Assembly (NCBI GenBank): GCA_964388035.1
Contig: CAYLZE010000046.1
Location: 1-37,175 of the forward strand
DNA from: an uncultured archaeon
GTDB taxonomy: Archaea; Asgardarchaeota; Lokiarchaeia; Sigyniarchaeales; SOKP01
Direction of reading: 5' to 3'
Length of the DNA: 37,175 nt
Part shown: positions 1 to 37,175 of the stretch, piece by piece
How positions within the stretch are numbered: the stretch's first letter is position 1
Layout: each line of letters begins with the position of its first letter
The notes under the pieces: generated by a model
What the model saw: the letters and a program-made list of their open reading frames with translations, nothing else
Told to the model about the DNA's origin: nothing
Database searches by the model: none
Translations under genes and position numbers: made by a program

Positions 1-54
1 GCCTCCATGTCCTTCTAATCTTGTAACAGGTTCTACTTCAATTTCTTTTACCAT
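1..54 (-). CDS. mvhA: [NiFe]-hydrogenase large subunit, group 3 (MvhA-like), N-terminus only; runs off the window edge
   Basis: Not in the ORF track. The reverse complement of 1-54 translates to MVKEIEVEPVTRLEGHGG, containing the N-terminal large-subunit motif PVTRxEGH. ATG is 3 nt after the small-subunit stop. Confidence 0.85.
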   Translation of the reverse strand, partial: MVKEIEVEPVTRLEGHGG

Positions 55-57
55 ATT

Positions 58-1380
58 TTATGCTCCACCTCTAAATTTTTTATTTTCTGCTAGTGTAAAT
101 TTCTCAAAGGTTCCAATGGGATCTTTAACTTGTGCTAATAATTGATCCTTCGATAGTCCTACATTAAAACCCTTAATAACCGTATCGGCATATCGCTCTG
201 CTTGGTTTACGCCCGGAATGGTTTGTCCATAACAACCCGTGCATGGAGCATTCACTCTAATGCATAAACCACCACAGCCAGCTTTAGTTACAGGTCCCAT
301 ACAAATATAACCTTGTTCAATGAAACAATCCTCTTGGTTAGGTAGACCTTGATAATCCCTCTTCACTTTATCCATTTTCATTCTACCTCGAATGCGTGGA
401 CAAGTATCACAAACATTCGAGATTTCATGAAAGTCTCGATGTTCTCGAAGGTATCCAAGGAGATTAGTTGCAATATCCGTAGTAACAGATGGAAGTCCTC
501 CTATTGGAGTTTGAGCTTCTCCTTTTAATTTAATTTGCTTGAGAATGTCTGCGGATAATTCAAATCCCGCCATTAAAGGAACACTCAAGAATAAGGATAA
601 GAACTCGTATGCACTCTTTTTCTCTCCAGAACTGACCGAAGAGAGATTTCGAGTTAGAGTCTTCAATTTTTCTGCCCTATTCGCTACGGTTTTTGAAGGT
701 CCAAAGCATCCTACACAAGGATCCCCCTTACTAGGACATTTTAAAGAACATCCTACACTCGTGACTGGCCCAAAGCATACCTTGCCTGCATCTAAAATGC
801 ATCCACTTTCATTTAATGGGCAATCAGTGCAGAATGGTTTTTCGTTTTGAGGAAATCCTTTTTGTCCGAGTAAGAACTGAACAGCACTAATTATAGCTTC
901 AGGTTTTGGAGGACATCCTGGGATGGAAACATCAACCTTTATGAGTTCCGCCACGGGAATGATCTTCGATTCAAAACCTGGAACGTGTTCATAGGGTTCT
1001 TTTGGAGATTCATCAGTTATTGATTCCGCTTGGACAAATTTTCTATTAATGACTTCTTGAATGTCCCATTCATTGGCTAACCCGTGTACGTTTCCATAAC
1101 ATGAGCAACTGCCAAAATTAATGATGAGTTGGCACTTTTGCCTCATGAGTTTAGTACCCTCAATATCTTCTTTTGTTCTGAGACTTCCTTCCACAAAACC
1201 AACTAAAATTTCACCATCTTGTCTTGCTTCCAAGGATTCATATTTGTAATCGATGACAGCTGGCCAATAAACAATTTCCAATTCTGGCAATATGGGTACC
1301 AATCCAAGATGAGCATTTAATAAGCTCTGGTGGCACCCCCAGCAATCGCTGTTTTGCCAAAAAGCAACTTTTACTGGCAT
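58..1380 (-). CDS. mvhG: [NiFe]-hydrogenase small subunit (MvhG/VhuG-like), extended by a duplicated C-terminal Fe-S module
   Basis: Proximal-cluster motifs CWGC, GSC and PGCPP. Two 8-Cys modules: CTDC...C...CFGPVT...C...C...PCVGC and CDTC...C...CMGPVT...C...C...PCTGC. Ends in the MvhG-like DPIGTFEKFTL. Directly upstream of the large subunit. Confidence 0.88.
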   Translation of the reverse strand: MPVKVAFWQNSDCWGCHQSLLNAHLGLVPILPELEIVYWPAVIDYKYESLEARQDGEILVGFVEGSLRTKEDIEGTKLMRQKCQLIINFGSCSCYGNVHGLANEWDIQEVINRKFVQAESITDESPKEPYEHVPGFESKIIPVAELIKVDVSIPGCPPKPEAIISAVQFLLGQKGFPQNEKPFCTDCPLNESGCILDAGKVCFGPVTSVGCSLKCPSKGDPCVGCFGPSKTVANRAEKLKTLTRNLSSVSSGEKKSAYEFLSLFLSVPLMAGFELSADILKQIKLKGEAQTPIGGLPSVTTDIATNLLGYLREHRDFHEISNVCDTCPRIRGRMKMDKVKRDYQGLPNQEDCFIEQGYICMGPVTKAGCGGLCIRVNAPCTGCYGQTIPGVNQAERYADTVIKGFNVGLSKDQLLAQVKDPIGTFEKFTLAENKKFRGGA

Positions 1381-1903
1381 GATTTTTTCAATTTCGAATT
1401 TTTTATGTTTTATTTTTATAATACTTTTTCTTAAAAAGTAATATACTTTGTATTAAATCGAAAAGAATTAAAAAGTTATTGTTATGGCGCGATTCATTGA
1501 GAAGTTGAATACGGGAGTGATATTGTGGGCAACAACTTGTGAACGTGGATTATGAATAATTATCCAAAATCCCAAGATATGGAATTAAAAGGGTTTGGAA
1601 CGAGTATTTTGTGAATATTTATTCAAAAAATCTGGGAACAATTCTTTGATTTAATAGAAAGCTGAACTTGAATATTAAAAAAATCTCAAATTTTCAATCT
1701 AAATTGAGGAATATGATTTGAAATTAACATTTAGTGGGATTATCAATAAGTTTTTTCCTTGCTTCAAGTTTTAAGATATCCCGATAAAATTTTAATATAC
1801 TTTCATAAAGATATTTTGGAATTTTAACCGTGATATTAGCACCTTTCTCGAACTTGATTCCTTTTTCCATTATTTTTATCGAACAAGATTCGGGTAACTT
1901 ATA

Positions 1904-1917
1904 GAAACATTTAAATA
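1904..1917 (+). promoter_or_regulatory. Candidate archaeal BRE-TATA promoter
   Basis: GAAACA followed by TTTAAATA, about 60 nt upstream of the ATG at 1980. AT-rich context weakens the call. Confidence 0.35.
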
Positions 1918-1979
1918 TATTCGATTTTTTTTTATAATTAAGTTAAAAAATTTTAAATTAAAGTTATAAAGTGAGGAAT

Positions 1980-2183
1980 ATGCATTCAGAAATTGAAAAT
2001 ATTTATGATTTAGAACAATTTAGGGGATCTGAAGTCGAAAATAAAGAGGAGAATCAAAATTTAACTGGAATTTCAAATTATTTTGAATTCTTGTTAGCAA
2101 GTTCTCCACGTTTAGTATTTGAAGTAGTTGATGAAAAAAACCGTAAAACCTATCAGAGAAGAATTAACATAGAAATTGAGTAA
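1980..2183 (+). CDS. Small hypothetical protein (67 aa from the ATG)
   Basis: Open ORF in very AT-rich DNA, with GTGAGGA just before the ATG and a candidate TATA upstream. No family recognised. Confidence 0.5.
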   Translation: MHSEIENIYDLEQFRGSEVENKEENQNLTGISNYFEFLLASSPRLVFEVVDEKNRKTYQRRINIEIE

Positions 2184-2326
2184 TTTATCTCAAGATAGGG
2201 ATAAAAAGTTTCGATCAATTTGATGTTGTATTTACGGGGTCTTTTCTTTAACCGTGAATCATTGTTAAATTGATTTTTTTCTTTCAATTTTCAATATTAA
2301 TTAAACATTGCACAATTCAGAAGATC

Positions 2327-4204
2327 ATGAATTTAGATATAAATAACAATTTTCAAGCTAATGATTCAATTATAGCTCTCATTGAAAATGTTGAGGATTA
2401 TGCAACTAGGAAAGAATGCATAGAGTGTTTGAACAATATTGATTTCAAAAATGAGATTATTTTTAAGTCTTTAGAGAATATATTAATCTCTGATGAGAAT
2501 AATGATATAAAATATGTTGCAGCAAAAGTAATCAAAAATAAATATTTAAATTTAGCATTAAATCCGTTTCTTTGGACATGTGAACATTGTACTTGTTATA
2601 AATGTTTAATTTTAATCATTCGCTCTCTAGGGGTCTTAGATGATGAGAATGTTAAATCATTTTTAATTAATAAGATTAAAAAACTTCAAATAGAAAATCA
2701 TGTAAAATTTGCTGATTCCTTGATTACGCAAGACGAGTTAGAATTATGCTCAAATCATCATCTTAGCGAGATTTTAATAAATCTTTTAACCATAGATTCT
2801 TTAAATAAAAAATTTGAACATTTGGATTATAAATTACAACAAGGTTTGGTTACTGAATTAGATTTTTCGCATGTTAACACAACCATTATTGATTGGAAAG
2901 AGCGTGAAGTTATTCAGGATCACTCAGATTTACTAGGAATTAAAAATTTAAAAAGTCTGAAAAAGTTAAAATTATTTCCCGAAGATCTTGTATTGAAAAA
3001 CGAATTCATATTTGAATGCTTACTTTCTATTCTAAAAGCTGTTGAGAAACTTCAAAATCATTTTTCTAAAGAAATTTTAATTTTCGAAATAAATCGTATA
3101 TATGGTTCTAAAGTTTCCGAAGTTCTAAATGATGTACTAGAACATTATTTAACTATATTTAATGTTCCTATACCAATTTTAGCAGATATTATCCGAAATT
3201 ATTATTCTATATTATTCTTGAAAAATAAATTTCCTAAAATTCACTATATTATGAAAAATGGACAAGTCAGAAAGATTGAACTAATAAATGCAAAAATTAT
3301 CACATTTCCAGATTTTATCATAAAAAACCTGACTTACCTCTCTCATTTAACATTAAAAAATTGTAATCTATATAAACTACCAGAGTCCTTAAATCTAAGC
3401 AAGCATCTAAAGGTTTTAAATATTGAAGGAAATAAGGTGGAGATTCTCCCCAAATGTCTATTTGAACTAAGATCCTTGAAAATCTTGAATTTAAAAAAGA
3501 ATAACTTGATTAAATTACCAATTATAATCAATAAATTAAAAAATCTCACGTATCTTAATTTAGCAAGTAATAAATTAACATCAGTACCTTATTCCATCGG
3601 ATCTTTAGTGAAATTAAGAGTTTTAGATTTATATAGTAATAAATTAAATAAAATTCCTGGATCCATAATCTTTCTACATAAATTAAAAATCTTAAATTTA
3701 GGGGCAAATAAACTCATTGGGTTATCAAAGCAATTTGGGTTCATCTCATCTCTTTCCCGATTAAATTTAAGTCATAACTATCTGAAATCTATTCCAAAAT
3801 CTTTTAAACACCTTAAATCATTAAGAGTATTAAATCTCGAGGGAAACTTGTTAACTTCACTTCCTCGATCGCTTAAACAATTAAAGCGTTTAGAATATTT
3901 AAATCTTAATGATAATCGATTAGCACATTTTTCTCTTAGCGCAGAATCTTTTATTTCCCTAAAATTCTTAGACATTTCTTGTAATAATTTGATATGGATT
4001 CCAAAATCTATTAAACGGCTTTCTAATCTTAAAAGGTTGGATTTAAGTCAAAACAAGATAATAGCGTTTTCAGAATCATTTTTTGCTCTAAAATCTTTAG
4101 AAGTGTTAATATTATTTGATAATCAAATATCTTCTATTCCTAATTCAATAGAAAAAATGAATAACTTAATTAAATTCGACATTAGTTTCAATTTAATTAA
4201 TTAA
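2327..4204 (+). CDS. HEAT-like/leucine-rich repeat protein
   Basis: About 13 tandem 23-aa LRRs (LxxLxLxxNxLxxLPxx) in the C-terminal half and a helical HEAT-like N-terminus. ATG at 2327 is preferred to TTG at 2270. Confidence 0.9.
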   Translation: MNLDINNNFQANDSIIALIENVEDYATRKECIECLNNIDFKNEIIFKSLENILISDENNDIKYVAAKVIKNKYLNLALNPFLWTCEHCTCYKCLILIIRSLGVLDDENVKSFLINKIKKLQIENHVKFADSLITQDELELCSNHHLSEILINLLTIDSLNKKFEHLDYKLQQGLVTELDFSHVNTTIIDWKEREVIQDHSDLLGIKNLKSLKKLKLFPEDLVLKNEFIFECLLSILKAVEKLQNHFSKEILIFEINRIYGSKVSEVLNDVLEHYLTIFNVPIPILADIIRNYYSILFLKNKFPKIHYIMKNGQVRKIELINAKIITFPDFIIKNLTYLSHLTLKNCNLYKLPESLNLSKHLKVLNIEGNKVEILPKCLFELRSLKILNLKKNNLIKLPIIINKLKNLTYLNLASNKLTSVPYSIGSLVKLRVLDLYSNKLNKIPGSIIFLHKLKILNLGANKLIGLSKQFGFISSLSRLNLSHNYLKSIPKSFKHLKSLRVLNLEGNLLTSLPRSLKQLKRLEYLNLNDNRLAHFSLSAESFISLKFLDISCNNLIWIPKSIKRLSNLKRLDLSQNKIIAFSESFFALKSLEVLILFDNQISSIPNSIEKMNNLIKFDISFNLIN

Positions 4205-4295
4205 CTAGAATTTACTAACACCACTTAAACTATACTAGATAGCTTAAATTGTTAAAAGCATAGAAAAAGTTATATAATCATTTGAATTAAAATGA

Positions 4296-5039
4296 TTTAA
4301 AATAGTATATAATTCCAATTCGGTCAACAAATTTTTAAAGAAAGCAGAGTACTATGCAAAATATCGCCCCAGCTATCCTTTTGTTATCATTAAAACCCTT
4401 AAAGAAAAAGGAGTATTACATGAAAAAGATAAGATCGCGGACATTGGGTCTGGAACGGGAATTTTATCCCGATTGTTTTTAGATTCTGGATATGAAGTAT
4501 GGGGGGTGGAACCGAATATCGAAATGAGAAAAGGTGCCGAAAAATTACTAACCTCTTACCAAAACTTTATAAGTATTCAAGGATCAGCAGAACATACTTT
4601 TCTCCCTTCTAATTCTTTTGATGTGGTCAGTGCTGGGCAACCTTTTCATTGGTTCAATCCAATAGAAGCTAAAAAAGAGTTCAAGAGGATTTTAAAGAGA
4701 TCTGGTAATGTTCTTTTGGTCTGGAATAGAAGGGAAGATAGTGGAACACCATACGGCATCTTTTTGAGAAAAAATTCAAAAAATTATGAAAAGATAAAGT
4801 GGAAACATAAAAATCTTGATTTTTCAAATTTCTTCAAATTTTATGACCACATTCAGATAGATAACCCTAAAAAGTTAAATTAGGAAGATTCAAAAGGATT
4901 AACTCTTAGTTATTACTATTTTCCGAACCAATTTTCCCCAGAAATGGAAGGAGAATTAAAGAGTATTTTTAATCAACGGAAAACAGATGGTATCTTCATT
5001 CTAAATTATACAATACATTTACATTATGGGAGAATTTGA
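4296..5039 (+). pseudogene. Class I SAM-dependent methyltransferase, disrupted (no canonical start, internal TAG)
   Basis: The same frame as ORF 4473-4883 extends upstream to NSVNKFLKKAEYYAKYRPSYP...IADIGSGTGILSRLF with no ATG/GTG/TTG. After the TAG at 4881-4883 it continues as EDSKGLTLSYYYFP...ELKSIFNQ...HLHYGRI to TGA at 5037-5039. Confidence 0.75.
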
Positions 5040-5177
5040 ATAATAATATTTAAAAATTGTATGATCGAATAATTTGAAGAATTAATAAATGCAATAAGTA
5101 GGACGAGGAAATTCTGACGAAAAAGAGAGATCAATTATATATTTTTAAAAATATTTTAGATTTTCCAATTTATAGTT

Positions 5178-6272
5178 TCAGTCACTTGAATATTTATAAG
5201 CTATGCTACAAGTTCCCTCATGCGAGACCATGCAAGGGCCAATGGGATTCATTGGTGTACACGTGGTTCTGAAAAGTTTGCATTCTTGAGGATGCAATTT
5301 ACCCGTCATTACTAAGTGGCAAGAGCACCCAGGAGGGATATCCGTAGATTTTTTTATTTCAATATCGAATTTTTCATCCGCATCATATTTTTGATATAAA
5401 GATTTAATTTTCAACCCTCCATCCATTATTCTTCCGATTCCCCTCCATGGGGAGGATATTGTCTCAAAAACATCATTGATTATTTTCTGTGCAACCAGAT
5501 TTCCTTCAGGTTTAACCACACGAGAATATTCATTTAAAGTGTCATATTGCTTATTCTTAATAAGTTTTAAAAGCATTAATAGTGATAATAACACATCATT
5601 GGGCTCAAATCCCGCAATTACATTTGGAACGTGATAAGCATCAGAAAATAATCTAAAAGGTTTTAGTCCGATGATGCTTGCAACGTGTCCAGGAGAAATG
5701 AATCCATCAATATTAAGCCTGTCAATACTCATCAATAATTCTAATGCGGCAGGAATGAGCTTATGAGCGCATATCACTGAAAAATTTGGAGGAGGTTGAG
5801 CTGAAATTTCATAGCCTATTAATGGAACCGTGGTTTCAAACCCAATAGCAAAAAAGATTACTTCTTTAGACGGATTTTCTCTCGCGATTTTTATTGCATC
5901 ATTAGGCCCGTATACAATTCGCACATCTGCACCATTTGCTTTTAGTTCTGCCAGAGAGAGGGTGGTGGCAGGTACTCGAATCATGTCTCCAAAAGTTGCA
6001 ATAATTGTATCGTCTCGTTTTCCCAACTGAATCGCTTTATCAATATCGGCTGCAGGACATACACAAACAGGACAACCGGGTCCTGAGATAATTTCTAATT
6101 CGGGGGGCAATAAAGATCGTATTCCATATTTAGAAATGGTATGTTCATGAGTTCCGCATACGTGCATTATATGAATGGGTCTATTCAATTCTGCACAAAC
6201 CTTTTTTATGGAAGTAACAACCTTTTTGGTAAGGTCCTTATTCTTTAATGCACCTTGTCCCGGAAAGCTCAT
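5178..6272 (-). CDS. hypD: Hydrogenase maturation protein HypD
   Basis: Motifs CGTHE, GPGCPVC, GFETT, PGHVAS and GPCMVSHEGTC. Confidence 0.97.
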   Translation of the reverse strand: MSFPGQGALKNKDLTKKVVTSIKKVCAELNRPIHIMHVCGTHEHTISKYGIRSLLPPELEIISGPGCPVCVCPAADIDKAIQLGKRDDTIIATFGDMIRVPATTLSLAELKANGADVRIVYGPNDAIKIARENPSKEVIFFAIGFETTVPLIGYEISAQPPPNFSVICAHKLIPAALELLMSIDRLNIDGFISPGHVASIIGLKPFRLFSDAYHVPNVIAGFEPNDVLLSLLMLLKLIKNKQYDTLNEYSRVVKPEGNLVAQKIINDVFETISSPWRGIGRIMDGGLKIKSLYQKYDADEKFDIEIKKSTDIPPGCSCHLVMTGKLHPQECKLFRTTCTPMNPIGPCMVSHEGTCSIAYKYSSD

Positions 6273-6430
6273 TTTTGTTAGTTTCTATAACCTACTTTTT
6301 TATAATTAAATAAATGTCTTGAAATTAATAAAGGGAATCAATATTAGAATGAAAAATGATATCTCTTTTATTTATAAAAAATGCTTGGTAATTTTAAAAT
6401 GAGGTATTTAGGTGAATTTAAGAAAATGGT

Positions 6431-7480
6431 TCAACAAATTCTTGGAATCACCTCACCTAGTGGTACATCCACGAATCTGGTGCCCCCAATAATAGTATTT
6501 AATAAAACCCTCTTGGGATGATCTACTTTGACTTCTCCAATTATTTGAGCATCTATTCCAATAGAGGTATTTTTTATTTTTTCTAAAACTTCTTGAGCGT
6601 GATTTGGATCAACGGATAATATAGCTCTTCCTTCGGAAGCGATATTAAACGGATCTAGCCCCAGCATCTCGCAGATCGCCTCCACTTCCTTTTTAATGGG
6701 TATGTTTTCCTCATCGATATAGATACTTTTATTAGATTTAGTTGACCAATCATTTAATGCTGCCGCAATCCCTCCCCGGGTAGGATCTTTCATGGCGTGA
6801 ACGACATTATCCTTTATCTCCTTCTCAATGGCTTTATAAATAGGAATTAGAACTGCGAGGTCTGATTTAAGTTCCGTTGATATATTCAAGCCCTCTCGCG
6901 AAGCCATTAAAGCCGTTCCATGATCACCAATGGTACCTGTAATTATAATCTTATCTCCCGGTCGAAGATTCTTATCCTCAATTTTAATATTTTTATCTCG
7001 AACACCAATTCCGGTTGTAGCCATAATCATTTCATTTAATGTTCCTCGCGGCATTACTTTCGTATCTCCCGCGATAATTGCAAGATTGATTTCATTGGCG
7101 GTCGAATTAAATGATTTCATGACTTTTGCTAAGACTTCAAATTTCAAGCCTTCCTCGATAATTACGATTGATGTTAAGGCTAGCGGTACGCCCCCCATCA
7201 TTAAAATATCATTTACCGTGCCACATATGCTTAATTTTCCTAAATCTCCTCCCGGAAAGAAAAGAGGATGAACCGTGTGTCCATCTGCCGTAATGACGAG
7301 CTCTTTCTTGTAATTTTCTAAAGGAATGGTTGCTCCATCATCCATTTCTTCTATTCCTATCCCTTGATTGACTTTCTTTAATGTAATATCCTTGGTAATG
7401 AATTTTATTAATTCTTCTTGTAATATGCCGCCAGCACCGTGGGCTAATCTCACGCTTTTAGAACTCTCATTTTTCTCCAT
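6431..7480 (-). CDS. hypE: Hydrogenase maturation carbamoyl dehydratase HypE
   Basis: Motifs HGAGG, FFPGGDLGKL, GDTKV and DPTRGG, with the C-terminal PRIC. Confidence 0.97.
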   Translation of the reverse strand: MEKNESSKSVRLAHGAGGILQEELIKFITKDITLKKVNQGIGIEEMDDGATIPLENYKKELVITADGHTVHPLFFPGGDLGKLSICGTVNDILMMGGVPLALTSIVIIEEGLKFEVLAKVMKSFNSTANEINLAIIAGDTKVMPRGTLNEMIMATTGIGVRDKNIKIEDKNLRPGDKIIITGTIGDHGTALMASREGLNISTELKSDLAVLIPIYKAIEKEIKDNVVHAMKDPTRGGIAAALNDWSTKSNKSIYIDEENIPIKKEVEAICEMLGLDPFNIASEGRAILSVDPNHAQEVLEKIKNTSIGIDAQIIGEVKVDHPKRVLLNTIIGGTRFVDVPLGEVIPRIC

Positions 7481-7725
7481 ATATTAAAGAAAGATCGCCT
7501 AATAATAAGAATTTGGTTTAAAAAACTTTATAAAAGTCATGACTTGATTTTATTTTTTACTAAAGATATGATTCTTGTTAATAATTATACAAATTCTTTT
7601 GAAAGTGATAATAGTAATATTCATCACCTACTAACCACACGATAGCACAGAATTATTAATACAATTCTTTTTTCTAAAAAAAGGATGGGATTTATATTTT
7701 AACGGCTTTTTAATTAACTTGATAG

Positions 7726-10107
7726 ATGCAGAAAACGGTAGAAATCAATATTTCAGGAATTGTACAAGGAGTTGGTTTCCGTCCTTATTTATTTAATCTA
7801 GCAAGGGGTTTGGGGCTAAAAGGATACGTTCTAAATAGAGGTAATGCCGGAGTTAGGTTAGTTCTTCAAGGAGATTCTGAAAAAATACAAAATTTTTTAA
7901 ATTCTGTTGAAAAGAACCGACCGGAAATATCATACATTGAGACCCTTGAATTCCACCCCATTCCAGCAACTGACACTTATTCTGTATTGGAAATTAAAAA
8001 AAGTGAACAAGGACGGGGGATTAGTTTAACCCTCCCACCAGATATAGCCATGTGCGATCATTGTATTCATGATATGAGAGATAAATCAAAAGAAAGATAT
8101 TACATGTATCCATTTACCGCATGTGCAGTATGTGGGCCTAGATTTACTACGGTAAAGGAATTACCATATGATAGAGAACGATCAACCATGATTGAATTTC
8201 CATTTTGCAAAGATTGTCTTGCAGAGTATAGAAATTTTGATAATCGCAGATTCCATGCTCAAACTTATGCGTGTTCTGCTTGCGGACCCCATTATACTTT
8301 ATTCGACAAACAAGGTAATATTCTTAGAAGGAATATCCAAGAAATTCTCGAAGAAACTGCAAGAATGATTAATTCAGGCCTTGTAATTGCCATAAAAGGT
8401 ATCGGAGGAGTGCATTTAGCTTGCTTAGCATCACGAGAAGATGTCATTCTTAAATTAAGGGAGAGAAAAGGAGAAAGGAAATACAAGCCCTTTGCTCTAA
8501 TGGTTCCAAATCTGGATGATATCGAAAACTTTTTTCACATTTCAAGTAAAGAAAGGGAAATAATAACCTCCTTTAGACGCCCAATAGTACTTTTAGAAAA
8601 AAGATCGAATTTTGGCAGTTCGGGAATTAGTGAGTTAGTAGCACCAGGATTAAATAATATTGGGTTCATGCTTCCTTACTCCGGGATTCATCATTTAATA
8701 TTTGATGCCATCGGAAATTCTCCCTTAGTTTATACTAGTGGAAATAAGTCAAATATTCCAATGGCAATAGAAAACGAGCAGATCTTTGCTCAATTACGAG
8801 ATCTGGCGGATGCATTCTTATTGCATGATAGAATAATTTATCAGAGAGCGGATGATAGTGTTTTAAGAGTTCATGATGATAAAATTAAATTGATAAGAAG
8901 ATCGAGAGGATATGTGCCCGAATATCTACCCTTACCATTCAAGGTAGATATTTCCGGAGCATTGGCGGTTGGTCCAGAATTAGCGGTAACTGGAGCTGTA
9001 TTGAGAAGAAGTCGCATTTTCCCGACGCAGCATATCGGTAATGTGAGTTTGTTAGAAACACATGATTTTCTTAAAGATGCATTGTTTCACATGAAGAAAC
9101 TCTTACAAATAGAAGATCAAGAGATTAAGTTTATCGCTTGCGATGCACATCCGGAATTCATTACCACTAAATTTGCAAAAGAACTCTCGTTCCAATATGG
9201 AGTTCCCTTATATCCTATACAACATCATTATGCGCACATTTTGGGGCTCATGGCAGAAAATAAAGTTGGTACGGAGGAAGAGATAATAGGGATCAGTACA
9301 GATGGAGTCGGTTATGGAGATGATGGAAATATTTGGGGGGGTGAAATAGAAGCTTGTACTTATGAAAGTTACGAGCGTCTCGGACATTTGGAGTATCAGC
9401 CGATGATTGGGGGAGATCGTTGCACGAAATTTCCTGCACGAATGGCAATATCTATTCTATTAAACGCATTAGAAGAGGAAGAAGCCAATAATATTTTTAA
9501 AGAACTTCGAATTGCAAAGGACTTAGAGCATGGACAACAAGAGTTATCCATAATGATTTCGCAGTATGGGAATAAGCAAAATGTTCGATCCATGAATAAT
9601 ATTCCATTAACAAGCTCAACGGGTAGAATTTTTGACACCGTTTCTTACTTACTGGGTGCGTCAAATATTAAAACGTATCGGGGAGAACCTGCAATGAGAT
9701 TAGAAGGTCTTGCTGCCAAAGGCGTTCCTGGAAAAGTCACGTTAGAACTTAAATACCAAGCTTCGAATGGAAAACTTGTTTTTAAAACTTCTGATTTGAT
9801 ATTGGATATCATAAATTTATTAAAAAACCCAAAACTAAAGAAAGAGGACATCGCTCTTAGTTTTCATCATGCTTTAGGAGAAGCATTCGCTCAAGGAGCC
9901 ATGGAATTAGCTAAACAGCGAAATATAAAGAAAATAGGGTTATCAGGAGGAGTCGCATATAATTATCTCTTCTCAAAAACAATAAAAAAAAAGATCCAAG
10001 AGGAGAATTATATCTTCTTAGAACATGATAAAGTATGCCCCGGCGATGCTGGAATCAGTACGGGACAATTAATAAATGGTATCTTCAAATATAATAAAGA
10101 ATTTTAG
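7726..10107 (+). CDS. hypF: Carbamoyltransferase HypF
   Basis: GIVQGVGFRP acylphosphatase domain, two CxxC-x18-CxxC zinc fingers, KGIGG, QHHYAH, DGVGYG and GDAGISTGQ. Confidence 0.97.
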   Translation: MQKTVEINISGIVQGVGFRPYLFNLARGLGLKGYVLNRGNAGVRLVLQGDSEKIQNFLNSVEKNRPEISYIETLEFHPIPATDTYSVLEIKKSEQGRGISLTLPPDIAMCDHCIHDMRDKSKERYYMYPFTACAVCGPRFTTVKELPYDRERSTMIEFPFCKDCLAEYRNFDNRRFHAQTYACSACGPHYTLFDKQGNILRRNIQEILEETARMINSGLVIAIKGIGGVHLACLASREDVILKLRERKGERKYKPFALMVPNLDDIENFFHISSKEREIITSFRRPIVLLEKRSNFGSSGISELVAPGLNNIGFMLPYSGIHHLIFDAIGNSPLVYTSGNKSNIPMAIENEQIFAQLRDLADAFLLHDRIIYQRADDSVLRVHDDKIKLIRRSRGYVPEYLPLPFKVDISGALAVGPELAVTGAVLRRSRIFPTQHIGNVSLLETHDFLKDALFHMKKLLQIEDQEIKFIACDAHPEFITTKFAKELSFQYGVPLYPIQHHYAHILGLMAENKVGTEEEIIGISTDGVGYGDDGNIWGGEIEACTYESYERLGHLEYQPMIGGDRCTKFPARMAISILLNALEEEEANNIFKELRIAKDLEHGQQELSIMISQYGNKQNVRSMNNIPLTSSTGRIFDTVSYLLGASNIKTYRGEPAMRLEGLAAKGVPGKVTLELKYQASNGKLVFKTSDLILDIINLLKNPKLKKEDIALSFHHALGEAFAQGAMELAKQRNIKKIGLSGGVAYNYLFSKTIKKKIQEENYIFLEHDKVCPGDAGISTGQLINGIFKYNKEF

Positions 10108-10449
10108 AAAATATATTAATTTTATGAAGTCTTTAATGATTTGGATAGTTTCTACCTATATTATTTCATCATAATATCGAAATACTATATTTCAAAAAAA
10201 AGCTAAATCAAATAATTAGACACAAATACTTATTAATGTAAGTATAAGTGTCAAAGTAATGCTTAAGAACTATCAAATGTATAATAATGTACATGTGAAT
10301 ATTCTATTTTACTGAAAATGTAGATAATTTAAATTAAACGCGATAAAATTGAAAAATATTAAGAAATTTTAATGATAAATGAAATCATATTACATAATCC
10401 TTTTAGATAACTATAATCATTTAATTATAAAATAGTGTAAATACTATAC

Positions 10450-11271
10450 ATGGAACAAACAAAACTAAAGGTTATTTGTGAAGTTATTTCTGTAATTATT
10501 ATTCTTAGATTAATTATATGGTTACTTCCTCTTACCAATGTTTATTACATTCTTGATGATATATTTTATTGGAATTATCTTAGTCATATTCTATTTTTAA
10601 TTGTGCCAATTCTCATTATTGGAATATGTAAACGTGATTTCAAATTATATGGGCTTCATTTGAAGACGATTAAAATAGATTTGATTTTTTTCTCGCTTTT
10701 GATAATAGGAATCTTAAGTCCTCCTTTAATTGCAGTAATTCTAAATATATTACAATTTAATTTTGAAAAATATCCACAGCAATATTTATTCTCTACTTTC
10801 TTTTTTCAAATTGTTGTTACTGGATTCACCGAAGAAATATTATATCGGGGTTATTACCAAAGTAGACTAAACGATGCTTTTAAAAAACCTTACCACCTGG
10901 AAAATTTCAATTTTGGACCAAGCGTGATAATTGTTGCGATATTATTTGGATTAGCTCATGTCCTAAATCCTTTCAATCCTATCAGAGGACAATTTTCATT
11001 AAATTTTATTGCAGGAATCTTTACAACTCTCATTGGGTTGATTTTGGGCTTTGTTAGGGAAAAAACAGAGAGTATCTTCGCTCCGAGTTTAATTCACGGC
11101 GTATATAATGGCTTTATCGTCTATTTATCAGGGGACTATTCCGATATATTTATCACTATAGGATGGAGCATAGCATATATAATGTTTTTCTTTTGGCTGT
11201 TTAGATTGGAATCGAAAGAACTTGATAACTTTCATGAAATTCTTCTTGAGAAAACTATAAACATCCAATAA
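10450..11271 (+). CDS. CPBP/Abi (CAAX protease-like) intramembrane metalloprotease
   Basis: EEILYRG, FGLAH and IHGVYN motifs in a multi-TM protein. Confidence 0.9.
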   Translation: MEQTKLKVICEVISVIIILRLIIWLLPLTNVYYILDDIFYWNYLSHILFLIVPILIIGICKRDFKLYGLHLKTIKIDLIFFSLLIIGILSPPLIAVILNILQFNFEKYPQQYLFSTFFFQIVVTGFTEEILYRGYYQSRLNDAFKKPYHLENFNFGPSVIIVAILFGLAHVLNPFNPIRGQFSLNFIAGIFTTLIGLILGFVREKTESIFAPSLIHGVYNGFIVYLSGDYSDIFITIGWSIAYIMFFFWLFRLESKELDNFHEILLEKTINIQ

Positions 11272-11434
11272 CATTCAAATCTTTTTTTTTAAGAAAAGCT
11301 TAGTCGATACGGTTTAATTTTAAATTTTATGAGCAAAATTACGACCAAATCAAGATTTGAATTTTTAATTCGAGGAGTTATCATAAAAATTGGATTACTC
11401 TAGTTTTTTAATAAATAAAAATGTGTGAATAAAT

Positions 11435-11914
11435 ATGGCACAAAAAGTATGGATAATGCATGATACCAAATTTGGTAATGGAAAGAAGTTGGCAGAATCA
11501 CTCAAACAGCAGTTTTCTGATGAGTATGAAATAACCATTGGAGATGTGAAAGAAATAACCCCAATGACTGTGGCAAATACTACTCCCAATATATTAATCT
11601 TGGGAGGCGCTGTTCGCGCATTCCACGGAGCACCGGCTTCAAAGAAATGGCTTAAGCAGTTAAATGTAAAGTTAAAGGAACAAAATAAAACAATTCAATA
11701 TGGAATGGGTTTTTTAACCCATGGCTTACCTACCGATAAGGTGCAAGGTTTTGCCAAAAGATTTTTAAACAAAATTATAGACGCATCAATGATTGAAAAA
11801 ACTTATTCCCCCATGTTAACTACTCGAGTCATGGGACAAAAAGGACCAATATATGAAGAAGAAATGGATAAGTCACAGCAATATATTCAAGATTTTATTC
11901 GATGGATGAAATAA
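11435..11914 (+). CDS. Flavodoxin-like domain protein
   Basis: N-terminal HDTKFGNGKKLAE resembles the flavodoxin P-loop (S/TxxGNT). Also ILILGGAV. Confidence 0.7.
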   Translation: MAQKVWIMHDTKFGNGKKLAESLKQQFSDEYEITIGDVKEITPMTVANTTPNILILGGAVRAFHGAPASKKWLKQLNVKLKEQNKTIQYGMGFLTHGLPTDKVQGFAKRFLNKIIDASMIEKTYSPMLTTRVMGQKGPIYEEEMDKSQQYIQDFIRWMK

Positions 11915-11938
11915 TTAATAACAATTAAAATATTTTAA

Positions 11939-12772
11939 TTATTTGTTTAATCCTACAAGGGTCTCACTAACGGTCCACAAATGTCTTGCCAAGTCCGCAT
12001 CATATGTTTGATCAGAAGTTTTGACCATTTTTTTATTTTTAAAATACTTTCCCGTAATATCTGTCACTTCATCAGAAGTAGCTAAATAAATGGGTGTTTC
12101 TGCTCCTTTTTGGGGCCTCTTAAATAATATCTTGATAAATAGACGAGAAAAGAAATCCAATTCTCGACCTATATTTGTACTTATAATTCCAGGATGTAAA
12201 GCATTTACACTTACACCAGTTCCATCCAATCTTCTACTTAATTCATAAGTGAAGAGTATAAGAGCTATTTTGGATTGTCCATAGGCTTTAAATTTAGAGT
12301 AATTTTTCTCCGATTGCAAATCATCCATGTTTAATTTATAATGTTCATGTTCACTTGAAGAGACATTTATTATTCGGGAAGGGGCACTGTTTTTTAAAGT
12401 GTTTAGTAAAAGATTTGTTAATAAAAATGGTGCTAAATAATTTACAACAAAAGTCATTTCAATATTATCTTCAGATAATTCTCGATGCTTCTTTATGATC
12501 CCCGCATTATTAATAAGAACATCTAATTTTTTGTATTTACGATTAAAATTTTCAACAAGAGCACGAATTTGAGTTTGGGAGGATAAATCCGCAATGAGAA
12601 CATGAATGTTATTATTATTTGACTTTTTTATAATGTTTTCTTTTACTAAATTACATTTTCCCTCATTTCGACAGATCATTATAATTTTAGCTCCTTTTTG
12701 AGCTAATCCCAAGGTAATTGCTTTCCCTAGTCCCGAATTAGCTCCCGTAATCATTATAGTTTTTTCATTCAT
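11939..12772 (-). CDS. Short-chain dehydrogenase/reductase (retinol dehydrogenase-like)
   Basis: TGANSGLG, NNAG, YGQSK (YxxxK) and HPG motifs. Confidence 0.93.
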   Translation of the reverse strand: MNEKTIMITGANSGLGKAITLGLAQKGAKIIMICRNEGKCNLVKENIIKKSNNNNIHVLIADLSSQTQIRALVENFNRKYKKLDVLINNAGIIKKHRELSEDNIEMTFVVNYLAPFLLTNLLLNTLKNSAPSRIINVSSSEHEHYKLNMDDLQSEKNYSKFKAYGQSKIALILFTYELSRRLDGTGVSVNALHPGIISTNIGRELDFFSRLFIKILFKRPQKGAETPIYLATSDEVTDITGKYFKNKKMVKTSDQTYDADLARHLWTVSETLVGLNK

Positions 12773-13028
12773 GTTGCTTTTCGCTTCCCATCGTTTTCAA
12801 ATTTAATAGTGATGCATAATTTAAACATAATCTTAAGCTCGTTTATTATAATTCGTAAGTGGAAAAGATATAGAAAACTATGAGAACCAAATTCATTCAT
12901 ATTTACTTAATTTAGATTTTATTATGATAAGCTTAATATGGACTCTATTAATATAACTGTCTAAAGCTATAAAAAGTATATCTCATTAAGCAAATTTAGA
13001 TTTAATAACAAATTTTCCCTAGAATAGA

Positions 13029-14324
13029 ATGCTTGATAATATAATTGAAGTAATACAAAAAGAAGTAAATGCAAAATTTGGTATTTTCTGCTTAAACTCC
13101 TTCATTAATCGCTGTTCTATTAAAATGTTGAGCGAATTTACAAGTAAAAATAACATAAAGTGTGATGAAAATTCAAATTCTAAGATTGATTGTCTACGCC
13201 GTATTGCCCTCCATTGCTACAAAGAATATCATAATAAATTTGAAATGAAGGAGAAGTATTCAAATTCCCTCGATTATATCGGCTCTATCATTACATCGGA
13301 CATGATATTTGAAGATCTTATGATAGATTTTGATTTTCTTTCGAAGCAAGAATTAATTGATGTGTTTGCAAATTACTGCGCCGATTTAGGTATCTCAGTT
13401 TTTGATGCTTCAAATACCAGAGACTATAACTTGGATCTTTATTTAACACGCAAAACGCCCCGGCTTAGAACAGAGGCAGTCGTCGTTCGAACAGGCTCAG
13501 AGCTCGATAGTGATTGTTATCATCAAGATTTAAAAAGATTGGAAAGTGCTGGCAAAATAGCTTCTTGGACGGTATATGTTATCACCCCAATTGGAGCTCA
13601 AAAAGTTAATTTAAATAAAATAATTAAGGATATGGAAGAATTGAAAATTTGGTTATATGTTATTGATCCTGTTCGAGAAAAAATAATGGGGATAACGCGA
13701 GGGAAAAAAGCTAAGACCTATGACCCGGATTTAAGGGATCAGTATATTAAAAGTTTGCCAATCGATTCCATTCGCTCTCCTTCTCAAGTTATAAAAATTT
13801 CAAAATATAATTTTAGTGAGAGCGATTCCTATAATTCAAGTAATTTTACTACCTTTTCACTTGTTCCTGAAGAAGACTTTAACATTCTTTCGAAAGGAAA
13901 AATCATTGCGATAAAGCCAAAATATAGAGAAATATTTCGTAATATCATTATAATAAGTATAGATTCAGGAGTCCCAATTCTCTCTTACACCAGTGAGGTA
14001 AATCCAATGGATGATGGATTGTTATCGGGATTTTTGACAGCAATGGATAATTTTGTTTCGGAAATCGGAGGTAGTGATAACATTTTAGAAGATATCAATT
14101 ATAAAGGAGTGTATATACAGGCAGCTTATGGTAAATTAGTGAAAATTGCCCTTTTCCTTTCTAAACCCTCAGATCAGATTTTAAAAGAACGCCTTGCCTT
14201 CTTTATAAGACATTTTGAAGAAAAAAATAAGATGAAGATAGAAAAGTTCATAAAATCAGGAGAAGCAAGCTTGTTTGATTCAAAAGAATTCAAAAAGCAT
14301 TTAGAAAAAATATTATTAATATAG
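13029..14324 (+). CDS. Multidomain hypothetical protein with a C-terminal longin/roadblock-like domain
   Basis: The C-terminal ~130 aa (IIIISIDSGVPILSY...LLSGFLTAMDNFVSEIGG...IALFL...LKERLAFFIRHFEEK) has the Asgard longin-like pattern. The middle region weakly resembles a restriction-endonuclease-like fold. Confidence 0.65.
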   Translation: MLDNIIEVIQKEVNAKFGIFCLNSFINRCSIKMLSEFTSKNNIKCDENSNSKIDCLRRIALHCYKEYHNKFEMKEKYSNSLDYIGSIITSDMIFEDLMIDFDFLSKQELIDVFANYCADLGISVFDASNTRDYNLDLYLTRKTPRLRTEAVVVRTGSELDSDCYHQDLKRLESAGKIASWTVYVITPIGAQKVNLNKIIKDMEELKIWLYVIDPVREKIMGITRGKKAKTYDPDLRDQYIKSLPIDSIRSPSQVIKISKYNFSESDSYNSSNFTTFSLVPEEDFNILSKGKIIAIKPKYREIFRNIIIISIDSGVPILSYTSEVNPMDDGLLSGFLTAMDNFVSEIGGSDNILEDINYKGVYIQAAYGKLVKIALFLSKPSDQILKERLAFFIRHFEEKNKMKIEKFIKSGEASLFDSKEFKKHLEKILLI

Positions 14325-14548
14325 TACTGGGATTCAATTATTTTTTTTTTCTTACTTTATAAAATATTTTCACTTCGCATGGCTTGAACGTTATAAATAT
14401 TAAATCAATGGATTATATCTTTTTCTTTTCTAAAGGTAAAGATGCCACTGAATTAAACAATGCTATTTAAAAACTAGAAAAGAATAAGATATATCATATT
14501 TTTAGACTGATTAAAGATATAAAAAGATAACAAAAGATAGGATGCCAA

Positions 14549-15364
14549 ATGAAGGAATATAAAAAAATAGTTCCATGCTTGGATGTAAAAGATGGGAGAG
14601 TAGTAAAAGGAATTCAATTCATAAATTTAAGAGATGCTGGAGATCCCGTTGAATTTGGAATGTTTTATGAAGAAGAAGGTGCTGATGAATTGATCTTTTT
14701 AGATATTACGGCGACCATAGAAAAAAGAAAGACCGTTGTAAATTTAATTAAAAGAGTTGCAGATGGAATCAATATTCCATTCACAGTGGGAGGGGGTATT
14801 GCATCGATGGAAGATGTAGAAGCAATTCTTAACGCGGGGGCTGATAAGGTTTCCTTGAATAGTGCTGCTGTAAAAGAGCCAGATCTTTTAAAAAAGATTT
14901 CAGAAGAATATGGTCCAAAAAGATTAGTATGTGCAATAGATGGAAAAAGAGTATATGTAGATTCCCAAGAAAAAGTTCCAGATAAAAACGTGGTTAAAGT
15001 AGAGGAGGGGTACTGTTGGTTTGATGTCCTCACCCACGGAGGTACGAAGTCAACAGGAAAAGATGCTATTCAATGGTCACGAGAAGAAAAAGAACTCGGA
15101 GCAGGTGAAATATTACCTACATCGAAAGATTTTGATGGGGTGAAAAAAGGATATGATTTGGAAATGACTAGATCCATTGTAGAAGCTACAGATTTACCTG
15201 TAACCGCATCTGGTGGGGCGGGAAATGTACAGCATATTTTAGATGCTTTCAAAATAGGAAAGGCAACTGCGGTTCTAGCGGCATCGATCTTCCATTTTAG
15301 AGAAGTTTCAATAAAAGAGGCTAAACAATATTGCATCAGCAATGGAATTCAAATGAAATTATAA
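14549..15364 (+). CDS. hisF: Imidazole glycerol phosphate synthase cyclase subunit, divergent copy
   Basis: [31 protein letters not shown] and LAASIFH. Confidence 0.9.
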   Translation: MKEYKKIVPCLDVKDGRVVKGIQFINLRDAGDPVEFGMFYEEEGADELIFLDITATIEKRKTVVNLIKRVADGINIPFTVGGGIASMEDVEAILNAGADKVSLNSAAVKEPDLLKKISEEYGPKRLVCAIDGKRVYVDSQEKVPDKNVVKVEEGYCWFDVLTHGGTKSTGKDAIQWSREEKELGAGEILPTSKDFDGVKKGYDLEMTRSIVEATDLPVTASGGAGNVQHILDAFKIGKATAVLAASIFHFREVSIKEAKQYCISNGIQMKL

Positions 15365-15585
15365 AAAATACTTCATTATTTTGCATCAACATTTTAAAAT
15401 CTTTCTTTATAGTGCATTTCATCTAAATAATTATTCAACAACGGGCTTAATGCAATATGACAAATTGAAAAGTAATATGAAATAATATAGACAATTATTG
15501 TTTTAAGGCTCTAATTATTCATAATCGAAAATCTAAAATAAGTTAATTCATCTATTTTCTAAAGGAACTATTGGTATTATTAAAA

Positions 15586-16401
15586 TTGACGTTAACAAAA
15601 CGCATAATTCCTTGTTTAGATGTTACTGATGGACGCGTGGTCAAAGGAACTAAGTTTATTAATTTGAAAGATGCGGGAGATGCGGTAGAATTAGGGGCAT
15701 TTTATGATGAACAAGGTGCAGATGAATTGATATTTTTGGACATTACGGCTTCATCAGATAAGCGAAAAATATTAGTTAATTTGGTTGAAAGAACAGGGGA
15801 ACAAGTCTTTATTCCCTTTACCGTGGGGGGAGGTTTAAGAACCGTGACAGATATAAAAGAGATTTTAAGAGCAGGAGCAGATAAAGTATCATTGAACACG
15901 GCTGCAGTAAAAAATCCAGATTTAATCACCGAAGGAGCTAAGAGGTTCGGTTCTCAATGTATTGTAACAGCAATAGATGCGAAAAGAGTATACTTGAATA
16001 ATACTCAAGTCAAAAGCGATAAAATAGTGATTGAAGTTAATGGAAGATCCTGTTGGTGGGAAGTTTATATTCATGGCGGACGCACTCCCACTGGGATGGA
16101 TGCCATTCAATGGGGTCAAAAAGCAACCGCTTTAGGAAGTGGAGAAATTTTATTGACTTCAATGGACATGGATGGAGTAAAGAAAGGCTATGATTTGGAG
16201 CTTACAAGAGAGTTCAGTGAGAGATTAGATGTGCCTATCATCGCGTCAGGAGGGGCAGGAAACCCTCAGCACATTATCGATGCTTTTAAGATAGGAAAAG
16301 CAGATGCCGCATTAGCAGCATCTATCTTCCATTATAATGAATATAGCATCGAGCGAGTAAAAAAAGAATGTCAGAAGGAAGGAATTCCCATGAGGTTATG
16401 A
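15586..16401 (+). CDS. hisF: Imidazole glycerol phosphate synthase cyclase subunit, canonical copy
   Basis: [25 protein letters not shown] and LAASIFH. TTG at 15586 is the likely start (alternative 15571). Ends 3 nt before hisH. Confidence 0.95.
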
Positions 16402-16404
16402 AAG

Positions 16405-17034
16405 ATGCCCTTTAACATTGCAATTATAGACTATGGAATGGGGAATTTAAAGAGTATTTATAAATTATTTCGTCATTTAGAAATAGATTGCGAAATTACC
16501 TCTAAACCAGATATTATTAAAAATTCAGATGGAGTCGTCTTGCCTGGTGTAGGAGCTTTTGGAGACGCAATGAAAAATCTAAGGGATAGAAATTTAGATG
16601 TTTTGATTAAAAATATTGTTAATGAAGGCAAACCGTTATTAGGGGTTTGCTTGGGGCTACAATTATTACTATCTAAAAGTAATGAAATGGGAGAGCATTT
16701 GGGATTAGATATTATCAAAGGAAAGGTAATCATGTTTGATAAAAGTAAAGGGGATAAAGTGCCTCAGATAGGATGGAATAACGTGAATTTTGAAGACCCC
16801 ACCCATTTTTTAGTGAAGGACATCCCGAATCATGCGTATTTTTATTTCGTTCATAGTTTTTACGCCGTAGCGGAAGATCAATCAACCATATTAGGAACAA
16901 CTAGATATGGAGATATTGAATTTGCGTCCATCTTACAGAAGAAGAATGTAATAGCTACCCAATTTCATCCCGAAAAGTCGAGTAAATATGGAATTCAACT
17001 TTACAGGAATTTCATTGCTTATTGCATGAAGTAA
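16405..17034 (+). CDS. hisH: Imidazole glycerol phosphate synthase glutaminase subunit
   Basis: DYGMGN, PGVGAF, GVCLGLQ, YFVHS and QFHPEKS. Confidence 0.96.
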   Translation: MPFNIAIIDYGMGNLKSIYKLFRHLEIDCEITSKPDIIKNSDGVVLPGVGAFGDAMKNLRDRNLDVLIKNIVNEGKPLLGVCLGLQLLLSKSNEMGEHLGLDIIKGKVIMFDKSKGDKVPQIGWNNVNFEDPTHFLVKDIPNHAYFYFVHSFYAVAEDQSTILGTTRYGDIEFASILQKKNVIATQFHPEKSSKYGIQLYRNFIAYCMK

Positions 17035-17197
17035 GTAATTAATATTTAATTTTCATCACGCTTTTCTTTTTATTCTACTTTTTAAAAAAGGCAACGAGAA
17101 AGGTTTGCTAGAATTAGAACATGATTGATTAAAGAAATGTAAAGAGTGCTTAAATTCCATGAATAAAATGGAAATACTTTATTCTTTTTTTCCATTT

Positions 17198-18721
17198 TTA
17201 GCATCTGTTAGATGCGATTGAACTTTCTAATTCAGTTAACTTGACTGCTGATTTTAAGGGATATTCTCCCGTGAGACAAGCCAAACATAATTGATTTTGG
17301 CTCAATCCGATGGCATCTATTAAATCATCTAATTTTTGATAAAGAAGGGTATCAGCATCGATTTTTTTTCTAATTTCTTCAAGAAAATGCTCGCCATATT
17401 CTTTTTGAAAACGACCAGCAATTAATTCATTTCTGGTAGGAAAATCAATTCCCATGTAACACGCGTTTCTGACAGGAGGGCAACTAATTCTCACATTCAC
17501 TGATCTAGCTCCTGCAGATCTTATCAGAGAAACGATCTGTTCTGTGGTAGTTCCTCTCACGATAGAATCATCTAATAATATAACATCTTTTCCTTCGATA
17601 ACACTCTTTATAGGATTTAATTTTTCCTTGACCGCAGTCTTTCTCTTCTGTTGCCCCGGCATGATGAAAGTTCTCCATACATAACGATTTTTCATTAGAC
17701 CTTCCACATAAGGCAGCTTCGCTTCCTTTGCATAACCTACAGCAGCGCTTCTACCAGAATCAGGGACAGGAACCACGATAGCATTTTCTAGAATTTCAGG
17801 ATCCTTTAATAAAGGATCTCTTTTAGCTAGATTCATGCCTAATTTAAGGCGTGCATCTGCTACGGCAACCCCATCAATAATGGAATCGGGTCGAGCAAAA
17901 TATACGAATTCGAACATGCATAATGCCGTTTTATTTGCCTTTAATACCATTTCCGAATGTATTTCTTTCTGATGACTTAAATGAACGATTTCTCCAGGCA
18001 GAACATCTCTCAGAAAGTTTCCCCCTACTGCATCGATAGCACAAGACTCGGATGCCACAAAATAAAGATTGCGTTTATCTGTTCTAAGTTCCCCGATACA
18101 CAAGGGTTTGAATCCTAAGGGATCGCGCATTGCATAAATGTCGCCTTTATTCGTCAATAGAACTAAGGAATAAGAGCCATCCAAAAATCTACTTGTTATC
18201 TTTAATACTTCTGGCCAATCTTCTGTTCCCATTCTAATCGATCCAATCAATTGTGCAATAACCTCCGTATCAGTATTGGTGACAAATATACGCCCCATTT
18301 CGCTCATCTTATTCTTAATTTCTTCAAAATTTGGTATTGTTCCGTTAAAAGCAAAAGCAAATTCAATCTCATTGTTTTTAAAGTAATAAGGTTGGATATA
18401 GTCGATGCTAGAATATTCTTCGGAACCTGTCGTCGCATATCTATTATGACCTATGCCAATATTTCCCCAAAATTGAGAGAGCTTCTTCTCATTTAAAACC
18501 TTGGATACTAACCCTAATTTTTTATACGTATAGATGTTCGTGCTTCCCGTGTTCATTATTGAAATGCCCGTGGACTCTTGACCACGATGTTGGAGGGCAA
18601 TAAGTCCTTTATACAATAAACTAGCGACAGAAAAACCAACATCATCACTACTCACCCCAAAAACAGCACACTTTTCTTTAATCTTTTGGAATCCCAGATC
18701 ACAGGCTTTGTTTTTGCGCAT
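17198..18721 (-). CDS. purF: Amidophosphoribosyltransferase (propeptide- and Fe-S-containing type)
   Basis: 17-aa propeptide then CAVFG, LQHRGQES, HNRYAT, YFARPDS and DDSIVRGTT. Fe-S cysteines in CMFE, CYMG and CLAC. Confidence 0.97.
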   Translation of the reverse strand: MRKNKACDLGFQKIKEKCAVFGVSSDDVGFSVASLLYKGLIALQHRGQESTGISIMNTGSTNIYTYKKLGLVSKVLNEKKLSQFWGNIGIGHNRYATTGSEEYSSIDYIQPYYFKNNEIEFAFAFNGTIPNFEEIKNKMSEMGRIFVTNTDTEVIAQLIGSIRMGTEDWPEVLKITSRFLDGSYSLVLLTNKGDIYAMRDPLGFKPLCIGELRTDKRNLYFVASESCAIDAVGGNFLRDVLPGEIVHLSHQKEIHSEMVLKANKTALCMFEFVYFARPDSIIDGVAVADARLKLGMNLAKRDPLLKDPEILENAIVVPVPDSGRSAAVGYAKEAKLPYVEGLMKNRYVWRTFIMPGQQKRKTAVKEKLNPIKSVIEGKDVILLDDSIVRGTTTEQIVSLIRSAGARSVNVRISCPPVRNACYMGIDFPTRNELIAGRFQKEYGEHFLEEIRKKIDADTLLYQKLDDLIDAIGLSQNQLCLACLTGEYPLKSAVKLTELESSIASNRC

Positions 18722-18857
18722 GATGATTAGAAAGAAATTAAAGATATTCTATTTCATATTCAATTAATTAAAATCTTTTATGATTTTTAATTATTGTTTT
18801 AATAAAGTATTAACAATTTCCGCATTTGAGCATTAAAAAGTAAATATTATACTTGCG

Positions 18858-19553
18858 ATGACATCTGCATTATCTCTCATGAATTTAGCTTTCGTAGTTC
18901 TTATAGGAGGAAGAAGTAGACGATTCGGGACCGATAAAGGACTTTTCAAAATAAACGGGAAGTCTATAATCTCATATGAATTAGAGATTTTATCCCATTT
19001 TGATAAATCTATTTATATTGTAGCACATGATGAATGTCAAGCAAATTCTTATAAAAGTATTTTACTTTCTGACGAGTCTATTGCTCATCTTTTTAGCAAT
19101 AATACAATTTCATTTATTTTTGACGATACTTCCATGGTTAACAATCAAGACACTCGAACGCCATTATTAGGACTTTATTCAGCATTTCGAGAATTAAATA
19201 TAAAAGGATATAATAAATGTTTTGTTTTATCATGTGATATACCTTTCATTAAAATAGAAGTCATCCAATTATTAATAGAAGAATCCGTCGAATATGAAGG
19301 TGTAATCCCAATATGGGAGAATGGATTTTTAGAACCATTATTTTCTATTTATCCCGTGGATAAAGGATTAGAACAAGCTAAGGAAAATATTATTAATAGA
19401 GATTATAAGTTAATTAAATTAATCCGAGAGGATTGGAACATCAATTTCCTTCCTATTGAAAGCAAAATAAAATCAATCGATAAAGATTTAAAGACCTTCA
19501 TTAATTTAAATGAAAAAATGGATATCAAAAGATTTAATACATTTATGAAATAA
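18858..19553 (+). CDS. mobA: Molybdenum cofactor guanylyltransferase-like NTP transferase, copy 1
   Basis: LIGGRSRRFGTDK, PLLGL, LSCDIP, EPLFSIY and FINLN. Confidence 0.85.
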   Translation: MTSALSLMNLAFVVLIGGRSRRFGTDKGLFKINGKSIISYELEILSHFDKSIYIVAHDECQANSYKSILLSDESIAHLFSNNTISFIFDDTSMVNNQDTRTPLLGLYSAFRELNIKGYNKCFVLSCDIPFIKIEVIQLLIEESVEYEGVIPIWENGFLEPLFSIYPVDKGLEQAKENIINRDYKLIKLIREDWNINFLPIESKIKSIDKDLKTFINLNEKMDIKRFNTFMK

Positions 19554-19577
19554 ATATTGAACTGGGGTATAATAAAA

Positions 19578-20252
19578 ATGAAAATAGATTCACTGGATTC
19601 CAAATATTTAGCAATAATGATACTTATCGGGGGAGAAAGTAGACGTTTTGGATTAAAAAATATAGAATTCGAATTTTCAGGGAAACCCCTTCTCTTATAT
19701 CAAATGGAAACGTTATCGAAATTCGATAATGATGTGTTCTTAGTTGCGCATTCACCAAACCAAGTTGAAACCTATTATAAAAAGTTTAAAATTGACCGCA
19801 ATAAATTCATTATTGATGATAAGGAAATCATTCCTTACGATAAAATTAGAACTCCCATGATTGGAGTTTATTCCGGTCTTAAGTCGTTAAATGAGATGGG
19901 ATTTGACAAAGCTTTTGTACTCTCTTGTGATATGCCCTTAATTAAACCTAATGTTATTAAATACATGATTGAACAATCTGAATCTCATGATTGCGTTGTA
20001 CCTCGATGGAAAAATGGATATTTAGAAACGCTATTTACGATTTATCCCGTGAAAAAAAGTTATGAAAAAGTAAAACAATTATTAGAACAAGAGATCTTTT
20101 ACCTAAATGAATTAATTGATGATCAATGGGATATTAACTTTATTTCCGTGGAAGATTCCATTAAACCCTTGGATGCTAATTTAACAAGCTTAATAAGCAT
20201 TAACGGACCAATCGATTTAGAGAAACTCATAAAGTTGTTTTTAATCCCATGA
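19578..20252 (+). CDS. MobA-like NTP transferase, copy 2 (divergent)
   Basis: LIGGESRRFGLKN, LSCDMP and ETLFTIYP. Clearly paralogous to the upstream gene. ATG at 19578 is preferred. Confidence 0.8.
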   Translation: MKIDSLDSKYLAIMILIGGESRRFGLKNIEFEFSGKPLLLYQMETLSKFDNDVFLVAHSPNQVETYYKKFKIDRNKFIIDDKEIIPYDKIRTPMIGVYSGLKSLNEMGFDKAFVLSCDMPLIKPNVIKYMIEQSESHDCVVPRWKNGYLETLFTIYPVKKSYEKVKQLLEQEIFYLNELIDDQWDINFISVEDSIKPLDANLTSLISINGPIDLEKLIKLFLIP

Positions 20253-20348
20253 AAATTTACCCTCAAATGGTTGAAATTTCAAGAAAACAATTATTATATT
20301 TTAAAAATTCTAATAAAAATACCTATATATCAATAATAGTCAAGAGTT

Positions 20349-20729
20349 ATGAGTCAAAATTTTAATTGGGATGAGATTAAGGCATCTCTCGAAAAATTGG
20401 TTGAAATAAAAAAAAGTGATGAGGATTTAAGTATAACTCTAAAAGTTTTAGATGAAGGGGCTAAAAATAATAAGTTAGTAGGAAACTTTATGAAGGATGA
20501 GGATGAGATGAAAAAAAATCTTAACCAATTTCTTGGAAGAACTGATCCCTTAGAATGTAAAATAATCATGGATGAGGAAAACAGAGAAATTTTGATAACT
20601 TTTTCTCATCAAGAAGATTATTCTAAAGTTTATGAATTATTCCACAATATGTTTTTTGGAGATTTTTTTAAAGAAATGATTGAAACAATGATGGGCGCCT
20701 TCGGAAGCATGTTTGGCAAGGATGACTGA
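20349..20729 (+). CDS. Hypothetical protein (126 aa, acidic)
   Basis: Clean ATG-started ORF with protein-like composition. No family recognised. Confidence 0.75.
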   Translation: MSQNFNWDEIKASLEKLVEIKKSDEDLSITLKVLDEGAKNNKLVGNFMKDEDEMKKNLNQFLGRTDPLECKIIMDEENREILITFSHQEDYSKVYELFHNMFFGDFFKEMIETMMGAFGSMFGKDD

Positions 20730-20874
20730 CGTCTTATATAATGATATATTCTCTATTTTAGTTGAAAGATGAGAATCTATTTTTTCCGATTTATCGAGAA
20801 TAGTATTAAGAATTTCTTTAATACTTAAGGGTAAGGGTGACATTATACATGAATCTATTGAGGTGAAAGGTCAT

Positions 20875-20887
20875 AAACCTTATATTT
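20875..20887 (+). promoter_or_regulatory. Candidate BRE-TATA promoter of the enolase-superfamily gene
   Basis: AAACC-TTATATTT about 40 nt upstream of the ATG at 20926. Confidence 0.35.
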
Positions 20888-20925
20888 CTACAAAATAATT
20901 ACTACCTACATATACATTCATATTA

Positions 20926-22104
20926 ATGATTTTGATGAAAGAAAAAATAGTGCGCGTGGAGTTAACTCCATTATATGTTCCATTTAATGCAGTTGCAAGG
21001 AAAGCAATGGGTGAGAGTGAAGGGGGGATTGGAATGTCTCATCCTTCAGAAGAAGAATGGTTGGGAGCAGAGTTTGTTATTGCAAAAGTGATATGTGATA
21101 ATGGGAGTGTAGGGTTGGGGGAATCATCGATATGGCTCCCTGAAAGTGGAATTACACCCCTACAAGTCATTGATGTCATTAAAAAAGGAAAATTGGCAAA
21201 TTATGTAATAGGAGAAAGCCCTTTCAATGTGGAAAAAATTAATCAAAAGATGGATGATAATGTAGCCCGAAATGATCAAGCTAAGGGTTTACTAGATATG
21301 GCTTGTTATGATTTAATGGGAAAAATTGCGGGGATTCCTGCTTGCTGTTTTATGGGAGGGCGTAATGTGGAGGAAATACCACTTGCAGCTCTCATTCCAT
21401 TAGGATCTCCCATGTTAATGAGAGGATTGGTTAGAAGTTATTATAGGAAAGGATATAGGACATTTAGATTGAAGCTCGGAAGAAGTATCCAAGAAGACGT
21501 TGAGATCTTGAAAACCATAAGGAAAGCATTGGGCAATGATATTCGGATACGCGTGGATTATAACCAAGTATATACCCCTTCACAAGCAATTAAAGCAATA
21601 AAAGCAATCGAACCGTATAATATCGATTTTGTGGAACAACCCGTTAGGACAGGAGATTATATGGGAATGGCTTATGTACAAAGTAAAGTCGATACTCCTT
21701 TAATGAATCATGAAGATTTCTTTAACATGAGGGATTTTATTAGCCTTGTTGAATTAGGAGGGGCTCGAGTATTAGGACTACAATCTGATCGCCCTGCGGG
21801 GGTTACTAAAGCCCTTAAATTGATTCATTATGCTAGATGCAAGGGTGTAGAAGTAATGATCCATAAAGAACCTTTAGGGATTTGCTCAGCCATGCTTATT
21901 CATTTACATGTCGGACAATATTATTCAATTGACCACGCAACAGAATTATTTGGCATGGAGATGATGGAAGATGATTTGATTGTTACTCCTATTGATTATA
22001 GCGGGGGTACTGCTAAGCTACCAGAGGGTTCAGGTTATGGCGTGGAACTCGATGAAAAATCCTTACAGAAATACGCAACAGGAGAGACTATAATCATTGA
22101 ATAA
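20926..22104 (+). CDS. Mandelate racemase/muconate lactonizing enzyme family protein (enolase superfamily)
   Basis: GLGES, LDMACYDLMGK, FRLKLG, RVDYN, VEQP and GSGYGVELD. Confidence 0.9.
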   Translation: MILMKEKIVRVELTPLYVPFNAVARKAMGESEGGIGMSHPSEEEWLGAEFVIAKVICDNGSVGLGESSIWLPESGITPLQVIDVIKKGKLANYVIGESPFNVEKINQKMDDNVARNDQAKGLLDMACYDLMGKIAGIPACCFMGGRNVEEIPLAALIPLGSPMLMRGLVRSYYRKGYRTFRLKLGRSIQEDVEILKTIRKALGNDIRIRVDYNQVYTPSQAIKAIKAIEPYNIDFVEQPVRTGDYMGMAYVQSKVDTPLMNHEDFFNMRDFISLVELGGARVLGLQSDRPAGVTKALKLIHYARCKGVEVMIHKEPLGICSAMLIHLHVGQYYSIDHATELFGMEMMEDDLIVTPIDYSGGTAKLPEGSGYGVELDEKSLQKYATGETIIIE

Positions 22105-22320
22105 TACGATATTACTTGATGATAATAAATTCTTTAATGTATAAAATCCCTATATTTTCATTATTTTTTTTGATCTCGTTATTTTTTCTGATTTCATGCT
22201 CTCTCGTGTTTCAACAAAATAACTTATTTAAATGATAAACACGAAGATAAAAATATAATTATATAATTTAGTCTTCTTAAAAAATGTAAATTATAATTAA
22301 GTAATAGGGGATTAGCTTAA

Positions 22321-23727
22321 ATGAGTACTATTAAAGAGCATCATGAAGTGCCCACATATATACACTCCAAGAAGATAATGACTTCCTATTCCGCGGGCGA
22401 ATTCGTATATGAGTTCACTCAAGGTATTTTGGTTTTCATTTTATTTTATTTTTATGAAGTGGAAGTAGGATTGGGAGCCTGGTTGACGGGTATAGCGTTA
22501 ATGATCTATTCTCTATGGGACGCAATCAACGATCCCTTAATTGGATATCTATGTGATCGACCAAGAGGATTTACTAAAAAATGGGGTCGAAGATTTCCTT
22601 GGATGATAATTGGATACATCCCAATGTTGATCTTTTTTCTATTAATTTTTTCACCTCCCAATATTGATGCCCAAACTCAACCTTGGACGATATTTATATG
22701 GTTAGTTGTAGTTTTATGCCTATTTGATACCTTTGAAACTTTATTTACTTCTAACTTTTTCGCATTATTCCCGGATAAATTTAGAGGAGATGATGAACGA
22801 GTAAAAGCTTCTTGGATTTACGTGTATTTAGGATTGATTGGGGTCGTCCTTGCTAATTTACTCCCGCCCATAATAATTATATACGGAAATTTGGGATCTT
22901 TTGCTTTAATGGCTTGGATTGCAATTATTATTAGTCTCGCTAGCGGGGTCGTAATGATACCCGGAATTAAGGATGATAAAAAATCTGTAGAAGAATATCT
23001 TTCAAAATATGATAAGATTGAAAAGGAATCTTTTATAACCTCTTTAAAAGCAGCTATTAAACATAAATCTCTCATCGGATTTCTATTTTTGTTTCTTGCT
23101 TGGATAAACTTATCTAGCATGGTTCAATCCTCCTTTTTATATGTAGTCCGTTTTGTTTTATTAGGAGAAACTGGCGATGTGTTAATTTTAATGGTCATGT
23201 TTCTCTTAGGAGTCATAATAGGCATTCCTATATGGTTTAAATATTATAAAAAGGTAGAAGATAATCGGAAAACCATGATATACACATCCATTGCATGTGT
23301 AATAATGACGGCCCTCCTTAGCTTTATGACGACATTAATTTCACTTCTTATTGTTATATTTATATGGGGCATAGCTCTTGGCGGCTTTTGGGTAATTTAT
23401 ATTCCTACATTTTCGGACGTCATCGACGAATCGATAGCAACAACCGGAATACGACGAGAAGGATTTTATTCAGGAATCAGACGATTTTTCAGCAATTTTT
23501 CCCGTGTAATTTTATCACTCCTTTTCGCCCTTGTCCATGATCTTACAGGATTTGTGGAAACATCTGACATTCAAACACCTTTGGCCAATATGGGAATATT
23601 ACTTCTTTTTGGAGTAGTTCCCGCGAGTATCATGGTCTTAGGATTGATTATCTTCTGGAGATTATATGAAATTACTCCCGATAGGGCAAAATCAATAAAG
23701 GAAAAACTTGCAGAGCTTAAAATCTAA
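22321..23727 (+). CDS. MFS transporter, glycoside-pentoside-hexuronide (MelB-like) family
   Basis: WDAINDPLIGYLCD, WGRRFPW and DVIDE...RREG. About 12 TMs. Confidence 0.92.
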   Translation: MSTIKEHHEVPTYIHSKKIMTSYSAGEFVYEFTQGILVFILFYFYEVEVGLGAWLTGIALMIYSLWDAINDPLIGYLCDRPRGFTKKWGRRFPWMIIGYIPMLIFFLLIFSPPNIDAQTQPWTIFIWLVVVLCLFDTFETLFTSNFFALFPDKFRGDDERVKASWIYVYLGLIGVVLANLLPPIIIIYGNLGSFALMAWIAIIISLASGVVMIPGIKDDKKSVEEYLSKYDKIEKESFITSLKAAIKHKSLIGFLFLFLAWINLSSMVQSSFLYVVRFVLLGETGDVLILMVMFLLGVIIGIPIWFKYYKKVEDNRKTMIYTSIACVIMTALLSFMTTLISLLIVIFIWGIALGGFWVIYIPTFSDVIDESIATTGIRREGFYSGIRRFFSNFSRVILSLLFALVHDLTGFVETSDIQTPLANMGILLLFGVVPASIMVLGLIIFWRLYEITPDRAKSIKEKLAELKI

Positions 23728-23860
23728 TTTATATTCATTTCTTCTTTTTTTTATTTTAGATTATTCTGGATTGTTTAAATTAACAAGAGCGCGTCTATAT
23801 CATTCATGATGAGAGCATTTAGAAGCATGTGAAAAGTAAAAAGTTATTCTAACGTATCTC

Positions 23861-24952
23861 TCAGACCAGATTCAAGCAATTTCCTAAACACTGAGCGATG
23901 CAAGCATGACAATTAATGCATTTATCTGGATGTTCTATTTTGGCCTTTTTTGTGTCATTATCGAACGTGAACACATTTCTTGGGCATACATCAAGGCAAT
24001 TTTTACACCCGATACAATCCTCTTCAGTAATATTGATTGTTCCATAAGATGCCAACTTATATTTGCTGAAAAGAAAACTCATTTCTTTGCTTCCTTTTTT
24101 CCATTGGCGCTCCCCTAATTCACTTTTATATATAGGAGTAAGCCCATGGAAATCTTCTGCCATTAATAAGAGGAATAATATCGAGAGAACTAAATCCCAG
24201 CCAAGATAAAAATAATTTAAAGAAAGTACCAGATTATAAAAGACTACCAAGAAGACGACGATACAACCGTAAATCAAAACTTTTTTCCAGCCTTTTTCTC
24301 CCGGAATGCTAGGTAAGAAGAGCATTGAACCATAAATGACAATCACGAGTAAAGCAAGTGTATGTAAATATAATACCAAATTCAATGCCGGGACGAAAAA
24401 AGCAGTAATCCAATATACAGCGCTAATTAAAATAAGTAGCATGAAAAAATATAGATTGCCCATTTCTAATCTTGATAGAATAGGAAAAGCGACTTTCTTC
24501 TGTTGTTCTGTTTTTGTGAATTGGTTTCTTACATATACAGGAATATCTTTTGCATGGATCGGTCCGAATTTGACATTCCATCCAGTGCTTTCTTTCACCT
24601 TCTTTGGTATTATGCCAGGAGCGCTTAATTGAGGTAAGATAAGAATTTTATGATCAACAAGATCATCGATATTACTTGTTTTTATAATGGAAATTACCGA
24701 ATTTGAATTAAAATCTCCTCCGCATGCACCACACCATACATTAATTCCATTTGAAGGAGCAACTAATAAAAAGCAATCCATGTTTTGTATGGCTTTTAAA
24801 ACCCGTTTTACTGTAAGAATAAAATTGCACGTGAGAAAAACGGGACTATTTCGAGTAGGATTTCCCACCTTGATTAACGTTGGTTCCATTGGAAATCCAA
24901 TCCATCGAAAAAAGTAAGCCCCCAATAATTTTAACATACTTTTCAAAGACAT
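23861..24952 (-). CDS. HgcAB-like fusion protein (corrinoid-binding CdhD/HgcA-like domain + ~4 TM + 2[4Fe-4S] ferredoxin)
   Basis: GNPxxxSPVFLTCNF, cap helix GINVWCGACGG, ILPQLSAPG and FGPIHAKDIP. TM region ends DFHGLTP. Ferredoxin motifs CIGCKNCLDVCP and CINCHACIAQC. Confidence 0.92.
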   Translation of the reverse strand: MSLKSMLKLLGAYFFRWIGFPMEPTLIKVGNPTRNSPVFLTCNFILTVKRVLKAIQNMDCFLLVAPSNGINVWCGACGGDFNSNSVISIIKTSNIDDLVDHKILILPQLSAPGIIPKKVKESTGWNVKFGPIHAKDIPVYVRNQFTKTEQQKKVAFPILSRLEMGNLYFFMLLILISAVYWITAFFVPALNLVLYLHTLALLVIVIYGSMLFLPSIPGEKGWKKVLIYGCIVVFLVVFYNLVLSLNYFYLGWDLVLSILFLLLMAEDFHGLTPIYKSELGERQWKKGSKEMSFLFSKYKLASYGTINITEEDCIGCKNCLDVCPRNVFTFDNDTKKAKIEHPDKCINCHACIAQCLGNCLNLV

Positions 24953-24993
24953 AACATTACTCTATATAGAATTGATAATTAATAACTTTTTAT

Positions 24994-25650
24994 TCATTTT
25001 TTTTTAGCTCGAATTAATTTCAAGGAATCCAATAAAAATTCCTTTTCCTCAATAATTAGAAAATTATTTTTTTTTAATAAATCTATAATTTCCTTTAAGG
25101 GATGAGTGGTTAAATGAGTGGAGAAGAAAGTCACAATTAGGAGTGGTATCCTGATTAAAGCATAGATTATTCTTTTCCACATCTTTTTCGGTTTTACCTC
25201 ATCTAAAATAATAAATTCTCCATCAAGTTTCAGAATTCTATGTACCTGTCTAATGCAAAACTCCATTTCTTTTTCATATAATTCACTAAGAACTAAAATG
25301 GCCGTCACTTTATCAAATGAATCGTTCGGAAATTTTTTATCTAAATCAATAATAGGCATTTCAAATATGGTAATTAGAGAGGATAAATCTAGCTTAGAAA
25401 TCTTTTTTTTTCCAACTTCTAACATTTTTTCAGACTGATCAATACCAAAGACATGATACCCTTTTTCAGCACAAGCAATCGCAAATGACCCCGTTCCCAT
25501 TCCAATATCTAAAATCTCCTCGTTTTCCCTTAAATAATTGTCAATGATATAGTCTTTTATCTTGGATAATTTGCCTAAAGTTAAGAGTTGAATGCCTTTA
25601 TCATATTTTTCTGCTTTATTCTCCAATGATTTCATATAAACATAAGACAT
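24994..25650 (-). CDS. Class I SAM-dependent methyltransferase (resembles corrinoid protein-associated CpaM-type enzymes)
   Basis: ILDIGMGTG motif I, RILKLDG post-II motif and N-terminal SYVYMKSLE...YDKGIQLLTLG. Co-oriented 41 nt upstream of the HgcAB-like gene. Confidence 0.88.
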   Translation of the reverse strand: MSYVYMKSLENKAEKYDKGIQLLTLGKLSKIKDYIIDNYLRENEEILDIGMGTGSFAIACAEKGYHVFGIDQSEKMLEVGKKKISKLDLSSLITIFEMPIIDLDKKFPNDSFDKVTAILVLSELYEKEMEFCIRQVHRILKLDGEFIILDEVKPKKMWKRIIYALIRIPLLIVTFFSTHLTTHPLKEIIDLLKKNNFLIIEEKEFLLDSLKLIRAKKK

Positions 25651-26037
25651 TGTTAACAGGGTTCCGAAAGATAAATAATGGTATTATTTCTAAGTAATAA
25701 GAAAAAGCAATATAAATATAAGTCACTTAAAAAATTATCATCTCCCATCAATGATATCTTAGAATATGCCTCTTATTCTTTTTTCGCTTTTTCCATTATC
25801 ATTCCAGCACAAAAATCATAATGTTAATATATCATATAGTCATGACATGTTAGATGGGGCTATAAAATTAGTGATGAATAATTCTGAAATTGATAAGATA
25901 GATTTTAGGTATTAAGTAAAGTGCAATTTCAAGGCTAAATTAAGGTAGAAAAAGGAAAAAAATGTTTTCAATGATTTTAAAAACCTTATTTCATTTTAAA
26001 AAAATTATTATTTATTTTTTGATATAGTGAATTTAGA

Positions 26038-26883
26038 TTGGAAAACAAAAACTTTGTACAAAAGCATAAGATATTGATTTTTAATATTCTTGCTTTCGCA
26101 TGGACGTTTGTATTATTGGGTATCGTAATTTTAGTATCGGGTGTCGGTCTCGATCCCTCATCTCTTCCCATCTGGCAGTTCATAATTGTCTTTATCGGGG
26201 GTTTTGGACCTACCATTGCGGGAGTATTTGTAACCCGCATGACAGGTAATAAGGGAATCCTATGGAAACGTATTAAAATGTACAAGCAACCTGCTTGGCT
26301 TTATGTTTTTGCATTAGGATTGATATTTGTAATTGCCATTATCTCCATGATCCTTGATTCATTATTGGGGATTCCCATAGACTCTGCCTCCGATATGCTT
26401 GCCGTTCTTCCATTAGCGTTAATTTGGCCTCTCTTTTCTAGTACAGGTGAAGAACCAGGGTGGAGAGGAGTATTATTGCCAGAATTGCAGAAAAAGTATT
26501 CTCCATTCATTTCTGCGTTGGTCGTAGGAACATTATGGGGTTTGTGGCATTTTCCCTCTTATTTTATCGCTCTAGGGACGTTAGGCATTAACTTCATTCC
26601 TTATTTCATTCTATCGGGTCCGATTAGTTTTATTGGATTAACGATTGCGATGACCTTTGTATACAATAAGTCCAAAGGTAGCTTGTTCTTAATGATTCTA
26701 ATGCACTACACAATAACTATGACGGGGATTTTATTTGTGCGATTGGATCTCACGTTCGAACAAACGCTCGTCCATTCCTCCTTGAGTTTCAGTTTATACA
26801 TTATTCTTGATATAATAATTATCTTGTTTAACCGGAAGGAATGGATAATGCAAAAGCATGAACATCCTTTGGAAAAAACATAA
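26038..26883 (+). CDS. CPBP/Abi (CAAX protease-like) intramembrane metalloprotease
   Basis: GEEPGWRG, WGLWHFP and ILMH motifs in a multi-TM protein. TTG start. Confidence 0.9.
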   Translation: MENKNFVQKHKILIFNILAFAWTFVLLGIVILVSGVGLDPSSLPIWQFIIVFIGGFGPTIAGVFVTRMTGNKGILWKRIKMYKQPAWLYVFALGLIFVIAIISMILDSLLGIPIDSASDMLAVLPLALIWPLFSSTGEEPGWRGVLLPELQKKYSPFISALVVGTLWGLWHFPSYFIALGTLGINFIPYFILSGPISFIGLTIAMTFVYNKSKGSLFLMILMHYTITMTGILFVRLDLTFEQTLVHSSLSFSLYIILDIIIILFNRKEWIMQKHEHPLEKT

Positions 26884-27079
26884 ATTGTTAGCTATTTTTT
26901 TTTAATTTAGTATCTTGAATATCCTTAATTTTGTCGCTTGCCTTGCTTAATCATTAATTATTAAATTGCCAAAGATCTTGTCATGCATTTTGATTTAATT
27001 TCTTCTTATTTTACTTGAGATTGATTTCAAATGACATTATAATGAAAATTGCTTTAAGTTTAAAATCAACTCCAAGCGA

Positions 27080-28507
27080 TTAAATAAAACCTTGATTATG
27101 ATACTGAACCATTTTTGAACCCGATTTTCTCCATTCTTCTCCGATAGTTTGAAAAAGATTGCGTGCTCGCGCATTAGCTTTATCAATGATTTCTTGTTCA
27201 TCTATCACTTGAAAGGTATTATTCATGAGTATCGGATTTCCATTGATAATGACATGATCTACTTCATTTCCTTTATTTGAATAAATCAAATTTGCGATTA
27301 AATTCGAAAAAGGCTCGTCAATGATAGGAGTAAAATGAGCATAATTTAAATTTACAAGGATTATATCTGCTTTTTTCCCAACCTTTAGACTTCCAATCTG
27401 ATCCTCAAGCTGCATTACTTTTGCCCCTCCAAGAGTAGCTAAATGTAAAGCTTTCCATGGAGGTAAAGCGGTAGGATCTCGCTTAGTAATCTTGGATAAC
27501 AGGCTAGCCATTCTTAGTTCATTAAATAAATTATGATGTCCCGTGCCCGGTGCTTCATCGGTGCCCAGTCCAGCTTTTCCTCCTAATTCTAAATAATTAA
27601 CAAGGGGAGGGATGATCCCATCGATCTTTGAAATGGAGCTAGGACATCCTACCATTTGAACTCCTTTTTTGACCATTAACTCTCTTTCTTGCTCGGTAGT
27701 ATCATGTATATGAGCAGCAATTAAATGAGAATCCATTAAGTTATTTTTATCTAACACTTTTACTGTCGTCAAGTCATTCCCAAATCTTTTTTTAATTTGT
27801 ATTCGTTCTCTTTCTCCTTGAGCTACATGAACATGGATTTTTGAGTTTCTAATCTTAGCTTCTTCATGGATTTCTTTTAGTAACTCTAAAGATACCATAT
27901 CCAGAGCATTTGGTCCATACATGCAAGATACTAAAGGATTGTCTTGAAATTCCTTAAATAATTTATTGGCTCGTTTGAATGCGCTCCTACCAAGATACTC
28001 ATAGAAGGAATAAGGTTCATACGGTTTCTTTTCCTCAGAGAAGTCCAATTCCGAAATCATCTCTGTAGCTACAACTCTAGCTTTAAATGGGTTGTATATC
28101 TTGTTGATTAAGCTTGATAATCCTATGCCATATTCTGTGAAAGTGGTCGTGCCTGCTCTCAAGCCCTCGAGAACAGCCAGTTTCGTGCTTAGTAGGAAAT
28201 CTTCTCCTTTTAATAGATTGGCGAAGAGGCTCAATCCTTTTGGCATGTACTCGATCTCCGGCAAATCATGTGCCATTCCTCTACAGAGCGTTAGCATAGA
28301 ATGGGTGTGAGCATTAATTAGCCCGGGAAGAACAACATGATTGTCATTTCCATTAATGAGGATATCTGCTTGTCGGTAGTTAAAGCCCTCCATTTTCCCA
28401 ACATAGGAAATATGATCCTTTTCAATTCCCATCGCCCCGTGTCGAATGAATCCCAGACCTTTTCCTTCCATGGTGATAATCCTGGAATTAATAATTGCAA
28501 TATCCAT
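27080..28507 (-). CDS. Amidohydrolase family protein (MtaD/TRZ-ATZ-like)
   Basis: PGLINAHTH, GTTT, HVHVAQ, AAH, GLGTD, ATLGGA and GSLKVGKKAD. Confidence 0.92.
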   Translation of the reverse strand: MDIAIINSRIITMEGKGLGFIRHGAMGIEKDHISYVGKMEGFNYRQADILINGNDNHVVLPGLINAHTHSMLTLCRGMAHDLPEIEYMPKGLSLFANLLKGEDFLLSTKLAVLEGLRAGTTTFTEYGIGLSSLINKIYNPFKARVVATEMISELDFSEEKKPYEPYSFYEYLGRSAFKRANKLFKEFQDNPLVSCMYGPNALDMVSLELLKEIHEEAKIRNSKIHVHVAQGERERIQIKKRFGNDLTTVKVLDKNNLMDSHLIAAHIHDTTEQERELMVKKGVQMVGCPSSISKIDGIIPPLVNYLELGGKAGLGTDEAPGTGHHNLFNELRMASLLSKITKRDPTALPPWKALHLATLGGAKVMQLEDQIGSLKVGKKADIILVNLNYAHFTPIIDEPFSNLIANLIYSNKGNEVDHVIINGNPILMNNTFQVIDEQEIIDKANARARNLFQTIGEEWRKSGSKMVQYHNQGFI

Positions 28508-28548
28508 TTTTTTTCAACAGTAACAAATGAGTTTTAATTATTTTACCA

Positions 28549-29640
28549 TCAAGAATTCTTAAGTTCTTTAAAGTATAATTTTCGGTGCTTTCGATCCATT
28601 TGATTAAATTCTTTCTCGGCTTCTTCGGAGGGAAGTACGATAATCGTTCCATCTTCTTTCTGAATAACGCAACCAGAATTGACCAAAAGCTCGTAATTCT
28701 TTGATGTTTCTTCTGAATCTCCGAAACAAATCAATTGGCAATTTCCGCAAGTTAATTTTGTATCTCTAATCATTTCTAAAGCGCTTTTATCTCCAATCAT
28801 CACTGAGCTTAACTCTAAATTTTGTTCCAATTTAGACATGTCAATTCCACCAGGTTCGTCGGGATTTTTTGGCCATTTAGACGCGTTAGTTACACATAAT
28901 GAAAAAAGTCGGGTAACATCTTTATCCGTTTCAGGGTAAGGATATCTCCCCGGCGACCATGTTGACCACTTCTTTGATTTATCTAATCCTGATAGCCCAC
29001 CGCATACGATTTGACACCTCCCGATATTTCTCCTTTTTGCGTAAGTGAAAGTGCTATCCCCCAAAGAAATAGATTCAGTCTCTTTAGTATCAAACATTCT
29101 CATTGCACAAACCTTGGTACATAATTTACATTTTGAGCAGAAGGATTCTTCCTCGGGCATAGGTTCGGTAGGAGCAAGTATTGCGGATGTAACTAAACAT
29201 CCTAAAATGATAGCACAACCTTGCCCTTTCATTCCAACATTTCCCGACCAGCCAAAAGAACCCACGCCGGATCTCACTGCTATATACCTGAGTGCAATCT
29301 CTGGAAACATTCGTAATTCCCATCCGGGAATCTCTTCTCTATATTTGAAATTAGGAAACACCTCCACAGCATCATATCCCTTATTTTGGAGTAATTTCGA
29401 AGTTTCTTTAGCCAATAAAAAGGCTCTCACGTTTGTTTCGATATTATCTATCTCGTGATCTACCCTTCCATTAGGCATTTCTTTTTTCAAAAAGGATCGT
29501 ATTTTTTCTTTATTTAATGGGAGTGCAAAACATATGGCGGATTCTGCGCTTGGTAATGGATAAGTTATATCAATACTTGGTGGTCCTCCTTGTAATGTTT
29601 TCTTGGTAGCCACGCCAACTCTTAAAGCACCACTATCCAA
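28549..29640 (-). CDS. Epoxyqueuosine reductase (QueG)/reductive dehalogenase-like cobalamin Fe-S protein; start uncertain
   Basis: AVRSGVGSFGWSGN (cobalamin-domain AGLGxxGxxG-like), CSKCKLCTKVC, CQIVC and CGNCQLIC. The frame stays open 12 codons upstream of the TTG. Confidence 0.8.
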   Translation of the reverse strand: MDSGALRVGVATKKTLQGGPPSIDITYPLPSAESAICFALPLNKEKIRSFLKKEMPNGRVDHEIDNIETNVRAFLLAKETSKLLQNKGYDAVEVFPNFKYREEIPGWELRMFPEIALRYIAVRSGVGSFGWSGNVGMKGQGCAIILGCLVTSAILAPTEPMPEEESFCSKCKLCTKVCAMRMFDTKETESISLGDSTFTYAKRRNIGRCQIVCGGLSGLDKSKKWSTWSPGRYPYPETDKDVTRLFSLCVTNASKWPKNPDEPGGIDMSKLEQNLELSSVMIGDKSALEMIRDTKLTCGNCQLICFGDSEETSKNYELLVNSGCVIQKEDGTIIVLPSEEAEKEFNQMDRKHRKLYFKELKNS

Positions 29641-30051
29641 TAAATTTTGTTCAATTTCTTTAAAAAATGATATTGATCATCACCTTGAGTGTAAACGGTT
29701 ATTAAACTAAAACCCGATTTCTTTTATATTTTATGAATTAGAGTGCTCATTTAATTGAATTGGCTCATTTATATTTCAAAACGAGTTTTAAGGTGTTTAA
29801 TTCCAATTTTTAGTCATTTTTAATTATTTAGTATAGCTATTTTTGATTCAAACAATAACCAATCATGTAATTACTACTAATCTTATCATGTTTAAATGGG
29901 AATATTATATCTTATAAGAAGACGTGAGATTTTCCCATTAAACTTTAGTAATACTTTATTTAAATTAAGAATTCTTTTATGTAATAACACGTGTACTATA
30001 ATAATATTATTTAAATAATCAAATTTACAGCCAGAATCAAGGAAAACTAAT

Positions 30052-31776
30052 ATGAGTGATTCGATAATTATTAAAAACGGAATTATATTTGATCCGATCA
30101 ATAATATAGATGGGGAAAAAAAAGAGATTCACATTCAAAACGGGAAAATTGTTGAAAAGGTAAAAGGGGATGCGAAAGTAATAGATGCCTCTGGCATGGT
30201 TGTCATGCCTGGTGGGGTAGATATACATTCCCATATCGCGGGAGCTAAAGTAAATTCGGGAAGATCTTTTCGCCCCGAGGACAAACATTTCGAAGCTACC
30301 ATGAAAAAAACAAAGATAACTCGAAGCGGAACAGGATTTTCAGTACCTTCTACTTGGATAACAGGATATAAATATGCCAAATTGGGATATACCACCGTTT
30401 TTGAACCTGCAATGCCCCTTCTTGAAGCTCGCCATACTCATGAAGAATTCTTAGAAATGCCCATTATTGATAAAGGAGCTTTTCCGATATTAGGAAATAA
30501 CTGGTACGTGCTCGAGTATGTTAGAGAAAATGACATGGAAAAATTGGCAGCCTACATTGCCTGGGTTCTTAAAGCAACGAAGGGTTATGCAATTAAAATC
30601 GTTAACCCCGGAGGAGTAGAAAACTGGGCTTGGGGCAAAAATTGCGAAAGTCTTGATGATCCTGTTGTGTATTGGGATGTAACACCAAGACAAATAGTGG
30701 AAAGCTTAGCAAAAGTTAATGAAATGTTAGAATTACCCCATTCCATACATATTCACTGCAATAATCTGGGACATCCTGGTAATGTAAATCATACCATTGA
30801 TACCTTCAATGTTACTAAAGACTTGGATATTAAACGAAAGGATCGAAAAACAAGTTTACATTGCACTCACGTTCAATTTAATGCGTATAGTGGAACAAAT
30901 TGGAAAGATTTTAAATCGGGCGCATCTGAAATTGCTGAATATGTTAATGCAAACAGTCATGTCACTGTTGATGCAGGACAAGTTGTTTTTACAAAATATG
31001 CAACCACCACCATGACTGGAGATGGTCCATGGGAATTTGCCCTTCATCACTTGGGCGGAGTAAGCCCCTGGGGCAATAAACCAGGAGTAAAATGGATTAA
31101 CGGTCAAGTAGAAGCAGAATCCGGTTCAGGAATAGTTCCCTATTTCTTCACGCCATCTGTTGGTGTAAATGCCGTGCAATGGGCAATTGGGCTAGAAATC
31201 ATGCTATTAGTAAAAAATAAATATCAAATCTTCATGACCACCGATCATCCAAACGGAGCACCTTTTACGACGTATCCCATCGTAATTAAATGGTTAATGG
31301 ATCGCAAGGCAAGAAAGGAAATGCTTGAAAAGGTTTCTAAAAAAGCCAGTACAGATACGACTCTCCCGGATCTTGACCAAGAATATTCATTGAATGAACT
31401 GTGCATTGTCACCAGAGCAGGGACCGCTCAATGCTTGGGATTGAAAGATAGAGGGCATATAGGTGTAGGTGCTATAGGTGATGTATCCATTTATAAGTTA
31501 GATCCTAATAATTATGACGGGAAGGCAATTGAAAAAGCTTTTTCCGCCGCAGCATACACCTTAAAAGACGGACAGATTGTTGTGAAAGACGGAGAAATCG
31601 TTGCCGCACCCATGGGAACTCTTCTTTGTGCGGAAGGAAAAATCAAGGAAAGCGTATATGACGCAACGCTTGAGGATGTAAAGCTACATTGGCGAGACCA
31701 TTATAGCATTAATTTCAACAATTATGCCGTTCAAGATGTTTATGCTCCTAAAGTTAAAATTGTTAATGGAGTATAA
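30052..31776 (+). CDS. fwdA: Formylmethanofuran dehydrogenase subunit A
   Basis: GGVDIHSHIAG, PSTxxTGYxYAxLGYTT, KIVNPGG, SIHIHCNNLG, QWAIGLE and TTDHPNGAPF. Confidence 0.96.
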   Translation: MSDSIIIKNGIIFDPINNIDGEKKEIHIQNGKIVEKVKGDAKVIDASGMVVMPGGVDIHSHIAGAKVNSGRSFRPEDKHFEATMKKTKITRSGTGFSVPSTWITGYKYAKLGYTTVFEPAMPLLEARHTHEEFLEMPIIDKGAFPILGNNWYVLEYVRENDMEKLAAYIAWVLKATKGYAIKIVNPGGVENWAWGKNCESLDDPVVYWDVTPRQIVESLAKVNEMLELPHSIHIHCNNLGHPGNVNHTIDTFNVTKDLDIKRKDRKTSLHCTHVQFNAYSGTNWKDFKSGASEIAEYVNANSHVTVDAGQVVFTKYATTTMTGDGPWEFALHHLGGVSPWGNKPGVKWINGQVEAESGSGIVPYFFTPSVGVNAVQWAIGLEIMLLVKNKYQIFMTTDHPNGAPFTTYPIVIKWLMDRKARKEMLEKVSKKASTDTTLPDLDQEYSLNELCIVTRAGTAQCLGLKDRGHIGVGAIGDVSIYKLDPNNYDGKAIEKAFSAAAYTLKDGQIVVKDGEIVAAPMGTLLCAEGKIKESVYDATLEDVKLHWRDHYSINFNNYAVQDVYAPKVKIVNGV

Positions 31777-31864
31777 AAATCAATAATATAACATTTTTAT
31801 TTCCTATTTCTCTTTACAATTTTTGCATTTTTTGAATTCTAATTTTGAAATTTATTTAATCATT
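31612..31864 (+). repeat. Direct repeat copy 1 (last 55 codons of fwdA plus 3' flank)
   Basis: Aligns with 36865-37117 at a constant offset of 5253 bp at both ends. Manual count gives 24 mismatches in the 165 coding nt. Confidence 0.95.
31781..31822 (+). terminator. T-rich putative fwdA terminator
   Basis: CAATAATATAACATTTTTATTTCCTATTTCTCTTTACAATTT lies just after the stop and is identical at 37034-37075. Confidence 0.5.
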
Positions 31865-31991
31865 CATGAATTAAAATTTCCCTTTTAAAAAATTGAAAGT
31901 TAAGAGAATATATATCATGAAGATGAAATAATAAAAAAAACCGCATTTCCATATTCACTATTTTTTTGAATTAATTCTTCAAGAAAAATAT

Positions 31992-32222
31992 CTATTTATT
32001 AGAAGGCAATCGTTTTTCTGACCATAAAACGAATTGGACACGAGTGAGAAGAAGCATACCTGCTAAAAAAAATCCGATACTGATATATAATATCAATATG
32101 TATTGAGATTGGGGCGATGTATAAAAAGTAATTACCCAAATTATGATAAAAGCGAGGCTAACTACGATAATGAATAGTGCGATATTTCTTAAATTTTTAT
32201 TTGTTTTATTGATGATTTCCAT
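31992..32222 (-). CDS. Small membrane protein (2 TM)
   Basis: 76-aa ATG-started ORF with two hydrophobic segments. Confidence 0.65.
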   Translation of the reverse strand: MEIINKTNKNLRNIALFIIVVSLAFIIIWVITFYTSPQSQYILILYISIGFFLAGMLLLTRVQFVLWSEKRLPSNK

Positions 32223-32389
32223 AAAATGTTGATGTAATTCTAATTCTTATATATCTATAGTAATCTGAAGTTCTATTTAATAAATCATATTAAATTAATT
32301 AAATAGAATAATAAAGACTTATATTCCATATTAATTAGTTTTAATTCAGAAAAAAAAGAGTAATTTGAAGAATATTAAAAATTTACATC

Positions 32390-33016
32390 CTAAATTTTAT
32401 TAGTAACCATATTAATGGTGATTAGGTCATCGAGATAATGTATCTTTAATAATCTTCTAACCACTTCATTTAGTATTATAGAGATAGGAATTAAAAAGAA
32501 AGTAAAAAGTGAGGAAAATAACGGGTAAAATATATAGACAGCATAGAGTTGCCAATTAAAGAAAGAGATTATTACTTCATAATAGACATATGCTGTAATT
32601 ACCAAACCGATATATTGCCAAAGTATACCAATTATAATTGCGAAAATCTCTCCAATAATTCCTTTCTCTATTTTATGATTTAGAACCGATATGATTCCTC
32701 CTGCAAATCCCGAGGAAACTAACATGAAAATTAGATATGCTGGTAATGATTCTCCACATCCGAAGATTAAGCAGTATAAAAACTCACCTAATACAGAACC
32801 GACCATAGAAATGAATAAAGCTTCCCAAGGTCTAAATAATATACCTGCTGAAAAGATAAAAATAGACCCAAGATTTAAATAGAAAATTATATTGTAGGAT
32901 TCTGAGCTATTGTAAAAAAGAGCAATTCTCAAGAACGAGGTAAAGAAAGAAATTAAACCAATATAACCCATAAGGATTATTAAGAATTGCTTTACATGAT
33001 TCCCTTCTTTTTCCAT
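32390..33016 (-). CDS. Integral membrane protein, ECF transporter S-component-like
   Basis: About 6 TMs, with NLGSIFIFSAGILFRPWEALFISMVGSVLGE resembling the S-component pattern. ATG at 33016 avoids overlap with the upstream gene. Confidence 0.6.
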   Translation of the reverse strand: MEKEGNHVKQFLIILMGYIGLISFFTSFLRIALFYNSSESYNIIFYLNLGSIFIFSAGILFRPWEALFISMVGSVLGEFLYCLIFGCGESLPAYLIFMLVSSGFAGGIISVLNHKIEKGIIGEIFAIIIGILWQYIGLVITAYVYYEVIISFFNWQLYAVYIFYPLFSSLFTFFLIPISIILNEVVRRLLKIHYLDDLITINMVTNKI

Positions 33017-33047
33017 ACCTTTCTGAACACTGCTGATAGTCTTACTA

Positions 33048-34082
33048 TTATTTGTCAACCTGACCACCCCTGTTTAATTTTTCTTTATTTATTGGATTAT
33101 TTTTAGCAACCATAATAATGGGTTTGATTTTATATATCCAGACTACCGCACAACCTATCATGATGCTGGTAAAAACCATGAAAGTACTCGCAATTAGACT
33201 CGTATTAGGCATTTGGTTTTCACTTCGGTTGATCAAGGTAAGAATATCATAGGAATGAAATCCTTTCGATAATTCTTCACTTAGATTAACAGTAGCGTGT
33301 CCTTTATAATCATTAATAGCAGTATAGAAATATAGAATTCCATTCTTTAAGTCATTAATATTCGAGTATCGGGTAAATTTGCCTTGATGAGTTGCTTTTA
33401 AAATTGACAAACAGTATTCAAGGGATACTTCTTGCATGCTATCAAGCATTTTTTCGGCAGTATCATACCTCCAGCATGGTTTCCTACCTTGAGCCACGTT
33501 AAAATTTGTAGAAAGTAAGTAATTTCCACTTTTTCGAGTAATAACCACTTCTCCATCTAATCCAATACCAATTATGGCAGCATCTCCTGTTTTATCTGCG
33601 AAATGAACTTGACAAGGATATAATTCCAATTGAATAAGATTATAATCCTTGATCCATTCAATAACTTCCGCAACCGTAGTGCATTCTTCTAAAATTTTGG
33701 TAAATACATTGTTTTGCATATAATCAATTTTATTCGGATCACGTTTCACTGGAGTGGAGGGTACCCAATTCTCATCAGCACTTAATCCATATTCGTTCAT
33801 CCCACCTAATGGGTTAAATACGTGCTGATAAGTGAATCCATATAAAACCTTTCCATATTTTCCTTCTGTTGCCGGAAAAAAGTACATTCGCATATGATCA
33901 GGGAAATAATCTTCATTATTACAGAAATAAACTATATCATTATTCTTCGAGGTAACTGTGAAAACGGTACAAGTGTTTGTAATGGAATGGGTAGAAGAAC
34001 ACATTGTTATGAATGTAAAAAGTAAAAAACTTGAAAATAAAAATAGAAATCCTATTTTCCTTCCCAATGTCTTTTTATTCAT
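33048..34082 (-). CDS. Secreted, membrane-anchored Ntn hydrolase (choloylglycine hydrolase/penicillin V acylase/C45-like)
   Basis: Signal peptide, then CTVF (nucleophile Cys), NNED, GGMNEYGL, HFADKTG, TNFN and CWRY. C-terminal TM segment. Confidence 0.85.
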   Translation of the reverse strand: MNKKTLGRKIGFLFLFSSFLLFTFITMCSSTHSITNTCTVFTVTSKNNDIVYFCNNEDYFPDHMRMYFFPATEGKYGKVLYGFTYQHVFNPLGGMNEYGLSADENWVPSTPVKRDPNKIDYMQNNVFTKILEECTTVAEVIEWIKDYNLIQLELYPCQVHFADKTGDAAIIGIGLDGEVVITRKSGNYLLSTNFNVAQGRKPCWRYDTAEKMLDSMQEVSLEYCLSILKATHQGKFTRYSNINDLKNGILYFYTAINDYKGHATVNLSEELSKGFHSYDILTLINRSENQMPNTSLIASTFMVFTSIMIGCAVVWIYKIKPIIMVAKNNPINKEKLNRGGQVDK

Positions 34083-34217
34083 AGATTTTAAGCACCATAA
34101 ATTTTTATTAGATTATAAATTACATAGTATAATTTATTTTATAAACATTACTAAGAATTAATACTCTAAAAATACACTTTACATATAGAAGAATAAAAAA
34201 AAGGAGCAAAGCAGGAA

Positions 34218-34922
34218 ATGCAGAAGGAAAATTCATCTTACACACCACCGGAAAAGTCTTTGAAAGAAATTAATAAGAAAAAGAGGGCGCGTTCTAAGGA
34301 AAAAAAAGCTCAAAAATTTGAGAAAATTTTAGATAAAGGTATTGAATTATATTGTCAAAATAAATTCAGTTTAAAAAAGTTGGCCAAACACATGGATATG
34401 TCCATGCCAAATCTTTATCATTACGTTAAAAGTAAACGGGAGCTCTGGATTGCTATCCGTAAGAGATATTTTAGAGAACTTAGACATAAACTAAATAACA
34501 TTATAAAAAATCATAATGGTCAATATAGAGATTTAATAATTAAATTAGGTGTAGCATTTTTAGAGTTTTCAGAAGAAGATTATCAAAGATTTGATTTCAT
34601 GTTTTTAATTCCAGTCCCCTTCTCTAAAAAACTCGGACCAATAGAGAAAAGTTATAAACAGTTTAATTTATTGAATTTAATCAAAAATGTAGTTCAAAAA
34701 GCTATTGATGCAAAGGAAATTAAAGAACTAAATACTATAGCACTAACTTTTTTTTTTTACCAATTGGCCTTAGGTACAGCAATAGTTGAACGTAATCTTG
34801 TTCAAATTAAAGAAGAAGTATCTGAACCAGTAAAATTAGATACAAATCCAGTTGATATTAAAGAAAATAGAAATTTTTTATTAGATCAATTGCGTAAATT
34901 TTTAATTTTAATGAGTTTATGA
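34218..34922 (+). CDS. TetR/AcrR family transcriptional regulator
   Basis: HTH FSLKKLAKHMDMSMPNLYHYVKSKRELW. Confidence 0.9.
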   Translation: MQKENSSYTPPEKSLKEINKKKRARSKEKKAQKFEKILDKGIELYCQNKFSLKKLAKHMDMSMPNLYHYVKSKRELWIAIRKRYFRELRHKLNNIIKNHNGQYRDLIIKLGVAFLEFSEEDYQRFDFMFLIPVPFSKKLGPIEKSYKQFNLLNLIKNVVQKAIDAKEIKELNTIALTFFFYQLALGTAIVERNLVQIKEEVSEPVKLDTNPVDIKENRNFLLDQLRKFLILMSL

Positions 34923-35030
34923 AAGAGATTAGCATTTAATACTTATAAAAATAAATTTCATTTAAATTGCATTTTTTTCCGAATATTTATTTAAGAGTTT
35001 AAGTTAGATCATATAACTTATTATAAAAAA

Positions 35031-36446
35031 GTGATTGATTTGATAGAAAGTGTTAAAAAAGAAGAAAAACCACAAACAGCATCTACATTGAAAATGCTGT
35101 CATATTCTCTCACTTTTTATGTGAGCAATATTGTTCTCTTAGCATATTCTTTTATTGGCTTTTACTTTTACGAGGTTGAAGTTGGATTAAATGTTACACT
35201 TGTTGCAATAGCTCAAACAATCTACGCAATTTGGAACATGTTTAACGACCCACTTGTAGGATATTTAACCGATAAGCCAATGCCCTGGACTAAAAAATGG
35301 GGCATGCGAGCACCTTGGATTATAATAGGTGTAATCCCCACAGTAATCTTCTTTTATCTTATTTTTACCCCTCCAGAGTTAGATCCAAACAATCAACTGC
35401 CTGTTTTTTTATACATGCTCATTATGACTTGCCTTTTTGATGCATTTTACTCTATTTTTACGGAACATTATTCAGGTGGATTTGCAATTCATTTTCGCAC
35501 GGAATCCGAGCGGCATAAAGCAAGTTTAATGACTGCAATATTAGGCACTTTCGGAACCCTAACAGTCATCATTATTCCTCCCATGATCTACCAATATGGT
35601 GATAAAGCATCCTTCGCACGTGCAGCGGGAATAGGTGTTTTAATAATGGTAGGAGCAATAATTTTTATGATACCCGGAATAAAAGAGAATGATGAAATAA
35701 AACAAAGATTCCTTCATGGTTATGCGACAGCAGAAAAAATCTCATTTTGGCAAACGATGAAATACGCATTTAAAGCAAAAAATTTTATGATCTCTCTTTT
35801 AGCCTATACATTATATACCGTTTCATATACGTTAGCGGGTGCTACGGCTATATATTTTATGAAGGATGTGTTATTAATGAAGGAGGAAGAAGCTATAATT
35901 CTTCCAAATGCTCTCAACATGCTATTTACTCTTATTTCAATGCCAATTTGGATAAAAATTGGACCTAAAAGGCTTGGACAAAAAAAGATGTATGCACTAG
36001 GTCTGTTGTGGATGGGATTGGCTTATATCCCCGTATTATGGTATACGCAATATATTTGGGCACCCATTTTAGCTGCCATTGGAGCAATAGGAGCTGGTTG
36101 TTTCACAGTAATGGTAATGCCTATTGTTTCAGACTGCTATGATGAAGTTGCCACCTTCACGGGCAAGCACCAAGAAGCGACCCTTTTAGGAATTAGAAAT
36201 TTTTTCATTCGCATTTCTATTATTCTTCAGAGTGTTATTATAGCAGTAGTTCATGAACTCACTCATTATAATCCCGATCCCTTTGCCATACAAACACCCT
36301 TGGCAATTTTAGGAATCAGACTTACTAACGGACTAATTCCTGCATTATGTCTATTCATTGGTGCTTTTATAATGTTGAAATTTTACGATTTAGAGGGAAA
36401 AAATAAAAATAACGTGATCAAAAAATTAGAAGGATTAGGTATATAA
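35031..36446 (+). CDS. MFS transporter, GPH (MelB-like) family
   Basis: WNMFNDPLVGYLTD, WGMRAPW and SDCYDE. About 12 TMs. Paralog of 22321-23727. Confidence 0.92.
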   Translation: MIDLIESVKKEEKPQTASTLKMLSYSLTFYVSNIVLLAYSFIGFYFYEVEVGLNVTLVAIAQTIYAIWNMFNDPLVGYLTDKPMPWTKKWGMRAPWIIIGVIPTVIFFYLIFTPPELDPNNQLPVFLYMLIMTCLFDAFYSIFTEHYSGGFAIHFRTESERHKASLMTAILGTFGTLTVIIIPPMIYQYGDKASFARAAGIGVLIMVGAIIFMIPGIKENDEIKQRFLHGYATAEKISFWQTMKYAFKAKNFMISLLAYTLYTVSYTLAGATAIYFMKDVLLMKEEEAIILPNALNMLFTLISMPIWIKIGPKRLGQKKMYALGLLWMGLAYIPVLWYTQYIWAPILAAIGAIGAGCFTVMVMPIVSDCYDEVATFTGKHQEATLLGIRNFFIRISIILQSVIIAVVHELTHYNPDPFAIQTPLAILGIRLTNGLIPALCLFIGAFIMLKFYDLEGKNKNNVIKKLEGLGI

Positions 36447-36592
36447 CAGAATGCAATAAAAAAATGGATTTTTTTTTTTTTAATATAATAGGAATCAATT
36501 GAGGTGTCTTCATTTTTAAGGAATATATAATTTAACGAATAACTTGTTCTCCATTCTTCTTTTGTTTTCAAACTTTAAATTCGTTTCAATAC

Positions 36593-36656
36593 TAAAAGAA
36601 AAAAAGAATCGTGGACTTTAAACTCGTTTTCAGACGCAATTAAGTATCTTCCACGA
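36593..36656 (-). terminator. Putative hairpin plus U-tract at the end of the cysS fragment
   Basis: Inverted repeat TCGTGGA (36609-36615) / TCCACGA (36650-36656), followed on the minus strand by a long T-rich tract. Confidence 0.35.
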
Positions 36657-36864
36657 GAATACCTAGTTCTCTCAATGATTTCCTAATGATATCACTGATT
36701 TCATAATTTTTCTCTTTCTTAGTTAAGCACGTATACCTTTTATGATTTCAAAGAGTTCCGTTATTAGTTCACCTATGTCATCAAAAGAACTTCCTAACCC
36801 TAAACCAAACTCTTTTGTAATCCAGAATTGCCCAAATTCTTGATTAACATTATCACTTAAATCA
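36640..36864 (-). pseudogene. cysS: Decayed 3' fragment of cysteinyl-tRNA synthetase
   Basis: The minus strand reads ...ELITELFEIIKGIRA*LR, then with a 1-nt shift EKNYEISDIIRKSLRELGILVEDT*. This matches the CysRS anticodon-binding C-terminal pattern (RxxxRxxKxY/WxxA/SDxIRxxLxxxGIxxED). Confidence 0.75.
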
Positions 36865-37029
36865 ATGGGCATACTTTTATGTGCTGAAGGAAAAATTAAG
36901 GAGAGCATATATAATGCAACACTTGATGATGTAAAGCTCCATTGGCGAGACTATTATAGCATTAATTTCAATAATTATGCAGTTCAAGACGTATATGCTT
37001 CTAAAGTCAAAATCGTAAATGGAGCATAA
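36865..37029 (+). pseudogene. fwdA: Orphan 3' fragment of fwdA (54 aa)
   Basis: Translates MGILLCAEGKIKESIYNATLDDVKLHWRDYYSINFNNYAVQDVYASKVKIVNGA*, which is 47/54 identical to the FwdA C-terminus. Confidence 0.92.
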
Positions 37030-37117
37030 TAACCAATAATATAACATTTTTATTTCCTATTTCTCTTTACAATTTAAATACATTTTGTATTTCAATTTTG
37101 AAATCAATTTAATCATT
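36865..37117 (+). repeat. Direct repeat copy 2 (fwdA 3' end plus flank)
   Basis: Partner of 31612-31864. Confidence 0.95.
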
Positions 37118-37175
37118 TACTAATTGAGTGTATTTTTGATTTTTTCCTTTTGACTGAAATTTAAAAATCATTTAT

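Follow-up and report, generated by a model that had tools for sequence, protein, structure and literature searches.

A candidate SAM-fed corrinoid methyl relay in an Asgard archaeon: the paired CpaM methyltransferase and HgcAB-like membrane protein

What the HgcA family natively does and how mercury methylation arose are questions that touch a sister family of HgcAB-like proteins. Members of this family occur widely among anaerobes, the cultured Asgard archaeon Promethearchaeum syntrophicum MK-D1 being one carrier and, according to the literature, the genetically tractable Pyrococcus furiosus another. A gene pair encoding such a protein together with a SAM methyltransferase lies in the window analysed here, a stretch of 37,175 nucleotides from contig CAYLZE010000046.1 of an uncultured archaeon of the Sigyniarchaeales (Asgardarchaeota, Lokiarchaeia; assembly GCA_964388035.1). 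From where would this membrane-bound corrinoid protein receive a methyl group, and to what would it pass it on? The identity of the acceptor would reveal what HgcA-type chemistry evolved for.

The initial annotation had described a two-gene unit with a 41-nt gap, and both open reading frames were found exactly where it had placed them, on the minus strand (Table 1). No obvious Shine-Dalgarno sequence was seen when the spacer (24953-24993) was read. One candidate TATA-like box (25711-25720) precedes the cpaM ATG by 61-70 nt, the other (25671-80) by 21-30 nt. With the downstream gene convergent and the upstream gene divergent, the pair is a standalone unit. That it might be a piece of a metal-resistance operon was considered and rejected, the scanned neighbours (17198-31776) giving 0 matches to metal-resistance families.

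Table 1. Features of the cpaM/hgcAB-like locus, in window coordinates.
Feature	Position	Strand	Description or basis
cpaM	24994-25650	(-)	218 aa (P0002), class I SAM methyltransferase
hgcAB-like fusion gene	23861-24952	(-)	363 aa (P0001), one chain
Intergenic spacer, 41 nt, AT-rich	24953-24993	(-)	sequence reading, between cpaM and hgcAB-like
Candidate archaeal promoter	25671-25720	(-)	two AT-rich TATA-like boxes, sequence reading
Candidate archaeal terminator	23825-23860	(-)	oligo-T runs past hgcAB-like stop codon, sequence reading
Corrinoid-binding (CdhD/CFeSP-like) domain, residues 15-160 of P0001	24473-24910	(-)	PF03599, phmmer, Foldseek
Cap-helix motif GINVWCGACG, residues 69-78	24719-24748	(-)	alignment A1
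Four TM helices, residues 158-266	24155-24481	(-)	hydropathy, loop charges, AF2
Invariant cytoplasmic loop D267-x-x-G270-x-x-P273 after TM4	24134-24154	(-)	alignment A1
HgcB-like 2x[4Fe-4S] ferredoxin domain, residues 305-363	23864-24040	(-)	Pfam Fer4 families, NF040864
GPH symporter gene	22321-23727	(+)	downstream neighbour, convergent
CPBP protease gene	26038-26883	(+)	upstream neighbour, divergent

P0002 matches the NCBIfam model for CpaM, the corrinoid protein-associated methyltransferase (NF043040), across profile positions 1-216 of 216 with 245.9 bits (cut-off 180), and P0001 matches the HgcAB-like fusion protein (NF043039) across positions 5-349 of 350 with 373.6 bits (cut-off 285); against the canonical HgcA model NF040863, P0001 scores 164.3 bits and does not reach the cut-off of 275. 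The window pair is an ordinary member of this already catalogued, widespread module: its genes and its domains stand in the family order, and the cap-helix Cys, the four TM helices and all eight cluster Cys are present. The window copy has no essential difference from the module and adds no new feature. The proteins of P. furiosus and Methanococcoides methylutens known in the mercury literature as “fused HgcAB” probably belong to the same CpaM-linked family. A tree rooted on CFeSP, a placement that the initial annotation had proposed as a check, puts P0001 inside the fused-HgcAB clade (support 96/90), apart from canonical HgcA, and within an Asgard subclade (100/97). Literature searches for “CpaM” and for PF0728 returned nothing relevant, and a homologue search seeded with a locus labelled Methanobacteriota (L081) returned no Thermococcales, the GTDB phylum of P. 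furiosus being represented by only 38 genomes.

The anatomy first read from the locus, a SAM methyltransferase followed by a fusion of a corrinoid domain, about four TM helices and a 2[4Fe-4S] ferredoxin, is borne out by Pfam, hydropathy, AF2 and the eight cluster Cys, which all agree. The CdhD-type family PF03599 matches residues 23-139 of P0001 (E 6e-19), a phmmer search of the PDB returned CFeSP large subunits (4djd_C at E 7.7e-11), and Foldseek ranked the HgcAB model 9a0b_A first and CFeSP next, with 4djd_C, 2ycl_A and 4c1n_G aligned at rmsd 2.4-2.7 over about 128 columns. From this homology to CFeSP and HgcA, P0001 is predicted to bind a corrinoid and Fe-S clusters. In the cap helix, G69, I70, N71, W73, C74 and G78 are invariant (alignment A1), and C74 is the presumed cobalt ligand. 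The canonical motif N(V/I)WCA(A/G)GK is not present in P0001, where the window reads NVWCGACG; NVWCAAG(K/A)G was read in 8 of 12 canonical loci, the pattern search having halted at an earlier N-x-W site in the other 4. C77 makes this a WCxxC variant, and a motif comparison across clades showed that not all members have the second Cys; within the Asgard subclade, 7 of the 8 sampled proteins carry it (WCGAC) together with an extra Cys four residues past the last cluster Cys. In the AF2 model of P0001 (pLDDT 84.9, pTM 0.79) the cap helix lacks structure, and pLDDT drops below 50 at residues 73-75.

The same model places the TM helices at residues 158-186, 192-215, 221-243 and 247-266, and by the positive-inside rule P0001 is N-in and C-in, with both termini cytoplasmic. 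Toward the C-terminus, two full CxxCxxCxxxC motifs (residues 313-355) supply eight cluster Cys, all invariant in A1, and the HgcB model NF040864 scores 46.7 bits. The chain ends in CIAQCLGNCLNLV, 8 residues past the last cluster Cys. A class B (cobalamin-dependent) radical SAM methylase, which would carry a site-differentiated CxxxCxxC cluster and a B12-binding Rossmann domain, was considered for the fused protein and rejected: both clusters have four Cys ligands, and 0 radical SAM families matched.

CpaM itself is a conventional-looking enzyme at its SAM site. P0002 matches Pfam Methyltransf_11/25/31 (E 1e-16 to 1e-17), its SAM motif reads LDIGMGTG, and LDIGxGTG and the acidic D71 are invariant in the CpaM alignment (A2), in which S122-E123 and D150-E151..P154 are also marked. 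Outside the SAM site conservation is sparse and mostly acidic or Pro (E10, Y16, D17, S122-E123, E128, D150-E151, P154, R167, P169), no Cys or His is invariant there, and a conserved, family-specific hydrophobic helix spans about residues 157-178. The AF2 model (pLDDT 86.9) resembles SAM-bound methyltransferases in structure comparison, with Coq5 (4obw, TM 0.80/0.75) as the top fold match and bacterial PE N-methyltransferase (8ys9) and phosphoethanolamine methyltransferases as further matches. The nearest named sequence families are UbiE/MenG, yet CpaM is smaller than the UbiE/MenG/Coq5 enzymes, is strictly tied to a corrinoid protein, and lies far under their cut-offs (68.3 bits against 158 for TIGR01934). 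An ArsM-like identity was rejected, since A2 holds no conserved As(III)-binding Cys and the ArsM models score 34-35 bits, far under their cut-offs.

The interpretation offered in the initial annotation had been staked on conservation of the gene pair, and the pair proved to be conserved wherever both sides could be read. Among 80 archaeal and bacterial HgcAB-like loci (Asgard, Bathyarchaeia, Hadarchaeota, Chloroflexota, Acidobacteriota, Bacteroidota and others), cpaM lies upstream on the same strand in 76, and the remaining 4 have less than 330 bp of upstream sequence, making the count 76/76 testable. Conversely, hgcAB-like lies downstream in 18/18 testable CpaM-type metagenome loci and in 0/58 generic methyltransferase loci; the scan pattern was the generic LDIGxGTG, and of the 80 loci it returned, 58 held unrelated methyltransferases, which served as the negative set. 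Of 121 Asgard genomes, 22 encode an HgcAB-like protein above the cut-off, and in 22/22 of these a CpaM above its own cut-off lies next to it. As a control, 12 canonical hgcA loci were inspected to a distance of 1.5 kb, and 0 of them showed a CpaM-like gene. Whichever of the two genes is taken as the starting point, the pairing is obligatory. It has repeatedly been made permanent as single-chain methyltransferase-corrinoid-TM-ferredoxin proteins (L057, L058, L078, L082, L093, L096 and P0108), for which at least three independent origins can be counted; domain order always equals gene order, and in every fusion the methyltransferase sits directly before the corrinoid domain. The CpaM and HgcAB-like trees share the same deep split.

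Beyond the two genes the neighbourhood is variable. Among 863 ORFs at the 80 loci no conserved third gene that would point to an acceptor was found beside the module, no neighbour cluster occurring in more than 13 loci, and no second methyl-donor enzyme is conserved next to it. A Pfam census of 128 flanking ORFs gave at most 5 members per family, ABC-2 transporters being the most frequent. In Promethearchaeota, PEMT/ICMT-like membrane methyltransferases are repeatedly found close to the cassette. The cassette is also common in Dehalococcoidia.

We propose that cpaM and hgcAB-like probably constitute a self-contained, SAM-fed, membrane-anchored corrinoid methyl relay, for which we infer that cobalamin is bound, that CpaM works on the cobalt and what kind of acceptor is served. 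Reduction of the Cys-ligated corrinoid to Co(I) would fall to the C-terminal 2x[4Fe-4S] ferredoxin domain, expected to be cytoplasmic given the four TM helices. SAM-bound CpaM would dock on the corrinoid domain and transfer its methyl group, yielding methyl-Co(III) and SAH. From the thiolate-ligated methyl-corrinoid the methyl would then go to an acceptor at the membrane face, probably in the form of a radical or carbanion equivalent. The CFeSP (AcsC/CdhE) and MeTr system has a homologous corrinoid-binding fold and follows the principle proposed here, a methyltransferase that docks on its corrinoid partner; unlike the window protein, CFeSP is soluble and has no Cys ligand, and its donor is methyl-tetrahydrofolate, used through a TIM-barrel methyltransferase. 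In purified canonical HgcAB, Co(I) is methylated by SAM with stoichiometric SAH (PMC11588087), a direct demonstration with which the SAM source first proposed for this locus agrees. Since canonical HgcAB uses SAM as its methyl donor, a SAM-fed relay through CpaM appears the likeliest mechanism. And as the HgcAB-like family arrives with its presumed methyl-loading enzyme attached, the first half-reaction is directly testable by the published HgcAB assay.

Co-folding of the two proteins, likewise suggested at the outset, lends weak support to their direct contact: ipSAE is 0.58 (runs 0.58, 0.61 and 0.57) against 0.00 for the best control, a pass in the weak band. Of 80 solved complexes, 58 reach the mark, as do 2 of 110 mismatched pairs; passes at 0.60 or under comprise only 7 of the 80 solved complexes and both passing mismatches. 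At least 49% of contacts agree between runs, and partner pLDDT is at least 76.

Might CpaM methylate something other than cobalt? Canonical HgcAB takes the methyl from SAM without a partner methyltransferase (PMC11588087), so loading does not strictly require one; and CpaM, whose fold is nearest to enzymes that methylate membrane lipids or quinones directly and which has a hydrophobic helix of its own, could act on a substrate. SAM would then reach the corrinoid directly, and the same membrane-embedded small molecule or lipid would be methylated twice, in different ways. Coq5, the PE N-methyltransferase 8ys9 and the phosphoethanolamine methyltransferases as best folds, UbiE/MenG as nearest named families and the membrane methyltransferases near the cassette in Promethearchaeota all speak for such an arrangement. 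We nevertheless consider it unlikely: the few conserved residues outside the SAM site, with no Cys or His, do not in our judgement read as a small-molecule pocket, every fusion puts the methyltransferase directly before the corrinoid domain, and the co-fold gives its weak pass for direct contact. Many of the carrier lineages are, moreover, fermenters that are not known to have quinones. A different role for CpaM would be repair alone: together with the ferredoxin domain it would restore methyl-cobalt after accidental oxidation to Co(II), the routine methyl donor being another molecule. MetH is reactivated in this manner by SAM and a low-potential electron donor, and a built-in ferredoxin suits reductive activation; the lack of any second methyl-donor enzyme conserved beside the module in the 80 loci, together with the finding that SAM, and not methyl-THF, acts as catalytic donor for canonical HgcAB (PMC11588087), makes this improbable.

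The corrinoid protein might also be mainly a reductive catalyst, for example dehalogenase-like, with CpaM processing its product or substrate. Heterologously expressed HgcAB dechlorinates CCl4 according to a 2026 preprint (10.64898/2026.04.26.720869), and the abundance of the cassette in Dehalococcoidia would suit such chemistry; that work, however, concerns canonical HgcAB and is not independently confirmed, and dehalogenation offers no clear role for a SAM methyltransferase that is obligatory and often fused, so that we rate this reading as very unlikely. That the window pair is a genuine mercury methylase is scarcely credible, despite its homology to HgcA and HgcB and the retained cap-helix Cys. 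Canonical HgcA/HgcB (NF040863/NF040864) shares with it the Cys-bearing cap helix, the homologous corrinoid domain, a membrane anchor, a 2x[4Fe-4S] ferredoxin and SAM as likely methyl source. The window protein differs in having four TM helices instead of the five described for HgcA (PMC11588087), an obligatory partner methyltransferase, a place in a separate clade under the HgcA cut-off (164 bits against 275), a cap helix departing from canonical NVWCAAGK, and a ferredoxin that is fused to the corrinoid protein and, unlike canonical HgcB, has no Cys-rich tail. That tail, with its vicinal Cys, is required for Hg methylation (PMC11588087). In a comparison of tails, HgcAB-like ferredoxin domains stop 4-15 residues past the second cluster motif, P0001 having no tail of the HgcB type, whereas canonical HgcB tails are longer, with a GVGC Cys in 11/11 detected and vicinal Cys also in 10/11. 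The fused-HgcAB carriers P. furiosus and M. methylutens made no methylmercury (PMC5893877, PMC10083202), as the initial annotation had stated.

Mercury is therefore an unlikely acceptor for the proposed relay. We reason that for a nucleophile a SAM enzyme alone would do, without a reducible Cys-on corrinoid, so that an electrophilic acceptor, such as a soft metal or metalloid ion, makes most sense. On this point the initial interpretation holds only in part: anatomy and pairing stand and the SAM source fits, while a thiol, one of the acceptors it had named, would not need a corrinoid for its methylation. Tentatively, and with considerable doubt, we suggest that the module reverses the polarity of the SAM methyl group: it would accept the methyl as an electrophile onto the reducible Cys-ligated corrinoid and, in a metal-stress response, release it in radical or carbanion form onto a soft metal or metalloid ion. 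In that case a SAM methyltransferase partner would be ancestral to the whole HgcA superfamily. This suggestion draws on the mirrored deep split of the two trees, on a paralogue in an arsenic-type operon and on the behaviour of the probable P. furiosus orthologues. The paralogue, in the same genome (contig C9, locus L097), is an MT::HgcA fusion with an HgcB inside an ArsR/ACR3 operon. Like the window pair, it combines a CpaM-like methyltransferase with a ferredoxin and a corrinoid membrane protein of the HgcA type, and in the tree the methyltransferase domains of this kind are sister to CpaM; its methyltransferase, however, is fused to HgcA, its ferredoxin is separate with a long Cys-rich tail, its corrinoid domain groups with canonical HgcA (95/79), and its genes are embedded in an arsenic-type operon, whereas the window pair has no metal-resistance neighbours. 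In P. furiosus, copper shock induces the probable orthologues, PF0728 and PF0729, 32- and 11-fold.

The initial annotation had described a two-gene unit, and both ORFs, on the minus strand, match its coordinates and its 41-nt gap exactly, as read from the sequence. Because the downstream neighbour is convergent and the upstream neighbour divergent, cpaM and hgcAB-like constitute a stand-alone two-gene unit. AT-rich TATA-like boxes 5' of cpaM are candidate promoter elements, and oligo-T runs 3' of hgcAB-like a candidate terminator. The association of the CPBP protease gene with cpaM is probably coincidental, since other loci lack a CPBP gene beside the cassette. The genome, 5.47 Mb in size, belongs to a Loki-type Asgard archaeon; the closest homologues carry the name Promethearchaeota, and the G+C of the window is ~32%. 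The window also holds FwdA, which fits a Wood-Ljungdahl-type C1 pathway in the genome, and tandem MobA-like paralogues.

Features of the cpaM/hgcAB-like region and of other genes in the window
Feature	Position	Strand	Remarks
cpaM (P0002)	24994-25650	-	ORF, 218 aa
hgcAB-like (P0001)	23861-24952	-	ORF, 363 aa
Cap-helix motif of P0001	24719-24748	-	GINVWCGACG
GPH-type symporter gene	22321-23727	+	convergent, downstream of the pair
CPBP/CAAX-protease-family membrane protein gene	26038-26883	+	divergent, upstream of cpaM
Formylmethanofuran dehydrogenase subunit A (FwdA)	30052-31776	+	TIGR03121, 776 bits
MobA-like molybdenum cofactor guanylyltransferase	18858-19553	+	under curated cut-off
MobA-like molybdenum cofactor guanylyltransferase	19557-20252	+	under curated cut-off

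The cpaM product, P0002, belongs by Pfam to the class I SAM methyltransferases and scores 245.9 bits (cut-off 180) against NF043040, 'corrinoid protein-associated methyltransferase CpaM'. The hgcAB-like product, P0001, scores 373.6 bits (cut-off 285) against NF043039, 'HgcAB-like fusion protein', and 164 bits, under the cut-off of 275, against the true HgcA model. Its corrinoid domain is of the CdhD/CFeSP type by Pfam and PDB sequence search, and the first Cys of its cap-helix motif is invariant in an alignment of the HgcAB-like family. Four TM helices, whose positive-inside pattern places the N- and C-terminal ends in the cytoplasm, and two complete four-Cys cluster motifs are present. AF2 models P0001 with confidence (pLDDT 84.9, pTM 0.79), and the structure best matches 9a0b_A, a deposited model of HgcAB, with CFeSP large subunits next. 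Pfam, NCBIfam, motifs, TM helices and the AF2 model thus bear out the anatomy first read from the sequence, a SAM methyltransferase beside a corrinoid, TM and ferredoxin chain. The pair is already catalogued by NCBI, its family is known and named, and the window copy is an ordinary member. The second cap-helix Cys, frequent among archaeal HgcAB-like members but not universal, may serve as a redox switch or as a second ligand; the VWCGACG segment is a CxxC with one-helical-turn spacing that resembles the WCGPC of thioredoxin.

Conservation of the pairing had been set beforehand as a test, and it was kept in every testable case. A survey of one genome per prokaryote species yielded 80 HgcAB-like loci spanning Asgard lineages, including cultured Promethearchaeum syntrophicum MK-D1, Bathyarchaeia, Hadarchaeota, Chloroflexota, Acidobacteriota, Aminicenantes, Bacteroidota, Calditrichota and Desulfobacterota. 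A same-strand cpaM lies upstream in 76, directly adjacent in 74; the other four have <330 bp of upstream DNA, so that the count is 76/76 among testable loci. CpaM-type matches were detected in 22 metagenome loci, and hgcAB-like adjoins in all 18 with downstream DNA, against 0/58 for generic methyltransferases from the same scan. Among 121 Asgard genomes, 22 carry HgcAB-like over cut-off, all 22 with a neighbouring CpaM over cut-off. Three carry CpaM only: one is a CpaM fused to an HgcA-like domain under cut-off, and the remaining two look like truncated matches. No CpaM-like gene occurs within 1.5 kb of canonical hgcA in 12 loci, all Desulfobacterota.

In a corrinoid-domain tree rooted on CFeSP, a check that had been proposed, P0001 falls inside the fused-HgcAB clade (96/90*) and its Asgard subclade (100/97*), apart from the separate clade of canonical HgcA (100/99*). 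Both archaea and bacteria also have single chains of 582-642 aa with the layout methyltransferase-corrinoid-TM-ferredoxin; these require three separate origins on the methyltransferase tree, and their domain order always equals the gene order. The existence of these fusions makes direct contact between CpaM and the HgcAB-like protein likely. Co-folding P0001 with P0002, also suggested at the outset, gave an ipSAE of 0.58 (best control 0.00), contact agreement between runs of at least 49% and partner pLDDT of at least 76. Of 80 solved complexes, 58 attain the mark applied, as do 2 of 110 mismatches, and passing values at or below 0.60 come from only seven of those complexes and from both mismatches; lying in this low band, the co-fold gives weak support.

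The window module is most likely a corrinoid methyl relay, reduced by ferredoxin and loaded by CpaM. A Cys-ligated corrinoid would be reduced by the ferredoxin domain of P0001, SAM presented by CpaM would load the methyl group onto it, and the methyl-corrinoid would deliver that group at the membrane; both corrinoid binding by P0001 and the loading step are what we infer. This relay, already envisaged in the initial annotation, is reasonable but unproven for the window pair. It is drawn by analogy with purified canonical HgcAB, in which Co(I) is methylated by SAM, not methyl-tetrahydrofolate, with stoichiometric SAH (Zheng et al. 2024, PMC11588087). The same authors propose transfer of a methyl radical or carbanion to Hg(II) after two-electron reduction by HgcB (PMC11588087). 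CpaM may alternatively methylate a membrane substrate itself: its fold is nearest to those of Coq5 and lipid N-methyltransferases, and its hydrophobic helix at residues 157-178 is conserved. It could also be a MetH-style repair module, and the HgcAB-like protein might instead act as a reductive catalyst. What makes the pair of interest is the chemistry of its family, now easy to test, and not any special feature of the window copy.

For the methyl relay, the acceptor is probably not mercury, because organisms with fused HgcAB produced no methylmercury (PMC5893877, PMC10083202), as the initial annotation had stated, and because the ferredoxin domain lacks a Cys-rich tail. In the fused family this domain stops 4-15 residues past the second cluster motif, whereas the tail of all 11 canonical HgcB detected is longer and bears a GVGC Cys, joined in 10 of them by vicinal Cys. 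As SAM enzymes can methylate nucleophiles unaided, we argue that a detour through a corrinoid suggests that the acceptor is electrophilic.

Neither ORF clustering nor a Pfam census revealed a conserved third gene in the flanks of the 80 loci. ABC-2 type exporter genes (permease and ATPase) are the commonest neighbours, in otherwise unrelated contexts (L022, L027, L032, L043, L073, L074, L080, L083, L095), and may hint at product export. A Promethearchaeota-specific neighbourhood (L018 3593-4126, 5589-6556, 6697-7575, 7656-8339 and equivalent positions in other Promethearchaeota loci) comprises an F420H2-quinone-reductase-like protein just downstream, PNPOx-like proteins, PEMT/ICMT-like membrane methyltransferases, a ZIP transporter and a second methyltransferase family of 227 aa; none of these genes is present in the window. 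In Pyrococcus furiosus, ABC ATPases are listed at PF0732/PF0733.

PF0728 and PF0729, a probable cpaM/hgcAB-like pair, directly follow the copper chaperone gene PF0727. AAL80853 is the accession cited for the fused HgcAB of P. furiosus (PMC7438021), and accession arithmetic and the matching annotation pair make PF0729 probably this protein. Supplementary file 3 of a CopR study lists responses to 20 uM copper shock: log2 changes of 6.7 for PF0727, 5.0 (32-fold) for PF0728, annotated as a SAM-dependent methyltransferase, and 3.4 (11-fold) for PF0729, annotated as Ferredoxin, with induction ending at the unchanged membrane protein PF0730 (0.28) (PMC7830388). Induction of the pair could alternatively be read-through from the chaperone promoter and not a functional link.

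The same genome holds a paralogous system in an operon of the arsenic type (L097, contig C9 94000-108200; locus positions 6645-11955), in the order divergent ArsR, DUF166 protein, ACR3 arsenite pump (270.9 bits, slightly under the cut-off of 282.8), 553-aa fusion, HgcB-like ferredoxin and two small conserved ORFs of 103 and 110 aa. The 553-aa protein joins a CpaM-like methyltransferase to an HgcA-like corrinoid membrane domain with the cap helix GINVWCAARG; the ferredoxin is separate, with a long Cys-rich tail comparable to that of canonical HgcB, which the fused HgcAB family lacks. Of 10 related genomes, 8 retain the ACR3-fusion-HgcB core, MK-D1 carries both systems, and the more than 1000 relatives of the fusion bear only the generic name 'methyltransferase domain-containing protein'. 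The corrinoid domain of the fusion clusters with canonical HgcA (95/79) and the methyltransferase domain is the starred sister clade of CpaM (99/97*), so that a SAM methyltransferase partner occurs on either side of the deepest split in the HgcA superfamily.

Follow-up and report, generated by a model that had tools for sequence, protein, structure and literature searches.

Homology-facilitated illegitimate recombination (HFIR) is thought to cause the 'C-terminal displacement' seen at Rhs loci and at T6SS effector-immunity loci (PMC5361080; PMC3240628). The archaeal fwdA locus described here appears to share with that process the absence of an integrase, the anchoring of a relative's DNA by homology in a conserved gene with an illegitimate join at the other end, the gain of genes and the orphaning of the old 3' piece downstream. 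It differs in three respects: the gene concerned is a core C1-metabolism gene of an archaeon instead of a polymorphic toxin, the orphan end is homologous to the new end and is not a different toxin tip, and a second orphan, from the convergent gene cysS, lies at the same joint. As regards the features by which HFIR is recognised, the joint is illegitimate with at most 3 nt shared, and the homologous pieces come, judging by 54 codons, from diverged lineages. We know of no experimental HFIR in Asgard archaea and, to our knowledge, little has been learned about how these archaea gain genes without viruses or integrative elements.

Another comparison is provided by e14 and phage 21 at the icd gene of E. 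coli, with its icdC pseudogene (PMC13626634, citing Hill et al. 1989). As summarised there, that locus likewise has a working metabolic gene with an alternative 3' end and a diverged C-terminal pseudogene beyond the insert, the two forming direct repeats. The same summary describes e14 as a prophage that encodes an integrase and excises upon SOS induction, whereas the fwdA insert has no recombinase, contains chromosomal-type genes and ends in a cysS fragment. Tandem duplication, or a Campbell-type single-crossover pop-in, also gives a head-to-tail b|a joint with flanking direct repeats, and recombination between these could remove the unit again. At our locus, however, the units are 15% apart with a strong synonymous bias, and one contains 5 kb of cargo while the other has a short spacer and a MITE. 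This divergence and this difference in content argue that the units were not copies of each other at birth. The 'aloposons' of Asgard archaea were considered and set aside as not comparable, since they integrate at tRNA genes and carry giant genes (PMC8813620).

The window, meaning the whole stretch of 37,175 nt that was analysed, is one whole contig (C46) of a MAG (G000) with 7.3% contamination. It carries an intact fwdA gene (30052-31776, + strand) coding for formylmethanofuran dehydrogenase subunit A (574 aa), which matches TIGR03121 over residues 5-567 with 776.5 bits (cut-off 392.75). This is the only full copy in the assembly, and its product shares 83% aa identity with that of a genome of the same genus (G001). 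The left neighbour is conserved: a 363-aa Fe-S gene (28549-29640, - strand), whose Pfam and NCBIfam matches are weak only (Fer4/QueG-like), is found in G001 with 75% aa identity and in the same divergent arrangement with fwdA. Sliding windows along fwdA against nine relatives revealed no resolvable mosaic switch, the nearest relative being only about 75% identical at the nucleotide level.

The 3' end of fwdA occurs twice. A gap-free direct repeat of 261 nt with 85% identity pairs 31612-31872 with 36865-37125 at a spacing of 5253 nt; its final 4-5 nt coincide by chance with the start of the MITE, leaving 256 nt of true homology. These two copies are the sole occurrences in the 5.47-Mb assembly. 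Copy A (31612-31867, + strand) comprises codons 521-574 of the working fwdA, its stop codon and 91 nt downstream, and keeps all family-invariant residues. Copy B (36865-37120, + strand) is a fwdA 3' fragment followed by the corresponding 91-nt downstream region (NF042911, E 5e-8). Its coding part (36865-37029, 54 codons and a stop) still has an open reading frame, and its match to TIGR03121 is limited to profile positions 515-566. Over the 165 coding nt, 24 mismatches affect 21 codons, 14 of them synonymously and 7 with replacement. A previous sequence-only reading of this DNA had reported the repeat and these very counts, and had taken the synonymous bias to mean that both ends diverged as functional alleles. 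All of this is borne out: dN is 0.065, dS 0.78 and omega 0.08, and an in-situ duplication with copy B decaying neutrally is rejected (P = 0.005), about 13 replacing codons being expected against the 7 observed. Most of the divergence between A and B thus arose while each was the end of a functional fwdA allele in its own lineage.

Among about 115 fwdA 3' ends, A and B are mutually nearest (85% nt identity, versus at most 78% and 74% elsewhere). Almost all of the dN between them falls on the copy B branch, and copy B has three replacements at family-invariant positions (T523I, H550Y, P566S), which points to a redundant piece that has decayed for a short time. A genome scan with the copy B peptide returned no other fwdA with I523, Y550 or S566, so that these residues are not a known lineage signature. 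Just after the stop codon, in the middle of the repeat, lies a 42-nt tract (31781-31822, + strand) identical to 37034-37075; for so long a perfect run, P = 0.02 given the entire repeat and P = 0.0004 given its non-coding part alone. The tract is not conserved downstream of fwdA in relatives. It may mark a crossover or gene conversion, or be a terminator region under constraint. The 91-nt non-coding parts of A and B are 84% identical, more alike than the synonymous sites, and about 30% of the 45 nt that follow the tract differ.

Head to head with copy B is a second orphan, psi-cysS (36663-36863, - strand), a 5'-truncated pseudogene formed by the last ~67 codons of cysS and corresponding to the C-terminal extension of long-form CysRS. 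Its reading frame is interrupted by stops at 36723-36725 and 36672-36674, and a short stretch is deleted. It shares 44% aa identity with residues 575-630 of the G001 CysRS, can be aligned with 10 long-form CysRS, is 69% identical in nucleotides to the 3' end of cysS in the lineage L159, and is the only CysRS match in the assembly of this genome (E 3e-11). The novel joint, at 36864|36865, is where 5'-truncated psi-cysS meets 5'-truncated psi-fwdA (copy B). The sequences joined are non-homologous, with a possible microhomology of 0-3 nt. Two events are possible, since decay seems to have gone further in psi-cysS, with its two stops and its deletion, than in psi-fwdA, which has none of these.

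In 28 loci of relatives, fwdA and cysS converge at a distance of 0.18-5 kb, which is about 0.2 kb in G001 and L159, the two closest lineages. Because psi-cysS abuts copy B, and cysS converges on fwdA in relatives, 36864|36865 is a joint of the tandem-duplication type. The corresponding unit runs from fwdA codon 521 to cysS codon ~575, with the pieces in their native orientations and in b|a geometry. A single cysS is found in 55 of the 60 family genomes. The genes beyond cysS in G001 have counterparts at the start of another contig of our genome (C29), to which the end of the window would be joined; a gap of about 2.5 kb fits, the smallest contig in the assembly being 2.6 kb. The intact cysS presumably lies in this assembly gap, to the right of the contig end. 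As the sequence to the right of the MITE is missing, we infer both the second unit and the intact cysS; the genome has SepRS, so that cysS could conceivably have been lost. P0002 and P0121, the closest CysRS proteins, were rejected as the resident cysS product, coming from a G001-like MAG (87% nt identity to G001) and not from G000; their loci yielded synteny information.

Within the block between the copies lies a 76-aa ORF (31992-32222, - strand) that matches no family, lacks a paralogue in the genome and is possibly not a gene. It is followed by a 225-aa membrane protein (32390-33067, - strand) with a weak ECF-S-like match (PF07155, E 1.5e-4, below cut-off) and by a 344-aa C45-family protein (33048-34082, - strand; PF03417, E 2e-8; NF040521, E 2e-14, the latter below cut-off), which resembles acyl-CoA:6-APA acyltransferases and Ntn-hydrolases by profile match. 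This pair of genes, in which the membrane protein comes second, recurs on contigs C122 and C45 with 33-51% aa identity. A weakly matching 234-aa TetR-like regulator (34218-34922, + strand; PF00440, E 0.006) has at least 8 paralogues in the genome at 32-45% identity, one of which adjoins an MFS gene on contig C181. The last ORF encodes a 471-aa MFS_2/GPH-type cation symporter (35031-36446, + strand; PF13347, E 1.7e-51), from a family with more than 50 copies in this genome and dozens in relatives (best relative 48% identity). Judged by their sequences, the cargo genes belong to lineage-typical families expanded here and are ordinary accessory genes. The foreign islet proposed in the sequence-only reading is therefore best read as what one lineage carries in the variable stretch between fwdA and cysS, which gene sets of this lineage-typical kind occupy in relatives. 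Searches for proteins identical to FwdA or to the MFS transporter returned no other contig, and promoter and terminator scans were empty or uninformative. At the left end of the block, 31823-32000 has nothing but low-complexity matches in the 60 family genomes, and a Logan contig of higher depth matches 31836-31987.

We consider it rather probable that the locus is a scar left when diverged Lokiarchaeial relatives, about 15% apart here, recombined without an integrase, and not a mobile island with machinery of its own. In the proposed history, one parent (type L) would have carried about 4.9 kb of accessory genes in its fwdA-cysS spacer and the other (type R) a short spacer, as in the closest relatives. 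An illegitimate joint would have linked cysS codon ~575 of type L to fwdA codon 521 of type R, the exchange being completed elsewhere by ordinary homologous recombination in one non-reciprocal event. The incoming DNA could have been a linear fragment anchored on one side, in an HFIR-like manner, or a circularised chromosomal segment, from fwdA codon 521 to cysS codon ~575, that integrated. In the product, the 5' part and copy A would together make up a complete fwdA, and a complete cysS would presumably lie beyond the right-hand end of the contig, while psi-cysS and psi-fwdA would be left redundant at the joint, where their decay has begun. The MITE would have landed later, or already lain, 91 nt after the coding part of copy B. 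According to the sequence-only reading, the new 3' end was imported and the old one displaced. This direction is not retained: the structure is symmetrical, and it could just as well have been copy B and its right flank that came in. We infer a single event and an inter-lineage origin. No type L or type R genome was found near G000 (best relative 75% nt identity), and a metagenome scan with FwdA gave 80 loci (best 78% aa identity) with no close genome and no empty site; the inter-lineage origin thus rests on 54 codons. The 84% non-coding identity and the 42-nt run call for an added assumption in this scenario, either constraint or gene conversion.

Could two co-occurring strains have been fused into one contig by assembly or binning? 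The contamination of the MAG, the low depth, the co-occurrence of ~89% variants (such a variant of the cargo left end is present in run X3) and a contig that stops in a repeat would all suit such an artefact. However, the longest exact word common to A and B is 42 nt and none is shared at 36864|36865; with no exact word of assembler length at the joints, a de Bruijn chimera is unlikely, and a k=55 graph has no path to the false join. Moreover, Logan contigs (k=31, depth 3-6x only) from four salt-marsh runs, which may include the source sample, bridge both internal boundaries. Contigs of X1 (31542-32027), X2 (31703-32153) and X4 (31793-32148) cross from copy A into the cargo, one of X3 (36783-36945) crosses the joint at which copy B begins, and both boundaries are bridged without mismatch. 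Runs X5-X14, with small shares of the sequence, are left out of this evidence. The sequence-only reading had allowed that reads might fail to span the junctions; these independent contigs, though of low depth, do cross them. A chimera, besides, would not yield a truncated, stop-bearing cysS fragment, and we hold an artefact to be extremely improbable. The same reading had offered two mechanisms, of which the HFIR-type event fits best. The other, a decayed site-specific integrative element that used the fwdA 3' end as att site, carried a replacement end and has since lost its integrase, would explain why diverged direct repeats surround the insert and why fwdA stayed intact, as at icd/icdC in the summary of PMC13626634, as well as the perfect tract inside the repeat. 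Against it, Pfam and NCBIfam searches detected no integrase or recombinase domain in the cargo ORFs or in 19 other ORFs (130 aa or longer) of the 37-kb contig, tRNA and Rfam RNA scans found nothing, and the block shows no inverted terminal repeats or element ends. On the right the block terminates in a piece of cysS, a chromosomal neighbour, and its cargo consists of ordinary lineage paralogues. Furthermore, no cargo homologue adjoins fwdA in 127 relatives' loci, and no joint skipping the 5253 nt, as expected of an excised or empty form, was seen in the four runs. Such an element is very unlikely.

Two further histories start from a local duplication or from a whole second gene. A tandem duplication in situ of the segment bounded by the 3' ends of fwdA and cysS could have come first. 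Ordinary homologous recombination would then have replaced the working fwdA end, or the side of copy B, by a diverged allele, or the cargo would have been inserted separately into unit 1. The geometry of the joint is that of a tandem duplication, at least three other loci of this genome have local 3'-end duplications, one of them (on contig C41) with the same type of joint, and the seemingly greater decay of psi-cysS would agree with two steps. This path nevertheless requires more events, is rejected by the omega, dS and P values given above if no allele was imported, and predicts near identity to the right of the crossover, where the 45 nt past the tract are about 30% different. We regard it as unlikely. 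Alternatively, copy B might be the stump of a complete second fwdA, duplicated or acquired with cysS, whose first 520 codons were removed by a deletion spanning cysS codon ~575 to fwdA codon 521. The final structure predicted is the same, and the purifying selection on B would be explained if the second copy had worked for long. Yet a large duplication or acquisition and a precise deletion are needed, no degenerate fwdA remains are present to the left of 36865, and two close fwdA copies occur in none of 31 relatives, 80 metagenome loci and 24 further genomes. No relative has the second fwdA evoked in the sequence-only reading, or a second fragment of it. A lost second gene is accordingly quite unlikely.

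The recombination scar that we favour is of a known event type; as a single locus it changes no model and is moderately interesting for Asgard gene flow. It offers a datable, base-resolved case of recombination between diverged lineages at a conserved gene pair, whose spacer is a variable slot in the family. Such events break MAG assemblies, and the one cysS of this genome was probably lost in a gap. The C41 duplication likewise has a head-to-head joint with a neighbour fragment, its copies being 92-94% identical. The ORFs inserted at the other 3'-end duplications have no homology to each other or to the cargo described here, which argues against a common hidden element. It is possible, though rather unlikely, that the scar exemplifies a general route by which Lokiarchaeia gain genes without an integrase, the other 3'-end duplications being further products. 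That route would imply frequent recombination of co-occurring lineages diverged by 10-15%, for instance after cell-cell DNA exchange, and would insert spacer cargo beside conserved genes, leaving orphaned gene ends. A scan for such ends could measure homeologous gene flow in uncultured archaea. In a weaker variant, the ATG-initiated open frame of copy B, with its 54 codons, might be kept as a small protein.

The contig closes with the left end of a ~300-nt MITE (37121-37175, + strand), whose terminal inverted repeat begins TAATTGAGTGTATTTT... The homology between A and B stops at its first base, 37121, and the contig ends 50 nt after copy B, counted from 37125. As far as can be seen, this MITE did not cause the duplication; it is a bystander, which cuts off both the contig and the recognisable homology. 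An identical 55-nt left end closes contigs C46, C73 and C121, and the other end of the MITE opens contigs C105 and C133, the two right ends in the genome; the latter two were rejected as the continuation of our contig, their flanks being unrelated to the fwdA locus. Like Stowaway/IS630-type MITEs, the element measures about 300 nt, has inverted ends and no ORF, is multi-copy and family-wide, and may have a TA target duplication (putative); unlike them, it has no identified autonomous partner. Copies with 85-94% identity are found in 36 of the 60 family genomes, G016 alone has 15 matches, and complete copies of 297-301 nt, with inverted ends and no ORF, are present in six relatives.

The intact fwdA gene of the window (30052-31776, 574 aa, detected with TIGR03121 at 776 bits) shares its 3' end with a fragment located further downstream. 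Using a repeat search and MAFFT, we recovered the direct repeat reported by the sequence-only reading: positions 31612-31872 (copy A) align without gaps to positions 36865-37125 (copy B) with 85% identity and a spacing of 5253 nt, and no more than these two copies exist in the whole assembly of this genome (G000). Copy A comprises the end of fwdA and about 91 nt downstream, and copy B an open 54-codon fragment followed by 91 nt. The coding counts given earlier proved exact, with 24 mismatches affecting 21 codons, 14 of them synonymous and 7 replacing. The 91 non-coding nucleotides are 84% identical and include a perfect 42-nt tract (31781-31822, identical to 37034-37075) that is not conserved in other relatives. 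Such an identical run has a probability of 0.02 over the repeat and of 0.0004 within its non-coding part; it may mark gene conversion, the crossover by which a circle integrated, or a terminator region under constraint.

To the left of copy B lies a 3' fragment of a cysS gene (psi-cysS, ~36663-36863, minus strand), exhibiting 44% amino-acid identity to the last ~60 residues of the long-form CysRS of the same-genus genome G001 and a nucleotide-level match to L159, a near relative from a third lineage. This fragment, interrupted by in-frame stops and shortened by a small deletion, is the sole cysS-like sequence in G000 (E-value of 3e-11 genome-wide). Its homology stops 1-2 nt short of the first base of copy B, and 36864/36865 is a head-to-head junction of two 5'-truncated gene ends that both retain their native orientation. 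This is the joint that a tandem duplication or an integrated circle should leave, with a unit running from fwdA codon 521 to cysS codon ~575.

In G001, the gene order is an Fe-S gene (minus), fwdA (plus) and the CysRS gene (minus, convergent, 0.2 kb away), followed by genes for proteins of 170, 937 and 234 aa; homologs of the latter three lie at the very start of G000 contig C29, where a PBP-like gene is located. Convergent fwdA-cysS pairs were identified in 28 loci of relatives, with spacers of 0.18 to ~5 kb (~0.2 kb in the two closest lineages), a range that includes the 4.9 kb separating the fwdA stop from the end of psi-cysS in G000. The CysRS catalytic domain (PF01406) could not be detected anywhere in the G000 assembly. 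Because cysS is present once in 55 of the 60 family genomes, this absence is most simply explained by an assembly gap between the end of the window contig (C46) and the start of C29, and the cysS gene of G000 probably sits in this gap next to the window. The inferred gap of ~2.5 kb is smaller than the smallest contig kept (2652 nt). It is also conceivable that cysS was truly lost and that G000 relies on the SepRS route, since it encodes SepRS (TIGR00470, 477 bits, C24:26906-28438). In G000 and G001 the Fe-S gene stands between a 475-aa amidohydrolase gene and fwdA, whereas in L159 (GCA_054387215.1, JBQSJH010000296.1) the amidohydrolase gene adjoins fwdA with a 484-nt spacer and without the Fe-S gene; the upstream side of fwdA is thus variable too. 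The long form of CysRS (~640 aa versus ~480 aa) is found in a subgroup of these archaea (G001, at L023:7810-9759, and P0003-P0011), its C-terminal extension consisting of a W..KEL....GSFD.RG.LI motif repeated three times.

We considered whether the arrangement could be an assembly artefact, the G000 MAG (5.47 Mb, 211 contigs, GC 33%, C46 being one entire contig) having a completeness of 96.7% and a contamination of 7.3%. The window sequence is contained in salt-marsh metagenome runs, and the Logan contigs of four of them (X1 to X4) provided independent builds, at a low depth of 3-6x. The boundary between copy A and the accessory genes separating both copies (the cargo) is bridged in X1 (31542-32027), X2 (31703-32153) and X4 (31793-32148), and the left boundary of copy B in X3 (36783-36945, zero mismatches), so that both junctions are crossed, a verification suggested by the sequence-only reading. 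In addition, 55-nt overlaps of contig ends indicate an assembly with k=55; A and B match exactly over 42 nt at most, with no shared sequence at 36864/36865, so such an assembly has no path to a false join. Both results stand against an artefact. No contig skipping the 5253 nt, as an empty or popped-out site would give, was found among the Logan contigs of the four runs. Logan contigs of higher depth (18-22, 4-5x higher) from X2 and X3 match the window only at 31836-31987 (150 nt), a stretch that extends from the tail of copy A into the first part of the cargo, and their flanks are unlike the window; this segment is single-copy in G000 and matches nothing in the 60 family genomes.

In-situ duplication followed by allelic replacement was weighed as a rival. 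The divergence between the copies (dN 0.065, dS 0.78, omega 0.08) was compared with two neutral models. Random placement of the 24 substitutions predicts ~16 replacing codons, and 7 or fewer were obtained in 0 of 4,000 simulations; with constraint on A and neutral evolution of B from an in-situ duplication onward, ~13 are predicted (P=0.005). The failure of both neutral models upholds the earlier view that the synonymous bias reflects working alleles and not a fresh duplication. Among ~115 fwdA ends, A and B are mutually nearest (85% nucleotide identity), the next best reaching 78% for A and 74% for B. Together, the failed models and this mutual nearness suggest that most of the divergence accumulated when each copy still terminated a working gene; the lineages that held them would have been separate, and nearer to one another than G000 to G001. 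In copy B, T523I, H550Y and P566S fall at positions with 82-98% invariance, and every outgroup is farther from B than from A by about the whole A-B dN; B is thus the redundant piece, selection on it having been relaxed for a short time. Another rival that was weighed is a truncated second fwdA-cysS unit. Neither a second fwdA fragment nor cargo genes adjoining fwdA were found in any of the 127 relatives' loci. Lastly, the block between the repeats had been framed as an islet using fwdA as attachment site, in line with a decayed integrative element. This framing is not borne out: the block ends in a cysS fragment, and no integrase, transposase, tRNA or Rfam RNA was detected in the cargo block or in the rest of the contig.

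The reading we prefer is one illegitimate joint between a genome of type L (fwdA-cargo-cysS) and a genome of type R (fwdA-short spacer-cysS). Homologous recombination would then complete the exchange, with fwdA and cysS each present once in full and two orphaned ends left over, which would give exactly the gene order seen. The mechanism class proposed earlier, homology-facilitated illegitimate recombination, fits such a scenario. The structure being symmetrical, the incoming DNA could be either the left or the right block. Since spacers are short in the closest relatives, type R is the likely ancestral state, and the direction proposed by the sequence-only reading, with cargo and a new fwdA end arriving from a relative, would thereby be slightly favoured over the reverse. 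A sliding-window comparison along fwdA resolved no anchor crossover. One X3 contig is ~89% identical to the left end of the cargo (31997-32172, 20 differences over 176 nt); the co-occurrence of this variant in one marsh sample indicates that the block is present, at least in part, in a related lineage, which is a candidate for the other parent. A counterpart of the event is the "C-terminal displacement" put forward for Rhs and T6SS loci (PMC5361080); in outcome, it also resembles icd/icdC at e14 (PMC13626634), although the fwdA locus has no element. The fwdA-cysS scar adds a new case to an already known class of events, few of which are documented in this lineage.

The cargo is organised in two small divergent operons, one comprising a C45-family hydrolase/acyltransferase-like gene, a 225-aa membrane protein and a doubtful 76-aa ORF, and the other a TetR-like regulator and an MFS_2/GPH symporter. 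The C45 and membrane-protein pair is found again on contigs C122 and C45, and G000 contains at least 8 TetR-like paralogues. MFS_2/GPH-type transporters are very expanded, with more than 50 loci in G000 (including 22321-23727 in the window) and dozens of copies in relatives, where tandem arrays occur (e.g. G036 and G069); none was found in genus g4.

Comparing each contig with itself, we identified at least 3 more intact G000 genes followed, 0.8-2.3 kb downstream, by a diverged and partly stop-bearing copy of their own 3' end: a GH116 glycosidase (L156, C2:111164-111659 and 112473-112969), an HGSNAT-like acyltransferase (L157, C6:36221-36684 and 37649-38110) and an M20 peptidase (L158, C41:188-639 and 2965-3415). 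These copies are 85-94% identical, the inserted ORFs are mutually unrelated, and no integrase, transposase or other recombinase lies between the three pairs. On C41, a 3'-end fragment of the downstream amine-oxidase gene (2664-2923, ~92% identical to 4940-5201) lies directly left of the orphaned M20 end, and this joint is of the tandem-duplication type, like that of fwdA-cysS.

The homology between A and B stops because a MITE of ~300 nt starts at 37121. Its first 55 nt (37121-37175) are the last 55 nt of C46, and also of C73 and C121; its other end opens C105 and C133, which were rejected as continuations of the locus, their flanks being unrelated. The 55-nt sequence is found with 85-94% identity in 36 of the 60 family genomes, often at contig ends, and in six relatives an ORF-free element of 297-301 nt with inverted termini begins with it on the left. 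The MITE, also represented at loci L111-L117, has terminal inverted repeats (TAATTGAGTGTATTTT...) and conserved internal CCGAC/GTCGG motifs, and no autonomous partner was found for it. It is multi-copy in 12 of the 13 genera of the family, with 15 matches in G016, and is a frequent cause of contig breaks.
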